Shown: one piece after another, positions 1 through 64,000 of the stretch
Position numbering within the stretch: the stretch's first letter is position 1
Layout of the letters: each line of letters opens with the position of its first letter
Source: a virus
Taxonomy: Duplodnaviria; Heunggongvirae; Uroviricota; Caudoviricetes
Virus record (IMG/VR): IMGVR_UViG_2693429668_000006
Length of the DNA stretch: 64,000 nt
Reading direction: 5' to 3' (one strand)
Program-made: the position numbers and the translations under genes
Notes under the pieces: generated by a model
Database searches by the model: none
Told to the model about the DNA's origin: nothing
The model's input: the letters and a program-made list of their open reading frames with translations, nothing else

Positions 1-1594
1 CGATGGTATATGCACTTGCAAGAGCTAGTTTTATCGTTTCGCCACTCATTGAACCCGATAAATCAATCACTTGTTGAACACAGGCGTTAACGGCTTTAGA
101 TTCTTCTTTTTTACGAAACACGCGATCATCATTCATTGTTAATCTGTAGATACTTGAACCATGAATGCGCCCCCGACGCTGGCCAGGTATAAACTGAACT
201 CTGTTTCTGCTTGCTATTGCACGTTCCAGGTCTTTTGCCAGCGTCGACGAAACACCTGACGAAAGGTGCTTTTCAATATATTTGTCGAAGAGCTGGTTGC
301 CTTCAGGAACGATGCGATAACGGCTGATTGGATATCCACCTAAATCAATATCGGAGAATGTTTTAATAAGCCGTTTGATATGGGCTTCTGCCTGATCAAT
401 CGAGCCGATGAAGTCGTATGAGCGATTGTATGGCCTGTATTCGCTTTTCGAGCTTTCTGTTAACTCGCTTTTAATCGTTTCGGATAGCGCATCTTCTGTC
501 ATGCCTCCGACTTCATCTTCCATGCTATCCAACTCCTCTAAAGCCTCTTCCAGACTCATTTTTGACGGAGTTGGAATGTCTGAAGAGCCGTCTTCTGTCG
601 ATTTTCTTTTTTCGTGGTCAGTGGTAAATGATTCTGACGCCGCGTTATCAGAAGCACCAGAATCTGATACCTCTTTATCATTTTCTGTATCATCGAATAT
701 TGTTTCTGATGATTCAGAATTATCTGAATCATCACTGTCGTTATTATCATGTTTGTACTTACTGTGTGATTCTGATTTGATAGATTTGTGATTATCTAAC
801 GCTGAGGGTGTCTCATGATCTTCGTTGTCTTCATTGTTTTCTCCAGAGGCATCCGTCTGGTCAGCGTCTGAAGGATCGGAAGTTTTTCCCGGAGCTGACT
901 CCTTACCTTTGCTTTCACTTTCAGTGTCTTTGAGGATCTTAGCTATGGTCGCAGCCACCTTTACACAATCCTCGGTGCAAGACATGTTACGCACGGCCAC
1001 ATCGATACCATGTTCTTTTAATAATGAAATTGGTTTCTCAATGACAGGCCAATATTCATCCATGAAATCTACGAACGGTGCTTGGCCATCCCAGGCTCTT
1101 ACAACCGGACAGAGAAAGAAGTTTAGAAAAAGCGCGCGCTGATCTTTGCCACAATAAGCAATAGCCTCTGAAGCCTTTGTTTTAAAGACTTTTTCGATTA
1201 TAAGGCGCTGAGTTGCCATCAGATTACGTCTTGTTCCGTTAAAGACCTGACCCATTTTTCGCTCGATGAACACGTCTTCTAAGGCATTCCATAGCGACCA
1301 GGAAGGAACGCGTCCTTTTTCTCTCATTTTGTTGGACACACGAATATCGGTAAACAAAATGTGAGCAACCTCATGATCGAGAAATCCGCGCACAGCATTC
1401 ATCAATGCCGGTGTTGCGTTATCCGGGATTGATGGGATGTTTACGAGAATTGGCTCTCCATCATCGTTATAGCGTACATAAGCGTCGTCCCCTCGTTCTG
1501 CAACAGGGATGTTTTTACCTGAAAGGAGAGCGACTACTCGTTTTACACTGTCACGGAAGTCCTGAACCTCTTTGATGGAACGTTTTTTAGACAT
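1..1594 (-). CDS. CobT-like protein with acidic Ser/Asp/Glu-rich linker and C-terminal vWA-type region; partial, 3' end beyond window start
   Basis: Minus-strand ORF open from ATG at 1594..1592 (N-terminus MSKKRSIKEVQDFRDS..., SD AAAGGA upstream) to position 1; not in ORF track because stop lies outside window; family call from memory. Confidence 0.45.
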   Translation of the reverse strand, partial: MSKKRSIKEVQDFRDSVKRVVALLSGKNIPVAERGDDAYVRYNDDGEPILVNIPSIPDNATPALMNAVRGFLDHEVAHILFTDIRVSNKMREKGRVPSWSLWNALEDVFIERKMGQVFNGTRRNLMATQRLIIEKVFKTKASEAIAYCGKDQRALFLNFFLCPVVRAWDGQAPFVDFMDEYWPVIEKPISLLKEHGIDVAVRNMSCTEDCVKVAATIAKILKDTESESKGKESAPGKTSDPSDADQTDASGENNEDNEDHETPSALDNHKSIKSESHSKYKHDNNDSDDSDNSESSETIFDDTENDKEVSDSGASDNAASESFTTDHEKRKSTEDGSSDIPTPSKMSLEEALEELDSMEDEVGGMTEDALSETIKSELTESSKSEYRPYNRSYDFIGSIDQAEAHIKRLIKTFSDIDLGGYPISRYRIVPEGNQLFDKYIEKHLSSGVSSTLAKDLERAIASRNRVQFIPGQRRGRIHGSSIYRLTMNDDRVFRKKEESKAVNACVQQVIDLSGSMSGETIKLALASAYTI

Positions 1595-1692
1595 GGCTAA
1601 TCCTTTGTTATGAAAACAAATTATTTACTAGTGTGTTTAATGTAGCACTGCGCGAACAGGGAACTAAGCCATTCGCGCAGGGAGAAGAGGGG

Positions 1693-1905
1693 TTAACAGA
1701 TTCTGACGGCTAAAGACCCGGAGCCGGTATTGAGAAGCGTGAAGCGTTTGTTGTTAAGTTCGAATATAAAGCCAGTTGTGTCATTCACACCAACCTGAAT
1801 CTGCTCATTCGGTAGATCGGTGAGGATGTCAGCTACACACTCATCAGCTAATTTCTGTACGTGTCCGATCTCAAGAGCGATTAGGCTGGAAATAGTGGTG
1901 TTCAT
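1693..1905 (-). CDS. hypothetical small protein (70 aa)
   Basis: ORF track only; no recognisable motif. Confidence 0.3.
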   Translation of the reverse strand: MNTTISSLIALEIGHVQKLADECVADILTDLPNEQIQVGVNDTTGFIFELNNKRFTLLNTGSGSLAVRIC

Positions 1906-2156
1906 TCAATCAATCCATTCTAACTTATACTATGGTAAGGAATACTACTAAAATCTATATCAATACTGAATACATTCATATCATATGCAAGTTGATTTTC
2001 TTACCTGTTTTGGGCTAATTTTTCTCCGTGCAATGGCCTTTAACCGGTCTTTTAAGTGCCTATCGAAAAAAATGATAATAGCTTTACAACCCTAACCTTT
2101 GATGTAATATCGGTAAGCACTTACCAGAGAGAATTGAACGCGCAAAGGTTGTAACC

Positions 2157-2543
2157 ATGTCTGATAACAAGATTGAATTTATAGAAAGTCGCTACGCTGC
2201 TTTTATCGCAGGGTTGATTGAATCCTCACCTATGAGCCAGGCCCAGATAGCCAAAACAATTGGGTATAAAAACGCCAACAACCTTTCTTTAATTAAAAGC
2301 GGCAAAATTCCTTTGCCTATCGATAAGGTTCGTCCGCTGGCGCTGGCACTGGGCATTGAGCCAAGTCGTCTTATGATGATGGTGCTGGAAGAACGCCAAC
2401 CCGAACTCGCAGCATTTTTATACAAAGAAGGCACTGCTCCTCTTAACGAGGACGAAAAACAGGTTCTTGCTGCATATAACGAGCGATTCGGTAAAGAGAA
2501 AGGCGCATCACAAAAGGTTGTTGAGGCCATAAAGTCTCTATGA
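2157..2543 (+). CDS. HTH XRE-family transcriptional regulator
   Basis: Helix-turn-helix-like segment SQAQIAKTIGYKNANNLSLIKSG; divergent from integrase. Confidence 0.55.
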   Translation: MSDNKIEFIESRYAAFIAGLIESSPMSQAQIAKTIGYKNANNLSLIKSGKIPLPIDKVRPLALALGIEPSRLMMMVLEERQPELAAFLYKEGTAPLNEDEKQVLAAYNERFGKEKGASQKVVEAIKSL

Positions 2544-3641
2544 AAAATTTACACGAATAAGCTCTGTTGATAGACGATCTCCCTTAAATTTGTGGTCAAT
2601 TTCGTCTAAATCCGGTTGCTCTACGATTGATGCGATGTACGTCGAGAAACTTTCTAAGGCGTCTCGCATCTCGTCCATATAATCGTGCCGGTCGTAGACC
2701 CGATCTATCCCCTCAAGACTGTGGTTCATGATTTTACGTGATACCTCCTGGCTTATGCCTAATGCTGGGAAGTAACTACGCGCAGTACGGCGCAAATCTC
2801 GGGGTGTAAATGGCTCAAGCTCCATCAGTTCTGGTCGTTCCAGAATACGACGTAATGCCTGGGCTATTGCCACTTTAGACATAGGAAGGTCTTTCCCGAT
2901 TTTTTTATTCGAAGGCACGAGCCACTGGCTGTCTTTACCATATTCGAACAACTCTTCAATACAAGTGCGCATTAATGAGCTTAAAGGCAGAGAATGCTCA
3001 CGGGCAGATTTGTTCCTCTTGCCTTGATTCCAAACCCCACGCTTAAGATTGAACTCACTTTTTTTAGCCCGCAGTACTTCGTCAGGTCGTCTTGCGGATA
3101 CAAGACATAGCCTGGCCGCCCATTTTGTACCAGCGCACACATTGAAGTAGTCCCATATATTCCAGAACACCCATACCTCTGCGTCGGTCAGCTTCCGCTC
3201 GCGAGGTGTGGGCTTTGCGCCACCGGCAACTTTGTTAAGTGACATATCGTTTAACGGTGACACGTCTATCATCCCCTGGAAGGCGCACCAGCTAAGGAAC
3301 TGCTTCATCAGAGAGAAAACGCGGCGGCCCATAACAATTTTGCCATCCAGTATTAGTGGGTTGACCAGTTGGTTCACCATGAACCTATTAATGTCACTTA
3401 CTTTTACATCGGCAATGTGCGGCAAAACATGTATCAAAATACAATGAACAGCGATCTCTGGCCGACGTCTGGTTATCAGCAGAGATAAGCGAGTGAATAA
3501 CATGAATGCGTCCGAGAATCTCATGTCATTGCTGACCTGGGAGATCATAACGGCCTGCATTTGAGATGCTCTTTCGAGATACTCTATCGCCTCTTTTGAG
3601 GTGTTCTCCGCAGCGCGTGCTCTGTCAAAGCTATTTTTCAT
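2538..3641 (-). CDS. tyrosine recombinase / phage integrase
   Basis: C-terminal region RDLRRTARSY...HSLEGIDRVYDRHDY resembles tyrosine recombinase catalytic region; true start may be an internal Met. Confidence 0.7.
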   Translation of the reverse strand: MKNSFDRARAAENTSKEAIEYLERASQMQAVMISQVSNDMRFSDAFMLFTRLSLLITRRRPEIAVHCILIHVLPHIADVKVSDINRFMVNQLVNPLILDGKIVMGRRVFSLMKQFLSWCAFQGMIDVSPLNDMSLNKVAGGAKPTPRERKLTDAEVWVFWNIWDYFNVCAGTKWAARLCLVSARRPDEVLRAKKSEFNLKRGVWNQGKRNKSAREHSLPLSSLMRTCIEELFEYGKDSQWLVPSNKKIGKDLPMSKVAIAQALRRILERPELMELEPFTPRDLRRTARSYFPALGISQEVSRKIMNHSLEGIDRVYDRHDYMDEMRDALESFSTYIASIVEQPDLDEIDHKFKGDRLSTELIRVNFS

Positions 3642-3851
3642 ATGACAATCACCGAGTTACGCCGATGCACTGTATAAGTAAACAGTATATTAGGCATAGA
3701 TTCTTATAGGATCAAGAGTAAAAGTAACTCATTTTCAGCAATGATTCCATACATAGTAGGTATGGAATCATTTAGCCGTTGTTTTTTGAATTTTAAGGGA
3801 ACCAAGCGTGAGTTTGGTGGGAACAAAAACGGCTCCTGTGAGCCGTTAAAA

Positions 3852-4097
3852 TTAGAGAGTGGTGACGTATGCAGCCAGTTCTGTGTATCCGCCAATCGGT
3901 TGGCCATCGATCAGTACCTGGGGGATAGTCTCTACCGGTTTGCCAACAATTTCGCTAAGTTTTTCCTTATCGATACCGGCAGTGGTGATGTCGATGTACT
4001 CATAATCACCATAGCCGTGTCCCTTTAGTTGTTTCGCCAGCTCGACCGCACGTTTGCAATATGAGCAGTTATCTCGTCCGTAGATAACGATAGTCAT
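3852..4097 (-). CDS. glutaredoxin
   Basis: 81 aa, CSYC active-site motif near N-terminus, overall similarity to Grx1-type sequence; SD GAGGT before ATG. Confidence 0.7.
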   Translation of the reverse strand: MTIVIYGRDNCSYCKRAVELAKQLKGHGYGDYEYIDITTAGIDKEKLSEIVGKPVETIPQVLIDGQPIGGYTELAAYVTTL

Positions 4098-4236
4098 GTT
4101 TACCTCATAATAATTATGTGTTACTTAACCAGAAAATAAATATTACTATAAAAGATAGGTAAGTAAAAACCTATTTAATGTCTGCAATACATCGTAAACT
4201 TGCCTGTTAATCACAACTTAATTTAGTTAATATTTA

Positions 4237-5565
4237 ATGCAACTAACAATGGTAAGTACGAGAGCATACATGCCTGTTTTTATTTCTGTTGCAATTCTAA
4301 TGTTTTCCATAATAATTTTGTTTTTAGGTTTACTACTTGAGCCATTTCAAGATTGGAAGGTTACAGACCAAATTGCTGTATTGAGTAGTTTTATAACGAC
4401 AGCGGCTTTTTGTGCAACAGCGTGGAACGCCTATGAAGCAAGAAAAAGTGCAAAGGCAGCACTGGAGGCCGTTAGGATAACTACCGATTCATTGATTGAG
4501 ATGAGAAAAAATTCTTTCAAAGAATGGTTTGACACTTTATTAAATCAGCATGATGAGTTGTACAATAATGTCATACCAATCATTGAACAGACAAAAAAAC
4601 AATTTAATAAAAATGAAATGCATTCGTTTTTTTATCCATTGGTAAGAAAGCATGAGGTTATTCAGTACATAAAACATATTACCAATATATTAGTCTATGT
4701 AGATAACCGATTTTACATAGATGGAAATTGTTTTGATGAAAAAATGGAATATATTATTCAATTGAGTGGAAAAATACCACCGCAAATGAAGTTGGTTATT
4801 GCAGTTTTTGGATTGGACATCGATTCTCGTGAACCGCTGGATTCAAAAAAACTGTATGCTTTATTAAATAAATATGATTTTTTCAAAGATGAAATATTCT
4901 TTGATGATGCTTATTCAAGCATGCCTGAAGTAGAGCTATTTATAAAGGATAGATTTGATAAAATATTTAAAACCAAGATGTTAAAATACTTTTGGAACGT
5001 GATTAAGGAATATTATTCTCAAGTTGAAGTCAAAGAAATCTGGGTGGTTCGTCGTCCGCAAGTTGCTTCATCGGTATTAATGAACTACCAAACACCATTA
5101 TCTGGTTTAATTGATGATTATTTTAAAAATTTGCCAAATGAGGTAAAGAGCATTTTTGATGAAGCACTAAAAAAAGCTAATGATAGTGTTACGTCTATTG
5201 ATGACTATATTCATCGTTTGATCGGTTGCAGAGTCGCGTCGATTTCAGAGCATGTCCATTTCGAAAGTGAAATACTGAGTAGTGAAAAGGATGTGAAGGA
5301 TATGATTAAAAATTACATAGAGCAAAGAAAAACTGGAAAAAATGCGGTAAATCTTGGGCAGTTATATTTCTCGAGTGAGTCAGATGTAATTACAGGTGAT
5401 CAGTTGAGTGATGCGATCGATGAATATGAGAAAAAGTTGGCACTTATGGCAATAAACGATAATGATGATAGTGATAACCTATTGTGCCATATCTATATTA
5501 AATCATGTGAGATAGTTGATGAATATAAGCGTGAAACATTAAAATTGGGCGAGTACGCACAATAG
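4237..5565 (+). CDS. hypothetical membrane protein (two N-terminal TM helices, about 380 aa cytoplasmic domain), AT-rich
   Basis: Long ORF in strongly AT-rich DNA; hydrophobic segments PVFISVAILMFSIIILFLGLLL and IAVLSSFITTAAFCATAW. Confidence 0.55.
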   Translation: MQLTMVSTRAYMPVFISVAILMFSIIILFLGLLLEPFQDWKVTDQIAVLSSFITTAAFCATAWNAYEARKSAKAALEAVRITTDSLIEMRKNSFKEWFDTLLNQHDELYNNVIPIIEQTKKQFNKNEMHSFFYPLVRKHEVIQYIKHITNILVYVDNRFYIDGNCFDEKMEYIIQLSGKIPPQMKLVIAVFGLDIDSREPLDSKKLYALLNKYDFFKDEIFFDDAYSSMPEVELFIKDRFDKIFKTKMLKYFWNVIKEYYSQVEVKEIWVVRRPQVASSVLMNYQTPLSGLIDDYFKNLPNEVKSIFDEALKKANDSVTSIDDYIHRLIGCRVASISEHVHFESEILSSEKDVKDMIKNYIEQRKTGKNAVNLGQLYFSSESDVITGDQLSDAIDEYEKKLALMAINDNDDSDNLLCHIYIKSCEIVDEYKRETLKLGEYAQ

Positions 5566-5816
5566 GTTGTGCAGATTCGAAGCCTCTTTAAATTTTGCGC
5601 TGAAAATTGTTATTTTACGGTAAGTAACGCTGTTTTCAGCGCATAAATGTCAGTGAATAATTTGATGCTTGCTGTAACGATGGTACGCTACGTAAAATCC
5701 GATATTTATGAGACTGATTGCAGGTAAGGACTTACATAGCGCACAAAAATTGCTGATACCAGATGCAATATATGTTTAATGTCAAATTTTAGATAGGGGC
5801 GTATACGCCCCTGTCA

Positions 5817-6371
5817 TTATTTTATTTTATCTTCTTCTAAACGAGAAAATTTAAATTGTTTATCGGTGATGGTGAGTAGTGTTACACCTTCCTTTTCGTG
5901 TAAAAGACCGGCACCGTTTGACACCATAATCAATCTATCCTTCCCTCGAAAGATTTCATAATATTTACCAGCTCCACAAGTTTTAGTTTCAATACAGTCC
6001 ATGCCAGATACTGCTTCTCTGTTAAAAACACGATCTTTTGTAGCAACGGGTTTTCCGTACTCCTTTGTCAGCATTTCACTTATCTGGATGAATGTATACT
6101 TACCAACATTACTGGTTAATGACATTTCGACTTTTCCGTCGATCAGGTTGCCATTCGTATGCGGTTCTTTTTCAGTCGGACTATTTTTATCTTGAAGAAT
6201 AAACACTTCAACATTTTGTGTTAGCTTCTTGAATTGGGCTTTATAATTTTGTTCAAGTTCACTTTTATCTTTGCCTATTAACGTTAATTCATCTATTTCA
6301 GATTCGTTACACCCTGTTAGTGTTAACGCAATTATTAGAGATGCGAAAATATTGAGATGGCACTTCTTCAT
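5817..6371 (-). CDS. lipoprotein (signal peptide with lipobox LTGC)
   Basis: N-terminus MKKCHLNIFASLIIALTLTGC; AT-rich; hairpin 5795..5812 just past stop. Confidence 0.55.
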   Translation of the reverse strand: MKKCHLNIFASLIIALTLTGCNESEIDELTLIGKDKSELEQNYKAQFKKLTQNVEVFILQDKNSPTEKEPHTNGNLIDGKVEMSLTSNVGKYTFIQISEMLTKEYGKPVATKDRVFNREAVSGMDCIETKTCGAGKYYEIFRGKDRLIMVSNGAGLLHEKEGVTLLTITDKQFKFSRLEEDKIK

Positions 6372-6490
6372 TAATTTGTCTCCATGTTTAACTGCTGCGA
6401 TCTAATCAGGAACATGAAGGCAGTCTAACGCTGCCTCGGATCAAAGCGATAAAACGATACGTGAATATAACTAAGTGTCAACAAATCAAA

Positions 6491-6515
6491 AAAGGGGCCG
6501 AAGCCCCTTTGAATT
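6491..6515 (-). terminator. rho-independent terminator downstream of tRNA cluster
   Basis: Hairpin GGGGCCGAAGCCCC (6494..6507) followed on minus strand by TTTTTTGATTT. Confidence 0.5.
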
Positions 6516-6584
6516 TTGCGCTGAAAAAAGTGTTGCTAGGATGTTAGCAAGCTATGGTTAAGAACGTCTGCCGTAATTGTCTAT

Positions 6585-6662
6585 CACAGCGTTGAGCGGT
6601 CTGGTTTATGTTAGCGGAGTCTTAATCTGGTTGATTAAAAGGCCAAACCGCTCAACGCTGTG
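6585..6662. repeat. long inverted repeat (16 bp perfect arms, 46 nt loop) flanking tRNA cluster
   Basis: Arms CACAGCGTTGAGCGGT (6585..6600) and ACCGCTCAACGCTGTG (6647..6662). Confidence 0.6.
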
Positions 6663-6664
6663 TC

Positions 6665-6751
6665 TGGCGGAGAGTAATGGAATCGAACCATCATCGTTTG
6701 CACAATGGGACGGTTTTCAAGACCGCTTGAGCACCATGCTCCCTACTCTCC
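6665..6751 (-). tRNA. tRNA-Ser-like (anticodon UGA), type II, 87 nt
   Basis: Acceptor GGAGAGT/ACTCTCC, anticodon loop CTTGAAA, T-loop TTCGATT, 3' GCCA; hand-folded, D-arm not fully resolved. Confidence 0.5.
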
Positions 6752-7045
6752 AATTGTGTTGTGTGCTCCGTTTCGTGGAGCTAACGGCGGGTGATCAGAC
6801 CGCACCAGGTTGGACGTATTTCAGCGTTATGCTGTTGCAAGAGAGCCAAATTGTGATGGCCGGTGCTGATCTCCGGCATTGCCTACGTTAGCGGCCTTCA
6901 GGCAGTTCATCCGCTTGCTTCTACGTCGCACATCAGCCTGTGCATTCACCACAATGTTGAGAACACTGGTTGTCACGCTGCAACGCAACATTATATTCAT
7001 AAATTGGGATATGAACCCGTTACGCCAATGTTCTCAATATTATGT

Positions 7046-7121
7046 TGGTGCCGGTTAACGGACTTGAACCGCTGGCCATTTGCTTACAAAGCGACTGCTC
7101 TACCAACTGAGCTAAACCGGC
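7046..7121 (-). tRNA. tRNA-like, possibly tRNA-Thr (UGU), with imperfect anticodon stem (possible pseudo-tRNA)
   Basis: Good acceptor (GCCGGTT/AACCGGC), D-arm and T-arm, 3' ACCA, but anticodon stem GTCGC/GCAAA pairs at only 3 of 5 positions. Confidence 0.4.
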
Positions 7122-7125
7122 AATT

Positions 7126-7212
7126 TGGTGGGGAGTGATGGAGTCGAACCACCCGAGTCGCAATGACAGTAGATTTACAGTCTACACCGCTACCTCTACG
7201 GACTAACTCCCC
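7126..7212 (-). tRNA. tRNA-Tyr (anticodon GUA), type II, 87 nt
   Basis: Acceptor GGGGAGT/ACTCCCC, anticodon stem-loop GTAGA-CTGTAAA-TCTAC, long variable arm, T-loop TTCGACT, 3' ACCA; differs from host tyrT. Confidence 0.6.
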
Positions 7213-7217
7213 TAAAT

Positions 7218-7292
7218 TGGCGATGGTGGGTGGATTCGAACCACCGATCAGTTGGTTAACAGCCAACTGCTCTACCGCTGAGCTACACCATC
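7218..7292 (-). tRNA. tRNA-Asn (anticodon GUU), 75 nt
   Basis: Canonical cloverleaf: acceptor GATGGTG/CACCATC, D-arm GCTC-AGCGGTA-GAGC, anticodon stem-loop GTTGG-CTGTTAA-CCAAC, T-arm GGTGG-TTCGAAT-CCACC, 3' GCCA; sequence differs from host tRNA-Asn. Confidence 0.75.
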
Positions 7293-7556
7293 AATTCAGC
7301 ACTGCCAGTATTTATTACTCAGCAGTGCCAATCGCGGCGGTGTTAGTTTTTGCCAATAAACGCACCGCTACTTGCACTTTTCGTTAGTGCCAGACGTTTT
7401 CGACTTCGCTCAATAGAAGGCAAAATCTTTAAGTAGATGATGTTTCTGAGGACAGCACCTACTTTGTAATTTACATAATGCGGTGTATGGAATCATTTGT
7501 TGTGAAAACAGGCACCAATGGCAACAGTGGTTAAACCTACACAACAATCCTGTCTT

Positions 7557-7678
7557 CACAACGTTGAGGCCACTACCCCGATTGAATGTTTGCCCAACAT
7601 GTTACATATCAACGTTCGCCAGTATCTCTGTGAATAGAACCTTAGAATTGATAAAAATGTAATGGCCTCAACGTTGTG
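7557..7678. repeat. long inverted repeat (15 bp perfect arms, 92 nt loop) on other side of tRNA cluster
   Basis: Arms CACAACGTTGAGGCC (7557..7571) and GGCCTCAACGTTGTG (7664..7678); arm sequence related to element at 6585..6662. Confidence 0.6.
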
Positions 7679-8081
7679 TGCTGGCTAACCATACCAGCCG
7701 GGCTACGTCGCCGCTTTTTAACCCAGTATAAACGACATAATTGAACAAAATGACGTAACAGGATGGGCGGTCAGTGGCTAAGAATCCGGGAGTGATATGG
7801 AGTTGGAAATATACCGACCGCCCATTCTGTTACTTCATCGGAGAGGGCATGGGTGGTGCCGTATCATGCCCTCTCCTGCGTTCTGCAATCACACTCGCTC
7901 AGTGTGTCCCATTTCGGTAACGAGGCTGGAAACTGACCTCGCTGGTGTTTGGCTTATTAGGCTACTGCCAGATAGACTTCTTCGTTTGCACTTGTATTTA
8001 AGTTCAAACAGTCGCGTCTCAACGAAAACAAAGCCATCTTATACATAAAAGATAAGTAAGTAAATACTTATCGTGATGTTT

Positions 8082-8372
8082 TTATTCGGTTGTGACTTTT
8101 TTGATCATGGCCACTCTACGATCAGGTGTTCTTGTGATGGTTGCAGTGAATCGTTTCGCTTGGATAGTAATGGTTTCGTTCTCCTTAAGTTGCCCGTAGC
8201 GAGTTTCCACCAGGGTGCCAAGACGCCACAGGCAATCATCGATACGTTTATGACTGGCAAATTTAATCAGCAGCAGTTTTACGACTAACTGACCTACGTA
8301 AAAGGCGAATCCGACTCCAGTCGCGATGAAATAGTGTACCAACCACCAGTCCCAAGAAGTTAAATTGCTCAT
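8082..8372 (-). CDS. hypothetical membrane protein
   Basis: ORF track; hydrophobic segment WDWWLVHYFIATGVGFAFYVG; start ATG overlaps stop of upstream small ORF (ATGA). Confidence 0.45.
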   Translation of the reverse strand: MSNLTSWDWWLVHYFIATGVGFAFYVGQLVVKLLLIKFASHKRIDDCLWRLGTLVETRYGQLKENETITIQAKRFTATITRTPDRRVAMIKKVTTE

Positions 8373-8521
8373 TTTCTCACCTTTGTTTCATGAATTACCC
8401 GATACACACGCTTTCCGATGCACAGTGTTTTGGTTTTAAGTTCCTGCTTAATTAAGTCACGACAGATGCCGAAGCCGATAAGGAAACCAGCCATAAAAGC
8501 TAATGAGATGTATGGAATCAT
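8369..8521 (-). CDS. small membrane peptide (50 aa), translationally coupled
   Basis: Hand-translated MIPYISLAFMAGFLIGFGICRDLIKQ...; ATGA overlaps with both neighbours; below ORF-track size cutoff. Confidence 0.35.
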   Translation of the reverse strand: MIPYISLAFMAGFLIGFGICRDLIKQELKTKTLCIGKRVYRVIHETKVRK

Positions 8522-8733
8522 TCTAACGCTCCTGATTCTACTAATTGCTGTAGCAATACTTTCCCTTTATCAGTTAACTGGTAGTTGGCCGAGCACCACG
8601 TTTCAGAAACGTTTGCAACCAACCCTAACCGCTCTAACTTAGCCCGCGTTTTAGGCTTCCAGTACTCAGGGAACTCCGGCCACTTACTGATTTCATGAAG
8701 CGTTTCCTTCTCCCGCTTACTTAATACGATCAT
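8518..8733 (-). CDS. hypothetical small protein (71 aa)
   Basis: ORF track; coupled to neighbouring small ORFs. Confidence 0.4.
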   Translation of the reverse strand: MIVLSKREKETLHEISKWPEFPEYWKPKTRAKLERLGLVANVSETWCSANYQLTDKGKVLLQQLVESGALE

Positions 8734-8896
8734 CCTTAATCTCCTTCACTGTGTGGGTTATTTCTACAATGCGATAAATACGACCGCGTCGTTCTATAAC
8801 ACCGCTTTTAATGTAGTCATTGATGCAACTGGACATCACCACAATACCGATTAAAAAACCAACCGCTAAAAATGCAATCATCCAGCCGAGCATCAT
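8717..8896 (-). CDS. small membrane peptide (59 aa), translationally coupled to ligase gene
   Basis: Hand-translated MMLGWMIAFLAVGFLIGIVVMSSCINDY...; start overlaps ligase stop (ATGA); below ORF-track cutoff. Confidence 0.35.
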   Translation of the reverse strand: MMLGWMIAFLAVGFLIGIVVMSSCINDYIKSGVIERRGRIYRIVEITHTVKEIKDDRIK

Positions 8897-10215
8897 TCTT
8901 TATCTCCGATTCGATCTTCTGTATCGCGTAAGCAACGCGGCCATTTCAGTCGTGGGTGGCGTAAGCTGCCGTCCGGTGTTTTCTCGTGACAATGAACCTC
9001 AACAATACGACCACGGTACTTCTCTTTGTTGTTCCAGATCTCGTCCAGATATTTATGCTTAATGCCGCTCGCACGAACAATCACACCGTTTTCAAGGCGA
9101 ATAACAATTTTTCCAAGCGTGTTGGCAAAACCAGAGTCCGGGTCGCCCGACTCAAAGTCGATAATTTCACCATCTTCTGAATCTTCGTCTTTTAACTTCC
9201 ACCAGCTGCGGGTACGTTTAAACTCGTAAACAGAGTTCGGATCTTTGCCCATCTCCCCTTCTTCGTTATCGTCAAGGCGTTTCATGAAGCGTTCGATGAA
9301 GTCTTCGTGGCTATGGATGATATAGAACGGATGCAGGTGAATGTCTTGTGTGTAGCCTTCACTGCGATCGTTTTTGAACAACGCCACGAGAATAGCCAGG
9401 CGCTCTTTCAGCTTCATACCTGTCTTTGCATACTCTTTGGATTTAGCCTGTGCCCGCCATTCCGGTAGGAAGAAGTCGAAAACATGATAAATAGCGCCAA
9501 TTGCCTGCACGTTCTTTTTGCGCAATGCAGATACGGACTGGTTAAATGAACCGGCTGTTCCTTCACCATCGAAGAAGATGTGTTTGTGGCCTGAAAGTTT
9601 GCCTAATTCGAGCATTGCTGGCTTTAGGTGATCGAGAGACGTGATTGGATTACCAGTACGAGAAAGGAAGTTAACCTCTTCCTCGTCAACAATAACCTCG
9701 CAAATTACTCGCAAACCATCGAGCTTAAGACTGCCAATCATCGGCCATTTTGCTTTAGGGTTTGGCTTGAAGGGGTATTTGTCGCCTTTTTCTTTATACG
9801 GTGACGCCAGCTGCACCTCGAATTTCGGAATGGGATTTTCAAAAACCTTGTTGCATAGGCTAATCCCAACACCCGCTTTCGGGTCTTTTAAGAGGAAACG
9901 ACGGAACACGTCCTGCCCATCGGCGCACATTGACGCCACGATAGACTCAACAGCAGCTATTGCTGCGTTCCCCGTCAGCTCGCGAGAGGCCAGCTTATTC
10001 AGTACATCAATGGCTTTTTCGTCACTTGGGACGGACTCACTAAGCGGCTCTGCCACTTTGTATTTCTTTACCCCAAAACGGATGAAAGGGTTGAGCATCA
10101 ATGAAACCATGCTTTGTTCAAAGTCATCCATGTTGGCCAATGCCTCTTTTTTTGCATTGGTTCCCATAGCTTTCATTTCGTCCAGCTTATGCTTAAGTGC
10201 GATCAACTTTTTCAT
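8893..10215 (-). CDS. ATP-dependent DNA ligase
   Basis: Adenylation motif I KLDG in ...GSLKLDGLRVICE...; 440 aa. Confidence 0.75.
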   Translation of the reverse strand: MKKLIALKHKLDEMKAMGTNAKKEALANMDDFEQSMVSLMLNPFIRFGVKKYKVAEPLSESVPSDEKAIDVLNKLASRELTGNAAIAAVESIVASMCADGQDVFRRFLLKDPKAGVGISLCNKVFENPIPKFEVQLASPYKEKGDKYPFKPNPKAKWPMIGSLKLDGLRVICEVIVDEEEVNFLSRTGNPITSLDHLKPAMLELGKLSGHKHIFFDGEGTAGSFNQSVSALRKKNVQAIGAIYHVFDFFLPEWRAQAKSKEYAKTGMKLKERLAILVALFKNDRSEGYTQDIHLHPFYIIHSHEDFIERFMKRLDDNEEGEMGKDPNSVYEFKRTRSWWKLKDEDSEDGEIIDFESGDPDSGFANTLGKIVIRLENGVIVRASGIKHKYLDEIWNNKEKYRGRIVEVHCHEKTPDGSLRHPRLKWPRCLRDTEDRIGDKE

Positions 10216-10682
10216 TGTTGTTTTGCCTCCATATGTTGATCGATTTGCTCATGTGTTTCTTTTGTTGTTTCTTCAATCAACGCCGCATACACGTCAGTGA
10301 TCGCTGTTTGTGATGTGGCGCTCTTCTTAACCATGCTATTAATCATTACACTGTCACGTTTTCGTTTTATAGTTCTGGCTTGTTTATTCCGTTCTTCAAC
10401 CTCCTTAATGAGTGCGGTCATATCTTCGAAATACAGAGATTCTCCTTTACGAATCTCTTCAACCATCATTTTTAACGCCTTGCATTTGCCTGCTTTAATA
10501 GCGGTTGCGCACGACTGGAAAGACGTTCGAGGAAGACGGTTTTCTTTGAAGGCAAGAATGGTGTGCTGGCAAACGGAGTAGCTGCAATATGCCGACTCAC
10601 CGTTTATCTTTACTTCCTCACAACGAAGTGAATAACCGTTATTTCCTGAAATAGAAGGGACTTTTGACAAATCAGCTTTCAC
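10212..10682 (-). CDS. hypothetical protein, Cys-rich N-terminus
   Basis: ORF track; overlaps ligase start by 4 nt. Confidence 0.4.
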   Translation of the reverse strand: MKADLSKVPSISGNNGYSLRCEEVKINGESAYCSYSVCQHTILAFKENRLPRTSFQSCATAIKAGKCKALKMMVEEIRKGESLYFEDMTALIKEVEERNKQARTIKRKRDSVMINSMVKKSATSQTAITDVYAALIEETTKETHEQIDQHMEAKQQ

Positions 10683-10749
10683 AATTACCGCCAGAAATAA
10701 TCTTGTGCTTACCTATCATTATTTGCGTAAAAAACGACACACAGAGAGC

Positions 10750-11532
10750 TTACCAACTTCCCCAGCTAATCATCTTGCGCTGATCGCTTTCTAAGCGATA
10801 GGGGGCAAGAAGCTCTGTGACATGATTGGTGGCGTATGATTTGGCCTCTTGCTCTATCATCGGTAATTCGTTAGCAATCCTGACCATCTTCCCAGCAAAT
10901 TCCGCCATTACGCCATCACACGCCTTACCCGCATCAACAATGATATGCACAAGATCCAACTGGCTTTTGCACATGTCCCAAAGAGTCGAATATTCGCTCT
11001 CCCTGATTAGGTTTACAGCATCATTAGCCCCTTTATTAATCAAAACCTCCAACAGATTTGTCGGGGTGACGAAATCGGCTTTCAGAGACAATGTTGGTTC
11101 AGCTTTTACCGACAGCAAGTAATCTTCAAAGTTTTGCTTGTCTTCCAGCAAAGCTAAACTACGCATAGCTCGAATTGATTCTCGAATAACGGCTTCAATA
11201 TGTTCGTCACCTGGAGGACAGATAATGGTATCTGTATAGATGACTCTGCCATCAAACCACGCCCCAACCTGCACTTTTAGAGTTCGTAAGTTTTCTTTGC
11301 GTACAAAAACAACTAATGCAGAACGTCGTGCATGTGCAGGTTCGCCCCATACGCACAACTTAACCTTCAGATAAGGTAGCCCCGGTAGAGGGATCTCGAC
11401 CAAACGAGTGGCGATATGATCCATTGCCGTATTGACGGCTTTTTCAATGATGTCTAGCCGATTGCTCTCGCTGATTTCTAAACCAGTTTTATCAATGATG
11501 TTGCAGGCTAATCTCTTAATTTCTTCTTTCAT
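10750..11532 (-). CDS. hypothetical protein
   Basis: ORF track, 260 aa, no recognised motif. Confidence 0.45.
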   Translation of the reverse strand: MKEEIKRLACNIIDKTGLEISESNRLDIIEKAVNTAMDHIATRLVEIPLPGLPYLKVKLCVWGEPAHARRSALVVFVRKENLRTLKVQVGAWFDGRVIYTDTIICPPGDEHIEAVIRESIRAMRSLALLEDKQNFEDYLLSVKAEPTLSLKADFVTPTNLLEVLINKGANDAVNLIRESEYSTLWDMCKSQLDLVHIIVDAGKACDGVMAEFAGKMVRIANELPMIEQEAKSYATNHVTELLAPYRLESDQRKMISWGSW

Positions 11533-11657
11533 ACCAACTCCTAGCTAACGGATGAAAGTATTCTTACAAAAACTTAAGTATGTATCTACTTATCATTTTA
11601 GGTGCAATAGTTCTTTATACTAAGATGCCGGGCATATCCTCAGCCCAGCATTCACCT

Positions 11658-12071
11658 TTAATGAGCTACAGCCTCACTGTTGCACATCTTTCTGTAGACC
11701 TGCTTATAACGCTGTAAATCATGAGGATCATTAGGTGCCAACGACTTCGATAGGATTTTGTATACCACCCCTTTTGAAAACATGCCCTTTGGCTTCATTT
11801 CGAGTTCAACAACATATGAGTGATAGCCCACGTATGCACCAAAGCCATTTTTGGCGTTTAATTCACCACACACAAAGCCTGTCACACTCCCATCATCATG
11901 ATCAGTCCTGACAAACTTATCTTTCCTAAACATCACCGACGTGGGATCTTTCATATCATCCGCAATTGCCTGTTGGCCCAGAGTAATAGCCTTCTCGTCT
12001 GTAGGCTTACACCCAACTAATGCAAACAACGACAATAAAGCACCTGTTAAAATCAACTTCTTTTTGCGCAT
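11658..12071 (-). CDS. lipoprotein
   Basis: N-terminus MRKKKLILTGALLSLFALVGC (lipobox LVGC). Confidence 0.55.
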   Translation of the reverse strand: MRKKKLILTGALLSLFALVGCKPTDEKAITLGQQAIADDMKDPTSVMFRKDKFVRTDHDDGSVTGFVCGELNAKNGFGAYVGYHSYVVELEMKPKGMFSKGVVYKILSKSLAPNDPHDLQRYKQVYRKMCNSEAVAH

Positions 12072-12298
12072 TTTGACTTCCCTTTATTTATATTTATCGT
12101 AGGTATTAGTTAACCAAAACACGAGCCGTGTCACAATAATTCCATAGCTCATTATTTCCATCAGTGATTAATATCACATCAACTTTACAGTTCATAAATT
12201 ATCAAAGCTGACAGATTAACTAAATTTAAGTACCCTTTTCGCACACTTGACGCTTGCCGCGTCTAAACTGTTCATCCTATATCAACAGAACATAAAAT

Positions 12299-13552
12299 AT
12301 GAAACTCATAAAACCTTCATCGTTGCTGGCATTAGCTTTGCTTTTCGGCCCTGGATACGTTAACGCAGATAATAAACAAACGCTGATCGACGCCGCCACC
12401 GCAGGAGATACCACAGCACAAAGTGCGTTAGGGACAAATTATTTGGATGGGGCTAATGGCTTTGATGAGGATTTAGTAGAGGCCAAGAAGTGGATCGATC
12501 TCGCCGCAGAAAAGGGAGATAAAGTAGCATATTATGCGCTTGGGGTTATGTACACAATTGGGAAGGGAGTAGATAAAGATCTAAATAAGGCCGTTGAGTA
12601 CTACAAACTAGCAGGAAATGCTCGCAACGGCAGTGCTTACCATAATCTTGCCGTTATATACGAACGAGGTTGGACTGGAAAGGAGGACCCAGAAGCTGCT
12701 TTAAAATATCACAAACTAGCAGTAGAAGCTGGTGATATACCTTCGCTTGCCTATATGGGATATTTATATCAATACGGTAAGGGAGTTCCGAAAGATTACA
12801 AGAAAGCATTTAAATCTTATAAAAAGGCTGCGGATAGTGGAAATGCCGCAGGAATGTATGGGCTAGGCTCTATGTACGACGATGGTGTTGCTGTTAAGCG
12901 CAACAATAAAGAGGCAATTAAGTGGTACTTGAAAGCAGCTGAATTAGGAAATAATAACGCCATGAGCGCGCTTGGATACAAGTTGATGCATGGAGAAGGT
13001 ATAAAAAAAGACTATTCGAAGGCCAGAAGTCTTTTAGAACAAGCAATCAGCTTAGGAAATGATTATGCCATGAACCACCTTGGTTACATGTATCTTAAGG
13101 GATTGGGCGTCAAACAGGATTATCGGAAAGCATCAGAGCTTTACCAAGCTGCTTGCGATAAAGATGACGAAACGGGCTGCGAAAACGTTGCTGCAATGAA
13201 AGCAAAAGGTACGTTCCGTTCGCCTTCAAAACAGCAAAATGCCAAATCTGACACTCAGCGACTTATTGCTAAATCCATTGATAAAGGCGTTAACGCAACA
13301 TTTACCTGGCAGGGTGATGATGCCGTCTTCACCGCTAATGATGGCAAAGTTGACTGCACCTTCTTGAAGGATTTTTCAGAGAAAGGAGGCAATCTGGCTA
13401 CCTCGTTTGTTTGCACCGATAACGTTCAAATCATCCTGAAGCAATTCAGAGATACCAAGAATGCCTACCTCGCGGTAATGACTGACAACTTCAACACAGA
13501 AGTTAAATCATTTTCGGTCAATGTTTACGTGACTAATACTGGTTCAAACTAA
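12299..13552 (+). CDS. secreted Sel1-repeat (TPR-like) protein
   Basis: Signal peptide MKLIKPSSLLALALLFGPGYVNA; repeated A-x-Y-x-L-G-x-M-Y-x-x-G-x-G-V-x-x-D/K units typical of Sel1 repeats; plus-strand island among minus-strand genes. Confidence 0.6.
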   Translation: MKLIKPSSLLALALLFGPGYVNADNKQTLIDAATAGDTTAQSALGTNYLDGANGFDEDLVEAKKWIDLAAEKGDKVAYYALGVMYTIGKGVDKDLNKAVEYYKLAGNARNGSAYHNLAVIYERGWTGKEDPEAALKYHKLAVEAGDIPSLAYMGYLYQYGKGVPKDYKKAFKSYKKAADSGNAAGMYGLGSMYDDGVAVKRNNKEAIKWYLKAAELGNNNAMSALGYKLMHGEGIKKDYSKARSLLEQAISLGNDYAMNHLGYMYLKGLGVKQDYRKASELYQAACDKDDETGCENVAAMKAKGTFRSPSKQQNAKSDTQRLIAKSIDKGVNATFTWQGDDAVFTANDGKVDCTFLKDFSEKGGNLATSFVCTDNVQIILKQFRDTKNAYLAVMTDNFNTEVKSFSVNVYVTNTGSN

Positions 13553-14797
13553 TGCTGCTATACCTTTTACCTTGCTTAAAAGTTCAAGCTGTCGTGAGTA
13601 AGGTTTTGCGCAATAGTAGGCTTTGATAATCTGCCCCGGTGTCGCATCGCCGGGGTCGAGTCCTTCCTCGCCCAAACACGCAACTTTGACATTAAGACCA
13701 ATACTGGTCAGTCGCCTGGCTGCGGCCATCGTGTTTCGTATAGCTTGCTTTTCACTATCCCACATCATGATCACATTACGTAATCCACGCGCCTTGAGCG
13801 TCAGGAACGCGCCCAACTGATCTTCTGCATCCTGAGTGGTGTTGCCAGATAGATGCATCCCGAACGTTCCTATTGGCTCCACGTAATCACGTAATGTTTC
13901 TTCGTCGAAAATAGCTCGTTTGACCCCCATAACATCGAACGCACCCTCACAGACAACTACAGTCTGTTTGCCGACTGCATTATGGCCGTTGTAGAGAAAT
14001 TTACCTGAAGCTGGAAGCTGCATAGGAAAGAGGTAGCGGCGTTCTGCTGTACCGGTAATGTCTCGTCCCTGAAATGTCTTCATTACCCCATCCAGATCGT
14101 AAACCGGTATCAGTATTCGCATATCGAATATCTGCCCTTTTACCTGATCTGTATACGGATCTACATAAGCGTGCTTGCCTTCGACGCAGTATCGTAGGTC
14201 AAAATACTTTGCCATTTCAGGTGATATGTTTCGTTCAACCAGATAGTCTGGAAGACGGCCATCTATAGGAAGCTCGTAATGACGAGGGAGTGCAACTGGC
14301 CCCTCTAACTCGACTGTGCTTGCAAGCACTAGCTCTTCTTTCTTTGGTGTCCACCCCTGGGAAAGAAGAGCGTTCTGCACATATTCCTCGAACTGTCGTC
14401 GTGATTTACCGCTGTAGTGCTTGAGGAAGACCAGCTTATTGAACTGAATCTCTTCGGGATGATCACCAGCGAAGCATTTGCCGACGCCACTGGTCAGATT
14501 GAAATATACCTTCCAGTTGGAGCTGCCGCATACCGGACACTCTTTGATATTCACTTCACGACCGCGAGCACTCACGCCTCCACGTCGATAAACGATACCT
14601 TCAGTATCCAACCATTGTTCAAAATCTAATTCGGCAATTAGCTCTTTCAGCTCGCTCACGATAATTCCACTTTTAACAGGCAATATTGTGACCAACCTAA
14701 ATGTTGATATAACATAAAGGCTCATGTGTTTTTCTTTTGTGGTTTGGCAAAAGAAAAGTTGTTTCACCAATGAATCAAGCGTGGAGGTGTTCTCCAC
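13544..14797 (-). CDS. DnaG-like DNA primase (zinc ribbon + TOPRIM)
   Basis: CPVCGSS...GKCFAG zinc-binding motif and TOPRIM-like VVVCEGAFDVMG; start position uncertain. Confidence 0.6.
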   Translation of the reverse strand: MENTSTLDSLVKQLFFCQTTKEKHMSLYVISTFRLVTILPVKSGIIVSELKELIAELDFEQWLDTEGIVYRRGGVSARGREVNIKECPVCGSSNWKVYFNLTSGVGKCFAGDHPEEIQFNKLVFLKHYSGKSRRQFEEYVQNALLSQGWTPKKEELVLASTVELEGPVALPRHYELPIDGRLPDYLVERNISPEMAKYFDLRYCVEGKHAYVDPYTDQVKGQIFDMRILIPVYDLDGVMKTFQGRDITGTAERRYLFPMQLPASGKFLYNGHNAVGKQTVVVCEGAFDVMGVKRAIFDEETLRDYVEPIGTFGMHLSGNTTQDAEDQLGAFLTLKARGLRNVIMMWDSEKQAIRNTMAAARRLTSIGLNVKVACLGEEGLDPGDATPGQIIKAYYCAKPYSRQLELLSKVKGIAALV

Positions 14798-14806
14798 GCT
14801 TATTTT

Positions 14807-16147
14807 TTAGGTAACGTCTAAGATTCGCTCAATGAAGCGCATTTGTTCGAGGTTTTGTTTAACGCGAATGCTGATCCCTCCCTGCTGGTTACGTGAACCG
14901 GCAAAGTAGAGACGAGCCTCTCCTTTCGCTTCTTCTTCTTCGGTTTTGTTGATCGTTATTACCAGGTCAGCAATACGTACTTTTTCGATGTTGTCGGCAG
15001 CGTGCATCATTGTGGCAACTTCTGACGCGCCACCTTCACGGTTTGTCTGCGATGCCGTGATCCCAGCAACGTTATGCTTGTCATAAAGAGCACGTAAATC
15101 GGTGTAGATACTACGAATGTTGGCGCGATCATCACGAAGGTCATAACTGGCACGCATCAAATCTGCGTAGTCGACAACAACCATGTCAGGCACCATGCCG
15201 TTGGCTTTCATGCTGTTAAGCATACGGTCCAGATCTGCCGGTGACATACTTCCTGACGGACGCTCAACAACCCACAAACTACCAATCCCCTTAGAGGCTC
15301 CCAACTCTGCCAACTTACGATGAACTTCATCGCGCCGTTCCACCAACTTGGACATTTCCGTCTCCGACAATCTTGCATCAAAACGGTCGGACAAAATGTT
15401 GGTGTGAACCTCCAGCGAGAGATACAGAACATTGTAGCCAGCAAGCGTTGCGTTTATGGAAAACTCGCCCATTGCGGTCGATTTACCGGATTTAGCGAAC
15501 CCCATGAAGAGCACCATTTCGCGCTTTGCCCAGCCTTTTTGGTACAGCAACCTATCGAGAAGAGGGAGTCCAGTTGTAATACTGTTTGGTACATACTCCT
15601 CTGAAGCCTCATATTCACGCGCTTTCAATCGCTCACTTGCGGAGGTGTAGTAGTCATAGATTCCGGTCGCTTCGTTCGATCCAATCTGCTGAACCTTGGC
15701 CATGATTGCCATCGCCCCCTGAAAGTCGCCCTTCTCTTTCAGTTCAGCAGCCTTAATCAGAGCATCATCAAACGCTACGCTTTTTGCGAAGGTTGATACC
15801 TGGTCAACCATGTACGAGGTATCGGACAATTTTTCTGCAAGGATGCGCTTAAACGCAACAACAACATCGGCGAATAGTTCCTCACGGATAGTCTTATCGC
15901 GTTTCGCACGCTTAAGCATATCCAGAATTGCAGATGAAGAGGGCGCGCTCTTGTACATACGGTAATAGCCCGAAACCATATTAACCAATATGGCATTGGC
16001 CGCATTGGCAAATTGGCTAGGCACAACCAGATCTCCCGCACGAGTAAGAAACTCGTGATCACGACAAAAATATGCCGTCAGTCTGTTCTGGAAATCTTCA
16101 TCAAACTCTTCGGACAGCCCGCGTCCTGTATGGCAAAGTTCGGTCAT
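14807..16147 (-). CDS. DnaB-family replicative helicase
   Basis: Walker A GFAKSGKST, Walker B VVVDYADLM, RecA-like C-terminal domain. Confidence 0.7.
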   Translation of the reverse strand: MTELCHTGRGLSEEFDEDFQNRLTAYFCRDHEFLTRAGDLVVPSQFANAANAILVNMVSGYYRMYKSAPSSSAILDMLKRAKRDKTIREELFADVVVAFKRILAEKLSDTSYMVDQVSTFAKSVAFDDALIKAAELKEKGDFQGAMAIMAKVQQIGSNEATGIYDYYTSASERLKAREYEASEEYVPNSITTGLPLLDRLLYQKGWAKREMVLFMGFAKSGKSTAMGEFSINATLAGYNVLYLSLEVHTNILSDRFDARLSETEMSKLVERRDEVHRKLAELGASKGIGSLWVVERPSGSMSPADLDRMLNSMKANGMVPDMVVVDYADLMRASYDLRDDRANIRSIYTDLRALYDKHNVAGITASQTNREGGASEVATMMHAADNIEKVRIADLVITINKTEEEEAKGEARLYFAGSRNQQGGISIRVKQNLEQMRFIERILDVT

Positions 16148-16166
16148 GTGCTTTCCTTTGTTTTTT

Positions 16167-16182
16167 AAACAAATTGTTTTCT
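16167..16182. promoter_or_regulatory. operator-like palindrome AAACAAATTGTTTTCT upstream of helicase gene
   Basis: Member of recurring AACAAnTTGTT motif family. Confidence 0.4.
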
Positions 16183-16190
16183 AGTATTAG

Positions 16191-16940
16191 TTAATTAGAT
16201 AGGGGATCAATAAACCGCCGTGCTTCTTCCAGTTCTTCTGGAAAGTGGGCGGAAATAAGGCGCTCTGGAACGATTTCCATTAGCCAGATAGCGGAGAAAA
16301 TTGCGCGTATGCGCTTACTGCGAGGGATGGTGCGCAAACGCTCCAGAATCCACTCAAAATAGCTTTCCTGAATCGGGTTGAACTGCATGTCTCCCATATG
16401 CTTAAAGCTAACCAGAGAGTCATCCAGACGGGTTGTTGCGCGTCTGGCTAATTTCTCTTCAAATATCTCAATCAGTTCTGGCTGCCACAAATGCTGTGGG
16501 CGAGGCAGCTTGTCCCACAGACGTCGTGCAGCTGCGGAAAGAACAGTGGAGATAAAGTAGTCGTATGAGCAGCAATAGCGATCCGCAAACTGGCGTGCTT
16601 TCCATAGCGACGTTTTATTAGCAGTCGACAACTCCTGATAAGGCAAGCGTTTTAACCCGGTGGTGAACGGAGCTGTTTCAAAGTGTTCACGACCGTGCGT
16701 CAGCATGATATTTGAGTACTGACGTTTGTATGCCTCCGTAAACAGACAGGTGGCCATGAGAGGATGCATATCGCGGTAATCAAACCACTTCGTCTCAAAC
16801 AGTTCAGCCTCGTCTTTGCAGCGCGACAAACCAATGTTTTCAGCAACCCACTTGTCCATAACAGCGGTATTCCACTCTGTCATGAAGTCGTACTGGTCGT
16901 TGTCGATGGTATCGAAAAAGATTTGGCTCATGTGGCTCAC
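16191..16940 (-). CDS. hypothetical protein (replication region)
   Basis: ORF track, 249 aa. Confidence 0.45.
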   Translation of the reverse strand: MSHMSQIFFDTIDNDQYDFMTEWNTAVMDKWVAENIGLSRCKDEAELFETKWFDYRDMHPLMATCLFTEAYKRQYSNIMLTHGREHFETAPFTTGLKRLPYQELSTANKTSLWKARQFADRYCCSYDYFISTVLSAAARRLWDKLPRPQHLWQPELIEIFEEKLARRATTRLDDSLVSFKHMGDMQFNPIQESYFEWILERLRTIPRSKRIRAIFSAIWLMEIVPERLISAHFPEELEEARRFIDPLSN

Positions 16941-17045
16941 CTGGTAGGTAGTTACTTACTTATCACAATGAGCGGATGATAGCGACTGGTGGCAGTTTTT
17001 GGAAGTGGAAACGGAAGGGACTTGTTCTGGTGGGTGTCTTTAAAA

Positions 17046-17104
17046 GACCTGCTTCTGTATATACAAATAATAAGTAACTTATTAAATACATACGGAAGCA
17101 GGTC
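17046..17104. repeat. 59 bp imperfect palindrome with AT-rich core TAATAAGTAACTTATTA
   Basis: Arms GACCTGCTTCTGTAT / ATACGGAAGCAGGTC; related copy at 49164..49218. Confidence 0.55.
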
Positions 17105-17112
17105 ATAATCTA

Positions 17113-18819
17113 TTAATGATTGAGTATTTTATTAACACGCAGCTTATTAAGTGTTGATTTTGAAGCAACTTCCTCCAAAGCTTCTATTGCTTTATCAGTG
17201 ATGCTCTTCTGTTCGTCTGTCGGGTGTTGCATACCCTTGAACTTGAGCATAGTCTCTTCTACTAAATTCAAAGCATCCTGATCACAGGATAATATCCAGT
17301 TTACGTAATCATCTTTAGAAAAACTGTTAAGAATATTCACATCACTATGGTTAAATCTTCCACCAGCTATTTTTTTTATAATTTTATCTAAGTTATAGTC
17401 ATCTGGATTTCTATCTTTCAATTTTTTTTCAATTCTGAAACCTAATTCTTCATTTCCGAAGATCTCTACTCGCAAAGAATTAAATGTAGCATACGCATTG
17501 TCTTTATTAACAAAAGCATCTGCATATGCCTCTATAATATTATTACAATCTCTATCCAATTTGATTAGGACATTTATTAAACCTACGAACTGTCCAATTG
17601 GTATACGCAACAGACTATCGTTAATTACGCGCTCAATTTGAAAAATAAACTCTGATTCATTATCTTTAAAAGAGTTTCTAAAAACATCCCAAATTTTATA
17701 AACCTCACATAAAACCCTATTATCTCTATATTGTTCATTTTTTTCTTTTATTATATTTAGAATATTGCTTTCAGAAGACACATAACCGTTCTTAAGGTAA
17801 AAATCTATATCATCATCGAAAGCACTTTCTGCTCGTTCATAAATAATATCAAGGCTATTAACAAATGAATATACAGAGTTAACTTCTTCCTTTTCATCTT
17901 TATCATCTAACATATAGTCGAATGCATGTATATTTTTGATTGACTCCTTAAATGAAGCATAATCAACGCTAGGAACACCAAAATAGTAAACCACTGAAAA
18001 TAAGACCAATCTATTAATAAAACTTTCTCTAACCTTATCCTCTGCTAACTTTAGCACATCTCTAAATATAACTAGAGATGATTTTATTTTATTTAATATT
18101 CTAATGTTTTTGATGTTTAAATCATTTGCTAGGTTTTTTAACAAAAGAAAATCAGGGTCAGTCTCATAAAAAACTTTTCTTAAGTTTTTCTCAGGCGTGG
18201 GATCGTATTTTATTTCCACATCAATTATTTTTTCTCTATACTCTAAAAACTGTTGTTGTGCAGTTTCTTCATGTAAGTTATCTTCATTTAATATTAGAAC
18301 AACCTTGCAATTTTTTCTTCTTGCCAACTCATCAATTACCCCCATAATCTCTTTAATTTCTAGCGCACTACCTTTTCGTTCAATATCATCAATGCAAACC
18401 AAATAATTATTAACAAATTTATACTCAAGAGATGACAGCAGATTATCAGTTTTGAACCCAAAAAAATCGTTCTTTCCAAAATGTATTAAAAATTTTGACA
18501 AGGAGTTGTATTTCAACCATCCCCAAAACCCATTTCTATAACGAATCATAGTTCGATCCGTTTCAGATAAAATCAGTTCTTTATATTTCTTTTCATTAAT
18601 TGGTGTGGCACAATGATAAAGAGCTTTTTTAATGTCTCCAATAGAATTTATTCCAAACAAAGAAACATATGAATATGCATTAAAATCTAATTTTTTAGAA
18701 TGTTTAGTATAAAAGCTATTCCAATAATGCGTTTTACCTACTCCCCAATTTCCTTTTATGACAGCAACCCGATGATCTGAGTCCAAAAAATTTTTTAAAA
18801 ATACTTCTATCGATTCCAT
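17113..18819 (-). CDS. KAP-family P-loop NTPase (candidate defence or abortive-infection protein)
   Basis: N-terminal Walker A KGNWGVGKTHYW matches KAP signature GxWGxGK[ST]; 568 aa; strongly AT-rich relative to neighbours. Confidence 0.55.
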   Translation of the reverse strand: MESIEVFLKNFLDSDHRVAVIKGNWGVGKTHYWNSFYTKHSKKLDFNAYSYVSLFGINSIGDIKKALYHCATPINEKKYKELILSETDRTMIRYRNGFWGWLKYNSLSKFLIHFGKNDFFGFKTDNLLSSLEYKFVNNYLVCIDDIERKGSALEIKEIMGVIDELARRKNCKVVLILNEDNLHEETAQQQFLEYREKIIDVEIKYDPTPEKNLRKVFYETDPDFLLLKNLANDLNIKNIRILNKIKSSLVIFRDVLKLAEDKVRESFINRLVLFSVVYYFGVPSVDYASFKESIKNIHAFDYMLDDKDEKEEVNSVYSFVNSLDIIYERAESAFDDDIDFYLKNGYVSSESNILNIIKEKNEQYRDNRVLCEVYKIWDVFRNSFKDNESEFIFQIERVINDSLLRIPIGQFVGLINVLIKLDRDCNNIIEAYADAFVNKDNAYATFNSLRVEIFGNEELGFRIEKKLKDRNPDDYNLDKIIKKIAGGRFNHSDVNILNSFSKDDYVNWILSCDQDALNLVEETMLKFKGMQHPTDEQKSITDKAIEALEEVASKSTLNKLRVNKILNH

Positions 18820-18870
18820 TGGTGTCTATCCTTCAACTCATATATTGGGCGTAACAAACGCCCAATATAA

Positions 18871-19230
18871 TCACCCTTTCTTCATCAACTCGCGTTTAAT
18901 TTCATCGGTACGCATCGTGACATCGGCAGCTGTGATCGCCTCGTTAAGTTTCACGATGTCCTCGATTTCCTGCGGTGTCTTCTCCGCAAGATGGAAAATA
19001 GCAGCACGAATCACGTCAGAACGAGTGAACTTCTCGAAGCGAGGGATGAACTTCATCATCTCCAGCAGTTCGAAGTATTCGTCCTCCAGTGACATTGTGC
19101 GGCTTTTAATTTTCTCTTTGCCACGAGTCGGGCGTCCCTGTGGTCTGACTGGTTGGCGCAAAGGAGTTGTGTTCTTAGCCGGTGCATCAGGCTCTTTGCG
19201 CTTTGCTAGGTCACCCATTTTCATGGACAT
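18871..19230 (-). CDS. small partition protein (ParG-like ribbon-helix-helix centromere-binding protein)
   Basis: 119 aa, immediately downstream of ParA with overlapping start/stop; RHH-like C-terminal segment. Confidence 0.45.
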   Translation of the reverse strand: MSMKMGDLAKRKEPDAPAKNTTPLRQPVRPQGRPTRGKEKIKSRTMSLEDEYFELLEMMKFIPRFEKFTRSDVIRAAIFHLAEKTPQEIEDIVKLNEAITAADVTMRTDEIKRELMKKG

Positions 19231-19898
19231 TATTCTTCTTCCTCCAGACTCAACAGATAATCTACAAATTCTTCAAACTCGGCTTCCGCCTTTTTGTCGC
19301 GCTCGCTACCGGTCATTTCAAAGATAGAACGACCAGACTCTTCCGCATCATCATAGACGTTGCGGTTATATAGATTGACTGGCGCAGACTCGATGCCAAA
19401 CGTCTCAACAATCTCTTTAGCCGCCAGAATGCGAGACACTTGTGATGGCAAAGCCGGGCACTGGTTCATGACCGCGCGGACCTTCACTTTATCGTTTACA
19501 TTACGAACATTGTCGATAATAGGATCGATGTCACGCAGAGATTTCAAATCACGACGCTTAGGACGAAGCGGGATAATGATAACGTCGGCCATCAGCATCG
19601 CTTGTCGCTGAATTTCGGAGTCAAAGCCACCAGCATCTACCACTACAAACTCAGCTCTACCCTGAAGCGATTTTAGGTGCTTAATGATGTCATCCTGAAC
19701 GTATGCAAAAGGAATCAGCTCAAGGTCTTCGTTCTGTCGACGGTCTTCACACCAGCTTGTTGTCGTGCGCTGAATATCTATATCAGTGATATAAACCTTC
19801 TTCTTCTTTTTGACTTTCAGGCAAACGGCAATTTGCTGGGCAACGGTGGATTTGCCAGGCCCGCCCTTTGTGCCGCCAACCACAAAGATCTTGGTCAT
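19230..19898 (-). CDS. ParA-family partition ATPase
   Basis: Deviant Walker A VVGGTKGGPGKST at N-terminus; 222 aa. Confidence 0.75.
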   Translation of the reverse strand: MTKIFVVGGTKGGPGKSTVAQQIAVCLKVKKKKKVYITDIDIQRTTTSWCEDRRQNEDLELIPFAYVQDDIIKHLKSLQGRAEFVVVDAGGFDSEIQRQAMLMADVIIIPLRPKRRDLKSLRDIDPIIDNVRNVNDKVKVRAVMNQCPALPSQVSRILAAKEIVETFGIESAPVNLYNRNVYDDAEESGRSIFEMTGSERDKKAEAEFEEFVDYLLSLEEEE

Positions 19899-19933
19899 TG
19901 GAGAGTTCCCTTTGCGTCTATTATTATCGTCTG

Positions 19934-19950
19934 AAACAACTTGTTTTCTT
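19934..19950. promoter_or_regulatory. operator-like palindrome AAACAACTTGTTTTCTT upstream of parA
   Basis: Recurring AACAAnTTGTT motif; adjacent palindromes GTACGGTGATATGCCGTAC and GGCTATAGCC in the 19898..20178 intergenic region. Confidence 0.4.
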
Positions 19951-20216
19951 ATATGTGATATAGCCTAAATGCCTACGGCTACGGTGTAAAGGTTAAATGG
20001 TAGGTTGTGGTTAACAATTGGCAATCATAGCTTGTATTTGTCTGTTGAAAAAAGTAACAATGACCTCTATATTACAAGTACGGTGATATGCCGTACACAA
20101 TTTGATAATGCACACGTAATGGGCTATAGCCTTTTAAAGTAATTTTTGAGTCGAAAACTCAGTTTGAACAGAGGAGATTGATGGCCTTCCTACATCACGG
20201 CCATCAGGAGGAATAC

Positions 20217-20486
20217 ATGTCAGCACTAAAAAAGCAGCGCATCGATTTGAGATTAACCGATGACGATAAAAGCATCATCGAGGAAGCTGCCGCAATGTCT
20301 AACCAGAGCATTACTCAGTTTATGGTTAGCAGTGCATCTGAACGTGCCGTGAAAGTTATAGAGCAACACCGTAGACTAGTTCTGAATGAAGAATCCTGGA
20401 ATCTGGTTATGGACGCTATAAGCAATCCTCCGGCACCGAACGACAAGCTGAAACGAGCTGCTGATCGTCTGAAAAGCATGGAGTAG
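20217..20486 (+). CDS. DUF1778 / TacA-like antitoxin
   Basis: 89 aa, MSALKKQRIDLRLTDDDKSIIEEAAAM...NPPAPNDKL; SD AGGAGG before ATG at 20217; immediately upstream of GNAT gene. Confidence 0.65.
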   Translation: MSALKKQRIDLRLTDDDKSIIEEAAAMSNQSITQFMVSSASERAVKVIEQHRRLVLNEESWNLVMDAISNPPAPNDKLKRAADRLKSME

Positions 20487-20493
20487 TTTACTC

Positions 20494-21015
20494 GTGAGCA
20501 ATACAACGATAGAGATTTTCTCTGGAGAGAAAGATTATGATCTAAACGGTTTTGATTGCGGCGAAGAGTCACTAAACGCCTTTTTAGCCAACCACTTAAA
20601 AAGGCAGCATGAGGGAAAAATTCTTCGTGCTTATGTGCTTTGCACTCAAGAAGAAAGGCCAAAAGTGTTAGGATATTACACTTTGTCAGGTAGTTGTTTT
20701 GAAAAGGAGTCCTTACCTTCAAGAAGCAAACAAAAGAAGGTTCCTTATCGGAATGTTCCAAGTGTTACTTTGGGTAGGCTGGCTTTGGACAAGTCCCTTC
20801 AAGGTCAAGGATTTGGCTCAATGCTTGTAACACATGCAATGCGCGTTGTGTACAATGCATCTCTTGCTGTAGGCATTCATGGACTTTTCGTTGAGGCGTT
20901 AAATGACAAAGCCAAGGCGTTTTATAAAAGTTTAGGCTTTATCCAGCTGGTTGGTAACAACGAGCGTTCTTTGTTCTATCCTACAAAATCTATCGAAAAA
21001 TTGTTCGAAGAATAA
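20494..21015 (+). CDS. GNAT-family acetyltransferase toxin (TacT/AtaT-like)
   Basis: 173 aa GNAT fold with ...LQGQGFGSMLV... acetyl-CoA motif; paired with DUF1778 gene; GTG start. Confidence 0.65.
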   Translation: MSNTTIEIFSGEKDYDLNGFDCGEESLNAFLANHLKRQHEGKILRAYVLCTQEERPKVLGYYTLSGSCFEKESLPSRSKQKKVPYRNVPSVTLGRLALDKSLQGQGFGSMLVTHAMRVVYNASLAVGIHGLFVEALNDKAKAFYKSLGFIQLVGNNERSLFYPTKSIEKLFEE

Positions 21016-21047
21016 TGTGTTCCCCTCATTTGAGGGGAACTTCGACA

Positions 21048-21233
21048 TCACCAACCACAAACCCTCTCTCCCATCGTATTGTGAAAAAGGATTTGGCGTT
21101 CGGTTTCTTCAGTCATTACATCATTATTGCTGATATAGATAGGCTCAGCCCCATCGCAGAACAACACGCTGGCTGTTTGTGGTTTAATGACGCACCCACT
21201 TATCATACAACTCACGATGAACGGCAGAAGCAT
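21048..21233 (-). CDS. possible o-spanin (Rz1-like lipoprotein) overlapping 3' end of i-spanin-like gene
   Basis: Lipobox-like CMISGC; out-of-frame overlap with 21184..21435; weak, not proline-rich. Confidence 0.3.
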   Translation of the reverse strand: MLLPFIVSCMISGCVIKPQTASVLFCDGAEPIYISNNDVMTEETERQILFHNTMGERVCGW

Positions 21234-21435
21234 CTTTCTGACGTATTTTACTGCTCGTCTCATTCACCACTTTCACTGTGTTTTGAAGTCGTTTTCTGTC
21301 TTCCTGTTTTGCCTTCTCTTCCATTGCTCGTCGCGCCGCATTCCCGCCCATCGTGTAAGCGCCGACAAGAACGAAAAGAACGGCAGCCAGCGTAATCAAA
21401 GCAACTTTTAGCTTTGTCATCAGGCTGCCTAGCAT
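21184..21435 (-). CDS. possible i-spanin (Rz-like)
   Basis: N-terminal TM anchor LKVALITLAAVLFVLVGAY followed by charged coiled-coil-like region. Confidence 0.35.
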   Translation of the reverse strand: MLGSLMTKLKVALITLAAVLFVLVGAYTMGGNAARRAMEEKAKQEDRKRLQNTVKVVNETSSKIRQKDASAVHRELYDKWVRH

Positions 21436-21436
21436 A

Positions 21437-22156
21437 TTAGACCATCCCTTTCTGGTGTTTTCTTACCTGCGACCAGGCAATGAATCCTGCCACAACAATA
21501 GTGGCAATACCGAAGATGATGCGTACTGTATCCCCGCTAGAGATATGACCTTGTGCTTTATCCATAGCAGCGGAAACCTGCGGCATAACATCGGCCAGCT
21601 GCGCCAGACCAATACCTGCTGTAACAGTTGCGCCTGCGGTTTCTTTAGTTACAGGAACAGCCTTCACGGTTTTCACCGGCTTAACAACGCCAGCTCGACG
21701 CAGACCTTCCTCAATAACTTCTGCCGCATACCAGGTGTTCAGCGTTTTTAGCGGGCCTCGGCCATTCTCGTGGCGAATGATTGCCTCAACCAAAGGTCGA
21801 AGGATGTCGTAATCATGCAGATCGATGATCATGTCTGCGGTTACACCAACGGCTTTAGACACCTCATTAATGTAGGCGTCAGTATTGTTTTCATTCGGCG
21901 GTGCCCAGCGTTCAATAACTTCACGAATGGTATCGATACTTGTGCCGTCTTTTGCGCGACGTTTATCGTGGTAGGTAATTAGAGTCACCGCCAGCGCACG
22001 AATCCCCCAAACAGGGTCTTTAAACGTGCAAAAGCGCGGTTCGTCTGGATTCGCAACCAGACCTTGCCACGGTGATCCTTTATCAAGATTACCGGGGTTA
22101 TTATTACGAATGCCTCTCGGAGTCTTCATCCTTGATCTCCTGTTATTGCAGTCCAT
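21437..22156 (-). CDS. putative peptidoglycan hydrolase / endolysin with C-terminal TM segment
   Basis: Position in lysis-like cassette; conserved-looking GIRNNNPGNL motif; C-terminal hydrophobic stretch; assignment uncertain. Confidence 0.35.
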   Translation of the reverse strand: MDCNNRRSRMKTPRGIRNNNPGNLDKGSPWQGLVANPDEPRFCTFKDPVWGIRALAVTLITYHDKRRAKDGTSIDTIREVIERWAPPNENNTDAYINEVSKAVGVTADMIIDLHDYDILRPLVEAIIRHENGRGPLKTLNTWYAAEVIEEGLRRAGVVKPVKTVKAVPVTKETAGATVTAGIGLAQLADVMPQVSAAMDKAQGHISSGDTVRIIFGIATIVVAGFIAWSQVRKHQKGMV

Positions 22157-22466
22157 TTTTTACGCCATACGCGGCTAACCCCAAAAGCAGTGCAGTAATA
22201 ATGAACGACGTTATTTTAGAAACAATGCCGCCAAAGAACCCACTGGAGATGGAATCTAACCGGTTAAGGAGCTTGTCCAGGTTGGAGTGTTGAATACTAT
22301 GTTGCGCCGGGGTCATATCACCAAAGTAGGTTTTCAGCTGATCATTGACCTCCTGGCCAATTTCTTCACGTAGCTCTTTGCCTAATTTGCCAACAACCTC
22401 CCGAGCAACGATCGCGGCAATACGCTCAACTTGCTCTGTTGTAACGCCCGCCATCTCGTTCGACAT
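22143..22466 (-). CDS. hypothetical membrane-anchored protein (holin candidate)
   Basis: 107 aa with single C-terminal TM; first gene after side-fibre gene. Confidence 0.3.
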   Translation of the reverse strand: MSNEMAGVTTEQVERIAAIVAREVVGKLGKELREEIGQEVNDQLKTYFGDMTPAQHSIQHSNLDKLLNRLDSISSGFFGGIVSKITSFIITALLLGLAAYGVKNGLQ

Positions 22467-22669
22467 GTTTTCCTCCGTGAAAAGTCAAATCGGGATGGCG
22501 GATTTATATCACACTTCTCCTTTTAATTGTAGGTATATACTTACCTACCTATACATATACCGTTTAACGGTTGTTCATATTCGCATCTAGTAACTCACTA
22601 ATATATCCCTATGATTGCGGCTGTGAAATCGCATTTTTAAACCACACAGCCATATAAATAATGTCTAAA

Positions 22670-25600
22670 TCAGTTACTTGTTGCCCCAACAGTACCTGCA
22701 AATTTCAGCCATTGACCTGACGGACTTCTATTACTACGGTAGTGATAAACGAGGATTGCGTTTGTAATCCCACCATAGTCAGCTTTGTGTGACGTCGTTA
22801 AACGAATTGTATAATCACCGTTAGGTAGATTAAAAACTTCGATTATAGATTCTGCTAATTCTACAGCACCAAATCCCGTTATATTGTTGATACTGCCAGC
22901 ATTGAATCCCATAGCATCGCCAAAGCCAATCCAATAACTTTTGCTAAACGCCCCATTTGATTTTAGGTGGCTAATGAATGCGGACAAGCTCATGCCCATA
23001 TCCCCACCTGAAACAGAGGAAGTTCGCACAGTCATACTTGGAAGAGCACTGCTCTTCACATAGGAACTTAGAAGGTTTGTTACCTCTGTTTTCGTGTAAG
23101 CATTAAGGTTAGCCGCAGTCAAAGTTATATCGGCAGAGCCATCAAACGCCACACCAGCAATTTTCCTTGCTGTCTGCAATTTTGTGGCGGTTGCGGCATT
23201 ACCAGTAGTGTTCTGGTTCCCATCTGCATTCACACCTGGAATGCTGTCTTTTTTAGTATATATCTGAGTCCAGTCCTCTTCGAACCCATAGCCATCACGT
23301 GATGAACGGTAATACAATCCACCATTTTTATAATGCGCTCGGATTTGGAGAGTCCGACAACTACCTACGCCTATATAAAAATTTGCAACGATATAAGAAT
23401 CCCCGGAGCGTGTAACATTATACGCACCTGATTCGGCATTCCACGGGACCGCACCACTAGCATCGGCATAAGTTCCAGTAGCGCGTCGAGCAAAAGCAGA
23501 TACATTTGCAGCTGTTAGTGTTATATCAGCAGAACCATCAAAAGACACGCCGCTTATTTTTCTAGCAGTTTGCAACTTCGTAGCTGTTGAAGCATTACCG
23601 TTCAAACTACCATTTACGCCACCAGTAACATTTAGTCCATTACCAATGGACACAGCACCGCTGGTATTATTAATTGTAATAGGTCGCAAACCGTTCCATG
23701 AACCTAATGTGTCTCCTGATGCTGTTAGCATGAAATATGTGTTCGATCCATCATTACGGATAAAGAACCCAAAGCTACCGTAAGCAATGCGGAAACCATT
23801 TGCATATTTTGAAACGATCTCACCAGAAGACGTTAATCCGCCAGTTAACGCTCCTCCAGATAGTGGTAAAGCTCCGACATCAGCCGCAGTAGGCTTGTTT
23901 TTAGTGTTATACGCTCTGCGCCATCCTGGTGAATAGCTCGTCCCGTTAAATACATAGATAAACTCCGCATTAGTGAGAGCACCAGAGACACTCGCCGTTG
24001 TGGCCGTTGTTATACGGATCGTATAATTGTTTGAGCTACTACCGTTATTAAATACCTCTATAACAGCTCCTGCTAATGGAATAACGCCACAACCAGTTTC
24101 ACTATTTGGTATGGTTGCACTATTGGCATAGGCCCACGCACATCGAGCAATCCATGACTTTGTGTTAAATGCTCCATTATTTTGCAATAACGTCACTAAC
24201 TGTGCTGTTGTTATTGCTCCGCCATTACTTCCTGTAGTTAACCAACCAGTAGGAGATGCCGGGCAACCTATATTTGCTGGCGACAAGGAAATATTTGCCG
24301 AGCCGTCAAACGACACCCCATTGATAGTACGCGCAGTCTGCAACTTCGTAGCAGTAGCCGCGTTGCCCGTTGTATTCTGATTACCAGTCGTATTAACACC
24401 TGGCAAATTAATATTCGCAGTACCATCAAAGCTCACGCCGCCGATAGTTCTTGCCGTCTGAAGTTTTGTAGCAGTTGCAGCATTACCAGTGGTGTTCTGA
24501 TTACCCGTAGTGTTTACACCTGGAAGGTTAATATTTGCAGAACCGTCGAAAACAACTCCACCGATAGATCTTGCCGTCTGCAATTTCGTGGCTGTACTTG
24601 CATTACCATTCAATGAACCAGTTAATCCACCTGTAACAGACAACGGACCTGAAACTGTTCCTCCGGTTGTTGGCAGTGCTCCAATATCTGATGGTGTAGG
24701 TTTCTGATGTGAGCTATACATCGTATAAACAACACCATCGGTAACGCTGGAAGGCTTACTCGCTGAATATGTTGGCGAGGTATAAATAGAAACTGTCGCA
24801 TTTGCAGTACAATCCCAATGGATATTTACACGAGTCGCATAATTGCCAATCTCAACGTAAATATCATATGTATCGCCGGATGTGTTGATCCAGGCGAAAT
24901 TCGTTAATCCGACAGCTGTACGCTTCCACAAAGCACCTGTAATCCCTTTGGGGTTTCCATTGCCTGCTCGTAGAACCAGTTCTGAAATGCCTGCCTGATG
25001 TGGGGAGCCGACGTTGTAACCAGCGCCACCAATCAATGCGATGTAAACGATGGAACTCGCTTGTGGCATGGTAACCGTAGCCAGTTTGAACCACCCTGCC
25101 CCGCCAGAGAAAGACATCGTTACTGAATTTAAAGTACCAATATCTTTCGGCGTTAATGTGATATCCGCAGTCAGTGCTTTACCGTTAACTTTTCGGTTAG
25201 ATGGCACCCTGCTATTCGCATTGTCATTGGCTGCTTTAACTGCTTTTGGCGTTGCGGCCAGCGATTCACTGGTGCTGTCGACAGCACTGCTAAGTTTCAC
25301 AACACCTTTAGTTGTAAGGCTTGCGTCTTCCATCGCAACTGCACCGGCAATCTCTTCAGCACGATCAGCAGCAGCTTCCGCACGGGTCGCAGCGGATTCA
25401 GCAGCAGTTTTGCTCTGAGATGCTGCCGTCGCACTGCCTGCCGCCTCTGTTGCTTTCGTGGATGCCGTCGTGGCACTGCCCTTCGCTGCTGACGCCTGTC
25501 TGGTCGCCTCATCTTTTGAAGCAGACGCAGATGATGCCGATGACGCCGCCGAACTGGCGGACGATGCGGCAGCCGTTTTTGAGGATTCTGCGCTGGTTTC

Positions 25601-26695
25601 CGACGCTTTCGCGTTCGTTTCGGATGTCTTCGCTGCGGAAGCAGACCTCGCTGCTGCGCTAGCCTGTTCAGTGGCTTCGCCAGCCTTCGTTGTGGCTGTT
25701 GAAGCAGACGATGCGGCACTTTCTGCCGATTTTCCGGCGGCGGTGGCACTGGCTGAGGCCTGCCCGGCACTTGTTGACGCGGCACTGGCAGACGACGCAG
25801 CCGCTGTTTTTGAGCCTGCCGCAGCTGAGGCACTCTGTGCTGCTGCCGTCTCAGAAGACTTAGCGTTCGTCTCGGACGTTTTTGCCGCCTTCGCGGAATT
25901 GCCTGCCGCTGTTGCCGAGGAGGCTGCACTACTGGCGCTCAAGGATGCGTTCGTTTCTGATGATTTCGCTGCCTCTTTTGAGGCCGCCGCATCCCGGGCT
26001 GAGGTGGCAGCTTCTGACGCTTTCGTGGTCGCGGTGGATGCAGAAGTGGCTGCTGATTGTTGTGACGCTGCGGCATTCGTTTCAGATTTTTTCGCAGCAG
26101 TTGCACTCGCACTTGCGGCACTTTGTGAGGATGCCGCAGCGGATGCACTTTGAGACGCTTGAGAGGCTTTTTCTCCAGCGGTATTGGCGCTTTCTGCTGC
26201 TGCGGCAGCACTGGCCGCTGCCTCACGAGCTTTGTCGCCAGCAGCATCAATCGCGTCAGTGTTATTTTTATACCACTCAACGTTTTCGTTGTGCTCGTTG
26301 ACGATCTGCATTAGCGGCTTAACGGTTACTTCTGTACCGTCTTCACGCTCGATTGTCACCTCATCCAGAGCAGTCAACCAACTGCGCATAGACTTGGAAT
26401 CAGCCGACATACGCGACATTAGTGCTGTAAAGCGCGCGCTAAACTGTGTTAAGTCGCCTTCATAGGTCGTAATGATTCGGCACGGAACCTCAGACTGAGT
26501 TTCGCCGGTATAAGGTTCTGAGAGAACAATATTCGTATCGCTTATTACGCGCTTGATCTCATACAGCTTATTGTCGGGGCCAATGACGATCATCCCCGGC
26601 AACACACCATTAGCTGTTACGTTCCAGGCTGTCCCTGCCCCAACCAGAGTATTGCTACCCTGTGTAAATGTGATAGTACCTTCCCTGTACCACAT
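22670..26695 (-). CDS. side tail fibre protein (lambda Stf-like) with Ala/Ser-rich region and five tail-fibre repeats
   Basis: Ala/Ser-rich segment ...AKKSETNAAASQQSAATSAST...KTSETNAKSSETAA... closely resembles lambda Stf; five copies of GNA(S/A)TATKLQTAR-x-I-x-GV-x-FDG-x-A-x-I-x-L. Confidence 0.8.
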   Translation of the reverse strand: MWYREGTITFTQGSNTLVGAGTAWNVTANGVLPGMIVIGPDNKLYEIKRVISDTNIVLSEPYTGETQSEVPCRIITTYEGDLTQFSARFTALMSRMSADSKSMRSWLTALDEVTIEREDGTEVTVKPLMQIVNEHNENVEWYKNNTDAIDAAGDKAREAAASAAAAAESANTAGEKASQASQSASAAASSQSAASASATAAKKSETNAAASQQSAATSASTATTKASEAATSARDAAASKEAAKSSETNASLSASSAASSATAAGNSAKAAKTSETNAKSSETAAAQSASAAAGSKTAAASSASAASTSAGQASASATAAGKSAESAASSASTATTKAGEATEQASAAARSASAAKTSETNAKASETSAESSKTAAASSASSAASSASSASASKDEATRQASAAKGSATTASTKATEAAGSATAASQSKTAAESAATRAEAAADRAEEIAGAVAMEDASLTTKGVVKLSSAVDSTSESLAATPKAVKAANDNANSRVPSNRKVNGKALTADITLTPKDIGTLNSVTMSFSGGAGWFKLATVTMPQASSIVYIALIGGAGYNVGSPHQAGISELVLRAGNGNPKGITGALWKRTAVGLTNFAWINTSGDTYDIYVEIGNYATRVNIHWDCTANATVSIYTSPTYSASKPSSVTDGVVYTMYSSHQKPTPSDIGALPTTGGTVSGPLSVTGGLTGSLNGNASTATKLQTARSIGGVVFDGSANINLPGVNTTGNQNTTGNAATATKLQTARTIGGVSFDGTANINLPGVNTTGNQNTTGNAATATKLQTARTINGVSFDGSANISLSPANIGCPASPTGWLTTGSNGGAITTAQLVTLLQNNGAFNTKSWIARCAWAYANSATIPNSETGCGVIPLAGAVIEVFNNGSSSNNYTIRITTATTASVSGALTNAEFIYVFNGTSYSPGWRRAYNTKNKPTAADVGALPLSGGALTGGLTSSGEIVSKYANGFRIAYGSFGFFIRNDGSNTYFMLTASGDTLGSWNGLRPITINNTSGAVSIGNGLNVTGGVNGSLNGNASTATKLQTARKISGVSFDGSADITLTAANVSAFARRATGTYADASGAVPWNAESGAYNVTRSGDSYIVANFYIGVGSCRTLQIRAHYKNGGLYYRSSRDGYGFEEDWTQIYTKKDSIPGVNADGNQNTTGNAATATKLQTARKIAGVAFDGSADITLTAANLNAYTKTEVTNLLSSYVKSSALPSMTVRTSSVSGGDMGMSLSAFISHLKSNGAFSKSYWIGFGDAMGFNAGSINNITGFGAVELAESIIEVFNLPNGDYTIRLTTSHKADYGGITNAILVYHYRSNRSPSGQWLKFAGTVGATSN

Positions 26696-26788
26696 GTTGA
26701 ATATGCTCCTTGATTTGGCGGGTTATCCTTGCCCGCCATTAAGTAAATACTTACCTATTTTTACCGATATAAAATTTTTTTTCCACCA

Positions 26789-29700
26789 TCACAGACGGCC
26801 AATTCTTACTCGTAGGACGTTGTTATCGTCATAAACGTCAATCCGCTGACCATTTATAACCAATCTCCCATTGCCGCCGCTATTACCGTTGATCTCAAGC
26901 GTTCCATTTTTGCCGAACCGCCATCCAGATCTACCGCTAACAAAATTGGTAGATTGCAGATCGCCTACTTTTGCATTGGTGATTGTGCCATCCTTGATAT
27001 ACGCTCCATTCATATAGGCGATACTGTTTTCGATAACAAATGGCGTTGTGATCTTCCCGTTAACAGAGTTGACCAAACCAAACCTGTCCGCCTGAACCAA
27101 AAACTGAGATAGCCCAGTGGTGTCAATACCAAGCGCAATACCGGCAACATACTTCTGCCCTCCGCTCGTTGAAGTCTCCATTTTCAACGTCCACGCGGTT
27201 GATACTTTTTTGTTGGTATCAGCAATAGCTGTTGCCTGCTGTTGAATTGTCGCGGTATTTCCATCCACCTCTGCTTTCAGAGTATCGATTCGCCCACTCA
27301 GAGCATTATCTGCCTGCGTTCTCGCTGTCGTTTCAGTTGTGACCGCCGCAGAAATGTTGGCTGCTGTTTGAGACTCTAAGTTTGTGATTTGAGTCGCCAA
27401 TGCAGCATCTTGCTCTGTACGCGTTTTCGTTTCGGTTGCTACAGCCGCTTTAATATCCTCTTTGTATTGAGAGGTCAGCTTGGTGATCTGAGACGACAAC
27501 GCCGAGTCAGCATCAGTTCGAGCCTGCGTTTCAACTGCAACGGCCGCACTAATATCTTTCGCTGTCTGTGCTTTTAAACTTGAAACCTCTTTTGTTAAAG
27601 CGGTATCACCATCTGCACGAGCCGTTGTTTCTCTGGCAAGAGACGCCTCGAGATCATTAGCTTTTGCTGTAAGAGACGTAATCTGGGTAGACAATGCACT
27701 ATCGGCATCAGTCCTTGCTTTTGTCTCTACAGCAACCGCTGCGGCAATATCAGTTCCGGTTTGTGCTCGCAGGCTGTTAATTTCTCGTGAGAGCGCCTGG
27801 TCAGCACTTGCTCTGGCCTCCTGCTCCTGAGTGATGGCCGCGGATATATCACCGTCAACCTTTGACTGAAGCTGGTTTATTTGTTTGGCTAACGCAGAGT
27901 CCCCGCTTGCTCGGGCCTCCTGCTCACTACGTATTGCAGCAGAAATATCATCATCAACCTTTGCCTGAAGTTGGGTGATCTGGCTTGCCAGAGCCGAATC
28001 TTCCGTTGCTCGGGCTTCTTGCTCTTCCTTAATGGCTGCGACGATATCGTTGCTTACTTTCGACTCAAGCTGAGTGATCTGTGTCGTCAGAGCTTCATCG
28101 GCAGATGTACGAGCCTCCTGCTCTGTACTAATCGCCGCGCTGATATCTCCTTCAAACTTAGATTGCAGCTGAGTGACACGCTTTGCCAACGCTTCATCGC
28201 CATCGGCACGAGCGGTGGACTCTTCCAGAATACTGGCCTTAATGTCTTCGCCAATTTCTACGCGAATTTCCTCAACCTTCGTGGCCATTGCAGACATATC
28301 ATCAGCAAAGGTTTTCTGTGTTGTTGCGATCTTCGCGTTATTGACCATCTGCTTGTGCTGGTCTTCATCTTGACGAAGAGCCAGGTCAATATTTGTTTTG
28401 GCTAACGCCTCAATGTTCGTAGTCAGTTCTGCACTGGCACGATCGACCTCTGCAACCGTCTTTTTCATTTCTTCAACGGCAGCGGAGCTTTCCTCTACCG
28501 TTGACTGCAACACTTCCAGTTGTTTAGCGTTTGCAGCATCGCCTTCAACACGAGCCTCGCTTTCCTTAGCAATAAGAGCCGCCGCTTCATCTCTTGCAGC
28601 CTTTATTGCCTCGACTGTATTAGCGAGAGCTTTATCGTGTTCAGATACGGTGTTTTCGATTTCAACAATTGCAGCATCAGTAGCATCAATTTTTTCAAAC
28701 GCTTCATTGACCTTGTCGATCGTTGCCGAAACCTCACCTTTAAGCTCGGTTTGTGCGTTCTCCAAAGCATCGCTACGCTCGTTGAATTTTATTTCAAAAT
28801 CCGCGAGGTTATCGCTGAACTGCTTATCTAATTCAGCTATATCTTCCTTAACGTCGTTTACCGCCCCCTCCAAAGATTCGACGCTCTGGTTGATATGCTC
28901 ATTTAACTCGTCAACTGCTTCTTGAGAGGCTTTGCTGTTGATGTCCTCAAGCAGAGCCTGACCAAGCTCGGAAGATGTAATTTTGCCAGTCAGGAACGAC
29001 AGTACATCGCGAGTTGTCGCCTCTGTACCCAAGTTTGAGTTCGGAGGACTTAACATACCTCGCTTGTTCGATGCTCGAACCCAGTAATACCACGTTTCGC
29101 TATCCCCAAGACCAGCATGTGTAAAGGTGGTGCTTGCAGACTCTGCGATCAGTTTCGCCGTATCCAGATTGTTGGTCTGGGATGCGTAAACATTAATGTG
29201 ATCAAGGTCTACCGAATCTGGATTAACCCAATTCAGTATCACATTACGATAGTCTCCAACGGCCGTTAATGACGTTGGGGCATCCGGCGGTGTCATTGTG
29301 CCCAACACCTGATAAACGGTACTGATAATCTCTGTTTTTTTACCGTTGAATGAAACCGCATACAGCTGGAAGTCGTAGCGTCCATTCTCCGCGACATTAA
29401 CGATTTCGTATTGCTCTTCGGTTACACGCGCCGATTGCCAGTTCGATACATTGTTTTCATCAGAACGTCGCCAACTGATCCAATACTCTGGAGATTTCCC
29501 TTCCCATGTTGCAGTCAGTTTTACTGACAGGTTGCCCGGGCTTGAGAGATAAGTCCCTTCAGTGATTTGCAGATTAGATGGCTTGGAGTAAGTTGGGTCC
29601 AATACCGTCGTATTCTGCGGGATCAGCGTTGCACCATTGTCGATTGCCTCATATTTAGACGGATTGTTCTCAACAGCGGTGATGTCAAAGCTACCCGGCG

Positions 29701-31522
29701 TTTCCCCCTGCGCGATGTTAACGATGCGAACGCGCATAGGTTCGAGGTCTGGTTCTGTAATAGTCCAGACGCCGTTCAAAACAGGCGTTTCAGCCGAAGA
29801 CAGGGCTTTTGAAAACGTAACTTTTGTTATATTTTCGCCAGTTTCAAGAACATCGCGTTCAACGATTTTGCCTTCCTGATTCAGTATTCGAATAAAGCAG
29901 CCGCCTTTGGCTAACGACACAGGCGCATCGAGTGTGACGCTGTTTTTGGTAAACGCCACAATTCGACCTGAGTTACGTTTGCCTGCGCGATATTTGTTCT
30001 GAATCAGAACGGTTTCACCAGGCATCAGAAATGACGCGTCTAAGCCGGCAGTAAATGTAATTACATCCGACTCCATTCTGGCGGTATATAAAAGCCACAA
30101 ACCAACTCGGTGAGCCTGCCCTCGGCTTGTACAGCCAAATGCTACGACTTCTGTTTTACGCTCACCATAACGGCGCATTGCGTCCTGATCTTCGACGTAC
30201 TCGATGTTTTGCTTATAACCGTCCTCCTTGTTGTTGTAGGTTACGAGCGCAACGGATGGGCGATCTTTACGCGCAGAACCTTTATAGGTAAACAATCCAT
30301 CTTTGACGTTAGAGTTGGTAAACATCATTACCGGATCTGATGGGCTATCCTGCATGATGTTAACCATCCCACCAGCCCAAAACACCATGCCGCGGAATGC
30401 TCCGGCAATATCCTGAATTAGCCGGTATGCGTCCTGTCGACTGGTGATCTGCGTATTGATTGCAAAGCGTTTCTCTTTGCCACCAAAGCCATCATCGACC
30501 TCTTCGTCACAATATCGACCAATCTGGTACAACTGGCCAAGGTCAATCATAGATTCCGACACATACTGACCAAGGCCATATCGAGCATTGGTCAGCAAAT
30601 CAAAGAGAATCCACGCGGGGTTCGAAGAAGACAACAGCTTAAAAGTGCCATCCCATACCCCAGCGTAAGTGTTACTGGACTCGTTATAGTTTGAAGGTAC
30701 TCGAATTTTTAGGCCACGCACCAGATAAGAGCGAGATGGCATGGTGCTGCCGAATTGCTCAGAGTTTACCTTCAATCCAACCAAAACAGAGTTTGGATAG
30801 TTCATCGGTGTATCGACAATTTCCCCGATTGAATCCACCCATGTATCGTTATAGAGATACTGGCTACTGTTATCATCGGTAATACGGACCACACGAACCT
30901 TGTATGCTCGTCCAGGCTTAGGCAGCTTCAGCTCATAGCTACGGTAATAAACGCCGGTCTTCTTTGCTGTTAGCTTAATGCCAACGCTTTTTTCACCTTC
31001 AGCGACCACATCTACAAATGTTGAGTCGCCATTTGCTATCTGGAACTTGTACTCAACAGTCGTACCGTTCGTGTCACCAGTTTTTTTATCTATGCTTCGC
31101 AAAGAAGGAAACTTCATGATGACACGAACCCGATCAGCTTCATCGTTATCGATTGAAACCGTTACATAATGTGTTTTTTTTAACTGGATATTGACGGATT
31201 TAGGCGTTTCAACGAAATCAAAGCCAGACATTGGAGTCTGGTCTTGTGAACCGTCGCGAAAATCCCATGTGATTCCGCTGAAGTTGGAGGAACCGTCTTC
31301 ATTTACAATCGGCAGATCGTCGATAAAAATAGATCTTGCGCCATTTACTAAGCCGCCAATTACCCCTTCCCCAAGAAGATCGAGGATAGCGGCCATTGCA
31401 CGAGAATTTACGGTATCGTCGGCTTCAACCGGTGTACGGCTGGAGCTTTTGCTGCTTTTTTTACCACCCGCACCGGCAATAAACAGCGGTAGCTTTTTCT
31501 TCTTGAACTGTTCCATGTTCAA
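26789..31522 (-). CDS. tail tip / host specificity protein (lambda J-like) with expanded coiled-coil stalk
   Basis: N-terminal and C-terminal regions align by eye with lambda J (e.g. VGLKVNSEQFGS..., GQKYVAGIALGID...); about 370 aa of 28-residue-type repeats inserted. Confidence 0.8.
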   Translation of the reverse strand: MNMEQFKKKKLPLFIAGAGGKKSSKSSSRTPVEADDTVNSRAMAAILDLLGEGVIGGLVNGARSIFIDDLPIVNEDGSSNFSGITWDFRDGSQDQTPMSGFDFVETPKSVNIQLKKTHYVTVSIDNDEADRVRVIMKFPSLRSIDKKTGDTNGTTVEYKFQIANGDSTFVDVVAEGEKSVGIKLTAKKTGVYYRSYELKLPKPGRAYKVRVVRITDDNSSQYLYNDTWVDSIGEIVDTPMNYPNSVLVGLKVNSEQFGSTMPSRSYLVRGLKIRVPSNYNESSNTYAGVWDGTFKLLSSSNPAWILFDLLTNARYGLGQYVSESMIDLGQLYQIGRYCDEEVDDGFGGKEKRFAINTQITSRQDAYRLIQDIAGAFRGMVFWAGGMVNIMQDSPSDPVMMFTNSNVKDGLFTYKGSARKDRPSVALVTYNNKEDGYKQNIEYVEDQDAMRRYGERKTEVVAFGCTSRGQAHRVGLWLLYTARMESDVITFTAGLDASFLMPGETVLIQNKYRAGKRNSGRIVAFTKNSVTLDAPVSLAKGGCFIRILNQEGKIVERDVLETGENITKVTFSKALSSAETPVLNGVWTITEPDLEPMRVRIVNIAQGETPGSFDITAVENNPSKYEAIDNGATLIPQNTTVLDPTYSKPSNLQITEGTYLSSPGNLSVKLTATWEGKSPEYWISWRRSDENNVSNWQSARVTEEQYEIVNVAENGRYDFQLYAVSFNGKKTEIISTVYQVLGTMTPPDAPTSLTAVGDYRNVILNWVNPDSVDLDHINVYASQTNNLDTAKLIAESASTTFTHAGLGDSETWYYWVRASNKRGMLSPPNSNLGTEATTRDVLSFLTGKITSSELGQALLEDINSKASQEAVDELNEHINQSVESLEGAVNDVKEDIAELDKQFSDNLADFEIKFNERSDALENAQTELKGEVSATIDKVNEAFEKIDATDAAIVEIENTVSEHDKALANTVEAIKAARDEAAALIAKESEARVEGDAANAKQLEVLQSTVEESSAAVEEMKKTVAEVDRASAELTTNIEALAKTNIDLALRQDEDQHKQMVNNAKIATTQKTFADDMSAMATKVEEIRVEIGEDIKASILEESTARADGDEALAKRVTQLQSKFEGDISAAISTEQEARTSADEALTTQITQLESKVSNDIVAAIKEEQEARATEDSALASQITQLQAKVDDDISAAIRSEQEARASGDSALAKQINQLQSKVDGDISAAITQEQEARASADQALSREINSLRAQTGTDIAAAVAVETKARTDADSALSTQITSLTAKANDLEASLARETTARADGDTALTKEVSSLKAQTAKDISAAVAVETQARTDADSALSSQITKLTSQYKEDIKAAVATETKTRTEQDAALATQITNLESQTAANISAAVTTETTARTQADNALSGRIDTLKAEVDGNTATIQQQATAIADTNKKVSTAWTLKMETSTSGGQKYVAGIALGIDTTGLSQFLVQADRFGLVNSVNGKITTPFVIENSIAYMNGAYIKDGTITNAKVGDLQSTNFVSGRSGWRFGKNGTLEINGNSGGNGRLVINGQRIDVYDDNNVLRVRIGRL

Positions 31523-31533
31523 AAAATCCTTGT

Positions 31534-32127
31534 TTACATTAGCTGGTCAATCGTGATTGAAGAACTCACAACCTGTGAGCCAACCAGAATTTCCTCGCCA
31601 TAGATAAGTTGTACTGGGTTGCCCTGGTTTTCTGTATTTTGAGGGCCGTCGAAATAATAAGAGTTCGAGTTATCTGCCTGTCTCACACTTTCGTTAGTGG
31701 CTTGCGGCGATATGATTTGTGATATGCCGCCCATCATCAGTGACAAACCGAGAGGTGCTAAAGCAGGCATCACTACCGCCGATACAACCAACAAAGCGGC
31801 CCCTACTACCGTCTGAAACCACCCAAAAGCAGATCCACCGCTTCCTCGCGGAACAGGTGTAATGCGGATTTTGGCAATGTTGTCAGACTGCCCCATCATC
31901 TGATATTCACTTTCGTCAACAGACCACTTGTGGCCCTGTTTATTGGTGATCTGGATGTGGTAACGGTCATAGGTTTTGATATTGCGCTTCATCCATGCTT
32001 TAAACCCAGGCTTGTTGGCCTCAATTAAATCCAGAGCCTGTTTTGTATTGCGCACCTTTAGATGCCAGTGGCGGCCAAAATGTTTGGCCATAGGGCCGCC
32101 AAGCTGCACATGAACTAACTCAGACAC
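31534..32127 (-). CDS. tail assembly protein (lambda I-like)
   Basis: Gene order after K; segments VPRGSGGSAFG and LIYGEEILVGSQVVSSSI parallel lambda gpI. Confidence 0.6.
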   Translation of the reverse strand: MSELVHVQLGGPMAKHFGRHWHLKVRNTKQALDLIEANKPGFKAWMKRNIKTYDRYHIQITNKQGHKWSVDESEYQMMGQSDNIAKIRITPVPRGSGGSAFGWFQTVVGAALLVVSAVVMPALAPLGLSLMMGGISQIISPQATNESVRQADNSNSYYFDGPQNTENQGNPVQLIYGEEILVGSQVVSSSITIDQLM

Positions 32128-32939
32128 GTCTCATCTCCCTTGAGCAAGTCTCTGTGACGCAAGTGATGCGTCGTATGTTTCTGATACATTCCGCCGTAAT
32201 AAGCACGACAACTAAGACGGTCGATCTGGTGATGAAGAATCATTCCATCGCCGATATAAACCGCGCAGTGATCTGGCATTTTCCCGTATTGAATAAAGAA
32301 GACGTCCCCACGTTGAGGCTCTGTTCTAGGTGCAAGCCGTACCAATCCCTCGTTTCGGTAGTTCTGGTCGAGAATGTCGTTATCGCCGGTGTACCACGAT
32401 GGAATATGCAGGTGTGCGTTCGGGTTAAGCTCGACGTTAAACTCACGCTTCAAATAGTCCCGACACAACATCCAGCAATCGAATACGCCAAATACATACG
32501 GTCTACCCAGGTATGGCATTTCGAAACCATCAGGTGTGATCACATTCATCTCGCTAAAATGGAAAGGGGCATCTCCCTCAACATTCTTGCGAATAGCCAG
32601 AATCATCCACGGAACTTCCGTCGCTTCACAGCCTGCACGATCGGCATCAGATGCTTCTGCTGATTCATCAGTATGTGAATGCCAGATTGCGATTACGTCA
32701 CCTGCATCCTCTGCCGCCATAATGTCGTCAACGTGCATTACAAAAGTGTTCTGCGGGTTCTCCGAAACATTTCGCGCTTCCATAAAGCGATATTTGTCGC
32801 CATTAGTTCTCACCAGAAAGCCACACGCTTCATTAGGGTAGCGATTTATGGCGCAGAGATAGATTTGCTGCATAACATCAGAGCCAAGCTCAGGGATTGC
32901 TTTATTACCCATATCGCGTAGCTCCAATAAACCCGCCAA
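32115..32939 (-). CDS. tail assembly protein (lambda K-like; MPN/JAMM + NlpC/P60 domains)
   Basis: JAMM-like IWHSHTDESAEASDAD and Cys/His NlpC-P60-like C-terminus (DCWMLCRDY). Confidence 0.65.
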   Translation of the reverse strand: MAGLLELRDMGNKAIPELGSDVMQQIYLCAINRYPNEACGFLVRTNGDKYRFMEARNVSENPQNTFVMHVDDIMAAEDAGDVIAIWHSHTDESAEASDADRAGCEATEVPWMILAIRKNVEGDAPFHFSEMNVITPDGFEMPYLGRPYVFGVFDCWMLCRDYLKREFNVELNPNAHLHIPSWYTGDNDILDQNYRNEGLVRLAPRTEPQRGDVFFIQYGKMPDHCAVYIGDGMILHHQIDRLSCRAYYGGMYQKHTTHHLRHRDLLKGDETCLS

Positions 32940-33603
32940 AATGGATCACTCCGTTGGCAAAATAATTCCGACGCGCATTACAGGCGTCATAACGTTTTGT
33001 GCAGTAATCAGCACCAGACATAGACGTCTGCTGGTTATTTTTGTCGAAATATGGACCGGTATAGCCGCATTCTGGCCCTCGGTATTTCCACGGGCAGGTG
33101 TTTTTAATGATCTGACGATACGGCAGTTGCACCCCCATCAAATCGAACACACTGGACAATTCAAACTCGACAACCTGATGAGTTTCGAGAGTTTTCTGTT
33201 CGATAAACCACATTTCATCCGGGAAATGTTGGTTTGGATCTGCTGTTGGGTTGCCGTCTTTAAAATTAACGGCATCGAGGAAGCGAGCCAGCGTCATCTT
33301 GCGAATAATGCGGCAGCCAACAAGATCGTCGTTCGCCTGAACTTCCGCAGAGACGGTTCCGGCAAAGTTCGATACCTGAATTTTTGGACGTGGCAACGTT
33401 CCCTGGCCAGTTTTGTCAAAGCCTGATGCTTTGATTGGCCACGGCTCGTATGTCACTCCTTGCCAGACGACCGGTTGCATCAGTTCGTTTGTTCCGGCGT
33501 GGAAGAATAACTTCCCCCCTGAAGTTGTGTTCGACATATCCAGTACGAACAACTCAATGAGTGCAGAGGGAGATAAGCTCTGAATATCAGCTTTAATTCC
33601 CAT
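32905..33603 (-). CDS. minor tail protein (lambda L-like)
   Basis: Shared segments with lambda gpL (e.g. RFLDAVNF, CPWKYRGPECGY, GGF); start set at ATG 33603 with SD AAGGATGA. Confidence 0.7.
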   Translation of the reverse strand: MGIKADIQSLSPSALIELFVLDMSNTTSGGKLFFHAGTNELMQPVVWQGVTYEPWPIKASGFDKTGQGTLPRPKIQVSNFAGTVSAEVQANDDLVGCRIIRKMTLARFLDAVNFKDGNPTADPNQHFPDEMWFIEQKTLETHQVVEFELSSVFDLMGVQLPYRQIIKNTCPWKYRGPECGYTGPYFDKNNQQTSMSGADYCTKRYDACNARRNYFANGVIHFGGFIGATRYG

Positions 33604-33685
33604 TGTTTCATCCTTGAAATAAGTAGGCGCTAACATCCTGTCAGCGCCACAATGATAGTAAATTAGTACTTACTTATCCAGATAC

Positions 33686-34021
33686 TTAAGCCTCAAATAC
33701 TTGTCTGAATGTAGCAGTTAAGACACAGTACCCCTGATATCGCTTGACCGTATGACTGTCACATACAACTACAATCCGTTTTCCTCTTGGATTAACCCAA
33801 TAGAACGACTCAACGCCTGCTCGCTCAGTCAGGAAGTCATCGATTGCATTAATTTCGTTGTATGATCTGGTAAAGGTTAACGACCATTCTTCTTTAATAC
33901 GATTAAGACCTTGAGCCTGTCGCTGCTCGTAGTCATCACCAAAATTAAGTACCGTTACATTCGGTTTTACGCTTTTTTCAGATTCGTAATCTGGATACCA
34001 ATTAAACGTTTGTCTTTCCAT
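33686..34021 (-). CDS. minor tail protein (lambda M-like)
   Basis: 111 aa; pattern FGDDYEQRQAQGLN resembles lambda gpM FGDGYSQRAPAGLN; gene order. Confidence 0.6.
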   Translation of the reverse strand: MERQTFNWYPDYESEKSVKPNVTVLNFGDDYEQRQAQGLNRIKEEWSLTFTRSYNEINAIDDFLTERAGVESFYWVNPRGKRIVVVCDSHTVKRYQGYCVLTATFRQVFEA

Positions 34022-34063
34022 CTCACATCCTTGTGAGACTGCCCCGGTCGGGGCAGTCGATAG

Positions 34064-37000
34064 TTAGTTACGTTGAGTGTTTGGGTTGAGTGATCCGCCA
34101 GGGCGTTTCTCTTGAGCGATAGTCTCAAGCGCGATTGCTTTCATCCGTTGAGCGGCATTGTTCCATATGCTTTCTGTATCGCCGGATTCAGTTGTGCTAC
34201 CGTCACTATGGACGTTGATCTCAATTGATACAGGAGAAAGAACATTTCCTCCTCCACTCATACCATCGGTACTGAGCGTTACAGGGATTGTTCGACCATC
34301 AGGCAATGGAACATACGCCTCATTCATAGAACCTTCCCCAAACAACGCTAATTGAGGTGAGTTAGCAATACCGCCTTTCTGGTATGCCCGGAGCGGGATC
34401 ACGCCGTCTTTTCCGAATATTCCGCCATTTGCAAACTTCGGGATTGCAGGAATGCCTTTAGTTCCGTCAGCCACACTGCTGGTTGCGGTTTTAGCAGAGC
34501 TTGATGTCACGCTGTCGAAACCACCGCCAGCCCATACTGAAACCAAACCAGATGCAACTGTCGCGCCGAAATTCAACCACTTATTACCAGAGCCGGAAGC
34601 ATTAGCTCCAAGCATTGCAAACGCGGCAGACAGAGCGCCGGTAACAGAGCTGAGGTTCTGCATCGAGAAGATGGAGTCCTTCACTGCTTTTGTCTCAGCA
34701 TCTTTGGCTTCGGTGCTATTAAATAGCCCTGATACCCAGCTACCAATCGCATTTGTTGCTGTGCCAATTGCGCTGGTGGTCTGCTGTGTCGTTTGCCCCA
34801 ATCCAGTTACCGAACTGGACGTCTCCTTCGTGGCTTCTCCTACCGACTTGTCGCCATTAACAGTGTTGCTTATGCGCACACCTTGATTGGCAACTGCGGA
34901 AGCAACCCCGGTGAGCAAATTACCACTCTGTGAACTACCAGCTGCGGTGGTTCCCATTCCCAACATGTTCATTAGAGGCAGCGTGATCTGCGACTTCACG
35001 ACCATATTGGTGATATCTTTCAAAATGGACTGAGATAGGCTGGAGAAGCTCATCTTCCCGTTAATAACGAAATCAGTCAGGACATCAGTTAAGCCACTAA
35101 ACAAATCAGTCCAGGTGCTTTCGATCTGCTCTGCCAGATTTTCGTATTCCAGTGCCAACTTCTGCGTCGCAGTCCCCGTCTCTTTAATAAGCGCGGTATT
35201 GCCAGCAGCAATCAGTTGATTGATTTTCTTTGTATAAAGCGCCACAACTTTAGGATCAGACGCCTTATCACGAAGTTCTATCAACGCTTTGAGATTGCGG
35301 TTGTAGGTGTCTTCGAAATCAGCAACTTTCTCTTCGCGAGACGGCGTATAGCCAGCACTAATAATGGAATCCGCCTCCGGTGCCCAAGTGGAGATCATCT
35401 GCTCAACATTGCGGCGATTAAACATCTCACGATATTCAGGTGTCGCATTTTTGAGGTCTTCAAGACGTTTTTTCGCCTTGTCGATCATCTCTTGAGTGAT
35501 GAACTCGTTAGGAACCGCATTAGCCAAATCTGTCAGCGATTTCGTTGTATCGCGAAGAGACTGATCAAACGATACCGTAGCCTTAGAGCTTTCACCCATT
35601 TGCCCCATAAGCTGATCGGCTTTGTCCAGAGCCTTCTGGTATCCGGCTGCCAGTTTCTGTTGCGCTGCCTGTTCCTTCTTGGCCGCACGCTGCGAGGCGT
35701 TAGCTGATCGTTGGGCTGCTTTCTCGGCAGCTGCTGCATCCTGTTCACGAGCTTTAGTAAGTGCGGCAATGGCTGCGGCACGCTCTTCATCGCTCATTTT
35801 CTCCAGAGAGCTGGCACTGGATGCTTTCTGCAAATTAAGCTGCGTCTTGAGTTGTTTAGGCCCAATAATCGGCTTACCTTCGAAGTCCATCATCGGAGTG
35901 CCGTCAGGCAAAGTACGCTGATAAGTCGCAGAATCCATCTGGTTTCGCATATATTGCGCCAACGCCTTCTGAGCAGCTTTATCAGTTGTACCTAACCCAA
36001 GAACAGTCCCCTGGTTTGACATTACGCCCTTACCAGTTTTGGCCGCGTTATCTCTCTCGAACTCTGCCTGAGTAAGTTCCTGAGCAACGGCTTCCAAATG
36101 CTCCTGATAACCACGAATACTGCCTTGCAGTTTCTGGATTTGCTCGGTATTGCCATCCTTTTTGGCTTTTTCAAGCTGATCATTAAGAGTCGCGATTTGC
36201 TTCTCGGTCGCATTCTTACGAGAAGAAAGTGAATCAACCAGTTTTTGCGCAGGCTCCAGATAGCTTTTGTTTACCGTTTCACGTAACGGTGCCAATAGCT
36301 TGTTCTTTTCGTCATCTGAAAGTGAACCGTCATCATTGATTTTCTGGATCTTATCCAGAGCCTCCTGCCGGGCTTTCACGAATGTTGCCGCGAAAATCTG
36401 GTTTTCCGCTCGAATTTTCTCAATCTGAGATTCGGCAGCCTCTTTAGCCAAACGCTTTGCTACAGCGCCGTCACCAAGAGCTATCGTGCCGGTTATCTTT
36501 TGATACTCTTCCTGATTTTTTTTCAGGCGTGCTTCGATGTCAGCCTTCGACTCTTTGTGAGTAATAACACCGGCAGAGTTAGATACGTAATTAACACCCT
36601 CACCAGTTTTTAATGCTCGTTGATCAGCAAGAATCTGCTTTTCGAGCTTTTCTGCGCGGTCGGCCATTTGTGCACGTTTGGCCGCCGTCATCGCCTCTGG
36701 TATTTTCCTAATCTCGTCAACGACCTTTGAAGTTTCGCTGCGGAGCATGGTCATGTACGTGATTAGGCCAGCAACAGCTACAGTGGCAACTGTAAATGCT
36801 GCCCCTATAGGGTTTGCTGCAATGAACGCCGTTAATCCAGCAAAAGCGCCTTTAAGCCCCGTAATCGCCCCACGGATGGCGAAAATAAGAGAGGGGATCG
36901 GAGCCAGCCCCATACGTGCCGCACGATTGAATCGGGTTACTGCTGTAGCGCCGAGGTTAAATGGAGTCTGTATGGCGGTCGCCATCGTGGCAAAGGTGCT

Positions 37001-38638
37001 AACCATCTGGCTGCCTGCGCCAACTACCCCCATGATCCCTGCTCGCATCAGTTTGAACGCAACCATCGCGGCCACGACCTTACCGAGATTAATTACCAGC
37101 TCTTGGTTCTTTGCTAACCATTGAGCAAGCTGACGCAACCCATCGATTGCCGTCGTTAACCCCGAGCCTAAAGAATTGGCAAACGAAATCCCTTCGGCGC
37201 TATTCATGATTGAAGCCAGTTCTTTCATCCCCTTCGATAGAGAATCCAGATATCCGGCCTGACCAACCCGATCAGCAAATAACGTGAATGACGTCTGAAG
37301 TTGCGCCAGCGCACCTGTGTAGGTTTGCATCATGTCTTTCGCTGCGTTCTCATTCTCCGCACGCAGACCAACAAACATCAGAGACAACGCCTGTTTTGCC
37401 TCAACCGTACCGCTGGCAACGGCTTTAGTCAGTTCCCCCATAGTGATGCCTGCGGCGTCTGCCATTGCCTGCATCGCGTTAGGAACGGCTTCACCTAATT
37501 GCTGACGTAGCTCTTCCATTGACACAACGCCCTTACCGGACATCTGCTGAACGGCCACAGCCGCACGTTTCAACAGCTCACTATCACCACCAAAACGAGC
37601 AACGGAGTCCACCAGCGCCTTCAGAGAACCATCGGTTGGATCTAAGCCAGCAGAACGAAACTTCACGAAGGAATCTGTTAACGCCTGCATCGCGAACGGC
37701 GCATTTTGCGCCATGTCTACGATGTACTTCATATCATCAGCGGCAGCCTGGCCCGGGTTGGACTTCTCCTTATTCAACCCTCGAAGCATCACCCGCATAC
37801 GTTCCATTTCGGCCGCAGCTTCAACAATAGGCTTCTGCCACCCAAACATGATGTCAGTAACCGTTCTGGCTGCATCTCCGATCTCGCCAAGCAGGAAAAT
37901 GTTGCCACGAAGGCCAGAGAATATACCTCCTTCGTTACTTTTACCGCTATGGCCAGAAGCGCCGCTACGCCGCCCGCTACCACCATCGCCACTTCCAGAT
38001 GTACGAACGCGTACCGGCTTGCTAATCAGTTGCTGACGTCCGATAACTTCGTCCATCTGCTCACGAACCTTTTTCAGTCCCTCGGCAGCCTGACTCGTTG
38101 TGACACCCCAATTACTGAGTCGCTTCGTCGTGGTATTAAGGCGCGTATTCATGCCACTCACGGACGCAGAGGCTTCTTTGGCCTCCGTACCAAAGCGGCT
38201 TGCGCTTTTGCTTGCATAGGTCGCCCAATCAGAGAAATCATTTAGCTCTGATTGCACTTTACGTAATGACGCGGTGAGTTTATCTACTGAAGAAGTTGTC
38301 GTATCGACGCGCTCAATCAGGGCTTTAAGACCAGAATTGAGGCTGGTGATGTTGCCACGCATTTTACGCGTAGCATCTGAAGCAAGCTCAAAACCGGCAG
38401 CTACATCCTGTAGTTTATCTGCCGTAGAATCGAGCTTGCTTTCCAGAACGCCAATGATACGGGCGACCGAACCCAAAGAGCGTTCAAAGGTTTGGATTTT
38501 TTGAGCAGGCTTTGTTACCTGCTCACCAAATCGAGTAAGCAGTTTCCCCGCACGATCGATTGACGCTGTAAACTGTTTGTCTTCCAGCGACAGGATAAAC
38601 TCTACGTTTTGTGACATTCCCTTGTCATCCTCTGCCAA
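34064..38638 (-). CDS. tail tape measure protein
   Basis: 1524 aa, coiled-coil and Gly/Ala-rich hydrophobic segments, position between G-T chaperones and M. Confidence 0.75.
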   Translation of the reverse strand: MAEDDKGMSQNVEFILSLEDKQFTASIDRAGKLLTRFGEQVTKPAQKIQTFERSLGSVARIIGVLESKLDSTADKLQDVAAGFELASDATRKMRGNITSLNSGLKALIERVDTTTSSVDKLTASLRKVQSELNDFSDWATYASKSASRFGTEAKEASASVSGMNTRLNTTTKRLSNWGVTTSQAAEGLKKVREQMDEVIGRQQLISKPVRVRTSGSGDGGSGRRSGASGHSGKSNEGGIFSGLRGNIFLLGEIGDAARTVTDIMFGWQKPIVEAAAEMERMRVMLRGLNKEKSNPGQAAADDMKYIVDMAQNAPFAMQALTDSFVKFRSAGLDPTDGSLKALVDSVARFGGDSELLKRAAVAVQQMSGKGVVSMEELRQQLGEAVPNAMQAMADAAGITMGELTKAVASGTVEAKQALSLMFVGLRAENENAAKDMMQTYTGALAQLQTSFTLFADRVGQAGYLDSLSKGMKELASIMNSAEGISFANSLGSGLTTAIDGLRQLAQWLAKNQELVINLGKVVAAMVAFKLMRAGIMGVVGAGSQMVSTFATMATAIQTPFNLGATAVTRFNRAARMGLAPIPSLIFAIRGAITGLKGAFAGLTAFIAANPIGAAFTVATVAVAGLITYMTMLRSETSKVVDEIRKIPEAMTAAKRAQMADRAEKLEKQILADQRALKTGEGVNYVSNSAGVITHKESKADIEARLKKNQEEYQKITGTIALGDGAVAKRLAKEAAESQIEKIRAENQIFAATFVKARQEALDKIQKINDDGSLSDDEKNKLLAPLRETVNKSYLEPAQKLVDSLSSRKNATEKQIATLNDQLEKAKKDGNTEQIQKLQGSIRGYQEHLEAVAQELTQAEFERDNAAKTGKGVMSNQGTVLGLGTTDKAAQKALAQYMRNQMDSATYQRTLPDGTPMMDFEGKPIIGPKQLKTQLNLQKASSASSLEKMSDEERAAAIAALTKAREQDAAAAEKAAQRSANASQRAAKKEQAAQQKLAAGYQKALDKADQLMGQMGESSKATVSFDQSLRDTTKSLTDLANAVPNEFITQEMIDKAKKRLEDLKNATPEYREMFNRRNVEQMISTWAPEADSIISAGYTPSREEKVADFEDTYNRNLKALIELRDKASDPKVVALYTKKINQLIAAGNTALIKETGTATQKLALEYENLAEQIESTWTDLFSGLTDVLTDFVINGKMSFSSLSQSILKDITNMVVKSQITLPLMNMLGMGTTAAGSSQSGNLLTGVASAVANQGVRISNTVNGDKSVGEATKETSSSVTGLGQTTQQTTSAIGTATNAIGSWVSGLFNSTEAKDAETKAVKDSIFSMQNLSSVTGALSAAFAMLGANASGSGNKWLNFGATVASGLVSVWAGGGFDSVTSSSAKTATSSVADGTKGIPAIPKFANGGIFGKDGVIPLRAYQKGGIANSPQLALFGEGSMNEAYVPLPDGRTIPVTLSTDGMSGGGNVLSPVSIEINVHSDGSTTESGDTESIWNNAAQRMKAIALETIAQEKRPGGSLNPNTQRN

Positions 38639-39292
38639 ATATTTGCATCAGTTGCTCTTTGGCGTCAGGGTCTGCCTTATCCTGGCTTGGATCGTAGACT
38701 TTATCTGTTACGACTGGTCTTCCAATCCTGAGTTGCAAACCCTCCATGAACGCCTTCACAGCCTCGCCATCCGCCTGGGACGCACGAGCGACTTGTAAGT
38801 TGCGGACATCCTCTTCCGCACGCAGACGGTCTATATTGCGACTGAGCATCCAGAACATCGTGAGAGGAACGTTCAGTAGCTCTAATGGCGACACGGCGTA
38901 GTGAGCAACTACACGACTGAAATAGAATCCGAGATCTATTGAGACGGTCCTTGTCCCGGATTCATCGCGGGAAATTACTTTGCCCCTTCGCCAGCCGCTT
39001 TTTCGTTTTCTTCATCAATCACTTCCATAGCGAAGGTGAAGATCTGCTGGAGTTGCGGAACAGTCAGTTTTTCAAGAACTTCGTCAGGTACTGAAGGGAT
39101 AACCTTACGAACCAGATCTGCATAAGCTGTCACTTGCTCAACAGGAGACATATTCATGAGATCTTTGCCTTCCATCTGCTTGATGGAAACGAACAGACCT
39201 ACCGTCATTTCAACGATGGGATATTCCTGACCGCCAAATTTGATGCTTTTCTTCGGAGGCAGAATGGAATCTAGATCGAGTAATTTGGTCAT
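38625..39292 (-). CDS. tail assembly chaperone G-T fusion produced by programmed -1 frameshift
   Basis: -1 frame stays open across the G stop into ORF 38625..38894; candidate slip site GCA-AAG-TAA at 38975..38983. Confidence 0.5.
38975..39292 (-). CDS. tail assembly chaperone (lambda G-like)
   Basis: 105 aa ending ...EENEKAAGEGAK; upstream of tape measure. Confidence 0.6.
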   Translation of the reverse strand: MTKLLDLDSILPPKKSIKFGGQEYPIVEMTVGLFVSIKQMEGKDLMNMSPVEQVTAYADLVRKVIPSVPDEVLEKLTVPQLQQIFTFAMEVIDEENEKAAGEGAK

Positions 39293-39347
39293 TGGTTAAA
39301 ATCCTTTTAAAAGAGAGGCCCATCCTGAGCCTCTGCTTAATTACTGA

Positions 39348-40094
39348 TTAATCTGCGGGGTTAATCGTTACTGACTTAGTTGCCTTCTTACCACCGCTAT
39401 TGCTGGTGAAGGAGATATTTGTAGAACCCTGCGCCACACCACGTACCAGACCCGTTTGATCTACCGTGGCCTTTTCCTGGTCTTCGGATTCCCAAACACC
39501 GGTTTTGTCTGCGGCATCAGCTGGAGTGATTTCGGCTGTCAGTTGCACAGTTTCTCCAGCTTTTACGGTTGGAGATTCCGGTGAGATCGACACAGTTTTT
39601 ACCGGTTTAGGACCGCTCATTTTGCCCAGAACGCCTTCATCATCCGGGTATGCGCTGAACTGAACAGAGAACACACGAACATCATCAGACTGGTAGGTCA
39701 TAGTGAAGTTGCCCGCGGTTGCCGCTTTCGGGATGGTCAACACATAGTCGGTGGTGTCCTGCGGAGTCAGAACCAGCTCCTTCGCCACATCAATCAGGTT
39801 AACGCCCTGTGCAGATGTGATCGTGACAGAGTTGTCATCTTCGCTCAGAGTAGAACCAGGCATCAGGTCAACCATGTTTTGGAGTACAGACTCAGCCAGA
39901 GGCGCGGTGATGGTAATGTTGCGCCCCTGAACTAATTCGGAAATTACGGTCTGCCCCAACTGATCGACGGTGACTTTCAGCGTTTCAGTGGCTACTTCAA
40001 CCTGAACACCACCTTTGGTGTAACCCAAATCCACACCACCAAACGACACCTTACAGGCACCAAGTTTGATGTTTTTTACATGGGTATTAGACAT
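39348..40094 (-). CDS. major tail protein (lambda V-like) with C-terminal Ig-like (Big_2-type) domain
   Basis: Position before G/T; C-terminal Ig-like segment; start set at ATG 40094 with SD AAGGAG. Confidence 0.6.
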   Translation of the reverse strand: MSNTHVKNIKLGACKVSFGGVDLGYTKGGVQVEVATETLKVTVDQLGQTVISELVQGRNITITAPLAESVLQNMVDLMPGSTLSEDDNSVTITSAQGVNLIDVAKELVLTPQDTTDYVLTIPKAATAGNFTMTYQSDDVRVFSVQFSAYPDDEGVLGKMSGPKPVKTVSISPESPTVKAGETVQLTAEITPADAADKTGVWESEDQEKATVDQTGLVRGVAQGSTNISFTSNSGGKKATKSVTINPAD

Positions 40095-40168
40095 TGATGG
40101 AAAACTCCTTTTTCCGTTAATTCTACGCATTCATTGCGCTAATAGTAAGTATATACTTACCAATTGAG

Positions 40169-40675
40169 TTAATTCAATAAATAGCCAGCAAATTCAACAG
40201 GAATGCCTGCTTCTATTAATGCCCCATCATTTTTGGGATAAATGATTGGCATCGCCATCGGTCGTACAAGTCGAAAATAAACACCACCAGATTCCGTTTC
40301 CTCTACTGGAAACATCTCAATGATTTTATTGGCTTTCTCAACCGTCGTAGTAATTGACGAACCACGCACAATGATTGTGAATGATTCGTGATAAAAGCCC
40401 TGTAGCTCATGATCGATGCTGATACCGGTATTTGGGTTAATAAGCAGGACGCCAGATTTCACATTGGCAGGCAAGTAGTGACAGAAAATATCAGTCCCGA
40501 CCGTGCCAATCTTTGCCTTCTGCATCAAACTTGCAAACGCTTCAATAAACACATTAACCTCTCGTAAAACCGGCTTTTCTGGCAGCCTCCAGAATCGCTT
40601 CTGAGAACTGCTTCTCGCTAATTTCCACCGCTCTTTCCAGAAAGTGTGGCCCAACACGAGGTTTAACACCGGCAA
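40169..40675 (-). CDS. tail terminator-like protein (lambda U position); start uncertain
   Basis: Gene order; ORF track start overlaps upstream gene by about 120 nt, internal ATG at 40525 possible. Confidence 0.4.
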   Translation of the reverse strand: MPVLNLVLGHTFWKERWKLARSSSQKRFWRLPEKPVLREVNVFIEAFASLMQKAKIGTVGTDIFCHYLPANVKSGVLLINPNTGISIDHELQGFYHESFTIIVRGSSITTTVEKANKIIEMFPVEETESGGVYFRLVRPMAMPIIYPKNDGALIEAGIPVEFAGYLLN

Positions 40676-41027
40676 TTGGTGGGTTTGTCACGTTCTTCAT
40701 TCGAGAAAGATAACCGAGTCGGTATTTACCCAGCTCCATGTACTTAGCATAGTCACCTACTTCTACGCCCGGATGCCCCTGACGTGGTTTTGCTCCAGAC
40801 ACAGAAAGCTCAATGCGCAGCCCTGAATAACCTTCTTTAATCACCCTGGCAAAGATAGCTGTCTCCAGAGATCCGGTTTCCAGCGGAGCCATTGCACGGC
40901 TGAGACGCTCAACCAAACGCGCCAGCTTTTCCATGTCCCGGATAAGATATCGCTTAAATGCTTTCTGGCTGTTGTTGAGTCGATTCCCCGCACGTTTGAA
41001 CTGATGCGCATCGTATTTCAGACCCAT
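40554..41027 (-). CDS. tail completion / HK97 gp10-like protein
   Basis: Gene order in head-tail joining block; tentative. Confidence 0.4.
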   Translation of the reverse strand: MGLKYDAHQFKRAGNRLNNSQKAFKRYLIRDMEKLARLVERLSRAMAPLETGSLETAIFARVIKEGYSGLRIELSVSGAKPRQGHPGVEVGDYAKYMELGKYRLGYLSRMKNVTNPPIAGVKPRVGPHFLERAVEISEKQFSEAILEAARKAGFTRG

Positions 41028-41458
41028 ATATTCGCCCCTACTTCAAGATGCCCAGGTCTTCCTCGTAGCCCCCAGCGGCGATGAACACTGGACACCTTTA
41101 ATTTTTGACCTTCAAGGATCAGCACATCATCAAGTTGTACAGCCGCTTCTAAAGGGACAACTAACACAGCATCAAACAGCTCCAGACTCGCCTTACCACG
41201 ACTACCAGAGCTATCAGCACGAACTGACGATTTCTCATTACTCTGTTCGAACTTAACCACGCCGACATTCGTCTTCCTGACGAATTGTAATTGCGCCTCG
41301 CCGTAAACGTTCTTTGCGCCAAAGCGGTAGATCGCAATTTCTGTTTGCCACGAAATATTCATGCTCTCTCTCTGTTGTTGTCGGTCGCTCTCATTACTGG
41401 CCAAAAACCCTTTCGACCAAAAGTAAATAATGCGACTGGCGTTACGCACGGCGAACAA
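41018..41458 (-). CDS. head-tail adaptor-like protein
   Basis: Gene order; start probably at internal Met. Confidence 0.35.
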   Translation of the reverse strand: MFAVRNASRIIYFWSKGFLASNESDRQQQRESMNISWQTEIAIYRFGAKNVYGEAQLQFVRKTNVGVVKFEQSNEKSSVRADSSGSRGKASLELFDAVLVVPLEAAVQLDDVLILEGQKLKVSSVHRRWGLRGRPGHLEVGANIWV

Positions 41459-42275
41459 TCATACGGTTGTTGATGTAACTGACCAGCAAGCGCCAGGTAC
41501 TGCGAGCCACATGAACGTTTGCAGCTTTACCGGTACGGTACATGTTGGTTGTTTCACCGATTGACTCTGACAAAATGCCATCCTCTCGTGCTGCGGCAAC
41601 ATCATTGCCATTTGCGATCTCACACGCTTCGTTGACAACGGCAAGCATCAACGCTTCTTTGAAGTAGTCAGGGAACTCTTCAAACTGCTCCTGCGTCATC
41701 TTTTCCCAATCGACTAAATCATGCCGGTACGCTCCATCTGCTCCCCACGGAATGTCATACACATTCAGCATATTTTGAGGGCGATCGTATCGGTCAAAGT
41801 CGATACGTAGAATTTTGCGGATTGAGAACGGTAAAGTTTTAATTCGTCTGGTAGCCTCAATGAGACGCTTGCGCATTAAGCCTTCACCATCCGACAGCAA
41901 AGTGTCCCCATTCAGCATATCGATCGCCTGCATTTGAGCATCAGCGACAGTTGCAAACGACTGTTCTGGTATCGACAGTTCAAAACTATTCAGCAGAACA
42001 TACATTTGCCGCTCTTCATGCGTCAGACCCGATGCAACAGCCTTCACAATGACGTACCGCAGATCGCGTTCTTTCTCAGAGAGCTGGTTATATTCAGCCG
42101 ACACGACAACCGGAATCGACATTTGACCGCTGGTAATTTCTAGCGGCTCGCCATCAACGAGAATAGCCCCGGTGCTGTCCTTTACTGTGTAGGTAGCAGA
42201 TTCGATATCCAGCACGTTGAAGGCAAATGAAAGGGAAACAGCTTCACCGCTACGATACGAGTCGATCTGCGCCAT
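41442..42275 (-). CDS. hypothetical head-tail region protein
   Basis: ORF track, 277 aa. Confidence 0.4.
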   Translation of the reverse strand: MAQIDSYRSGEAVSLSFAFNVLDIESATYTVKDSTGAILVDGEPLEITSGQMSIPVVVSAEYNQLSEKERDLRYVIVKAVASGLTHEERQMYVLLNSFELSIPEQSFATVADAQMQAIDMLNGDTLLSDGEGLMRKRLIEATRRIKTLPFSIRKILRIDFDRYDRPQNMLNVYDIPWGADGAYRHDLVDWEKMTQEQFEEFPDYFKEALMLAVVNEACEIANGNDVAAAREDGILSESIGETTNMYRTGKAANVHVARSTWRLLVSYINNRMIVRRA

Positions 42276-42709
42276 TACTCACCGCCTTGTGCTTTCAGGA
42301 TGCCTTCAATCATCTCGACAATTCCTTTCGCTTTGACACCAACCTGATTACCAATCACACGTAGACCGGCAATGCCTTCATTGTCTGCAATTGACTCCAA
42401 CTCTTCTCGTGTGAAAGTCTGGATCTGTTTGGCCGGTTCATCTGGTGTCCCACGTTTCATTGGCACAATGTCAGGTGCTGCTGGCTCGGTAATCAGGTCT
42501 GCGGTCAACTCGCCACGATCACTGTATGCGGCAGACGGAGAAACATTTTTGCCCTCGACTGTTGATGCTCGCATTGAGGCACAAATCCTTTGCTGATCGA
42601 TAAAAGGCAACTCCGCTACGGACACCCCGTTCTCGAACTGAACGCCGCACAACATTCCCGAATAACCGGAAAATTGCGGTTCTAATAAAACAATTTTTGC
42701 TGGTTTCAT
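42275..42709 (-). CDS. hypothetical structural-region protein
   Basis: ORF track, 144 aa. Confidence 0.4.
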   Translation of the reverse strand: MKPAKIVLLEPQFSGYSGMLCGVQFENGVSVAELPFIDQQRICASMRASTVEGKNVSPSAAYSDRGELTADLITEPAAPDIVPMKRGTPDEPAKQIQTFTREELESIADNEGIAGLRVIGNQVGVKAKGIVEMIEGILKAQGGE

Positions 42710-42753
42710 AACGCATTCTCTCTACTTGGGCGGCTTTCGCCGCCCAATATTGA

Positions 42754-43674
42754 TTATTCCTGTGCAGCAGTGACTTCTACGGTCGCTGTCGCTTTGTGGC
42801 TACCATCTTGGGTAGTAACCTCGATTGTGGCAGTACCAGCCGCAACGCCAGTTACAACACCGGTTTCGCTATCCACCGTTGCAAACTCGGTATTTTTGGA
42901 TTCCCAAGTAACGGTTTTATTTGTTGCTCCTGCCGGCTCGACATTTGCGGTCAGCTGAACAGTTTTGTTTGCCTCAACGGTTGTGCTATTTGGGTCGATT
43001 TCGACGCCGGTAACAGCCACAACAGGCGCAGTTACTTCCACCGTTGCAGTTCCCTTTTTGCTGCCATCTTGGGAAACGATCTCAATCGTCGCAGTGCCAA
43101 CTTCTACACCAGTAACGTTCCCGCTCTGGTCTACCGTTGCCTTGTCTTCATTTTTGGAAGACCAAGTAACTGCCTTATTCGTCGCATTTGACGGCTGAAC
43201 ATTCGCTTTCAGACTGACTGATTTCCCTTTCTCAACAGAGGTTGAGTCTGGCGTTACCGTTACGGATTGAACGGCTACCGGATTTACGGTGACTTCCACT
43301 GACGCGGAAAGCTGGGTTTCCTGATCAGTTGCGGTAATTTTCACTTTGCCTGGTGCTACGCCAGTTACTAATCCAGTGCCGTTGACGGTTGCAATTTGAT
43401 CATTGGCTGACTTCCAGGTGAATGAACTGGCACTCTTACCCATAGTAATACCTGCACTAAGTTGAACAGTTTTCCCAACCAAAACTGACGGTGAAGCCGG
43501 GGTTATGTTTACGGATTGGGAGAAGGGAACCGCCTGCAAACAAGCAGATAGCTGACTTTGTTGTCGCTCGGTTAAAGGTTCATCGGAGATAGAATTGGTA
43601 AATCCGGCACGGCACATATGCCCCGTAAAATCCGAAAATGCCTCTTCCGTAATCTTCATCTTTTGTTCTGGCAT
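42754..43674 (-). CDS. Ig-like (Big_2-type) triple-repeat protein, probable capsid decoration protein
   Basis: Three repeats of about 90 aa with pattern VT..V.V.P...TV..G.T.QL.A.V.P..AT.K.VTW.S.N...ATVD..G.VTGV..G.ATI; immediately after major capsid gene. Confidence 0.55.
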   Translation of the reverse strand: MPEQKMKITEEAFSDFTGHMCRAGFTNSISDEPLTERQQSQLSACLQAVPFSQSVNITPASPSVLVGKTVQLSAGITMGKSASSFTWKSANDQIATVNGTGLVTGVAPGKVKITATDQETQLSASVEVTVNPVAVQSVTVTPDSTSVEKGKSVSLKANVQPSNATNKAVTWSSKNEDKATVDQSGNVTGVEVGTATIEIVSQDGSKKGTATVEVTAPVVAVTGVEIDPNSTTVEANKTVQLTANVEPAGATNKTVTWESKNTEFATVDSETGVVTGVAAGTATIEVTTQDGSHKATATVEVTAAQE

Positions 43675-43685
43675 TTCTCGCTCCT

Positions 43686-43711
43686 ACAAAAAGGGTGGGC
43701 GTATAGCCCAC
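43686..43711 (-). terminator. rho-independent terminator after major capsid gene
   Basis: Hairpin GGGTGGGC-GTATA-GCCCACCC followed on minus strand by TTTTTGT. Confidence 0.5.
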
Positions 43712-43747
43712 CCTTTAACATAGATAATTACTTATCTACTTCACTGA

Positions 43748-44623
43748 TTAAATTTTTACATTGGTCAGTGCAGCGATAGCCTTATCGTGCTTATTCGCCA
43801 GAGAGCAGTACCACTTCACACGGGTACGTACTGCGTCTTTGTTCTGTACAGTACCAATGTTTTCAACAACGATACCTGCGTTGTCGCCGCCATACAGACC
43901 AGTAACGCCGTTCTCTTCTGACAGATGCAGGCAGTAGATGCTTGCTTTGCCAGAATCGGTCGGGATGAAGTCGTTGATGATGAACGGAACGCCGTTATGA
44001 CACAGCATCGGACGACCGAAGTTCTCCATCATGATTTCAGACGGACCTACGTTTACTGTACGCAGCAGCGCACGGTAAGCACGCAGGTGCTCTGAACGCA
44101 TCATGATGCAGTCAGCACCAAGATCTTTCACCGCATCGACCAGTTCGTCGAACATAGAGAAAGTCATAGATGCACCGGCGATATCGATCTTCTGATCTGC
44201 GTGCATCAGGCGTGGAATGCCGTCAAACGCCTTGTTGTTGGAGCTGGAGTCACCCAAAATCAGGTTGCGACGGAACGCACGAGCCAGACCTTTAACTTTC
44301 TGACGAACCTGAATAGCCAACTGGTTGTTGGTGTCGGCCATAGTGGTCGCCAGGAATTTATCAACGTCTACGTCACCAGCCAGAATACGCAGTTTCGCAA
44401 CGCATTCTTCGAAGGTTGCTGCACCTTCAGGGATGGTGTCGTTAACGTCGATGAAGGTAGCTTCACTCAGCGTTTTTTCACGGTTGTACAGATATGCCTT
44501 TGAATTAATTTTCATAAAAGGCAGGATGGCAAACAGGTCATCGCGATCGATGATAGTTTCGATCACACCCTGTTCAAGTTCGTTGTTAGACAGCTTTTCA
44601 GCTTCTTCACGCAGTAATGGCAT
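43748..44623 (-). CDS. major capsid protein (putative)
   Basis: 291 aa; position after scaffold and portal genes; followed by strong terminator. Confidence 0.55.
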   Translation of the reverse strand: MPLLREEAEKLSNNELEQGVIETIIDRDDLFAILPFMKINSKAYLYNREKTLSEATFIDVNDTIPEGAATFEECVAKLRILAGDVDVDKFLATTMADTNNQLAIQVRQKVKGLARAFRRNLILGDSSSNNKAFDGIPRLMHADQKIDIAGASMTFSMFDELVDAVKDLGADCIMMRSEHLRAYRALLRTVNVGPSEIMMENFGRPMLCHNGVPFIINDFIPTDSGKASIYCLHLSEENGVTGLYGGDNAGIVVENIGTVQNKDAVRTRVKWYCSLANKHDKAIAALTNVKI

Positions 44624-44648
44624 CTATCAATTCCCTTTGATTTAGATG

Positions 44649-45536
44649 TTACTTAAGTCCAATTTTCCCCAGACCGGAGGCCAACTTATCCATAGTCGAC
44701 TTGTTCTTCGGTTGGGATATTGTGTAGGTCGATTTGGAATGTGAGCCTACACCCTGCTTGGCTTCGCTACGCATCAATGCGTCAGCTTCCGGATCTGCCC
44801 GCACAATGCGTTCAATCGCGGATTCAAACGGCAACGGCTTACCTTCACCGTCAACCAGAACAGCTCGTTCTTTGTGACCTGCCGGTTTGTCATAACCCAC
44901 TACGCTACCGTCTTCACCCACTTCAAAATGAGAACCGTAGATCACGCGGGCTTTTGCCGGGGTCATCAGAACTTTGTCACGTAGGAAGAGAGAGTTACTG
45001 AAGGAAGCGCCCACGGTCATCTCGACTAATTGAGATTTCAGTGATGCGTTTTCACTTTCCAGTGCTGCATAACGTTCGTCACGCTGTGCCAGCTCTGCCT
45101 GGTGTGCTTCGATCATCTGTTTTTTAACAGCATCGAACTCACCACGACGCTCCAGTTCAGCTTGCTCCGCCTCACGACGTGCGTTTTCTGCGGCCTGTTC
45201 AGCTTCTAAAAGCTGGCGAGCACGAGCCGGATCGATATCACCGTACTGAGCAAGCTGATCGGCCAATGTGCGCTCTTTCTCTTTGCGCTTCATGTTCTCC
45301 TTCAGCAGTTCAGCACCAGCTTTCTTGGTTTTACGAAGTTCGGCCAGTAACTCTTCCTGAGTCATGCCAGCGTATTCGTCATCGCCCTTCGGCTGCTCTT
45401 TTTGTTCACCCTGTTTGTCAGGATCTTGTGTACTCTGCTCATTATCAGCAGCTACACCGCCAGCGCCTCCACGCTCATGCGCTTCAGCGACATCCATCAG
45501 ACCACGACGGGCCAAAAGCATTTGCCACAGATTCAT
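44649..45536 (-). CDS. head scaffolding protein (putative)
   Basis: Glu/Ala/Arg-rich predicted coiled coil; between portal and capsid genes. Confidence 0.5.
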   Translation of the reverse strand: MNLWQMLLARRGLMDVAEAHERGGAGGVAADNEQSTQDPDKQGEQKEQPKGDDEYAGMTQEELLAELRKTKKAGAELLKENMKRKEKERTLADQLAQYGDIDPARARQLLEAEQAAENARREAEQAELERRGEFDAVKKQMIEAHQAELAQRDERYAALESENASLKSQLVEMTVGASFSNSLFLRDKVLMTPAKARVIYGSHFEVGEDGSVVGYDKPAGHKERAVLVDGEGKPLPFESAIERIVRADPEADALMRSEAKQGVGSHSKSTYTISQPKNKSTMDKLASGLGKIGLK

Positions 45537-45557
45537 AAAAATTCCTTTTGTTACTTA

Positions 45558-47132
45558 TCACTCGTTCTCTTGAGTAGATGAGTCCCCATTCCCTCGGGGT
45601 TGATCTTGCCCGCTTTCTTGGGCTGCACCACGATCATAGGTAAGTACTGACTTATTTTCAAGGGTATTTAGATCATTTTTTGGAGGAAAATTCAAGAGAT
45701 CTTTATCAAATTCCTTTTTCATCGCCTCAGTAATGTTCGGGAAAATCTTCTCAATAAGCATTTCCATCTGGTGACGACGTACAGAGTCCGGTGCCTGAAG
45801 TAATGACAGTTTCTCGGCAACAGAAAATTCATCAGTAAGGCCACGAATATCGAAACTTTCTGGATATGCAATTAAAGAGTGGTCTTCGTCCAGATCTACC
45901 CCCATCCATTTCGCAACCAGTAGCATGATTTGGCGTTCAGCCCTTTCCAGACGCTCTGCTTTTGTGACAAGCAAGCTATTTACACGCTGGAAGTCATACA
46001 TTTTTGCGGCACCAGATGAATTATCGATTCCCTGTGCGTTGTCCTGCTTCGTTCGCTCACCAGCTACACCAACTGAATGGTAGATTTCGTTAATCACCGT
46101 CTTAATCGTAGTGATGATCATCTGAGCTTGTTTCGGGTCTGGTGACAGATAAAACGGCTGGTTTCCACCTTCAGAATCGTAGGTGAAGACTCGCTTTGTG
46201 CCCATTTCAAGCACTTTAGTGTGGTTTTCATCACCAGGTAAAAGCGACTGTACCGGTATAGCCAACTGGCTAAATGTCTGATCCTGAATAATGGCATCAA
46301 GGTTTGACAGATAGTTTGCAACCGCACGATCAAGATAAGCGATATCATCGATCAACGATGGGCTGAAATACGGTGATTCACTTTCTCCAATACAATCAAC
46401 AGGAAACACAGGAACTACGCCGAGATTATGCTCACCGCTATCCTCTAAAATAACTTTTGCCTGACGGCGACCTGCTCCACCAGCGCCCTTCTTCACTTCC
46501 TCACGGAACAGATACCACTCGTTTTGTGTCCACAGACGATAACGTTGGTATTCCTGACCTGTAGAAGTAAAAGGATCTGCGTCATCACGAGCGACTTCCA
46601 CAATTAACGCCCACAACATATTCCCGTCGTCGTCCCATGCCACATCCAGCATTTGCTGAGGTGAAATCCAGTAGGCGTAGGCGCGAGCATCTTTCTTTTT
46701 CTCGTCAGCTACTGACTCAACATCACCACTCATCGTGCTATCGACAACAACCCATATGCGACCGTAAATAGACGACTGCAAATCAATAGCGGCCATAAAT
46801 GAGTCAATAGAGGCATTCTGGCGAGTCGCACGTTTCCAGAAATTGCGGATCTGCTCTGGTGCCTCTTCGATATTTCTATGAATGTCTTCTTTAAAGAGAT
46901 ATTTGTTGATGAGGTTTACCACCTCACGAGTGTGGTTGAAGCGATAAGCACGTTCAACTCGCTCCTTAAACTCCTGATCTCCCTCTTTAAAGTAACGAAA
47001 GATATTGTCTGTAAACCAACCACGCCCGCCAGCGTAAGTGCTGGCGAGGAAGTCCCAATGTTCTTTTTTCTTTTCGTATTCCGGGTGGCGTCGCGCCACC
47101 AGATCCTTAATTTGTTTGTCGTTCAATTCCAT
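45558..47132 (-). CDS. portal protein (putative)
   Basis: 524 aa, immediately downstream of large terminase. Confidence 0.55.
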   Translation of the reverse strand: MELNDKQIKDLVARRHPEYEKKKEHWDFLASTYAGGRGWFTDNIFRYFKEGDQEFKERVERAYRFNHTREVVNLINKYLFKEDIHRNIEEAPEQIRNFWKRATRQNASIDSFMAAIDLQSSIYGRIWVVVDSTMSGDVESVADEKKKDARAYAYWISPQQMLDVAWDDDGNMLWALIVEVARDDADPFTSTGQEYQRYRLWTQNEWYLFREEVKKGAGGAGRRQAKVILEDSGEHNLGVVPVFPVDCIGESESPYFSPSLIDDIAYLDRAVANYLSNLDAIIQDQTFSQLAIPVQSLLPGDENHTKVLEMGTKRVFTYDSEGGNQPFYLSPDPKQAQMIITTIKTVINEIYHSVGVAGERTKQDNAQGIDNSSGAAKMYDFQRVNSLLVTKAERLERAERQIMLLVAKWMGVDLDEDHSLIAYPESFDIRGLTDEFSVAEKLSLLQAPDSVRRHQMEMLIEKIFPNITEAMKKEFDKDLLNFPPKNDLNTLENKSVLTYDRGAAQESGQDQPRGNGDSSTQENE

Positions 47133-47158
47133 TTGAATAACCTTAGATAATTACTTAC

Positions 47159-48415
47159 CTATCGAGAACCACCAAGAATAACACGGTTTTTGACTGGATA
47201 CCTACGATGTACTGGATAGCCCAATGCGTCTGCACTATGCTCAATGCCACCTGTCTTATCCATATCTCGTGTTCCAGGCTTGTAGATGACTTTTTCCAGT
47301 GAATCAATCAAATGCTTGCACTTCGGATCGATATACAGCCGGATATCTCCAGATGCGGTCATCAGCATTCGGTTAACAGCATTAACACGATCCGCAATTG
47401 GCGGGTGCTTTTTCGAATAATCGACACGTAAGAATCCCTTCTCTTTGAATATGTCGACGTCAGACTCCCCGCGAGCATGTTGGCGATAAGCACCTGCCGG
47501 ATCTGGAAATACCGTTATCTGTGATTTCCAGCGCCAGAAGCGTCTCTCAAGCTCATCACAAACCTCTGCCGTGTTAGAGGAAAAGAGCACCAATTCATCA
47601 ATTGCCCATAGCTCACCATTTGGCTGAGGTTGCAAAATTACTGAAGACATCGGGTCAATGTTGAAGTCCTGCCCTACCCATATAGGCAACCGAGGGTTGA
47701 ACTGAAGCGGTTTTACATGCACGTTACGATCGAACGGGTAGTAAACGCGCCCGGACATGTTCTCAAAGCTCGCCAGGTACTCCTGAGCGAACGATTTCGG
47801 GTCCATATCGTTCTTAGCAGCTTCAATTTCCGCCGTAGGTACAAACGGAGAATCGGCAGTTACAAACTGCCAGCTCTTCCACTGTCCCTTTCTTTGCAGC
47901 TCTACGTTCTGGCCTATAGTCCACAGTTTGTGAAATTCCGAGAAGCCTTTTGGCGTACCAATGATCAGTGCACCGCCGCGTGTCGATGAAAGAGTAGGTC
48001 GTAACACCTTGTACCAGGTGTCAGCCTTCATATCCTGAAATTCATCAAGCACTACAAAATGCAACGCTACGCCGCGCAGAGTGTCAGGCTTATCAGCACC
48101 TTTGAGGGCGATCTCCGAACCGTTCTTCAACACGATTGTCATCGTGGTGTCGTTCTTTTTCCTAACCCACTTACGAGGCAGAACTTCCTGTAGATCGTCC
48201 CACAAAATCTGGCGAGCCATCTGGTAAGTAGGAGCGACATACCAGACTCTTTGCTTTTTTTCCTTTGCCGCCGCACGAATAATAGTGGAGATCGACAACC
48301 GGGATTTTCCCCAGCGTCGACCAGCACAAACAACTTTAAATCGATGCGGAGACTGGAAGACTTTCATCTGTCCAGAATGCAGTTGCACAAGACTGAGCGA
48401 GGACGGGATTGCCAT
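47159..48415 (-). CDS. terminase large subunit
   Basis: Walker A VVCAGRRWGKS, Walker B-like HFVVLDEF, C-terminal nuclease-like region. Confidence 0.75.
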   Translation of the reverse strand: MAIPSSLSLVQLHSGQMKVFQSPHRFKVVCAGRRWGKSRLSISTIIRAAAKEKKQRVWYVAPTYQMARQILWDDLQEVLPRKWVRKKNDTTMTIVLKNGSEIALKGADKPDTLRGVALHFVVLDEFQDMKADTWYKVLRPTLSSTRGGALIIGTPKGFSEFHKLWTIGQNVELQRKGQWKSWQFVTADSPFVPTAEIEAAKNDMDPKSFAQEYLASFENMSGRVYYPFDRNVHVKPLQFNPRLPIWVGQDFNIDPMSSVILQPQPNGELWAIDELVLFSSNTAEVCDELERRFWRWKSQITVFPDPAGAYRQHARGESDVDIFKEKGFLRVDYSKKHPPIADRVNAVNRMLMTASGDIRLYIDPKCKHLIDSLEKVIYKPGTRDMDKTGGIEHSADALGYPVHRRYPVKNRVILGGSR

Positions 48416-49047
48416 TATTCGTCCTCCCCTTCACTTCCATCATCTGTCGCATCAAATTCGCTTAGAGCTTCTTCTTCCAACGTCTCAAGCAATTCGTCAT
48501 CGATGATTTCAGGCTCGTCGTCTTCCTGACGTAATTTCGCCACCTGGGAAGGCGTAAGCTCACCAAATACCAGGTTCGGAATTTCTTCCTCGTCATTTTC
48601 CGCATGATCCATGCCCAATGCTTTGGACGAAACTTCAAAGCATTTTGCAAGGGTATTACTGGCTCTCTGTAAGCTCTTGAGAGAATCCTCAATCGCCCCT
48701 AAAGGCTTACCCTCACGTTTGGCCGTAGTGACTTCGACCATCACCATCTGCCCCAACGCATACGCCCAGCCGTCATAACGTGTACGACGTTCTTCTATCT
48801 TTTCCGCACGGGCTTTAGCGCGAAGCTCTGCGTCAGATTTAAGAGACTCACGAACCATCTTCCCAACAGAGTCCGCGCCTTTCTCTAATCCTCGCTTTTT
48901 GAAATGTCTGGAGAGTGTTTCACGACGAATGCCGTACTCTTCCTCCAGCTTTGAGAGTGTATATTCGCCTGACGTCCATTTGGCTTCAGCTTCGGCCCAC
49001 TCCGCTGGTGTCAGGCGAGTTTTTACCTCGTCTTTTTCGACCGTCAT
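48415..49047 (-). CDS. terminase small subunit (putative)
   Basis: 210 aa, N-terminal HTH-like region, acidic C-terminus; start/stop overlap with large terminase. Confidence 0.5.
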   Translation of the reverse strand: MTVEKDEVKTRLTPAEWAEAEAKWTSGEYTLSKLEEEYGIRRETLSRHFKKRGLEKGADSVGKMVRESLKSDAELRAKARAEKIEERRTRYDGWAYALGQMVMVEVTTAKREGKPLGAIEDSLKSLQRASNTLAKCFEVSSKALGMDHAENDEEEIPNLVFGELTPSQVAKLRQEDDEPEIIDDELLETLEEEALSEFDATDDGSEGEDE

Positions 49048-49086
49048 AGATCCCTCTAAAACACACAGAGCGCGTCCATGCGCTCT

Positions 49087-49127
49087 AAAACAACTTGTTT
49101 ACTGCATCTGCTAACCAACTTGTTTTC
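49087..49127. promoter_or_regulatory. two operator-like palindromes (AAAACAACTTGTTT and AACCAACTTGTTTT) upstream of terminase genes
   Basis: Recurring AACAAnTTGTT motif. Confidence 0.4.
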
Positions 49128-49163
49128 TGGGGTGTTTAATTAGGTCTGGCATGTCTTACGAAG

Positions 49164-49218
49164 CCTGCTTCCGTATATATTTAATAAGTTACTTATTATT
49201 TATATATACAGATGCAGG
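49164..49218. repeat. 55 bp imperfect palindrome, related to 17046..17104 element
   Basis: Arms CCTGCTTCCGTATATAT / ATATATACAGATGCAGG around core TAATAAGTTACTTATTA. Confidence 0.5.
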
Positions 49219-49242
49219 TCTTTAAATAAGCTCCCAGACCGA

Positions 49243-49509
49243 TTACATCACCAGTAACTTCGCTTTGGCTCGACCTAAAGTGGTTAACCCAAGAGTCCGG
49301 CGGTGATAGCGATTGTCACTGCGTTGGCGCGTATGCCCTTTCTCCACCAGCCCCTTTTTTATCAGAGCGCGAATTGAGAACTGGATACTTTGCTTGGTTG
49401 TCTTGTACGGCAAAACTTCAAGCAATTCGTCCAGGTCAAGTAGATGACCTCGCTCATAACCGAGATTGAGCGTTTTGATGATGTCCTTTTGTTTGTCGGT
49501 TAACGTCAT
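49243..49509 (-). CDS. small winged-helix-like DNA-binding protein (putative)
   Basis: 88 aa, basic; tentative. Confidence 0.35.
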   Translation of the reverse strand: MTLTDKQKDIIKTLNLGYERGHLLDLDELLEVLPYKTTKQSIQFSIRALIKKGLVEKGHTRQRSDNRYHRRTLGLTTLGRAKAKLLVM

Positions 49510-49518
49510 GGCAAATCC

Positions 49519-50409
49519 TTATGCCGGTAAAGCAATTTCTAACGGTTTATCCAAAGGTTGTTTGTCGAATGCCAGCAGTGGCAGCGTGTCAGGCAGTCGA
49601 CGGCCAAAGTCAGGGTTTCGGTACACACCATACAACGGAGACGTAAAGCTCAGGTTGTGAATGTCCTTGAGCAGCTTCACAATGCTGGCCTCGTCCACCA
49701 GACTGTCGGCAATGTCCTGAATCGTCGTGCCACGATTCCGCCCAGCTTTTGCCAGGGAACTGTTCTTATGGTAGTCCGCCACCAAATCGCGCAGCGCACG
49801 GCGACGACGAGACTCGCTCATAGCGAACAACTCTTTGACGATCGCCTCGTTATCACCCGGGTCGGAGCGGAAATGGCGCTGGAACACACGCAGTGCACTT
49901 TCATAGCTCTTCGGTCGCTCAGGGCGGATGAACTTAAACCCTGCTTTCATGGCGAAGGGATTGTATTTGCTCATCGAGGACTGGATCTCAATGATTGGCC
50001 GGTCATGCATCCTGCTAACCAGGTTAATCATTCTATAAGAGACGCCTACGCCACGATACTGAGTATCCACAACTGAGCGACTGATCACCGCAAAGTTGTT
50101 ATTCACGTACCGACCCCAGTACTGGTTAGCCACGGTGGTATTAGTGGTTGGTTTCAACTTAGGAAACATGCGGTGGCGAGGTGCCAACAGTAGTTTCGGG
50201 TAAGCCATAACCACGACGCCCACCAGACGGTCATCAAGTTCGCAGCGATAGTAAGTTGGCGCGAAAGGTTTGCCGTCTGTTTTGTAGTGAAGCGACTTAA
50301 GAGCGTGCCAGTCCTCTACAGTTCCCTTTGTAACAGTCATTCGCTCCAGAAAGTCCAGATGACGCGGAAACTCTTCAGGGCGGTAGCGTTTAATGATGAT
50401 GTCCGTCAT
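49519..50409 (-). CDS. GNAT-fold acetyltransferase-like protein
   Basis: Motif A-like VVDTQYRGVGVSYRMINL (Q-x-x-G-x-G); 296 aa; start overlaps stop of ABC ATPase gene. Confidence 0.5.
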   Translation of the reverse strand: MTDIIIKRYRPEEFPRHLDFLERMTVTKGTVEDWHALKSLHYKTDGKPFAPTYYRCELDDRLVGVVVMAYPKLLLAPRHRMFPKLKPTTNTTVANQYWGRYVNNNFAVISRSVVDTQYRGVGVSYRMINLVSRMHDRPIIEIQSSMSKYNPFAMKAGFKFIRPERPKSYESALRVFQRHFRSDPGDNEAIVKELFAMSESRRRRALRDLVADYHKNSSLAKAGRNRGTTIQDIADSLVDEASIVKLLKDIHNLSFTSPLYGVYRNPDFGRRLPDTLPLLAFDKQPLDKPLEIALPA

Positions 50410-51071
50410 GAATGGACCTCATCATGACTACCATTGTGATATTCCACCTTCACGCGTTCTTTGTAGTGCTTGGTGATCTGCATATCAGGGCGCAGCGCGT
50501 TCTTCAGGTCTTCGTGAGTCGTCGCCACCATTACCGTCGCACCAACCTTTCGAGCGGCACGCTGGAGGTTAGACGCCACAACCTGAGCGGTTACACGGTC
50601 GAGAACAGCGCCGAACTCGTCAGCAGCCCATACTTTAGCGCCTGACTCAATCAGTTTGGCAATCTTGAGACGATATTTCTGGCCGTCTGACATTTCAGAA
50701 GGCTTGCGAACAAACAGATATGCATCGTTCAGACCAGCCATAGATAACAACCCAAGCGCATCACTGGTCGTTTTGCCCAACTGATCGATGACGTTAACCT
50801 CATTATCGAAGGTAAAATCATCGATGGAGGCTACAGACAGCCCTTCATCCTTCATCTGTCGTTGCAACTCGCGCAGCACAACGGATTTGCCGGAACCGGA
50901 TTGGCCGGTGATGTACACCACATCGCCCTGCTTCACTTCCAGCTCCAGATTGTCGTAAAGCGTCCACTCTTTTTCGTCCAGGCCAAGCCCGAACGACTCA
51001 GCGATTTCCAACGTGCGCGTGGTTTTATTTACGCGTGTCTGAAACGATACGTTGATGATGTATTTGCTCAT
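50406..51071 (-). CDS. ABC-type ATPase (soluble, single nucleotide-binding domain)
   Basis: Walker A GQSGSGKS, signature MSDGQKYRL, Walker B KVWAADEF, H-loop VATTHE. Confidence 0.65.
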   Translation of the reverse strand: MSKYIINVSFQTRVNKTTRTLEIAESFGLGLDEKEWTLYDNLELEVKQGDVVYITGQSGSGKSVVLRELQRQMKDEGLSVASIDDFTFDNEVNVIDQLGKTTSDALGLLSMAGLNDAYLFVRKPSEMSDGQKYRLKIAKLIESGAKVWAADEFGAVLDRVTAQVVASNLQRAARKVGATVMVATTHEDLKNALRPDMQITKHYKERVKVEYHNGSHDEVHS

Positions 51072-51736
51072 GCAGCCATCTCCCCGGAAGAGATCTTCTC
51101 CGCATATGCCACAAATGCGTCTACCCCGCTTTCTCCCGTCATTTCTTCCATATGGGCAAGCAAATCACCAACAACAATGGCAGAGCCAGCAGGGAGCGTT
51201 TTAAAGCCCAATACGTCGACAACACGTACTTCTTCCGCTGCAACTTCACGACTGATCTCGGTGTGTTCATCCTTCTGTCGTTTAGTTTCTTCGCCAAGAT
51301 CGATAACTAGCGAGTCGGTGTCCATTTCTTCTGTCATACTGCCAACGAGAACATTCAACTCACGCTCTTCAAAGCCGAAAACCTCGATATCGTCCAGAAC
51401 AAGCGACTCAAGCTCTTTCTGTAGCTTAATTGCATCGTAATCAATGCTGGCAAGTCGGTTATCTTCAAGGCGCTTCGCACGAACCTCGTCATCACTGAGA
51501 TCATCGCGAACAATAACCGGTACGCGCTCAAGTCCAGCAAAAATTGCAGCCTCACGGCGGCCGTGGCCAGTAATAATTACGTCGTTCTTATCGACCGTAA
51601 TTGGCTGGTCAAATCCGCGCTTTTTAATGGCTGCGGCTAGATCTCGGATCTGCTGTTCATCATGCTTTTTGGCATTCATCTCATAGGGAATAAGATCTGC
51701 CGGGTCGCGATATACGATTTCAAACTTTTTGGTCAT
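51068..51736 (-). CDS. ParB-like nuclease domain protein
   Basis: ParB/Srx motif ITGHGRREAA; acidic C-terminus; start set at ATG 51736 overlapping upstream stop. Confidence 0.55.
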   Translation of the reverse strand: MTKKFEIVYRDPADLIPYEMNAKKHDEQQIRDLAAAIKKRGFDQPITVDKNDVIITGHGRREAAIFAGLERVPVIVRDDLSDDEVRAKRLEDNRLASIDYDAIKLQKELESLVLDDIEVFGFEERELNVLVGSMTEEMDTDSLVIDLGEETKRQKDEHTEISREVAAEEVRVVDVLGFKTLPAGSAIVVGDLLAHMEEMTGESGVDAFVAYAEKISSGEMAA

Positions 51737-52434
51737 TACATACGCTCCTTGTAGTAGTCGACCAGCCACACCAGAGCCTCACCAGCGTTCTCCATTTCAT
51801 TACCGGTGTTAATAGCCTGCTCTTTGATGATGTTTTTTATGGTTTCTGCAACACGATCTGACGCATCGAAAGTTACTTTGAAGCGCATGGTCTGATGTTC
51901 CGCACCCACACGTTCGGTTTTCTCTCGTTTGTCGGTATCGACAGGCTCATCACTACCACGAGACAACGCCTCCAGTGCTTCAAGGTCGATTGCCGCCTCT
52001 TTTGCTAAAACCATCGAGATTTCGTCGTCATACGGAGCGATTTCAGACAGTTGATAGTCAAGTTCTGACTGAATTTCTTCAATGAAGCGTTGCAATGCGA
52101 TTTGGTCGTCTTCACCGTATCGCTCGTTGTCCACCAGTGACATCTGTTTAGCTACGACATCGCTAATTTTGCCCACAGAAAGCACCGGAACCGTTGAAAT
52201 TCCTTGCTCAATAGCAGCACGCCAGCGATGTTCGCCGCCGAGGATTTCAAAAAATCCATCTTCAAGTTCACGAGCCAAAATTGGCTTAAAAAAGCCCAAT
52301 TTTTCGATAGAACCTTTCAGTTTTTCAAAATTCTGCGCACCAACCGAATTGGTGTTCCAGGTATTCGGGCGAAGGTTGGCAACATCAACCTGCAAAATCG
52401 TGATTTTTACATCCATTTTATTGCTACAATCCAC
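51736..52434 (-). CDS. ParB-like nuclease domain protein (second copy)
   Basis: ParB/Srx motif ILGGEHRWRAA. Confidence 0.55.
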   Translation of the reverse strand: MDCSNKMDVKITILQVDVANLRPNTWNTNSVGAQNFEKLKGSIEKLGFFKPILARELEDGFFEILGGEHRWRAAIEQGISTVPVLSVGKISDVVAKQMSLVDNERYGEDDQIALQRFIEEIQSELDYQLSEIAPYDDEISMVLAKEAAIDLEALEALSRGSDEPVDTDKREKTERVGAEHQTMRFKVTFDASDRVAETIKNIIKEQAINTGNEMENAGEALVWLVDYYKERM

Positions 52435-52498
52435 TAAGTAATCACTTACTTATTATAATAGCCAAATAACATACAAAAGGCACTAAGGAAAGAGGTTT

Positions 52499-54058
52499 AT
52501 GACTGTTCGGATTGTATCTAACGCAGTAAATGCGCTTATTTCTGGCGCAGATGACAAGGTAAAGCAACTGGTGCAGCAAATGTTGAGCTACGAAGTCGAG
52601 ACTGGCGACTGGAAGGGCACAAGCACGATGTTCAACTGGAGTAAAAACTCGTTCCCTGCTGGCTTTGCCAAGCCTGTAGCGGCGAACTTGAACAAGGCGG
52701 GCATCAAATGTGTTCATATCCGCAAAGACAAAGCCCCGGCGCTTGGTAAACCAAATCCTGCGGTTAACCCATTCCCATACAATCCTGATTATGCGTATCA
52801 GGATCAGACTGTGGAAACACTGGTTCGAGAGGGAATGATGATTGCGCAGATCGCTACTGGTGGCGGGAAATCTAACGTTGCCTGCAAAGCAGCTGCACGT
52901 ATCGGTCGAATGACATTATTTTTAACAACCCGCTCTGTTCTGATGTTTCAAATGGCCGAAAACTTCCAGAGATCCATCGACTACCGCGCCGAAAATGGCG
53001 AACCGTGGTTAAAAGACCAAAAGGTTGGAGTCATTGGCTCGGGTGAGTTCCAGGTATCACGACATATCAACGTCGCTACAGTTCAAACTCTTGCAAGTTT
53101 CCTCGAAGAACCACCACGCGATGCAACACCAGATAAGAAAAGCTACCACCTCAAACGTCGGGAGTTGGTGAAACGCTTCCTTTCAAGTGTCTCTCTTCTT
53201 ATTCTGGAAGAGGCGCATGAGTCTTCAGGCTCAAATTTCTATGACATCGCCAGATTATGTGTGAACGCAGACTATCGTCTGGCGCTTACAGCCACGCCGT
53301 TCATGAAGGATTCGACGGAAGCCAACATGCGCCTGATGGCGGTGGCCGGGCGAATTGAAATTAAAGTCACAGAAAAGTACCTGATTGATCGAGGCATTCT
53401 GGCAAAGCCGTACTTCCTTTATCATAAAGTTGCCTACAAGCCAGACGAGGCCAGAATCAAGGCCGAACTTGCCAACAAACACCTCAATTTTAGAGTTGGT
53501 ATGAGCACCGCCTACCAAAAGGCTTATCAGTTGGGGATCGTGTATAATTTGGGACGTAACGAGGCCATAGTGCGCGAGGCATTGCTTTATAAGCAACATT
53601 CACTCAACTGCATGACTCTGGTTCGTCTTAAACGCCACGGGCAAATCCTGATGGAGATGATGAAGGAGTCAGGTCTTAAAGTTGATTTCATCTATGGGGA
53701 ATCTAACCAGACGACAAGGCAAGCAAAGCTGAATAGTTTAGCGTCTGGTGAAATAGATGTTTTAATAGGCTCGACTATTCTGGATGTTGGTGTTGATGTG
53801 CCAAGCGTTGGTGCGGTCATTCTTGCTGGTGGTGGGAAAGCAGAAGTTGAAATGAGACAGCGTGTCGGTCGTGGCTTACGAGCCAAAAAAAATCAGGCAA
53901 ACGTGTGTTTTATCACCGATTTCATTGACATTAGCAACAAATACCTGTTGTCTCACTCTTATGAGCGAAAACACATCATCGACACCACACCTGGCTTTGC
54001 AGAAGGTGTATTGCCTATTGATGGAGCATTCGATTTTGGAGTTCTGAAACGAGATTAG
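52499..54058 (+). CDS. SF2 (DEAH-type) DNA/RNA helicase
   Basis: Walker A ATGGGKS, DEAH-like LILEEAHE, motif III TATPF, motif VI QRVGRGLR. Confidence 0.7.
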   Translation: MTVRIVSNAVNALISGADDKVKQLVQQMLSYEVETGDWKGTSTMFNWSKNSFPAGFAKPVAANLNKAGIKCVHIRKDKAPALGKPNPAVNPFPYNPDYAYQDQTVETLVREGMMIAQIATGGGKSNVACKAAARIGRMTLFLTTRSVLMFQMAENFQRSIDYRAENGEPWLKDQKVGVIGSGEFQVSRHINVATVQTLASFLEEPPRDATPDKKSYHLKRRELVKRFLSSVSLLILEEAHESSGSNFYDIARLCVNADYRLALTATPFMKDSTEANMRLMAVAGRIEIKVTEKYLIDRGILAKPYFLYHKVAYKPDEARIKAELANKHLNFRVGMSTAYQKAYQLGIVYNLGRNEAIVREALLYKQHSLNCMTLVRLKRHGQILMEMMKESGLKVDFIYGESNQTTRQAKLNSLASGEIDVLIGSTILDVGVDVPSVGAVILAGGGKAEVEMRQRVGRGLRAKKNQANVCFITDFIDISNKYLLSHSYERKHIIDTTPGFAEGVLPIDGAFDFGVLKRD

Positions 54059-54060
54059 TT

Positions 54061-54339
54061 ATGAGTGAAAAGAAAACAACTTACTGTCAGGTAGCATTGT
54101 CTGATAAGGCCAATGACAAACTTGGAAAGTTTCAAGTGAAACTAAAAGAAAAAAATATCAAAATGTCTAAGGCTGAAGTCATAAATACCATTCTGGAACA
54201 ATTGACAATGGCCGACTTTGACAAGGTTATATCTTCTGTCGGGGCTTCCGCTAAGACTCGTGAGAAAATCATGCGTATCTATGAGAACTCTAATATGACA
54301 AAGGAAGATCTCGAAACGCTATTAAGCAGATTAAAATAA
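54061..54339 (+). CDS. hypothetical small protein
   Basis: ORF track, 92 aa. Confidence 0.4.
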   Translation: MSEKKTTYCQVALSDKANDKLGKFQVKLKEKNIKMSKAEVINTILEQLTMADFDKVISSVGASAKTREKIMRIYENSNMTKEDLETLLSRLK

Positions 54340-54365
54340 TCACGCTATCAATTAGGGAGACAAAG

Positions 54366-54830
54366 ATGAAGTCTCCCATACTGTTCACTTTCTGTTCTAA
54401 AACTATCATGAAATACTCGCTTCTCCCTCTACTAACGTTACCAGTGTTGATGCTTGCCGCGTGCCAATCACACCCAATATCAATCCATGACGCCAAACCA
54501 GCACCGCAGGCCAAAGTGTTAAAGTATCAAAGCGCAGCGCCAGCTACGTTGGTGGTAATGAGAGACACAGGTTTTGTAGGAGCTGGATGTGATGCTTCCA
54601 TTTTCATCAACGGCGAAACTGTCGCAAAACTGGCTACAGGCGAAAAAGCGACTTTCCATTTAAATGCCGGAGAATTAATTGTGGGTGCATCTCTTGAAGG
54701 TGCAGGTTTATGTGCTCTAAACCCCGCTCGTCAAGAGCGAGAAACGACTCTGAAGAATGGAGACACAAAAGCGTTCAGGGTGTTTACCAGCAATTCTGGT
54801 GACATCGACATTCTGCCAACAACTCTGTGA
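54366..54830 (+). CDS. lipoprotein
   Basis: Signal peptide with lipobox LMLAAC. Confidence 0.5.
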   Translation: MKSPILFTFCSKTIMKYSLLPLLTLPVLMLAACQSHPISIHDAKPAPQAKVLKYQSAAPATLVVMRDTGFVGAGCDASIFINGETVAKLATGEKATFHLNAGELIVGASLEGAGLCALNPARQERETTLKNGDTKAFRVFTSNSGDIDILPTTL

Positions 54831-54834
54831 TGAC

Positions 54835-55359
54835 ATGACAACCAAAGATATTACCTACGGTATCCAAGCTGAACTCTGGCCGCGAGATTACACTAACGTT
54901 GAAAAACTACTGATGTTCTGGCGCAGAGAACAAATTCCTGTAAGGGTCACTCTCGAAGATGGCCAGGCGTTTTGCATGTACGTTTATGGCCTCATGCCAT
55001 CTCGTAACAAAGTTGACCTTTGCCCAGCCCCTTTTGACAAAGAAAATCGTATAAGGCTCCCACTTGAACGCATTAGTACAATTGAATCAGGTGTGGTTGA
55101 CAGTATCGCTCACGATTTCAAAGGTCGACTAACAGTTCACCCTGATTATGTCGATAATCGGCCATCACGCCGCGATTTTTTTGCAATTTGCAACCAAGCC
55201 TACAAAGCAAACAAATCTATAAGGGTGTACATGGCGGATGGCCGTGAAATTGAGGGGGTGTCAGCAGGCGCAGATGCTTGTCAGGTTACACTACGTGTCG
55301 AGAACGGTAGAAAAATAGTTGTTTTGTTCGATTGGGTTGAACGAATTTTGCCTTTTTGA
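54835..55359 (+). CDS. hypothetical protein; start uncertain
   Basis: ORF track (54757 start overlaps previous gene); internal ATG at 54835. Confidence 0.4.
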   Translation: MTTKDITYGIQAELWPRDYTNVEKLLMFWRREQIPVRVTLEDGQAFCMYVYGLMPSRNKVDLCPAPFDKENRIRLPLERISTIESGVVDSIAHDFKGRLTVHPDYVDNRPSRRDFFAICNQAYKANKSIRVYMADGREIEGVSAGADACQVTLRVENGRKIVVLFDWVERILPF

Positions 55360-55362
55360 GTT

Positions 55363-55671
55363 ATGAAATCGATATTGTTACCACCATTATTTTTACTTTG
55401 CTCAGTTGCGGCAAATGCAATGGACTATAAGCCTGTCATTCAGTCGCTGATGAATGACGTGTGCTCAACGTCTCAGAATGTATCAGTTTGCATGTATCAA
55501 TTTTCGGCAGCCGTAAAAGCAGGAAAAGCGATAGGCGAGAATGTGGAACTGTGTAAGAAAGTGGCAAATGAAGAACGGGCAATGTTGGATTGCGAATCTA
55601 GCGAGTCATCGGCACAGTTCGTTGATGCGCTATTTGACACCAATCGTAAGGCTGTAGAGTCTGTTCAATAA
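55363..55671 (+). CDS. small secreted protein
   Basis: N-terminal signal peptide MKSILLPPLFLLCSVAANA. Confidence 0.45.
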   Translation: MKSILLPPLFLLCSVAANAMDYKPVIQSLMNDVCSTSQNVSVCMYQFSAAVKAGKAIGENVELCKKVANEERAMLDCESSESSAQFVDALFDTNRKAVESVQ

Positions 55672-55954
55672 ATCTATAAGGTTAATAACCGGCTAAGTCC
55701 GGTTATTATTTTTCACATCACTTCTTTATATCTACAAATCAAATAACCTAAATATATATAAGGTCTAAAGCCGCAATCAATTATTTATTTAGGGAACACC
55801 TTCGACGATCTCGCTTTTATTTCTAGGACTTTCATCCCTGCAAAAAATTTAAAAAAAACACTTGCAATCTTTTTTCGCATATCGATAATTGAACTCGTCG
55901 AAAGCGAAGACGCTAACGACAATAAATTTTAAATTTACATAAGGAAAAATTATC

Positions 55955-56605
55955 ATGGCTAACATTATCATTTCTAAAAAATCCATCATTGAAGCTGCTT
56001 CCATTGTATCCGATGAACTGCGCGAAAAAGCAGATCTGGCAACTCAAACATATAACGAACATTATAAAAATGGTACGCACACTAAAGCAGACAAAGCAAA
56101 TATGCAAGCTGCGACCACTAAACTTGCTTACTTCATCAACAACGTCGTAAACGCAGTAGAAGACGAAAAATTATGCTCTGTTTTCTACTATGCGATTAAA
56201 GCAAGCAAACAAGCGCCAGAAGTATTTTTCCGTGATGCAATGACTAATAGTTATTCTCTGGAAAAACTGGTTTATCTGGTTAAATCAATTAAATCTGGTA
56301 AATGCGTTTATTCCATCGCTGATATGTCTGGATCTCGTGTATTCGCTTTAATCGATATGATTAACGACGAGATCGACACGTTCACTAATGGCGCTGTTTT
56401 CGATTTAATGAATGAAGCTAAAAAAGCGTGTGAAATTAAATTGGACGCTGGTTATACTCAAGCCAACCAGTTGATCAATCTTTGCGAACGTCTTGGACTT
56501 GTTGAAAAAGTCAAAGGAGCTGGGAGCGCGAAAGCTGGTACTCAGCAATATCGCTTCATTAAAAATGATTTCTACAATTATTTAGCTGATGCTTTCAAAG
56601 CGTAA
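55955..56605 (+). CDS. hypothetical protein (AT-rich early-type gene)
   Basis: ORF track, 216 aa; AT-rich upstream region; hairpin 56618..56636 downstream. Confidence 0.5.
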   Translation: MANIIISKKSIIEAASIVSDELREKADLATQTYNEHYKNGTHTKADKANMQAATTKLAYFINNVVNAVEDEKLCSVFYYAIKASKQAPEVFFRDAMTNSYSLEKLVYLVKSIKSGKCVYSIADMSGSRVFALIDMINDEIDTFTNGAVFDLMNEAKKACEIKLDAGYTQANQLINLCERLGLVEKVKGAGSAKAGTQQYRFIKNDFYNYLADAFKA

Positions 56606-56653
56606 TTAATGGAATCAAGCGCCCACTATGGGCGCTTTAAAGGAGCTTTGAAA

Positions 56654-56857
56654 ATGGTCAGCTATGACAAGATCCGCGCGGAATATCGCGCAAAGTATCG
56701 CGCTTATAAACTAGAATTAATCGATGATTTAATCGCGCAACGCGACCAATTAAATTTTACGTTTTCTGATTTGCTTAACAGCAAGCGAGATTGCAAGCGC
56801 AAACGTGAATACTTACGTTTAAGCGCATTAATCGGAAAACTTCAAAATTCTATTTAA
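56654..56857 (+). CDS. hypothetical small protein
   Basis: ATG at 56654 preceded by SD AAAGGAG; the ORF-track start at 56609 would include the hairpin. Confidence 0.4.
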   Translation: MVSYDKIRAEYRAKYRAYKLELIDDLIAQRDQLNFTFSDLLNSKRDCKRKREYLRLSALIGKLQNSI

Positions 56858-56877
56858 TTTTTTTAAGGAGCTTAATC

Positions 56878-57108
56878 ATGTTTGTTCTTATCGCTGGCGT
56901 TAACGTCCATAACGAATATTATGTTAATCGCATCGCTGGGATCGCTGGTTACGCTGGGCGCGCAGTCGAGTTTATCGATGAAACAACGCGTAAAATTGAT
57001 TTATTGAGCGACCAGGAGCGAAAAAAAGCAGACGTGAACGACGCTGATATATTTTTAATGTTAAAAGCGTTTGTAGAAATGGGATTTAAAATCAGTTTAC
57101 ACAAATAA
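56878..57108 (+). CDS. hypothetical small protein
   Basis: ORF track, 76 aa; followed by two terminators. Confidence 0.4.
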   Translation: MFVLIAGVNVHNEYYVNRIAGIAGYAGRAVEFIDETTRKIDLLSDQERKKADVNDADIFLMLKAFVEMGFKISLHK

Positions 57109-57113
57109 AATCG

Positions 57114-57139
57114 AGCGCCCACTATGGGCGCTTTTTTCG
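57114..57139 (+). terminator. rho-independent terminator
   Basis: Hairpin AGCGCCCACTATGGGCGCT followed by TTTTTCG; identical hairpin at 56618..56636. Confidence 0.55.
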
Positions 57140-57159
57140 TTTCCAATACTTCCACAATA

Positions 57160-57186
57160 ACGCGCCATTGATGGCGCGTTTTTTAT
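57160..57186 (+). terminator. rho-independent terminator (second, tandem)
   Basis: Hairpin ACGCGCCATTGATGGCGCGT followed by TTTTTTA. Confidence 0.5.
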
Positions 57187-57600
57187 TGTCTTTAACTCAC
57201 TCCAACAACATAAAAATAAGCGCCAAAATAACGCCATAAACGCGCTTTTATATCCTTACCAGTACATACCCATTACTTAACACATTAACGCGCTTAAAAC
57301 GCGTTATATTGCGCTATAGCGTATGGTTAATCATTGGCTTTTAGTCTTGCTATGTGATCCGCGTTTATTTGTCGGCGCGGATCGGCATTTTGTTTTGTTC
57401 CGTATCCGCTCGCGTATTATGTGCGCGTGATTTTTCACATAATCACACCACTTAATCACGTATGTGATTATGCTACGAAAGAAATCTGGATGTCTCAGGC
57501 GACGAAAGTCATCATAATTTTCCCCGCTCGCCTGTCCGACAACCGCTGGTTGGATTCCACCAGCTTCCCGATGTTTTTTTCTACATAAAGGCGAATGCAG

Positions 57601-57710
57601 CCGTTTCCCGAAAAAATCCTGGCCGTTTCCCGTCGGCTCATGAATACGTTCCTCGCCGTTTCTGAAAATTTCCCTGCGGCAGCTGGTGGCTATAGAGAAA
57701 GGGCCGTTTC
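57601..57710. repeat. iteron cluster 1 (four GCCGTTTC(C/T) repeats)
   Basis: CCGTTTC at 57601, 57623, 57656, 57704. Confidence 0.55.
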
Positions 57711-57722
57711 TGGCCCTCTTCT
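57697..57722 (-). terminator. rho-independent terminator after gene 57726..58208
   Basis: Minus-strand hairpin GGGCCAGAAACGGCCC followed by TTTCTCT. Confidence 0.45.
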
Positions 57723-57725
57723 CAG

Positions 57726-58208
57726 TTACACGCCATCAAGGATGTGGATGCGGTTGCTTGCGTATACATTCAGCATAAAGTTAGCGCAAAACAGTTTCCA
57801 TGTATCAACGCCAGCGGTATACGTAATGTTTTTGCATTTAATCGCATTGTTGGCGATCCGCATCCCCTGCGATACTGCTTCATCGTCGGAAAATTTGAAC
57901 GACGATTGAGTTTTAATCCAGACAGAAATCTGCGTAGCGAACTCAATCAGCTTGGACTGGCAGAATCGCCCGGAGCGCACCGGAAAGACGAACGTTCCGA
58001 ATCCAGAATTTACCACATATGCTTTCTCAAATACCCGCGAGTAACGACGATTGCCAATGATGTCGCGTGCAATAATGCATTTTTCTTGTGCTGACAGTTC
58101 TACCGTCTCATTGTCGCGCCATGCACCAAGTACTCGTTTTTCAATGTCAGAGAACGTTACAGCGATATTGCCATGTGCGGGTGCGTTTACAGTAGCGATA
58201 AAATTCAT
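57726..58208 (-). CDS. hypothetical protein (accessory array)
   Basis: ORF track, 160 aa; own promoter/operator motif at 58227..58260. Confidence 0.5.
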   Translation of the reverse strand: MNFIATVNAPAHGNIAVTFSDIEKRVLGAWRDNETVELSAQEKCIIARDIIGNRRYSRVFEKAYVVNSGFGTFVFPVRSGRFCQSKLIEFATQISVWIKTQSSFKFSDDEAVSQGMRIANNAIKCKNITYTAGVDTWKLFCANFMLNVYASNRIHILDGV

Positions 58209-58226
58209 GATTAATTCCTTATCGTA

Positions 58227-58260
58227 AATAACAAATTGTTTTCTTGTTGGTGTTAATTAT
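58227..58260 (-). promoter_or_regulatory. conserved promoter-operator element (extended -10 TGCGATAAT plus AACAAATTGTT palindrome)
   Basis: Near-identical element repeated at 58714..58750 and 60851..60890. Confidence 0.5.
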
Positions 58261-58412
58261 CGTTGTACGAATAAGGCGTCAAAGTGGAAAGTTGCGGTAG
58301 CCGGACGGGAACAGGTGGGTTTGTCGGTTGCCTGGAGGTAAGAGGTTGGTGTTTTTAGCCTGCGGGAAACAGGATGGTCATTTAAGGCCACCAGCATTGG
58401 TGGCCTTAATCT

Positions 58413-58700
58413 TTAGTGGAGCAGACCGATGTCGATGGTATCCCCTGAATCATCCACACGGATCATCAGCATGGCAAAGGCGTTTAGTGGATAGCTTGCG
58501 TGCCATTCAGGGAAGCGGTCATCTCGCATGAAGTCGGCAATGTCGTAAACGCATCCCTCAAAGTGGAAGAATCGCGTGCTTACCTGCTCGTCATAATCCA
58601 CATGATCCATTTCTTGCTGTTCTGTTTCCGGCAAGTCCAGCCATGATTCAAGAAATACATTTTGTGCTTTAGGGGTAATGGTGAAATCAGTCATGAGCAT
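58413..58700 (-). CDS. hypothetical small acidic protein (accessory array)
   Basis: ATG at 58700 with SD GAGG; ORF track start at 58826 would overlap the promoter element. Confidence 0.4.
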   Translation of the reverse strand: MLMTDFTITPKAQNVFLESWLDLPETEQQEMDHVDYDEQVSTRFFHFEGCVYDIADFMRDDRFPEWHASYPLNAFAMLMIRVDDSGDTIDIGLLH

Positions 58701-58883
58701 ATCCTCACTGCGTAAACATGTTGTTTTCTTGTTGGTGTAATTATCGCAGTGTAGATAAGGCATAAAAGAAGTTAATACAGGCTGAATACACAAGAAAGGT
58801 TCTGGAAGTTGATAGCCAGGTTTCAAACTAACCTTCGGTTATTAAAAGTCATTTAAGACCACCAATGCTGGTGGCCTTAATAA

Positions 58884-59027
58884 TTATCGCCCGATTACGC
58901 TAAGGATCTTTTCCTCAACTGATTTGTTGTTGCGACTAAACTGCCTTGCGTATCTGATGACAGAAGAGGCGTTTTGCTTTCTGACCATCTCGGCTCTTTC
59001 CTTCAGGCGTTTCTTGAAATCGCCCAT
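58884..59027 (-). CDS. possible small basic protein (47 aa)
   Basis: Hand-translated MGDFKKRLKERAEMVRKQNASS...; below ORF-track cutoff; hairpin 58855..58878 downstream. Confidence 0.25.
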   Translation of the reverse strand: MGDFKKRLKERAEMVRKQNASSVIRYARQFSRNNKSVEEKILSVIGR

Positions 59028-59029
59028 AT

Positions 59030-59404
59030 TTACCACCAGGCGCAGAAGGTCAGTCTGTTATTGTGAAAGTCGTGGTTCTTAATCAGATCTTCCACAAGCT
59101 CTTTCAACTCCCCCACATCATGCCAGTAACCTTCATCGTACTCCTGACTGCCGAAGAAAAAACCTTCCCGGGTAGGCAAGTACTCTTCGCAATTACTTTC
59201 GTTTATGTGCATCAAATGAGCCTTCAGAAAACAAATGTCATTCATCGTTAATTCTAAAAGCTCACAATTTTCGACTTCACCTACGTTGCGCTCCATCCAC
59301 CCAACGAGCGCATTGAACTTACGGAAGTAAGCAACCTGCTTTCTGGATGCCTCGTTATTCAGATCGTTTTTAGGCTGTGTCTCGATATAGATATCAAGTC
59401 CCAT
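59030..59404 (-). CDS. hypothetical protein (accessory array)
   Basis: ATG at 59404 with SD AAGGAA. Confidence 0.4.
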   Translation of the reverse strand: MGLDIYIETQPKNDLNNEASRKQVAYFRKFNALVGWMERNVGEVENCELLELTMNDICFLKAHLMHINESNCEEYLPTREGFFFGSQEYDEGYWHDVGELKELVEDLIKNHDFHNNRLTFCAWW

Positions 59405-59490
59405 GATGGTTTCCTTATTAAGTTGCTTCAGTGAAATCATTTTCACAAATCAGATAAGGCAGAAAACAAATTGTTATCGGGCTTAATAAA

Positions 59491-59517
59491 ATGGCGCGGT
59501 TTACGCGCCATTTAAAG
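59491..59517 (-). terminator. rho-independent terminator after gene 59522..59917
   Basis: Hairpin ATGGCGCG-GTTTA-CGCGCCAT followed on minus strand by TTTATT. Confidence 0.5.
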
Positions 59518-59521
59518 AGGA

Positions 59522-59917
59522 TTAAGCGAATACGCTTTCAGGGATTAAGGTGTCGGCAGGAATGCCAGAGGTAATGCGCAGGCCGTACTGACCAATCCAG
59601 GTAGTGTTGGTATTCAGGTTGGAGGCGAATACGGTGTTAACCATATTCATCATGGTTTCAAACACCTCTTCATCAACCTGGCGGAAGTAGCTCTCGATTT
59701 TCAGCAGCAGCGGGTCAGTTGCATCGAGAATGGACTGGTATTGAGTCGCGTACTCGCCGTCGGAGTCATCACCTTTACGCACGATCGTACTGGCCTGTAC
59801 TTCGGCGCCAGTTTCGGTGTTGTACGTAACAACGGTGATTTTTGCCACATTCTTACCTTCGGCGGTTTCAGAGGCATAGTAAACATCAACTGTCAGTTTT
59901 TCGCGTTTAATGGTCAT
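59522..59917 (-). CDS. hypothetical protein (accessory array)
   Basis: ATG at 59917 with SD GGAGAG. Confidence 0.45.
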   Translation of the reverse strand: MTIKREKLTVDVYYASETAEGKNVAKITVVTYNTETGAEVQASTIVRKGDDSDGEYATQYQSILDATDPLLLKIESYFRQVDEEVFETMMNMVNTVFASNLNTNTTWIGQYGLRITSGIPADTLIPESVFA

Positions 59918-60043
59918 TTCACTCTCCGTAGTGTATTGGTTATTTTTATATTCTATGATCGTAAGTATGTACTTACAATACAAAAAAGCCCCGTAAGGAT
60001 GGCGGGGCTGTCGTACTGTCGACTAATTACCACTTGCACATTA

Positions 60044-60355
60044 TCAGGCTATTGCCATCACTGATGCTCTCTGAATCTCTTGCTGGGCCACGCGGTTAAC
60101 TTCCATCAAGGCCAGTTCGAGCTGATGTTCCGGCCACATTCTTTGAAATGCCACCCAGCCTTTTCCACGCTGGCGACGAACATTCATTACATAACGAGTA
60201 AAGGTGTTTTTATCGAAAGACACCGCTGTTTCACGGAACAGACGAATAGAGGTTCCATTGGCAACGATGTCCAGCAAAGTTAATTGAGCAACCAGCGCAG
60301 GCTTCTCTTTTCTCTTCTGGTCTTTGTCCAGACCAAGAACCAATGATTTTTTCAT
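60044..60355 (-). CDS. hypothetical basic protein, possible DNA-binding (accessory array)
   Basis: ATG at 60355 with SD GGAG; 103 aa. Confidence 0.4.
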   Translation of the reverse strand: MKKSLVLGLDKDQKRKEKPALVAQLTLLDIVANGTSIRLFRETAVSFDKNTFTRYVMNVRRQRGKGWVAFQRMWPEHQLELALMEVNRVAQQEIQRASVMAIA

Positions 60356-60508
60356 CACAACTCCGTAAACAACTTGTTTTCTCAATGGCGTAAATAATAC
60401 CAGTAAGAAAACGGCTACAAAGCATAATGATCAGGTGCATGATCGATATGCAGGTTCTTCCCTGCGGCTATAGAGAAATTAAGCCAGCAATGCTGGCTTT
60501 GGTTGGGA

Positions 60509-60838
60509 TTACGCGAATACCTCAAGAAACTCCTGAACGTCCCAATGCTGGACGAGGTGAAGATAGACCTTAGAAATCACGTCATTTTCGCTATCGCATG
60601 TGAAGTAGTACTTCTGGCTGCGGTTGTATGTGTCCACACAAAATTCGCTCATATCCATAAAGTCAGCATCTTCACCCATGTCGCAAATCATCAAAGCAGG
60701 TGCATCATCACGAGTCATCAGCTCAAGCACCCACCGCGAATTGATCAGAGTGGAAGACCAACCTTCCAGCTCATAGAACTGGTCAAACTCTTTTTGAGTC
60801 AATTTCTTGATTTGGTTGATGTCGATATGTGCAAACAT
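60509..60838 (-). CDS. hypothetical acidic protein (accessory array)
   Basis: ATG at 60838 with SD AAGGA; the first ATG in the ORF lies inside the conserved operator motif. Confidence 0.4.
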   Translation of the reverse strand: MFAHIDINQIKKLTQKEFDQFYELEGWSSTLINSRWVLELMTRDDAPALMICDMGEDADFMDMSEFCVDTYNRSQKYYFTCDSENDVISKVYLHLVQHWDVQEFLEVFA

Positions 60839-61202
60839 AAAGCAATCCTTAAACAACATGTTTTCTTGATGGTGTTATTATCGCAATAACGCACAGGCGA
60901 AAAAGGATTTTATTCCGGTGAATGTGGTTTTGGCAGTGAGTTTTCAGGTTCAGTACCGAGAACACTTTTTACATTATTCTGATTTAGTGGCCGAAGGTGG
61001 CTGGTGGGCAGAATAATCATCTCCCCGAAAACCTACTGAAATCGATTGTGACCCGTTGGCTGTCTGGCACAATTACGCTGTAGCTGGGCATTCAGAGGGA
61101 ATCCAGCGGTAAGTAAGTTCGCCTGCACGTGAGCGCCTCTCTTCTTCCCGCACATTACAGGTGGGTAGCCGCAACTCTCCCTCACGCTATACCGGTACGC
61201 CG

Positions 61203-61337
61203 CCGTTCCTGAACCGGCATCGAGCCTTTTCCCGAAACCCACACAGGCAACTCGACCGTTTCCCTGAAAACCTCCAGCCGTTCCCCGAAGGCAACCCAGC
61301 CGTTTCTGTAGCGGGATGCAACCTTTTCCCTGTATGG
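61203..61337. repeat. iteron cluster 2 (six CCGTTTCCC-type repeats phased about 21-22 bp)
   Basis: Repeats start at 61203, 61225, 61257, 61278, 61299, 61322. Confidence 0.6.
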
Positions 61338-62400
61338 ACCGAAGGCTGACCGTAGGGGTGTTACGGGGGATAAAATCAGGAGTTGAATAAATACGAAAAA
61401 GGAGGCGACACCCCTCCTTCCCTCCCCACTTATACATACCTGGCTTCTTCGCTATACATGTTGTGTTTTATCTGTCTCAACCTCTCTATAGGCGTTAATG
61501 CTCACTCCTTCCAGAATGTTCTATACGGCGACTATTTCTGTTGGTGAATTGGGCGTGTTGTTCTCTCTGTCGGTGTAAATGGTTTCGTTCGTTTTGCGGT
61601 GGTTCTTCTATGGGGTGTTCTCGTCGTTTTGGTGATTGTTCTTCTCCGTGTATGGAGTAATGGCAGGTGGGCGATTGCTTTCGTTATTGTGTTTGAGTTG
61701 TTTGTCTGGAGTGTGTGAAAGGCTTTTGTAGTTATTCGTGTATTGGGTAATGGCGTTTCCCGTGATTGTTATGTTTCGTGTCTTTTGGGATTGAGAGAAA
61801 CCTTGCGGTTACAGGCTTCGTTGGGGTTTCAGCGGTTCAGGTGTTTCTTCGCTGTTTGGGTAATGGCGTGTCGTGGGTATCGCGCGTATGAATGTTTTCG
61901 GATTGCCTGTGAAAGTTAGGTTGGTTGTCCGGTAGCCTGGGGAGAAGAGGTGGGTCTTTTCGGTAGCCTGCCATAAAGAGGTTGGTTGTTTTGGGGAATG
62001 GCATGTGTGTTATTTAGTTGTTTTGTTATGCCTGAAAATAAGTTGTTTATATGGTTGTGTAACGCAACGGGAACGATTTTGAGCGTGTGTTTTTGTTGGT
62101 AGTGTGTTGGGTCGTCTGTGGTGAAAATTGGACGCTGTGGCGCTGTCTGCTGCGTAGAATTACGGGTATAAGCAGTGATGTGTGAAAACGTCAATTTTTT
62201 AGACCAAATCGGATGAAAGCGTTGATGTTTCGTTGATCTGTTATTCAGTTGTTTTCTTGATTGTATAAACAACTATAACTTATTGATATTTAAGGATGTG
62301 ATTGCGGGTATGGAAGGGGAGTAGTGGCGATCAACGGATTCTTATAGAAAAGAATCAAATTGTGACCGCCATTATCAACGGTTTGAATCTGTTTGCAGAT

Positions 62401-62700
62401 TTACCAGTTCCAGCACTCAAGCCCTTCAACGACCGGCGCACCACAATCAAAATGTACAGAGTCAAAGCCTACATCAAGTACTTTCTGAATGTTAGCAATC
62501 GCGCCTTCGGATATACCATATCGACGCAAGTCGTCTTTCCAGACATCATCCTGTAACCCGGCGTGGACAATACAACCGCCGTCAATTTGCGAAACCCAAT
62601 CCAGCTCATTGCTTGCGATCATGAATCGGCGAGCATCTTCCTCTGATGTATGAGATGAGCTGATCAATGCCACCTGGTAGGCTTGGGTAATGTTCAACAT
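62401..62700 (-). CDS. hypothetical protein (last gene of element before host junction)
   Basis: ATG at 62700 with SD GGAG; operator-type motifs at 62713..62779 upstream. Confidence 0.4.
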   Translation of the reverse strand: MLNITQAYQVALISSSHTSEEDARRFMIASNELDWVSQIDGGCIVHAGLQDDVWKDDLRRYGISEGAIANIQKVLDVGFDSVHFDCGAPVVEGLECWNW

Positions 62701-62815
62701 TTCAACCACTCCAAAACAAGTTGTTTTCTTATGTGGTTTATTATCTCCATCAACAAAAGGCAGAAAACAAATTGTTTTAGGTACTGTGTAAATCAGAAGG
62801 GATTGTGTCTATATG

Positions 62816-62848
62816 AAAATGCCCGGCGTGTTGCCGGGCATTGCGAAG
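62816..62848 (-). terminator. metG transcription terminator
   Basis: Hairpin GCCCGGCAACACGCCGGGC directly after metG stop on minus strand. Confidence 0.5.
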
Positions 62849-62861
62849 AGAGGTTGTTTAA

Positions 62862-64000
62862 TTACTTAACCTGGTGGCCAGGTTTAGCACCAGCATCCGG
62901 GCTTAACAGGAAGATATCTTTCCCACCGGGGCCAGCAGCCATCACCATACCTTCGGAGATACCGAAGCGCATTTTACGCGGAGCCAGGTTAGCCACCATA
63001 ATGGTGTGACGACCAATCAGTGCCTGTGGGTCTGGATAAGCAGAACGGATGCCTGAGAAGACATTGCGTTTTTCACCACCTAGATCCAGCGTCAGACGCA
63101 GCAGTTTGTCAGAGCCTTCAACAAACTCCGCGTTTTCAATCAGCGCCACGCGCAGGTCAACTTTGGCGAAGTCATCAAAGGTGATGGTTTCCTGAATCGG
63201 ATCGTCTGCCAGCGGGCCAGTAACTGGCGCGGCAGTGGCTTTCACTTCTTCTTTAGAGGCTTCCACCAGTGCTTCAACCTGCTTCATGTCGATGCGGTTA
63301 TACAGTGCTTTGAACGGATTAACTTTGTGCGCCAGCAGCGGTTGCTGGATACCATCCCAGGTCAGTTCTGTATTCAGGAATGCTTCTGCACGTTCAGTCA
63401 GTTTCGGCAGTACCGGCTTCAGGTACGTCATCAGCACGCGGAACAGGTTAATGCCCATAGAGCAAATCGCCTGCAGATCGGCATCGCGTCCTTCCTGCTT
63501 CGCCACCACCCACGGAGCCTGTTCATCGACATAGCGGTTAGCCAGGTCAGCCAATGCCATGATTTCACGGATAGCTTTACCAAATTCGCGGCTTTCCCAT
63601 GCTTCGCCAATCACTTCAGCGGCATCAGTAAAGGTTTTGTACAGTTGCGGGTCAGCCAGTTCGCTTGCCAGCACGCCGTCAAAACGCTTGTTGATAAAGC
63701 CTGCATTACGGGAGGCCAGGTTAACCACTTTGTTCACGATATCGGCATTCACGCGCTGAACGAAATCCTCCAGGTTGAGATCGATATCATCAATGCGCGA
63801 AGAGAGTTTCGCAGTGTAGTAGTAACGCAGGCTGTCAGCGTCAAAATGATTCAGCCAGGTGCTGGCTTTAATAAAGGTGCCGCGAGACTTGGACATCTTT
63901 GCGCCGTTCACCGTCACATAGCCATGAACAAACAGGTTGGTCGGCTTGCGGAAGTTGCTGCCTTCCAGCATGGCAGGCCAGAACAGGCTGTGGAAGTAAA
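62862..64000 (-). CDS. metG: methionyl-tRNA synthetase, C-terminal part (5' end beyond window)
   Basis: Translation ends ...[23 protein letters not shown] and matches the enterobacterial MetG anticodon-binding and C-terminal tRNA-binding domains. Confidence 0.9.

Follow-up and report, generated by a model that had tools for sequence, protein, structure and literature searches.

The central tail fibres of the F-type pyocins of Pseudomonas aeruginosa (PyoF10, PA0641, in the F2 pyocin and CFP in the F7 pyocin) contain a shaft of approximately 163–175 residues, which in both F2 and F7 is a trimeric coiled coil (PMC13455828; PMC12874032; bioRxiv 10.64898/2026.02.24.707460). Three side-fibre trimers bind to a kinked, acidic stretch of this shaft (PMC13455828; PMC12874032), and small distal binding proteins are encoded beside the fibre gene. 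In a 2026 preprint, He et al. associated an SxSxxMxxLxS motif and a Glu-Arg pair with a switch, out of a coiled coil and into a beta-prism, in a segment of the F7 shaft; mutants that are blocked in switching are inactive, and the switch was tested with AlphaFold2-multimer models built from deep and from shallow alignments (PMC12874032). Both the model of a fold switch and the motif that belongs to it derive from this single preprint on a Pseudomonas pyocin, the main text of which does not mention proteins of the SSU5 type. Neither a tandem repeat structure of the shaft nor polymorphism in the number of units is described in the papers on F-type pyocins, among which the F7 preprint was checked.

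A second stalked protein is gp33 of phage T1 (Drexlerviridae, PDB 9l9p chain S), the C-terminus of which (aa 821–1172) is too flexible to have been resolved by cryo-EM; its predicted protrusion is about 370 Å (PMC11945409). In the T1-like phages the receptor-binding proteins are encoded by small genes that flank the J-like gene (summarised in PMC12892993).

The gene compared here lies in a 64,000 nt stretch of viral DNA (IMG/VR record IMGVR_UViG_2693429668_000006, hereafter the window). It is a J-like central fibre, or tip attachment protein, gene on the minus strand (26789..31522), recognised from the open reading frame list, from Pfam and from a PHROG match to central tail fiber J. The open reading frame has 1577 aa from a TTG at 31522, from which residues are numbered in what follows, while the homologues in the databases begin two codons further on, at an ATG at 31516, and have 1575 aa. 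It is 99.2% identical to its counterpart in Escherichia phage Cyrano and 100% identical to those of several E. coli plasmids of approximately 110 kb; three substitutions separate it from the homologue P0001. The element that carries it is an SSU5-like phage-plasmid. Directly upstream, a 197-aa gene (31534..32127, minus strand; placed from the open reading frame list and the gene order in relatives) stands where related plasmids have their 'tail assembly protein' gene, similar to lambda gpI, and the order and annotation of the genes are the same in SSU5, Yersinia pestis pFra, and other relatives.

The first 861 residues (28940..31522, minus strand) form the conserved J body of hub and FNIII domains, in which Pfam identifies FNIII-A_GpJ at 104–238, Phage-tail_3 at 360–523, and fn3 at 747–826. 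Residues 20–868 have sequence matches in the PDB to the F2-pyocin fibre, T1 gp33, and lambda J. The body is collinear with that of lambda J, with 32% identity over approximately 840 aa in BLASTP (aa 20–861 against lambda J 2–835, E 7e-116), and the alignment is taken up again at aa 1422–1510 with lambda J 841–931. There are therefore only some 5 residues in lambda J against an insertion of approximately 560 aa (862–1421) here, and a profile of the repeat unit described below detects no units in lambda J. That an expanded stalk separates the J body from the distal domain and is missing from lambda J, which has only a short linker there, was correctly seen in the original prediction; in AlphaFold2 models the stalk is helical.

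The domain that follows the stalk, starting GQKYVAGIALGID, had been taken for a C-terminal receptor-binding-like domain. It is instead the conserved tail-tip fibre domain Phage_Tail_Tip, PF09327 (aa 1425–1559; 26846..27250, minus strand; Pfam E 1.4e-41), homologous to the central straight fibre of lambda J (845–972). Beyond it there is only a C-terminal tail (aa 1560–1577, ending ...VLRVRIGRL; 26792..26845, minus strand), delimited by HMMER alignments to 9l9p_S and 9ze4_N; both T1 gp33 and gp56, the gpJ-like fibre of Pseudomonas phage DEV, have its ending conserved. Both lambda J and the window protein have the collinear hub and FNIII body and the PF09327 central fibre domain, but lambda J has further Ig domains as well and, at its C-terminus, a domain that binds LamB, PF12421 (Ig_GpJ_C, aa 1001–1132), for which there is no match in the window protein. 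A receptor-binding domain of the lambda type at the C-terminus is therefore rejected, the protein ending after PF09327, and its score against the NCBIfam model lambda_TipJ is 527 bits where the cut-off is 1950. This means that the annotation 'host specificity protein J' is here carried by a protein that does not have the receptor-binding domain of lambda, and that the receptor-binding function is to be sought elsewhere.

Within the stalk, a strong tandem protein repeat was reported for 27250..28400, which corresponds to aa 1041–1425 of the minus-strand reading frame, and a repeat is indeed present there. Its period is not the 28 residues proposed but 33, with peaks in the self-comparison at offsets of 33, 66, and 99; over aa 1040–1430 the self-identity at these offsets is 43%, 34%, and 28%, against approximately 17% for the highest-scoring of the offsets away from multiples of 33. 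The motif originally written out counts 31 characters. In place of about a dozen repeats over some 370 residues there are ten clean copies over 329 aa (aa 1092–1420; 27263..28249, minus strand), delimited by offset self-identity, profile matches, and alignment. With hmmsearch a profile of the unit recovers these ten, each with 47–59 bits (E 1e-14 to 2e-18). In array order the first five units are at 28151–28249, 28052–28150, 27953–28051, 27854–27952, and 27755–27853, and units six to ten at 27656–27754, 27560–27658, 27461–27559, 27362–27460, and 27263–27361, all on the minus strand; a single junction is of 32 aa. The consensus is xDISAAIxxETxARAxADxALxxQITxLxSKxx, in which seven columns are invariant (A5, E10, R14, D18, A20, L21, and L28).

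The proximal part of the stalk (aa 862–1091; 28250..28939, minus strand), which is defined by its absence from lambda J, its composition, and its periodicity, contains no proline and has a dominant, heptad-like hydrophobic period of 3.56. One to three degenerate units lie in it, upstream of the clean array, at approximately aa 946–1041. The clearest of these, DEAAALIAKESEARVEGDAANAKQLEVLQSTVE (aa 978–1010; 28493..28591, minus strand), is matched by the unit profile with 13.6 bits (E 3e-4) and is in the same place in all of the relatives examined. An acidic segment without repeats, at approximately aa 1042–1091, separates the degenerate units from the clean ones. The unit has no Pfam model, since searches of Pfam at E values up to 5 returned nothing beyond coiled-coil noise below the threshold, SF-assemblin for example, and the only NCBIfam match was the sub-threshold lambda_TipJ.

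The repeat region alone matches T1 gp33 (9l9p_S, E 5.7e-11), the F2-pyocin fibre (25vf_A, E 5.8e-5), and gp56 of phage DEV (9ze4_N). The last 270 aa match T1 gp33 with an E value of 3.6e-27, in an alignment that runs through to the final residue, and PyoF10 of the F2 pyocin (25vf_A) with one of 4.2e-23. Among solved proteins T1 gp33 is the nearest relative of the window protein in its C-terminal part; it ends ...RVQIGRL where the window protein ends ...RVRIGRL and it has 33-aa units of its own (DDIQASLTDIREVIATETEALSREIDQLKAQIG), of which approximately three to four are recognisable, against ten here. In the F-type pyocins the parts are in the same order, hub, two FNIII, alpha-helical shaft, and distal beta-prism domain, and there too a receptor-binding domain of the lambda type is absent. 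The pyocin shaft is equivalent to roughly five units, whereas the window protein has a clean array of 329 residues in a helical segment of approximately 560. Judged by these sequence matches, the stalk is the same structural element as the shafts of T1 gp33 and the F-type pyocin central fibres. It is unusual only in comparison with lambda, and is normal architecture in the T1-like phages, in many lambdoid and Klebsiella phages, and in the F-type pyocins.

The segment of approximately 560 aa between the last FNIII and the distal domain is proline-free throughout. In an AlphaFold2 monomer model from an alignment of 73 sequences, the last five units, those which the model covered, are one continuous helix with pLDDT of 90–97, which passes straight through the Gly-Asp boundaries between units; no obvious kink is seen in the clean, near-uniform units. 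A monomer run from the single sequence likewise gave a helix for the units. Between the two runs only aa ~1414–1440 changed, these being beta with the alignment and helix without it. The distal domain is predicted to be all-beta, its strands beginning at about aa 1414 with the alignment, and Foldseek matches it to the central fibre of lambda gpJ (8xcj/8xci) and to SU10 (7z4b). A coiled coil would fit with the core spacing of nine positions in every 33 residues, and three copies of the protein would be expected to form a trimeric one, as in the pyocins. In the paper on phage Cyrano the tail is given as 259 nm, where the length of the tape measure protein predicts 230 nm, and no tip fibre is described.

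The units also resemble the F7 segment that switches. Each of the ten has one reverse and one forward copy of the 11-residue motif SxSxxMxxLxS, in columns 5-7-10-13-15, which are A-[IVL]-E-[AT]-[AT] in all ten, and in columns 20-22-25-28-30, which are A-[AST]-[IV]-L-[SA] in all ten. There are 26 matches to the motif in the array, where 500 shuffles gave 4.9 ± 2.1 and a maximum of 12, with none in the distal domain and a single one in the part of the neighbouring fibre that is rich in Ala and Ser. In the degenerate region, matches are spaced at 32 residues (aa 950/982/1014 and 965/997). All ten units have a Glu at the M position (column 10) with an Arg at i+4 (column 14), a pair resembling Glu1039-Arg1043 of F7 (PMC12874032, Fig. 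5 legend). The strongest harmonic of the unit hydropathy is at a period of 2.06 (p 0.015 by column permutation). The helical harmonic of the Kyte-Doolittle hydropathy (3.67) is not significant (p 0.2), in part because Ala is scored as hydrophobic. A predicted beta domain, PF09327, directly C-terminal to the units is in the position of the non-switching 'seed' for the beta-prism. The beta-prism state of the units was not obtained in the two AlphaFold2 runs, which, both being of the monomer, do not amount to a valid negative. On this resemblance to the F7 pyocin, the chances that the window stalk would switch fold appear about even.

Length variation among related elements, which had been put forward as a possibility, is present, and is in whole units. 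Close Escherichia homologues have between 4 and 10 clean units. Alleles of 4, 5, 6, 7, 8, 9, and 10 are all seen, together with one truncated allele that has an extra unit, and across the SSU5-like relatives the range is 4–11. There are five units in SSU5 and in E. hormaechei, four in S. Typhi, and six in both Y. pestis pFra and C. freundii. Alleles that differ by 33, 66, or 99 aa are otherwise 96–100% identical. P0033 and P0117 are 100% identical except for a deletion of 33 aa and P0001 and P0003 are 99.7% identical except for 66 aa, while the arrays of further pairs differ by 66, 99, and 33 aa. Fifty plasmid records of differing host and source have this 10-unit allele at ≥99% identity, which indicates that it is stable on epidemiological time scales.

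Beyond these relatives, 1958 representative clusters match the unit profile at E 1e-3 or better. In a recount of the best 150 of the 1958, 76 have at least 10 units and seven have at least 20, the maximum being 25, and other representatives have periods of 32, 36, or 39 residues. One homologue, P0121 (2138 aa), has the same Pfam architecture as the window protein, a body that is 58.6% identical, and likewise a 33-aa unit, but 22 units rather than 10. The stalk is of a type already known, and the copy in the window is longer than usual for its kind; as an exceptional expansion, however, the ten units are rejected on these counts, since with arrays of up to 22–25 units elsewhere the window protein is mid-range.

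At the level of the DNA the array is an imperfect tandem repeat, as had been suggested, although a weak one and a poor substrate for ordinary homologous recombination. The units have a mean identity of 52% in register against 28% out of register, adjacent units are 56% identical, and the longest exact run common to two units is 12 nt. Tandem Repeats Finder reports a period of 99 with no more than 2.2 copies, at 27807..28024. Given this identity and these short runs, and with junctions at microhomologies of 8–10 nt or 1 nt, ordinary homologous recombination between repeats is an unlikely cause of the changes in length. The evidence on how units are gained and lost comes from two alleles. In P0006, which is N-terminally truncated, an in-register tandem duplication of 99 nt has produced an extra unit that is identical to its source at 98 of 99 positions, and there is also an out-of-register deletion of 354 nt. 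In P0003 both of the readable deletion junctions are at microhomologies of 8–10 nt; this arrangement requires two events or a parent allele that has not been seen.

The gene that comes next downstream of the J-like gene encodes a 1341-aa tail fibre (22670..26695, minus strand; open reading frame list and Pfam Gp34_trimer). Its matches in the PDB are to the Mu-type S fibre and T4 gp34 only, and its N-terminal ~140 aa have no sequence matches to solved structures there. Its sole similarity to lambda Stf is a block of 82 aa that is Ala/Ser-rich and 89% identical, and a sequence search with the fibre found nothing homologous to the domain by which the pyocin side fibres attach. Identification of the fibre as a pyocin side fibre by sequence was therefore rejected, as the N-terminus is unmatched and the likeness to Stf is confined to the Ala/Ser-rich block. 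The fibre may be a partner of the stalk or of the stalk's distal end. The F-type pyocins have small distal binding proteins and shaft-bound side fibres, neither of which was identified in the window, and no small receptor-binding gene of the kind found beside J in T1-like phages flanks the J-like gene there.

It is very likely that the stalk is a homologous helical shaft that is polymorphic by whole units. The fuller explanation, in which this modular shaft is also a metastable stalk that switches fold and whose array evolves by the gain and loss of whole units, is considered probable. Each 33-residue unit amounts to nine turns of the helix and has a core spacing of 4-4-4-3 / 4-4-3 / 4-3. The distal beta-prism domain, with any receptor-binding partner, would be kept at a distance from the tail tip by the coiled coil. 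At approximately 0.1485 nm per residue the ten units would extend for about 49 nm and the helical segment of aa 862–1420 for about 83 nm. Receptor engagement at the distal end would then cause the metastable helical stalk to collapse into a much shorter beta-prism, in which each unit would contribute one beta-hairpin, and the collapse would open the tail tip and release the tape measure protein. How far the stalk reaches and how large its stroke is would both depend on the number of units. In its evolution the array would gain and lose 99-nt units as wholes, in all probability where there are short microhomologies, and selection would maintain the register.

A simpler possibility is that the stalk is a passive spacer, a stable coiled coil without conformational change, and that the number of units tunes only the reach through O-antigen or capsule. 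The confident helix, and nothing else, in both monomer models would fit with this, as would the existence elsewhere of arrays of at least 20 units and the free variation in unit number among nearly identical alleles, which is as would be seen under loose constraint. A passive spacer does not account for the significant period-2 hydropathy signal in the units, and the homologous F7 segment does switch and is inactive when the switch is blocked (PMC12874032); this reading is considered rather unlikely. The polymorphism might otherwise be that of a hypermutable contingency locus, where RecA-dependent or slippage changes in copy number switch the length of the fibre rapidly within a population. 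That nearly identical alleles differ always by whole units within the array, and that the 99-nt duplication in P0006 is fresh, would be in keeping with such a locus. The divergence of the DNA units, with no exact run of more than 12 nt, the near failure of Tandem Repeats Finder to detect the array, and the stability implied by the 50 plasmid records that share the 10-unit allele make it very improbable.

It could also be that the stalk serves mainly as a platform on which the long side fibres specified by the downstream gene dock, as in the F-type pyocins, with additional units providing spacing or more docking sites. In the F2 and F7 pyocins the shaft does bear the side fibres (PMC13455828; PMC12874032), the gene that follows here encodes a long fibre with an unmatched N-terminus, and the stalk has an acidic segment of its own in the ~50 residues before the clean array. 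This fibre has no similarity to any solved side-fibre attachment domain, however, and the near-uniform clean units have no obvious kink, so that docking as the main function is judged unlikely. A docking role would be compatible with the fold-switching shaft.

If the fold-switching explanation is extended, the 33-residue unit might be the quantum of a 'spring', with the series of units tuning reach and stroke, or stored energy, to the thickness of the surface layer of the host, and with whole-unit insertions and deletions as adaptation to new hosts. This extension is tentative and somewhat doubtful. Were it true, each unit would add approximately 4.9 nm of helix that collapses to a single beta-hairpin layer, and the allelic series would run from 4–11 units in J proteins of the SSU5 type that are otherwise nearly identical to 22 in the relative with 59% body identity. 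The source of the energy for opening of the tip and crossing of the outer membrane in non-contractile tails is a question to which the pyocin switch proposed in 2026 is one candidate answer. The window protein, unlike a pyocin, belongs to a DNA-carrying enterobacterial phage-plasmid, and the sequence grammar of the pyocin shaft is present here as a clean tandem array in elements that are widespread among the enterobacteria, including SSU5, Cyrano, those similar to pHCM2, and Y. pestis pMT1/pFra. The number of units may influence the reach of the fibre or the host range. The alleles form a natural length series, some being otherwise 99.7–100% identical, that is ready for questions of fibre length, adsorption, host range, and ejection efficiency.

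The J-like gene lies at 26789..31522 on the minus strand and encodes 1577 aa from a TTG, its database homologues beginning two codons later (1575 aa). It is classed as central tail fibre J by PHROGs, with Pfam domains FNIII-A_GpJ (aa 104-238), Phage-tail_3 (aa 360-523), fn3 (aa 747-826), and, C-terminally, Phage_Tail_Tip (PF09327, aa 1425-1559). In alignment with lambda J, aa 20-861 correspond to lambda 2-835 and aa 1422-1510 to lambda 841-931, and therefore about 560 residues here face about 5 in lambda. The original prediction of an expanded stalk where lambda has a short linker is borne out, although its length of about 370 residues was an underestimate. In lambda J, PF09327 (aa 845-972) is followed by Ig_GpJ_C (PF12421, aa 1001-1132), whereas the window protein ends after PF09327 and has no PF12421. 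The domain distal to the stalk, initially taken as receptor-binding-like, is therefore not the receptor-binding domain of lambda.

Within the stalk, self-identity of aa 1040-1430 is 43% at an offset of 33 residues, 34% at 66, and 28% at 99, against about 17% at best at offsets not near a multiple of 33. A profile of the unit finds ten copies of 47–59 bits apiece at aa 1092-1420 (window 27263..28249), one junction being 1 residue short, and a weak further copy at aa 978-1010; seven columns of the unit alignment are invariant. The spacing of motif hits points to two additional degenerate units at about aa 946-1041. The repeat gives no Pfam hit above threshold. The strong tandem repeat is thus where it had been predicted to be, but its period is 33 rather than 28 residues, and there are ten clean copies instead of about a dozen. 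It is also a repeat of the protein more than of the DNA, in which Tandem Repeats Finder detects the 99-nt period over just 2.2 copies. Plus-strand ORFs antisense to the stalk-coding region, at 27971-28405 (144 aa) and 28398-28925 (175 aa), are most simply a by-product of its biased, repetitive codon content.

The J gene shares 99.2% identity with its counterpart in Escherichia phage Cyrano, is carried at 100% identity by several ~110-kb E. coli plasmids, and is about 78% identical to that of Salmonella phage SSU5 in the body-encoding part only. From these identities the window is part of an SSU5-type phage-plasmid, with which the genes around J are consistent. Upstream of J there is a gene in the gpI position, judging by gene order in relatives, and a tape-measure-sized ORF (34064..38638, minus strand, 1524 aa), close in size to the Cyrano tape measure protein of 1525 aa. 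The Cyrano paper gives a tail of 259 nm, where 230 nm would be expected from that protein, and leaves the surplus of about 29 nm unexplained.

Downstream of J, a 1341-aa fibre gene (22670-26695, minus strand) encodes an Ala/Ser-rich part at about aa 140-470, including an 82-aa block 89% identical to lambda Stf, and trimerisation repeats of the T4 gp34 type; the gene also contains a tandem DNA repeat of 120 nt at 24348-24608. The N-terminal ~140 aa of this fibre have no match among solved structures by sequence. Gene content 3' of J varies among relatives. In Y. pestis pFra a small DUF4376 gene (L003:7695-8273) lies between J and the fibre gene, and in SSU5 a 178-aa 'receptor-recognising adhesin' (L002:635-1171) follows the fibre gene; neither is found beside the window J. 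The pFra J also differs in its longer C-terminal part, being 1543 aa despite only 6 units.

The number of clean units varies clearly among relatives, there being 4, 5, 6, 7, 8, 9, or 10 in close Escherichia homologues, 5 in SSU5 and an E. hormaechei plasmid, 4 in an S. Typhi plasmid, and 6 in pFra and a C. freundii plasmid. Length differences within the array are whole units in every compared pair. Alleles P0033 and P0117 are one 33-aa unit apart and otherwise 100% identical, P0001 and P0003 are 66 aa apart and otherwise 99.7% identical, and array differences of 66, 99, or 33 aa are seen in further pairs, besides separate indels of 7 or 11 aa in the stalk's proximal, non-repeat part. The DNA junction of P0003 reads as two 99-nt deletions, with microhomologies of 8 and 10 nt. 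In the case of P0006, an N-terminally truncated allele (L010, Shigella sonnei assembly GCA_023794135.1), an extra unit has arisen by tandem duplication of 99 nt, in register and 98/99 identical to its source, while a 354-nt deletion is out of register yet in-frame. This deletion, with a microhomology of 1 nt only, has removed units 8–10 and the start of the linker.

Length variation by recombination had been predicted, and the variation is real, but ordinary recombination in a recombination-prone DNA repeat is an unlikely source of it, as identity between units is 52% in register (28% out of register) and the longest exact run common to any two is 12 nt. Because of this low identity, unit gain and loss are attributed, from the sequences, to what would be rare microhomology-mediated events, and selection would keep those indels that preserve structural register. 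The presence of the 10-unit allele in 50 plasmid records (≥99% identity) from varied hosts argues for stability of the array. Three E. coli plasmids (NZ_CP053233.1, NZ_CP029421.1, NZ_CP028433.1) match J in two pieces, over ~6.0 kb versus 4.7 kb; in the last, the matched stretch includes an annotated IS3-like IS1203 transposase, and an insertion sequence therefore seems to interrupt J there.

A search with the array and distal domain matched 1600 phage records, mostly of Escherichia and Klebsiella (T1-like and lambdoid phages included), then of Pseudomonas, Ralstonia, and Burkholderia. Searching with the unit profile yields 1958 representative protein clusters of E ≤1e-3, 175 of which reach E ≤1e-30, with periods of 32 (commonest), 36, 33, and 39 residues; P0121, a J-like relative with the same Pfam architecture and 58.6% body identity, has 22 units. 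Only by comparison with lambda J does the stalk stand out; in kind it is not unusual. The window allele is the longest intact form among the sampled SSU5-like relatives, twice SSU5, and mid-range overall; this J is a longer member of an already known kind of protein. Klebsiella members of the SSU5-like group have a 4056-aa J without clean units (L008:110-12280, K. pneumoniae plasmid NZ_CP107348.1), its first ~900 aa 82% identical to the window protein and the remainder giving only weak, scattered unit matches. This giant J is apparently what PHROG 2589 (profile length 3686) represents.

The repeat region alone matches phage T1 gp33 (9l9p_S, E 5.7e-11), which likewise has 33-aa repeats of its own, gp56, the gpJ-like fibre of Pseudomonas phage DEV (9ze4_N, E 1.2e-8), and the F2-pyocin central fibre (25vf_A, E 5.8e-5). 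Over its last 270 aa the protein matches T1 gp33 (E 3.6e-27, the alignment reaching the C-terminal ...RV(R/Q)IGRL) and the F2-pyocin fibre (E 4.2e-23). The homologous segment of the F2 and F7 pyocins, their 'alpha-helical shaft', has been solved as a coiled coil of three strands and is where side fibres dock (PMC13455828; PMC12874032; bioRxiv 10.64898/2026.02.24.707460), and in T1 gp33 aa 821-1172 were too flexible for resolution, with a predicted protrusion of ~370 Å (PMC11945409). None of the 559 stalk residues is proline. AlphaFold2 with a 73-sequence alignment returns the last five units as a single unbroken helix (pLDDT 90–97) followed by an all-beta distal domain, for which Foldseek finds the lambda gpJ central fibre and the SU10 tip fibre; a single-sequence run gives the same helix. 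Both runs are of the monomer, and helix is the only state returned for the units. The joint between the last unit and the distal domain (aa 1414-1440, ~window 27203-27283), a beta strand with the alignment and helix from the single sequence, is the one place in the model where secondary structure varies with alignment depth.

In the F7 pyocin, conversion of the coiled coil to a beta-prism opens the tip and frees the tape measure protein, and prism-blocking Gln substitutions abolish killing with assembly unaffected; the motif SxSxxMxxLxS is in every strand, oriented as that strand, with Arg four residues from acidic M positions, e.g. Glu1039-Arg1043 (He et al., PMC12874032). All ten units of the window J carry a reverse copy in columns 5–15 (A-x-[IVL]-x-x-E-x-x-[AT]-R-[AT]) and a forward copy in columns 20–30 (A-x-[AST]-x-x-[IV]-x-x-L-x-[SA]), and the i+4 Glu/Arg pair is invariant. 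Motif matches number 26 in the array, 0 in the distal domain, and 1 in the Ala/Ser-rich stretch of the adjacent 1341-aa fibre; shuffling the sequence gives 4.9 ± 2.1 (500 shuffles, maximum 12). The strongest harmonic of the mean hydropathy profile of the unit has a period of 2.06 (p 0.015), a period of about 2 being a beta-strand signature, unlike the plain coiled-coil period of 3.56 residues in the proximal stalk (aa 862-1091). From the inverted motifs, the Glu/Arg pair, and this periodicity, the unit can be read as either helix or beta-hairpin. We infer that each may switch from nine helical turns (~4.9 nm) in the resting fibre to one beta-hairpin. Two features seem undescribed so far, namely the clean modularity in 33-residue units, each with a pair of inverted fold-switch motifs, and the allelic series in whole units. 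Together they open the fold-switch hypothesis to direct study.

Follow-up and report, generated by a model that had tools for sequence, protein, structure and literature searches.

The stretch of 64,000 nucleotides analysed here (the window) carries on its minus strand two overlapping genes, termed G and T, which are very probably the tail assembly chaperone pair of an SSU5-like phage-plasmid, made with a -1 slip on the tetramer A_AAG. As judged from sequence, this slip almost certainly makes a G-T fusion protein, and the site, by its resemblance to those of remote homologues, is a weakened derivative of the lambda-type heptamer belonging to the known NNA_AAG / Z_ZZN class. The recoding is of an ordinary kind and leaves the current understanding of frameshifting unchanged; what is new is an unannotated member with a weakened slip site.

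The source element of the pair is an SSU5-like siphovirus phage-plasmid of E. coli. Along the minus strand, the major tail protein gene (40130..39348), G (39292..38975), T (down to 38625) and the tape measure protein gene (38617/38638..34064) follow one another, an order found in all relatives. The upstream neighbour of G (39348..40130) matches phrog_1280 and major tail protein families and carries a C-terminal Ig-like Big_2 domain (PF02368, E 5.8e-26), which in the window is fused in frame. Concerning the downstream neighbour (34064..38638), matched by phrog_1292, PF20155 (TMP_3) and PF09718, its mechanical ORF begins with TTG at 38638, while relatives annotate an ATG equivalent to 38617, 8 nt past the T stop. 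Lying between an Ig-domain major tail protein and a tape measure protein, G and T occupy the place of a tail chaperone pair, which a sequence-only reading had taken them to be. As for the products themselves, Pfam and NCBIfam scans of G and T matched no family, the PHROGs matches of the pair (phrog_893 and phrog_1131) are both of unknown function, with phrog_1131 covering only residues 45-128 of the open -1 frame, and the predicted fold of G gives weak matches to tail assembly chaperones.

Gene G (38975..39292, minus strand), whose 0-frame product is a putative tail assembly chaperone of 105 aa, runs from an ATG at 39292 to a TAA at 38977..38975 and ends in ...AAGEGAK-TAA, the final codons being GGG, GCA (38983..38981), AAG (38980..38978) and the stop. 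The -1 frame is open from 39011, after a TGA at 39014..39012, to the TGA at 38627..38625, spanning the G stop; the sequence-only reading had described this frame as running over the stop into ORF 38625..38894, and both the coordinates and the sequence proved correct, ORF 38894..38625 sitting in the -1 frame of G. The T segment (38625..38978, minus strand, -1 frame) comprises 117 codons, from GTA (38978..38976) to GGA (38630..38628), followed by the stop TGA (38627..38625). The G stop (38975..38977) lies directly 3' of the slip codon, and in the -1 frame its first two bases fall within GUA (Val). A +1 frameshift and readthrough were both rejected, since the +1 frame stops at 38964 and the next 0-frame stop past G is at 38938.

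The proposed -1 shift site is the NNA_AAG hexamer GCA_AAG (38978..38983, minus strand), with the A_AAG tetramer at 38981..38978, retained for its invariance in relatives and its homology to G_GGA_AAG. The motif is no chance occurrence: a 0-frame A_AAG is found once in G, as the last codon, and among the 176 stop-terminated ORFs of at least 80 aa on both strands of the window, G alone ends in NNA_AAG_stop; in the structural genes of this phage, AAG accounts for 39% of Lys codons, GCA for 30% of Ala codons and GTA for 25% of Val codons. The canonical heptamer X_XXY_YYZ is absent from the overlap, which reads G_GCA_AAG here; relatives have C_GUA_AAG or A_GCA_AAG. Tandem slippage on G_GCA_AAG was dismissed, because moving tRNA-Ala from GCA to GGC would create two mismatches and relatives differ at the X positions. 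Transcriptional slippage was likewise set aside, the A-runs being just 3 and 5 nt long. Two upstream stimulators were considered and discarded: the Shine-Dalgarno-like GAAGGGG, 2 nt 5' of A_AAG, is replaced by GAAGAA, GAAGAC or GACGAC in relatives, and GGTGA/GGCGA farther upstream is also variable among them.

Conservation was assessed on 103 related loci giving 28 distinct junction variants, with 74 distinct relatives for the count of -1-frame stops; a tblastn search of the phage collection alone had returned only 12 close relatives. The records are labelled with Enterobacterales hosts such as Escherichia, Salmonella, Klebsiella, Yersinia, Kluyvera, Photorhabdus and Raoultella. The junction GCA/GUA_AAG_UAA/UAG is invariant in 28/28 distinct variants (103 loci), GCA and GUA being the only 5' codons found before AAG. 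The third base of GCA/GTA and the whole of AAG are constant, while the second base (C/T) and nearby wobble positions vary, so that the Ala-to-Val replacement (GCA to GTA) keeps the third-position A. In all SSU5-group relatives the stop, either TAA or TAG, adjoins AAG. Moreover, a -1-frame TGA lies 13 nt upstream of the G stop in 35 of the 74 distinct relatives, SSU5 included, so that in these the shift must lie within the final four codons of G.

Downstream of the junction, purifying selection acts strongly on the -1 frame among relatives with as little as about 60% identity to the window in the G protein. Synonymous vs. non-synonymous codon differences amount to 1773:1403 in this frame vs. 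438:2675 in the 0 frame, and variable sites are distributed 14/5/26 over the three codon positions of the -1 frame. Indels in the -1-frame peptide of T come in multiples of 3, and the length of T is constant at about 117 codons, ending at the start of the tape measure gene. The peptide beginning directly past the G stop, VISRDESG..SIDLGFYFSRVVAHY, is strongly conserved. The T frame has no ATG, GTG or TTG ahead of 38894, and the GTG at 38894 is GTA, GTC, GTT or ATT elsewhere; on these alignments, T has no conserved start codon.

The origin of the site is suggested by a profile search that retrieved 426 cluster representatives of the G family from metagenomic phages. Two remote homologues, L104 and L105, end in G_GGA_AAG|TAA and a third, L108, in G_GGA_AAG_GAG|TAA, the homologous T then lying in the -1 frame; the heptamer is one codon ahead of the stop in L108 and eight codons ahead in L107. 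GK, GN or KK occurs within the last 5 residues in 95 of the 133 remote representatives. As in the SSU5 group, G of L104, L105, L107 and L108 has an N-terminal M-x-K-[LI]-L-[ND]-L-D motif and an acidic tail, T, in the -1 frame, has the motif IDFxF...FW..S..I....AE[ED]D, and the slip site comes at the very 3' end of G; unlike the SSU5 group, which has GCA or GUA for GGA, these homologues keep the canonical G_GGA_AAG (or GGA_AAC). Since the full heptamer stands at the same place, the window site would be its degenerate derivative. It had been noted from the sequence that the site is not a canonical heptamer; indeed, only A_AAG is conserved, but the oddity was overstated, both because of these homologues and because NNA_AAG/A_AAG is an established bacterial class (PMC5009743, PMC4066793).

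A candidate stimulatory stem-loop (38912..38969, minus strand), put forward on folding and covariation, starts 8 nt 3' of AAG. It consists of a lower helix (38969..38964 with 38917..38912), an upper helix of 10 bp (38963..38954 with 38934..38925), a loop (38953..38935) and a 3' bulge (38924..38918). All 12 of the relatives folded give this hairpin as MFE or centroid fold, and 95.3% of its cells are paired over 32 distinct sequences, a conservation that is confounded by that of the amino acids, which is strong. One pair is AU in 16, GC in 9 and GU in 7 sequences, and Photorhabdus has a compensatory UA-to-GC change. Third-position entropy is 0.55-0.63 bits in the stems vs. 1.32 bits in the loop. 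In the window the hairpin has no unusual stability (z = -0.8 to -0.96), and one clade has a broken lower helix. Scanned against Rfam, 38500..39400 gave chance-level matches only, and the hairpin fits no Rfam family; in the remote homologues, a stem-loop lies 3-10 nt past the heptamer.

From this we infer the slip event and its efficiency, the slip of tRNA-Lys in the A or P site, the roles of stop and hairpin, and the function of T, according to the following scheme. Most ribosomes would stop at the TAA 38977..38975 and release the 105-aa chaperone G. A minority would slip back one nucleotide with tRNA-Lys on the last sense codon, AAG (38980..38978), where this tRNA (mnm5s2UUU) pairs poorly, and re-pair perfectly on the overlapping AAA (38981..38979). 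Translation would then resume at GUA (38978..38976) and end at the TGA 38627..38625 after 117 codons in the -1 frame, giving a 222-aa G-T fusion (105 + 117) with the junction ...AAGEGAK-VISRDESG.... As tetramers alone are barely shifty, the adjacent stop and the stem-loop probably raise the efficiency: the stop may act as a 'shifty stop' stimulator through slow termination with AAG in the P site, and the conserved stem-loop 8 nt downstream would be a second stimulator. With both, a frameshift efficiency of a few percent (G:GT) would be expected. On the model of lambda, the fusion would bind the tape measure protein through its G part and bring in the major tail protein through its T part.

The closest parallel is lambda gpG/gpGT, a -1 frameshift studied by Levin, Hendrix and Casjens 1993 and by Xu, Hendrix and Duda 2004, 2013, 2014 (cited in PMC5009743). 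In both systems a pair of overlapping ORFs separates the major tail protein gene from the tape measure gene; the second ORF is in the -1 frame and has no start of its own, the ribosome shifts on AAG, a tRNA-Lys codon at the 3' end of the first gene, and a low-abundance fusion is expected. Lambda gpG and gpGT are absent from virions (PMC5009743). The two systems differ in that re-pairing in lambda is tandem, in the P and A sites, on a complete G_GGA_AAG heptamer, whereas the site in the window has lost the P-site half and has its slip codon right against the stop, and G and T have no detectable similarity to Pfam/NCBIfam chaperone families.

NNA_AAG / Z_ZZN shift sites were reportedly treated by Licznar et al. 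in 2003. They share with the window site a single-tRNA slip of tRNA-Lys from AAG to AAA, the third base being supplied by the 5' NNA codon, and a low intrinsic efficiency dependent on downstream structure. Such sites are carried by IS3-based constructs (Sharma et al. 2014, PMC4066793); IS1222 makes use of NNA_AAG (G_CGA_AAG), which is also an incidental site in B. subtilis cdd (A_CGA_AAG) (PMC4066793, PMC5009743), and in E. coli both AAA and AAG are decoded by a single tRNA-Lys (UUU) (PMC5009743). No tetramer is more efficient in E. coli than A_AAG, which attains 5.6% when a pseudoknot is present; without a stimulator it gives 0.147% vs. a background of 0.112% (PMC4066793), i.e. background level, so that the model proposed here depends on the putative stimulators. 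While the sites above are found in transposases of insertion sequences, in synthetic constructs or as an incidental cellular event, the present one would be a phage tail chaperone fusion, with the shift on the terminal sense codon and a simple stem-loop instead of the IS3 pseudoknot. The layout also recalls the 'shifty stop' of prfB (+1 at CUU_UGA; Weiss et al. 1987, reviewed in PMC5009743), where likewise a shift-prone codon stands directly 5' of a stop and slow termination could allow the peptidyl-tRNA to re-pair; classical programmed cases are, however, +1, and -1 shifts at a stop are documented mainly in synthetic contexts.

Other explanations of the overlap were weighed against the slip on A_AAG. 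That both ORFs are annotated as hypothetical would suit a fortuitous overlap, the -1 ORF being a decaying or non-functional remnant without recoding; this is contradicted by purifying selection, by indels that keep the frame and by a length that stays at about 117 codons, and we give it virtually no credence. Termination-reinitiation is common in phage operons, and database records show T as a separate gene from a GTG or ATG, so T could be a free protein, started by reinitiation at a non-canonical codon (e.g. ATT 38975..38973) or internally at GTG 38894 or ATG 38854. Yet the codon after GUA is ATT, GTT, ATA or ATC, mostly unusable as a start, GTG 38894 is not conserved, neither annotated start is preceded by a Shine-Dalgarno sequence, and the most conserved residues of T, those of SIDLGFYFSRVVAHY, lie upstream of both. 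As reinitiation would also leave unexplained the invariance of A_AAG and the canonical heptamers at the same position in remote homologues, a free T is most improbable. A shift elsewhere in the window has a candidate in the slippery run GAA_AAA_G (38998..39004, minus strand; A_AAA tetramer), which lies in the open -1 stretch of the window and of the closest clade; AAA-to-AAA re-pairing at 39004..38998 would be perfect and the junction would read ...EENEK-SGWRRGKVISR.... This run qualifies the claim that GCA-AAG-TAA is the only plausible slip site: GCA-AAG-TAA is the sole conserved re-pairing site, but the 12-codon open stretch contains GAA_AAA_G as well. The run is, however, cut off from T by the -1-frame TGA in those 35 of 74 relatives, is replaced by GAA_GCN in 8 junction variants, lies about 29 nt from the hairpin, and has in A_AAA the lowest-ranking of the tetramers active in E. 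coli (PMC4066793). We reject it as the conserved site; it may make a minor contribution in the window, where it is very unlikely to be the main point of shift.

A more serious question is whether the stop takes part at all. tRNA-Lys could slip in the A site while GCA occupies the P site, the hairpin being the one stimulator and the adjacent stop a simple inheritance, and we regard this as quite possible, short of an even chance. GCA and GUA, the sole 5' codons of the junction variants, are presumably both read by cmo5U34 tRNAs and of the frameshift-favouring NNA class, and the heptamers of L108 and L107 stand one and eight codons before their stops. In E. coli a U after UAA makes for efficient termination, which speaks against a long pause at the stop. 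Published work on NNA_AAG and tetramers also models an A-site slip, helped by P-site tRNAs of greater wobble propensity (PMC5009743, PMC4066793). On the other side, the stop is directly adjacent in 28 of the 28 SSU5-group junction variants as well as in L104 and L105, and distant relatives have C_CCA_AAG followed by TAA, TAG or TGA at the major tail protein gene, an independent site with the same AAG-stop layout. This recurrence suggests a contribution from the stop to the slip on A_AAG. 'AAG + stop' is found at G-T in all members and, in distant relatives, at the major tail protein, where it appends an Ig-like domain; that it is a termination-coupled -1 recoding module, used as a unit by this phage lineage, is a rather doubtful extension. 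If true, it would provide a natural functional -1 'shifty stop', active after decay of the P-site half of the heptamer, and if the P-site slip awaits the release factor, the ratios of GT to G and of Ig-decorated to plain tube subunits would track release-factor activity in the host. A literature search on SSU5 or phage-plasmids combined with frameshifting found nothing relevant.

In every annotated GenBank/RefSeq record examined, G and T appear as two hypothetical proteins, T being truncated at its N terminus; the annotation would be corrected to a single 222-aa GT fusion in their place. Through its 426 cluster representatives, this also puts a name to a large chaperone family that has no Pfam model. 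Frameshift predictors search fixed lists of motifs (PMC10885494). The locus would be a case from nature in which a phage has retained an essential recoding event although its heptamer has decayed to an NNA_AAG hexamer beside a stop, useful both for training such predictors and for testing how a stop and a hairpin compensate for weak slip sites. The element itself is plasmid-borne in 232 of 5426 complete E. coli genomes, with close relatives in records labelled Salmonella, Klebsiella, Yersinia and Kluyvera.

In the window, the minus strand carries four tail genes in succession: that of the major tail protein (40130..39348), which has a Big_2 domain at its C terminus; the 105-aa ORF of G, the putative tail assembly chaperone gene (39292..38975); the -1-frame ORF listed as part of T (38894..38625); and the gene of the tape measure protein (1524 aa). 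The 3' end of G reads GAA GGG GCA AAG TAA, the last two codons being 38980..38978 (AAG) and 38977..38975 (TAA). An open -1 frame extends from 39011 to a TGA at 38627..38625 and therefore crosses the G stop, only 12 of its open codons preceding that stop; the 0 and +1 frames are closed at 38938 and 38964, respectively. Rechecking the frames confirmed the sequence-only reading in its coordinates and its description of the G stop, slip region and -1 ORF. As for the tape measure protein, its mechanical ORF starts at TTG 38638 (minus strand), overlapping the end of T. Relatives are annotated with the ATG equivalent to 38617, which lies 8 nt past the T stop with GAGGA/AAGGG in front of it; this ATG is the more likely start.

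Judging from the sequence comparisons, the junction appears to be the well-known -1 frameshift of tail chaperone G/GT genes, unannotated in a widespread phage-plasmid group, and it is highly probable that the shift occurs and that it lies at the terminal AAG of G. Two slippery sequences are found within the 12-codon stretch, GAA_AAA_G (39004..38998) and GCA_AAG (38983..38978). The 103 related loci, taken from phage, viral-contig, genome and metagenome collections, comprise 28 distinct junction sequences, all 28 of the form NNA_AAG_TA(A/G)_T, NNA being GCA or GTA. GAA_AAA_G is replaced by GAA_GCN in eight of these 28, and 35 of 74 distinct relatives, SSU5 included, have a -1-frame TGA (GGT_GAA read as TGA) 13 nt upstream of the G stop, which leaves only the four terminal G codons, GAA-GGG-GCA-AAG, for the shift. 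Both observations rule out the upstream A-run as the conserved slip site, although it could make a small contribution in the window's own clade. Among the four codons, AAG alone can re-pair in the -1 frame (to AAA) and AAG alone is conserved. GCA-AAG-TAA, proposed earlier as the only plausible slip site, is thus the sole conserved re-pairing site but not the only slippery sequence in the open stretch. Over 20 distinct 64-mers, no variation is seen in AAG or in the third base of GCA/GTA; the second base of GCA/GTA (C/T, Ala/Val) varies, as do most neighbouring wobble positions. In the structural genes of this phage, AAG accounts for just 39% of Lys codons, GCA for 30% of Ala and GTA for 25% of Val. 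An NNA_AAG_stop ending is present in one of the 176 window ORFs of at least 80 aa, namely G.

A profile search with G against 1.84 billion proteins gave 426 cluster representatives. Members of the family are about 100-120 aa long, with the motif M-x-K-[LI]-L-[ND]-L-D at the N terminus and, at the C terminus, an acidic tail usually ending in GK, GN or KK. These dipeptides, encoded by G_GGA_AAG, G_GGA_AAC and A_AAA_AAG, respectively, occur within the last five residues of 95 of 133 full-length representatives. No Pfam model covers the family, Phage_TAC_7 being weakly matched by 2 of 43 members, and its PHROGs entry is of unknown function. Among four remote homologues from metagenomic phages with DNA sequence to hand, L104 and L105 carry GAG_GGA_AAG directly before TAA, L108 carries GAG_GGA_AAG_GAG before TAA, and L107 has GGA_AAC, its G protein ending in ...EGN plus eight residues. 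In all four, a homologous T (...IDFxF...FW.LS..I....AEED) comes next in the -1 frame. Because of these heptamers and the -1-frame T that follows, the SSU5-group slip site is positionally homologous to the lambda-type heptamer G_GGA_AAG, from which the window's G_GCA_AAG differs by one base. The site has decayed from the canonical heptamer to the weaker NNA_AAG class, directly against a stop. Its description as a non-canonical site stands in that G_GCA_AAG lacks the heptamer, but NNA_AAG is already a known class, and the signal is only modestly unusual.

From the first post-slip codon, the -1-frame peptide, VISRDESG-xxT-VSIDLGFYFSRVVAHY..., shows conservation even where the identity of a relative's G protein to that of the window falls to about 60%, and indels in T are multiples of three only. 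Over the 33 codons that separate the G stop from the annotated start of T, variable sites number 14/5/26 at -1-frame codon positions 1/2/3, and pairwise synonymous:non-synonymous differences are 1773:1403 in the -1 frame vs. 438:2675 in the frame of G; such purifying selection in the -1 frame contradicts a non-functional overlap. Separate initiation or reinitiation of T is improbable, with neither a conserved start nor a Shine-Dalgarno sequence: the T frame has no ATG, GTG or TTG upstream of GTG 38894, itself GTA, GTC, GTT or ATT in relatives. It would also leave the A_AAG invariance and the heptamers of the remote homologues unexplained. T thus seems to be translated from the slip point, without a start of its own. 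The phrog_1131 match is limited to residues 45-128 of the open -1 frame, showing that T as annotated in databases is too short. Taken with the A_AAG invariance and the remote heptamers, the conservation of the -1 frame supports the G/G-T frameshift initially proposed.

A Z_ZZN tetramer is the smallest site for a -1 shift, A_AAG being the model case studied; NNA_AAG has a productive use in IS1222 and an incidental occurrence in B. subtilis cdd, its efficiency varies with how readily the NNA-reading tRNA wobbles, and E. coli has one tRNA-Lys for both AAA and AAG (PMC5009743). In E. coli, A_AAG is the top-ranked tetramer, reaching 5.6% with the IS3 pseudoknot and about background without a stimulator (PMC4066793). 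Since the lambda G:GT ratio is 30:1, i.e. in the few-percent range (PMC5009743), the G-T site would need help, for which there are two candidates, the adjacent stop and a stem-loop at 38969..38912 (minus strand), beginning 8 nt 3' of AAG. The stop, TAA or TAG, always abuts AAG in the SSU5 group, and a stop also directly follows AAG in L104, L105 and at an independent major tail protein site of distant relatives. The hairpin is the predicted fold in 12 of 12 relatives tested. Its pair cells hold 95.3% standard pairs over 32 distinct sequences and one pair covaries (AU 16, GC 9, GU 7, A-C never); Photorhabdus shows a UA-to-GC double change. Third-position entropy is 0.55-0.63 bits in the stems vs. 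1.32 bits in the loop. The remote homologues have a predicted stem-loop 3-10 nt past the heptamer, with z-scores down to -5.7; the window's own hairpin scores only -0.8 to -0.96, its lower helix is lost in one clade, and the hairpin counts are confounded by protein conservation. The stem-loop is a candidate, not an established, stimulator. Under a hexamer model, the tRNA-Lys would slip in the A site; under a shifty-stop model, it would do so in the P site while the stop awaits a release factor.

Concerning the major tail protein, its ORF in six distant relatives (L094:2150-2460, L095, L096:2180-2449, L100, L101 and L102; matching window region 39600..39625, minus strand) ends in ...C_CCA_AAG, immediately followed by TAA, TAG or TGA, with a Big_2 (Ig-like) domain encoded in the -1 frame by an overlapping ORF of 96-100 aa (K-V-x-V-T-G-V-T-V-S-P...). 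The arrangement resembles a second programmed -1 frameshift, at a canonical heptamer against a stop, that would decorate a fraction of the tail tube subunits. The window, SSU5 and Cyrano have an in-frame fusion of the Ig domain (GGT CCT AAA CCG GTA AAA), which would place it on every subunit. In one close relative (L051:2180-2270), the major tail protein is shortened (...GPKR-TGA) and the remaining Ig domain lies in another frame, probably through a deletion or assembly error rather than recoding.

Over 38400..40200, the window shares 99.6% identity with Escherichia phage Cyrano; identity is 86% with Salmonella phage SSU5 and about 80% with Klebsiella SSU5-like phages. The 721-bp G-T segment is present in 232 of 5426 complete E. 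coli genomes, on plasmids of about 106-114 kb, and G and T are separate hypothetical proteins in every annotated record examined. Two contigs with relatives of the window's enterobacterial SSU5-like tail module, L007 (JAEWTL010000011.1; G protein 98% identical) and L011 (DALYYK010000001.1; 74%), were deposited as metagenome-assembled genomes labelled 'Bacillota bacterium' and 'Candidatus Fimivivens sp.', probably owing to binning contamination by the phage-plasmid. In a JGI metagenome contig (L099:1-4435), the tail module is split into many short ORFs, G being truncated to 80 aa, T ending after 42 codons and the tape measure protein being fragmented. Poor assembly quality or decay of this copy is the probable cause; the junction is nonetheless GTA_AAG_TAA.

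Follow-up and report, generated by a model that had tools for sequence, protein, structure and literature searches.

TmcA and NAT10 combine a P-loop ATPase with a GNAT domain and carry out the ATP- and acetyl-CoA-dependent N4-acetylation of cytidine in RNA, and Dnd phosphorothioation includes a ParB-like regulator (DndB) as well as an SMC-like ABC ATPase (DndD). The Mom protein of phage Mu, which has the GNAT fold, glycylates N6-adenine in double-stranded DNA using Gly-tRNA (PMC13219725). Clade E 5mYOX thymine dioxygenases (TET/JBP type) need a phage ParB-like partner, and contigs with ParB and a thymine dioxygenase often hold terminases (O'Toole et al., bioRxiv 10.1101/2025.08.14.668559). The family that proved most directly comparable with the present locus, the COG2401-type ABC-GNAT proteins (prototype named MK0520 in annotations; PHROGs 293, 886 and 11143), has no characterised function, and we found no paper on it. 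Here we analyse a set of five genes in a tailed-virus DNA of 64,000 nucleotides (the window, meaning the whole stretch analysed), whose core is a ParB-like protein together with an ABC ATPase and a GNAT-fold protein; we found no published description of this cassette in the searchable literature.

The features of the locus are collected in Table 1. The five minus-strand genes named in a preliminary description of the sequence are all present in the open reading frame list, and their tight coupling is borne out by the junctions read directly: TAATG between ParB1 and ParB2 (a 1-nt overlap), ATGA overlaps at both the ParB2/ABC and the ABC/GNAT junctions, and a 9-nt spacer between the GNAT gene and the 88-aa gene. 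The true start of ParB1 is likely to be the ATG at 52416, as in the Cyrano record (CYRAN_119), which gives 226 aa; the mechanical reading frame of ParB2 reaches further, to a GTG at 51769. The unit does lie upstream of the small terminase gene as had been claimed, but not immediately so, because an AT-rich gap intervenes. Since this gap holds a terminator-like hairpin (49087..49066, minus strand) and a composite palindrome of about 55 nt (49164-49218, centre AATAAGTTACTTATT), the five genes probably form a transcription unit separate from the terminase genes. The SSU5 and Cyrano GenBank records are linearised within the corresponding gap.

Table 1 Positions of the five genes and of the flanking features in the window
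Feature	Position	Strand	Description
ParB1	51736..52434	-	232 aa from GTG; ParB/Srx N-terminal-domain protein
ParB2	51068..51736	-	222 aa from ATG; second ParB/Srx N-terminal-domain protein
ABC-type ATPase	50406..51071	-	221 aa; predicted N-terminal half of split ABC-GNAT enzyme
GNAT-fold acyltransferase (predicted)	49519..50409	-	296 aa; predicted C-terminal half of split ABC-GNAT enzyme
MarR-like winged-helix protein	49243..49509	-	88 aa
AT-rich intergenic gap	49048..49242	.	195 nt; terminator-like hairpin and composite palindrome
Small terminase subunit (TerS; probable)	48415..49047	-	phrog_867 2e-100; not part of the cassette
Large terminase subunit (TerL)	47159..48415	-	Pfam Terminase_6N 3e-9, Terminase_6C; PHROG terminase large subunit
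Divergent intergenic region, ParB1/helicase gene	52435..52498	.	degenerate palindrome copy inside
DEAD/ResIII (UvsW-like) helicase	52499..54058	+	Pfam ResIII, DEAD, Helicase_C; divergently transcribed

On the far side of the gap, the TerS stop codon overlaps the TerL start; the TerS counterpart is labelled 'Terminase small subunit' in the Cyrano record, and the gene is co-conserved with TerL across the clade. At the other end of the unit, the helicase gene adjoins the operon throughout the SSU5/Nickievirus/RHEph10 clade (by synteny), and a degenerate copy of the AATAAGTNACTTATT palindrome lies at 52440-52454. This palindrome is dispersed, with four copies within the 64-kb window, and a search of 48300-54200 for a repeat array (parS-like cluster) found none.

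The assignment of ParB domains and of an ABC ATPase, originally made from motifs, is confirmed far beyond chance by Pfam and by full-length PHROG matches, and the quoted motifs are all found in the translations. The ABC gene (Pfam ABC_tran, 5.8e-13; phrog_293, 6e-59) encodes Walker A GQSGSGKS, signature MSDGQ, Walker B with the catalytic residue VWAADE, D-loop LDR and H-loop TTHED. Its neighbour (phrog_886, 1e-164) has the GNAT alpha/beta fold, with a core at residues of about 20-165, a helical segment typical of the clade at about 169-254, and then C-terminal strands; the motif Q-Y-R-G-V-G, found inside DTQYRGVGVSYR, reads on as Q-Y-R-G-V-G-V-S and agrees with the motif A pyrophosphate-binding loop Q/R-x-x-G-x-G/A, of which R119 and G122 are invariant among 44 homologues. 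The equivalent loop in single-chain relatives is Y/F-Q-G-L/M-G, and the CoA-pyrophosphate loop is conserved in split and fused forms alike. We predict acyl-CoA binding and acyl transfer for this protein.

The ABC and GNAT proteins can be aligned over their whole length with ABC-GNAT proteins that form one chain in Leptospira, Gordonia, Arthrobacter, Nonlabens and Aeromonas phages, and the concatenated pair is collinear with at least six fused proteins, all catalytic motifs being kept. A hidden Markov model built from fused proteins only matched the ABC protein at 8e-27 and the GNAT protein at 2e-7, and hhalign gave 8.9e-5; homologues are named 'ABC-type ATPase with predicted acetyltransferase domain' in JGI/COG2401-type annotation. 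Judged from these alignments, the two genes are a split form of the fused COG2401-type ABC-GNAT protein, which is the new point of this analysis. Lactococcus P335 is likewise split, with the order ParB, ABC, GNAT, TerS, TerL. The preliminary description had held that the domain combination is not that of a known partition, packaging or described defence system, and in the profile libraries and papers searched the set is indeed assigned to none (PADLOC gave no full-length defence-system match, only partial ones at the level of the P-loop or ParB domain, and none for GNAT); the combination is nevertheless not peculiar to this element, being the split form of a widespread fused protein.

Two labels that might be attached to these proteins do not fit. 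'ABC transporter', used by PHROG and GenBank, is misleading despite the complete nucleotide-binding domain: the operon partners are ParB_N, GNAT and winged-helix proteins, and no cognate membrane permease family was found in the inspected neighbourhoods. GNAT toxins (TacT/AtaT/KacT type) are small, about 160-180 aa, with an adjacent RHH or winged-helix antitoxin gene that is usually upstream. We rejected a toxin-antitoxin pair because the GNAT protein here has 296 aa and corresponds to one half of an ABC-GNAT protein, most relatives having it fused to the ATPase; the 88-aa winged-helix protein was rejected as its antitoxin, its gene being downstream and not co-conserved with the cassette.

Both ParB-like proteins contain the ParB_N domain (PF02195; 3.3e-13 for ParB1, 1.3e-8 for ParB2). 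ParB1, which contains ILGGEHRWRAA (GERRxRA-like box GGEHRWRAA), can be aligned to Spo0J/ParB/Noc structures and matches phrog_723 over its full length (2e-79), a family shared with the ParB partners of fused ABC-GNAT in the actinophages Jace, Shatter and EastWest. ParB2 contains ITGHGRREAA, with the degenerate box TGHGRREAA, and matches phrog_930 over its full length (1e-112); it also matches the N-termini of the phrog_498 'DNA methyltransferase' (1.7e-31) and of PADLOC MTase_II (2.9e-17), and its tblastn matches outside its own clade are mostly N-termini of annotated DNA methylases. By sequence similarity, ParB2 belongs to the ParB type that is fused to phage DNA methyltransferases, and the ParB domain of the ParB1/ParB2 type accompanies DNA-modifying enzymes.

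The winged-helix guess for the 88-aa protein, like the GNAT guess for its neighbour, proved sound. The protein matches phrog_900 over its full length (2e-45) and gives weak winged-helix matches to LexA_DNA_bind, Sta1 and Lrs14, and its family profile matches MarR ST1710 in the PDB at E=0.002, along with other MarR/RosR structures. The gene is present with the window-type TerS in five loci that have a fused ABC-GNAT and is absent from other lineages; it travels with the clade's TerS/TerL type, not with the cassette. The product is probably a DNA-binding regulator or packaging-site factor.

Hundreds of unrelated bacterial and archaeal viruses carry the cassette (ParB-like plus ABC-GNAT), in most cases beside genes for DNA packaging or replication. 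The genes are co-conserved, and neither outcome that would have refuted the preliminary description, a lack of co-conservation or assignment to a known complex, came about. In samples of 80 loci each, which consist of the top matches to a single query and are therefore not unbiased, a same-strand ParB-like reading frame accompanies the fused ABC-GNAT in all 80 IMG/VR loci (directly upstream in 62 under a strict rule; 11 of the remaining 14 are artefacts of overlapping reading-frame starts) and in 77 of the 80 loci from bacterial genomes, species representatives drawn from many phyla (directly upstream in 64). Downstream of the fused gene, a same-strand TerL is encoded in 51/80 viral and 40/80 bacterial-genome loci; the distance is often no more than 300-500 nt, with one TerS-like gene intervening. 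Two ParB-like reading frames occur in only 8/80 viral loci. The functional core is ParB plus ABC plus GNAT; the second ParB is specific to the clade, and the 88-aa gene is tied to TerS/TerL.

ParB is not indispensable, since the search with the fused-only model returned several fused forms with no ParB nearby. At least 24 contigs encode a 1260-aa fusion of a family-B DNA polymerase (PolB) with ABC-GNAT in a phage replication module, and other fused genes adjoin ribonucleotide reductase, clamp loader and PolB, or DnaB, RecJ-like and GyrB genes. One ABC-GNAT form has an intein in its ABC domain, and another has a TFIIB repeat. Directly after ABC-GNAT, Jace and three more viral loci carry PanD (2e-33) and a family-III CoA-transferase-like gene, a position occupied in Shatter by a formyltransferase-domain gene.

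Published expression data bear on the role of the module. The element is a plasmid in lysogeny (PMC9928086). For Cyrano in its LF82 lysogen, CYRAN_119-123 have values of 5.0-9.5, where the prophage background is 9.8 and the ParA/MinD-like CYRAN_99 reaches 91.7 (PMC9928086 S1 Table); the module is silent in this lysogen. This silence, together with related terminases that work without the module, makes partition and obligatory packaging roles unlikely. The reading that we prefer, tentatively and at somewhat below even probability, is a lytic-cycle module encoding a ParB-guided, ATP-driven acyl-CoA transferase that acts on replicated phage DNA. Its core would be an ATP-driven acyltransferase (ABC ATPase plus GNAT), made of two polypeptides here and of one in most other viruses, and partnered with ParB/Srx-type DNA-binding, NTP-binding proteins. 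The ParB-like proteins would bind to the phage DNA and either recruit the enzyme or activate it, ATP-dependent dimerisation of the ABC domains would clamp it onto its substrate, and the GNAT protein would take an acyl group from acyl-CoA and attach it, before packaging, to an amino group of the replicated phage DNA or of an entity held on that DNA. The donor would normally be acetyl-CoA, and in the Jace-like lineage possibly beta-alanyl-CoA made through the adjacent PanD and CoA-transferase-like genes; the likely benefit would be a genome shielded from host nucleases. We infer the DNA target, the acyl-CoA donor, the ParB proteins as recruiters and the anti-restriction benefit.

A broader version of this proposal, that the cassette is a widespread and previously unrecognised ATP-dependent DNA acylation (hypermodification) system of tailed bacterial and archaeal viruses, loaded by ParB on replicated DNA, is doubtful as it stands. 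If true, it would imply a new class of acylated bases (acetyl, with beta-alanyl or others in some lineages) that serve anti-restriction and possibly gate packaging. Against the preferred reading of a DNA-acting acyltransferase counts that none of the cassette-carrying phages has a reported modified base. The ABC domain is closer to transporter or ABC-F-type nucleotide-binding domains than to the DNA-binding ABC classes of SMC, Rad50 and MutS, and the GNAT protein is no closer to Mom than to other acetyltransferases. Placement just 5' of TerS/TerL, and the TerL overlap seen in one archaeal virus, would fit a packaging role equally well.

Such a role, an accessory to packaging or DNA maturation in which the ParB-like and ABC-GNAT proteins work with the terminase, is nonetheless unlikely. 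The proteins might mark or clear the concatemer near pac/cos, acetylate TerS, the portal or host proteins bound to DNA, or nick DNA in the manner of ParB-domain proteins, which are able to do so (review PMC5512222); HNH proteins that aid HK97-type terminases provide an analogy. The frequency of TerL downstream of the cassette speaks for this role, as do the terminase-adjacent arrangement in LE4, Shatter, P335 and the window and the fused gene that overlaps the TerL 3' end in a Nitrososphaerota (thaumarchaeal) virus. Yet ParB and ABC-GNAT are both missing from phages with a TerL 39-45% identical to that of the window (Raharianne, DSL-LC06 and Vibrio breoganii phages), the cassette occurs alongside several TerS families that are unrelated to one another, and some viruses have it within a replication module at a distance from any terminase, or fused to PolB. 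The slot before terS is, moreover, a common site of phage DNA methyltransferases, and we know of no packaging system that uses a GNAT protein. Among the alternatives originally offered (DNA modification, anti-defence and packaging), the evidence points to DNA modification, or to an action on DNA, more than to an obligatory packaging role.

An enzyme that acetylates proteins for host takeover or anti-defence, in the style of AcrVA5 on Cas12a, with ParB as a DNA tether or separate nuclease and a nucleoid protein, replisome component or nuclease (host or phage) as target, we consider rather improbable: protein acetyltransferases do not typically need an ABC ATPase, which every copy has, or a ParB, which almost every copy in bacterial viruses has; PanD with a CoA-transferase-like gene, as suppliers of an uncommon donor, would sooner be expected in hypermodification chemistry; and neither PADLOC nor anti-defence families gave a match. 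Acylation of small molecules or nucleotides (DNA-condensing polyamines, an aminated precursor), or TmcA/NAT10-like acetylation of RNA or tRNA, has a low probability. The structural neighbours of the GNAT protein include polyamine and diamine acetyltransferases (5ix3, 5k9n), the ATPase-plus-GNAT architecture parallels TmcA, the elements carry tRNA genes or MetRS, and some viruses have the cassette in nucleotide-metabolism neighbourhoods; the ParB association and the PolB fusion, however, speak for DNA as the target, not tRNA or free metabolites, the ATPase is of the ABC type and not TmcA's RecD-like helicase module, and a tRNA-binding domain is absent. A partition system of a phage-plasmid, with two ParB-like centromere binders and an ABC ATPase motor, is suggested by the ParB_N domains, by the name 'chromosome partitioning protein ParB' in public records and by the plasmid state of the Cyrano lysogen, but is effectively refuted. 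The genes are at or below background in that state, in which a ParA/MinD-like gene at another place in the element is expressed; the ATPase is not of the ParA type; both ParBs, at 43.3 and 43.1 bits, fall below the 58.45-bit cut-off of TIGR00180 (the ParB/RepB/Spo0J partition family); and the cassette occurs in integrated prophages and in many phages that show no sign of living as plasmids.

Compared with the described systems, the locus shares with ParABS the ParB_N domain and a partly retained GERRxRA box, but has no adjacent ParA (deviant Walker A), the neighbouring ATPase being ABC-type and CYRAN_99 lying elsewhere. Dnd, which is a DNA-modification system, also pairs a ParB/Srx-fold protein with an ABC-class ATPase; its chemistry differs, the cassette lacks the cysteine desulfurase, PAPS-reductase-like protein and DndE, and the PADLOC Dnd profiles gave no significant match beyond the P-loop. 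In TmcA/NAT10 an ATPase is likewise coupled to a GNAT, which there acylates a nucleobase in a polymer, but the ATPase is helicase-like where that of the cassette is ABC, the substrate is tRNA or rRNA, and there is no ParB partner. Mom homology, including the essential R111/S124 context, gave no match in Pfam, PHROG and PDB sequence searches, and the GNAT protein resembles Mom at the level of the fold only, no more than it resembles protein, polyamine and antibiotic acetyltransferases; Mom is a stand-alone dimer with a charged-tRNA donor and neither ATPase nor ParB, whereas the classical CoA-pyrophosphate loop is retained in the GNAT protein of the window. An HTH-like fold, as in the DNA-binding insertion of Mom-type enzymes, was not detectable in the insert of this protein. 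The clade E 5mYOX loci are similar in that a short phage ParB-like gene adjoins the gene of the catalytic enzyme, which in their case acts on DNA after replication, and differ in having a TET/JBP Fe(II)/2-oxoglutarate dioxygenase and no ATPase, where the cassette has ABC-GNAT and no dioxygenase. The COG2401-type proteins, which include archaeal members, contain these two domains in matching order and share their specific motifs, the window version differing in its two genes with an ATGA overlap. Finally, the ParB-DNA methyltransferase fusions of temperate phages (phrog_498; for example B. cereus Bce_0392) have an N-terminal ParB close to ParB2 and to the ParB partners of other lineages; there ParB is covalently joined to a SAM-dependent methyltransferase, whereas in the cassette it is a separate protein encoded beside a predicted acyltransferase.

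Five minus-strand ORFs, all found where the preliminary description had placed them, form an operon whose core is ParB, ABC and GNAT (Table). The window is an SSU5-like phage-plasmid (64 kb), and its operon is 99.1% identical to that of Escherichia phage Cyrano (pLF82 of E. coli LF82), 85% to that of Salmonella phage SSU5 and about 80% to those of Klebsiella relatives. The genes are joined, in order, by TAATG, ATGA and ATGA junctions and then a 9-nt spacer; the start codon of ParB1 is the GTG at 52434 or the ATG at 52416, the latter being the one used in the Cyrano record. Upstream lies a DEAD/ResIII (UvsW-like) helicase gene transcribed in the opposite direction, and 3' of the fifth gene an AT-rich gap of 195 nt, containing a terminator-like hairpin and a long palindrome, leads to a probable TerS gene, the TerL gene and a portal gene. 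A sigma-70 scan revealed no convincing promoter for the operon.

Both ParB-like proteins match PF02195 (3.3e-13 and 1.3e-8) and align with the N-terminal domains of Spo0J, ParB and Noc, with scores below the curated cut-off of the partition family. ParB1 retains a GERRxRA-like box (GGEHRWRAA); that of ParB2 (TGHGRREAA) is degenerate, and beyond its own phage clade ParB2 is most closely related to the N-terminal domains of DNA methyltransferases from phages. A full ABC nucleotide-binding domain makes up the 221-aa protein, and its type is that of transporters or ABC-F proteins and not that of SMC/Rad50. For the GNAT protein there was no match among NCBIfam or PADLOC profiles, and sequence and profile searches of the PDB were empty; its helical segment (approximately 169-254), folded alone in search of a DNA-binding fold, gave a usable model with no significant structural neighbor. 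The family of the 88-aa protein matches MarR-type winged-helix regulators.

Homologs of the window ABC ATPase in unrelated phages are fused to a GNAT domain in a single polypeptide of about 360-400 aa (Leptospira LE4 gp15, Gordonia Shatter gp2, Rhodococcus/Gordonia Jace gp86, Arthrobacter EastWest gp75, Nonlabens P12024S gp24 and Aeromonas PX29 gp85), and Lactococcus P335 is split like the window (Orf23 ParB, Orf24 ABC, Orf25 GNAT). The concatenated window ABC and GNAT sequences align end to end with the fused proteins and have the same motifs (Walker A, LSxGxxxR, DEFxxVxDR, H-loop, (D)W...HY and R-x-V-V-x-x-x-Y-x-G-x-G), and an HMM built from the fused proteins only matches both window genes; this collinearity, together with the shared motifs and the HMM matches, indicates that the window encodes a split ABC-GNAT enzyme. 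A ParB-like gene stands directly upstream of ABC-GNAT (or ABC) in LE4, Shatter, Jace, EastWest and P335, and in the three actinophages (Jace, Shatter and EastWest) it belongs to PHROG 723, the same as ParB1. For the candidates for a third component (P335 Orf26, LE4 gp13, EastWest gp73, and PX29 gp84 and gp86), no similarity to ParB or to any window protein was seen. In a part of Cyrano beyond the window, the published gene table has another small protein under the name 'ABC transporter ATP-binding protein' (CYRAN_75, 214 aa), encoded among genes for ThyX, polynucleotide kinase and DHFR.

A scan of IMG/VR with an alignment of the fused proteins and a scan of one genome per bacterial species each gave at least 595 confirmed stretches. 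Both samples consist of the best 80 of these, as best matches to one query, and the proportions that follow are indicative and no census. In the 80 IMG/VR loci kept (39-65% identical to Jace gp86), in which ParB ORFs were sought with an iterated ParB HMM, a ParB-like ORF lies on the same strand in every case (80/80, best 80 of at least 595). By a strict rule it is directly upstream in 62 of the 80, and in 11 of the other 14 it is also directly upstream, with an overlap beyond the 60-nt tolerance owing to longest-ORF calling. TerL follows on the same strand in 51 of the 80, typically 300-500 nt away, with one TerS-like gene (from one of several unrelated TerS families) between it and ABC-GNAT in typical loci. 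The best 80 of at least 595 bacterial-genome loci (from Actinomycetota, Planctomycetota, Proteobacteria, Acidobacteriota, Bacteroidota, Bacillota and Nitrospinota) include a ParB-like ORF in 77, directly upstream in 64, and TerL downstream in 40. ParB is the usual partner of ABC-GNAT in bacterial siphoviruses. An exhaustive profile search with the GNAT alignment returned 900 representative protein clusters at E<=1e-3, including Nitrososphaerota archaeal proteins, and many of these clusters are proteins of 440-560 aa that combine an N-terminal ABC domain with the long GNAT form of the window.

The domain combination reported in the preliminary description is real and is shared with many other elements, as a very common viral cassette of uncharacterized function that is mis-annotated in databases and concealed there by the labels 'partition protein' and 'ABC transporter'. 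It ranges over Proteobacteria, Actinomycetota, Planctomycetota, Bacillota, Bacteroidota, Spirochaetes and archaeal viruses, and among its carriers are SSU5-like phage-plasmids of clinical relevance from E. coli, Klebsiella and Salmonella.

Coordinates of the operon and of other features discussed (L-numbers denote stretches of other viral or bacterial DNA)
Feature	Sequence	Coordinates	Strand
Operon	window	49243-52434	-
ParB1	window	51736-52434	-
ParB2	window	51068-51736	-
ABC ATPase	window	50406-51071	-
GNAT	window	49519-50409	-
88-aa winged-helix protein	window	49243-49509	-
TerS (probable)	window	48415-49047	-
TerL	window	47159-48415	-
Helicase	window	52499-54058	+
AATAAGTNACTTATT copy	window	17069-17083	
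AATAAGTNACTTATT copy	window	22668-22682	
AATAAGTNACTTATT copy	window	49183-49197	
AATAAGTNACTTATT copy	window	52440-52454	
Integrase-family gene	window	2538-3641	-
Low-GC island	window	4001-6000	
442-aa ORF	window	4237-5565	+
Flag1_repress match	window	54757-55359	+
MetRS, C-terminal part	window	62862-63971	-
CYRAN_75	Cyrano OV696614	74621-75265	
Split-point insert	SSU5, L001	1235-1489	
Split-point insert	nickie, L002	6591-6926	
Split-point insert	RHEph10, L003	5667-6169	
Split-point insert	Ectothiorhodospira prophage, L085	7961-8999	
PanD/CoA-transferase-like pair (gp87-gp88)	Jace, L090	7601-8712	
PanD/CoA-transferase-like pair	L098	3478-4516	
PanD/CoA-transferase-like pair	L103		
PanD/CoA-transferase-like pair	L124		
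Formyltransferase-domain gene	Shatter, L089	1805-2452	
ABC-GNAT overlapping TerL	thaumarchaeal virus region, L260	4416-7455	
PolB-ABC-GNAT (P0444)	L256/L257/L258	8001-11783	
Stand-alone ABC ATPase (ORF025)	Enterococcus phage 9184, L094	4932-5576	

In a clade of siphoviruses of about 105-120 kb (SSU5, Pseudomonas Nickievirus, Rhizobium RHEph10-like phages, Stenotrophomonas ANB28 and Xanthomonas JGB6) the order is conserved as divergent helicase, ParB, ParB, ABC, GNAT, a gene of about 90 aa, a TerS-like gene of about 210 aa, TerL and portal, with up to three small variable ORFs between ABC and GNAT. The same order recurs, at a protein identity of only about 41-44%, in prophage-like regions of a metagenomic contig (3.3 Mb) and an Ectothiorhodospira genome. 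Taken alone, this clade-wide order could be inherited synteny. The 120 matches listed for each of the ABC ATPase and ParB1 comprised near-identical relatives only, and an initial IMG/VR scan with the GNAT alignment likewise returned close relatives only. Having a second ParB is characteristic of the SSU5/Nickievirus/RHEph10 clade (two ParB-like ORFs occur in only 8 of the best 80 of at least 595 viral loci). The 88-aa gene accompanies the 210-aa TerS-like gene in five loci with fused ABC-GNAT, and the two are missing where other TerS families serve, which argues that the 88-aa gene belongs to the terminase set or to regulation at the palindrome and not to the cassette. The ABC/GNAT split point carries one to three small unrelated ORFs in SSU5, nickie, RHEph10 and the Ectothiorhodospira prophage (DUF2829, Phage_gp49_66 and RyR-domain proteins among them) and none in the window; it seems to be a hotspot for small gene insertions.

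No ParB was found within about 6 kb at the inspected loci of the 440-560-aa, PolB-fused, intein or TFIIB forms. In a Nitrososphaerota (thaumarchaeal) tailed-virus region the fused gene and the 3' end of a TerL gene (Terminase_6N) share 8 nt, with no ParB nearby. Other fused genes lie between class II RNR, clamp loader, Mre11-like and PolB genes, or between DnaB, DHH protein, ClpP, RNase H and GyrB genes. In the homolog P0444, a family-B DNA polymerase (exonuclease and polymerase domains) is fused with ABC-GNAT in a protein of 1260 aa, which sits in a phage replication module and occurs in at least 24 contigs; further homologs (P0404, 847 aa; P0395, 665 aa) include an intein (Hint plus LAGLIDADG) within the ABC domain and a Nitrososphaerota form with a C-terminal TFIIB repeat. 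These ParB-less contexts identify ABC-GNAT as the invariant unit, which in every context lies with genes for the replication or packaging of DNA. A related stand-alone ABC ATPase of Enterococcus phage 9184, with neither GNAT nor ParB, was excluded from the cassette members; its gene is flanked by two ORFs, both annotated as DNA polymerase, another polymerase-ABC association.

Directly downstream of ABC-GNAT, Jace and three more viral loci encode a genuine PanD aspartate 1-decarboxylase (2e-33) and a truncated family-III CoA-transferase-like protein, a pair also present in one bacterial-genome locus; Shatter has a formyltransferase-domain gene in the corresponding position. Conversion of aspartate to beta-alanine and beta-alanyl-CoA, followed by transfer by the GNAT, would account for the PanD/CoA-transferase/GNAT trio. 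The gene neighborhoods suggest that the acyl group may vary between lineages, as in phage DNA hypermodification clusters, and these donor-type neighbors, with the conserved CoA loop, argue for a predicted active, acyl-CoA-dependent transferase. The window also contains the C-terminal part of a methionyl-tRNA synthetase (tRNA-synt_1g, Anticodon_3, tRNA_bind; annotated in full in Cyrano as CYRAN_100), which may be relevant to the GNAT because Mom-type GNATs use a charged tRNA donor.

An AT-rich palindrome, AATAAGTNACTTATT, has four copies in the window with at most two mismatches (0.37 expected; four reached in 0 of 100 shuffles). All four precede, on the 5' side, transcription units of the minus strand, among them the operons of ParB and of TerS/TerL; those at 17069 and 49183 lie within a much longer common palindrome (GACCTGCwTCyGTATrTAT...ATATATACrGAAGCAGGyC), and the SSU5 and Cyrano GenBank records are linearized exactly at the 49183 copy. 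Its role may be that of an operator or late-promoter element, to which the 88-aa winged-helix protein of the adjacent gene possibly binds, or that of a hairpin signal. Elsewhere in the window, one gene strongly matches Flag1_repress (2.5e-84; FljA-like repressor of phase-1 flagellin) and is probably a moron that acts on the flagellar phase variation of the host. A low-GC island (GC 0.336, against about 0.45-0.50 elsewhere) contains a 442-aa ORF with no Pfam match, possibly an acquired accessory or defense gene, which adjoins an integrase-family gene.

Our best explanation, which we favor only tentatively, is that the cassette would be an acyl-CoA transferase, guided by ParB and driven by ATP, whose target before packaging would be the replicated phage DNA or something bound to it. 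This explanation is weakened by the transporter/ABC-F character of the ABC domain, by the lack of a known modified base in any cassette-carrying phage, and by a strikingly consistent terminase adjacency. The same adjacency would suit a packaging or maturation accessory, which we consider unlikely; against an obligatory terminase partner, Ralstonia phages Raharianne and DSL-LC06 (TerL 39-45% identical to that of the window) have neither ParB nor ABC-GNAT near the terminase, and Vibrio breoganii phages with the same TerL type are absent from the ABC and GNAT match lists. A further weakness of the acyl-CoA transferase explanation is that the window GNAT resembles acetyltransferases of proteins or polyamines as closely as it does Mom. 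Acetylation of proteins for takeover or anti-defense is in our judgment quite unlikely, and acylation of small molecules or RNA improbable; a small share of the probability goes to explanations outside this set.

Partition has a very slight probability, and we rejected it: the operon is silent during lysogeny and lacks ParA (its ATPase being of another type), the scores are under family cut-offs, and the cassette occurs in integrated prophages and in many phages that show no sign of living as plasmids. In the transcriptome of the LF82 lysogen, CYRAN_119-123 have values of 5.0-9.5; the prophage median is 9.8 and the cut-off for morons 49, and the ParA/MinD-like CYRAN_99 reaches 91.7 (PMC9928086 S1 Table). 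An ABC transporter was rejected for want of a permease and because the ATPase is fused to GNAT in most relatives, a GNAT toxin-antitoxin was ruled out on architecture, and a known defense system was rejected, PADLOC giving domain-level partial matches only. We found no description of a ParB plus ABC-GNAT module or of a COG2401-type fusion in the literature, and the Nickievirus paper does not discuss the module; the earlier view that this is not a described system holds as far as can be searched, and the genes are co-conserved and assigned to no known complex. If the role is packaging or replisome control rather than DNA acylation, the cassette would represent a conserved, undescribed step in virion DNA maturation.

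Known systems offer several parallels to a ParB-guided acyl-CoA transferase. Dnd combines a ParB-fold protein with an ABC-class ATPase, and in TmcA/NAT10 a P-loop ATPase drives a GNAT that acetylates cytidine in RNA. Mom of phage Mu is a GNAT that acylates adenine in dsDNA (PMC13219725), ParB-methyltransferase fusions are a precedent for ParB with a DNA-modifying enzyme (PMC5512222), and DNA thymine dioxygenases of phages depend on ParB-like partner proteins, which co-occur with terminases (bioRxiv 10.1101/2025.08.14.668559). That the cassette is a new class of DNA acylation system is, in our estimate, doubtful. If DNA is acylated, new modified bases are probable, with a bearing on restriction evasion, sequencing artifacts and phage engineering, and the cassette would be a new enzyme class: a second kind of DNA-acting GNAT after Mom, and a further ParB-assisted DNA modifier beside the ParB-methylase fusions and the ParB-dependent dioxygenases.
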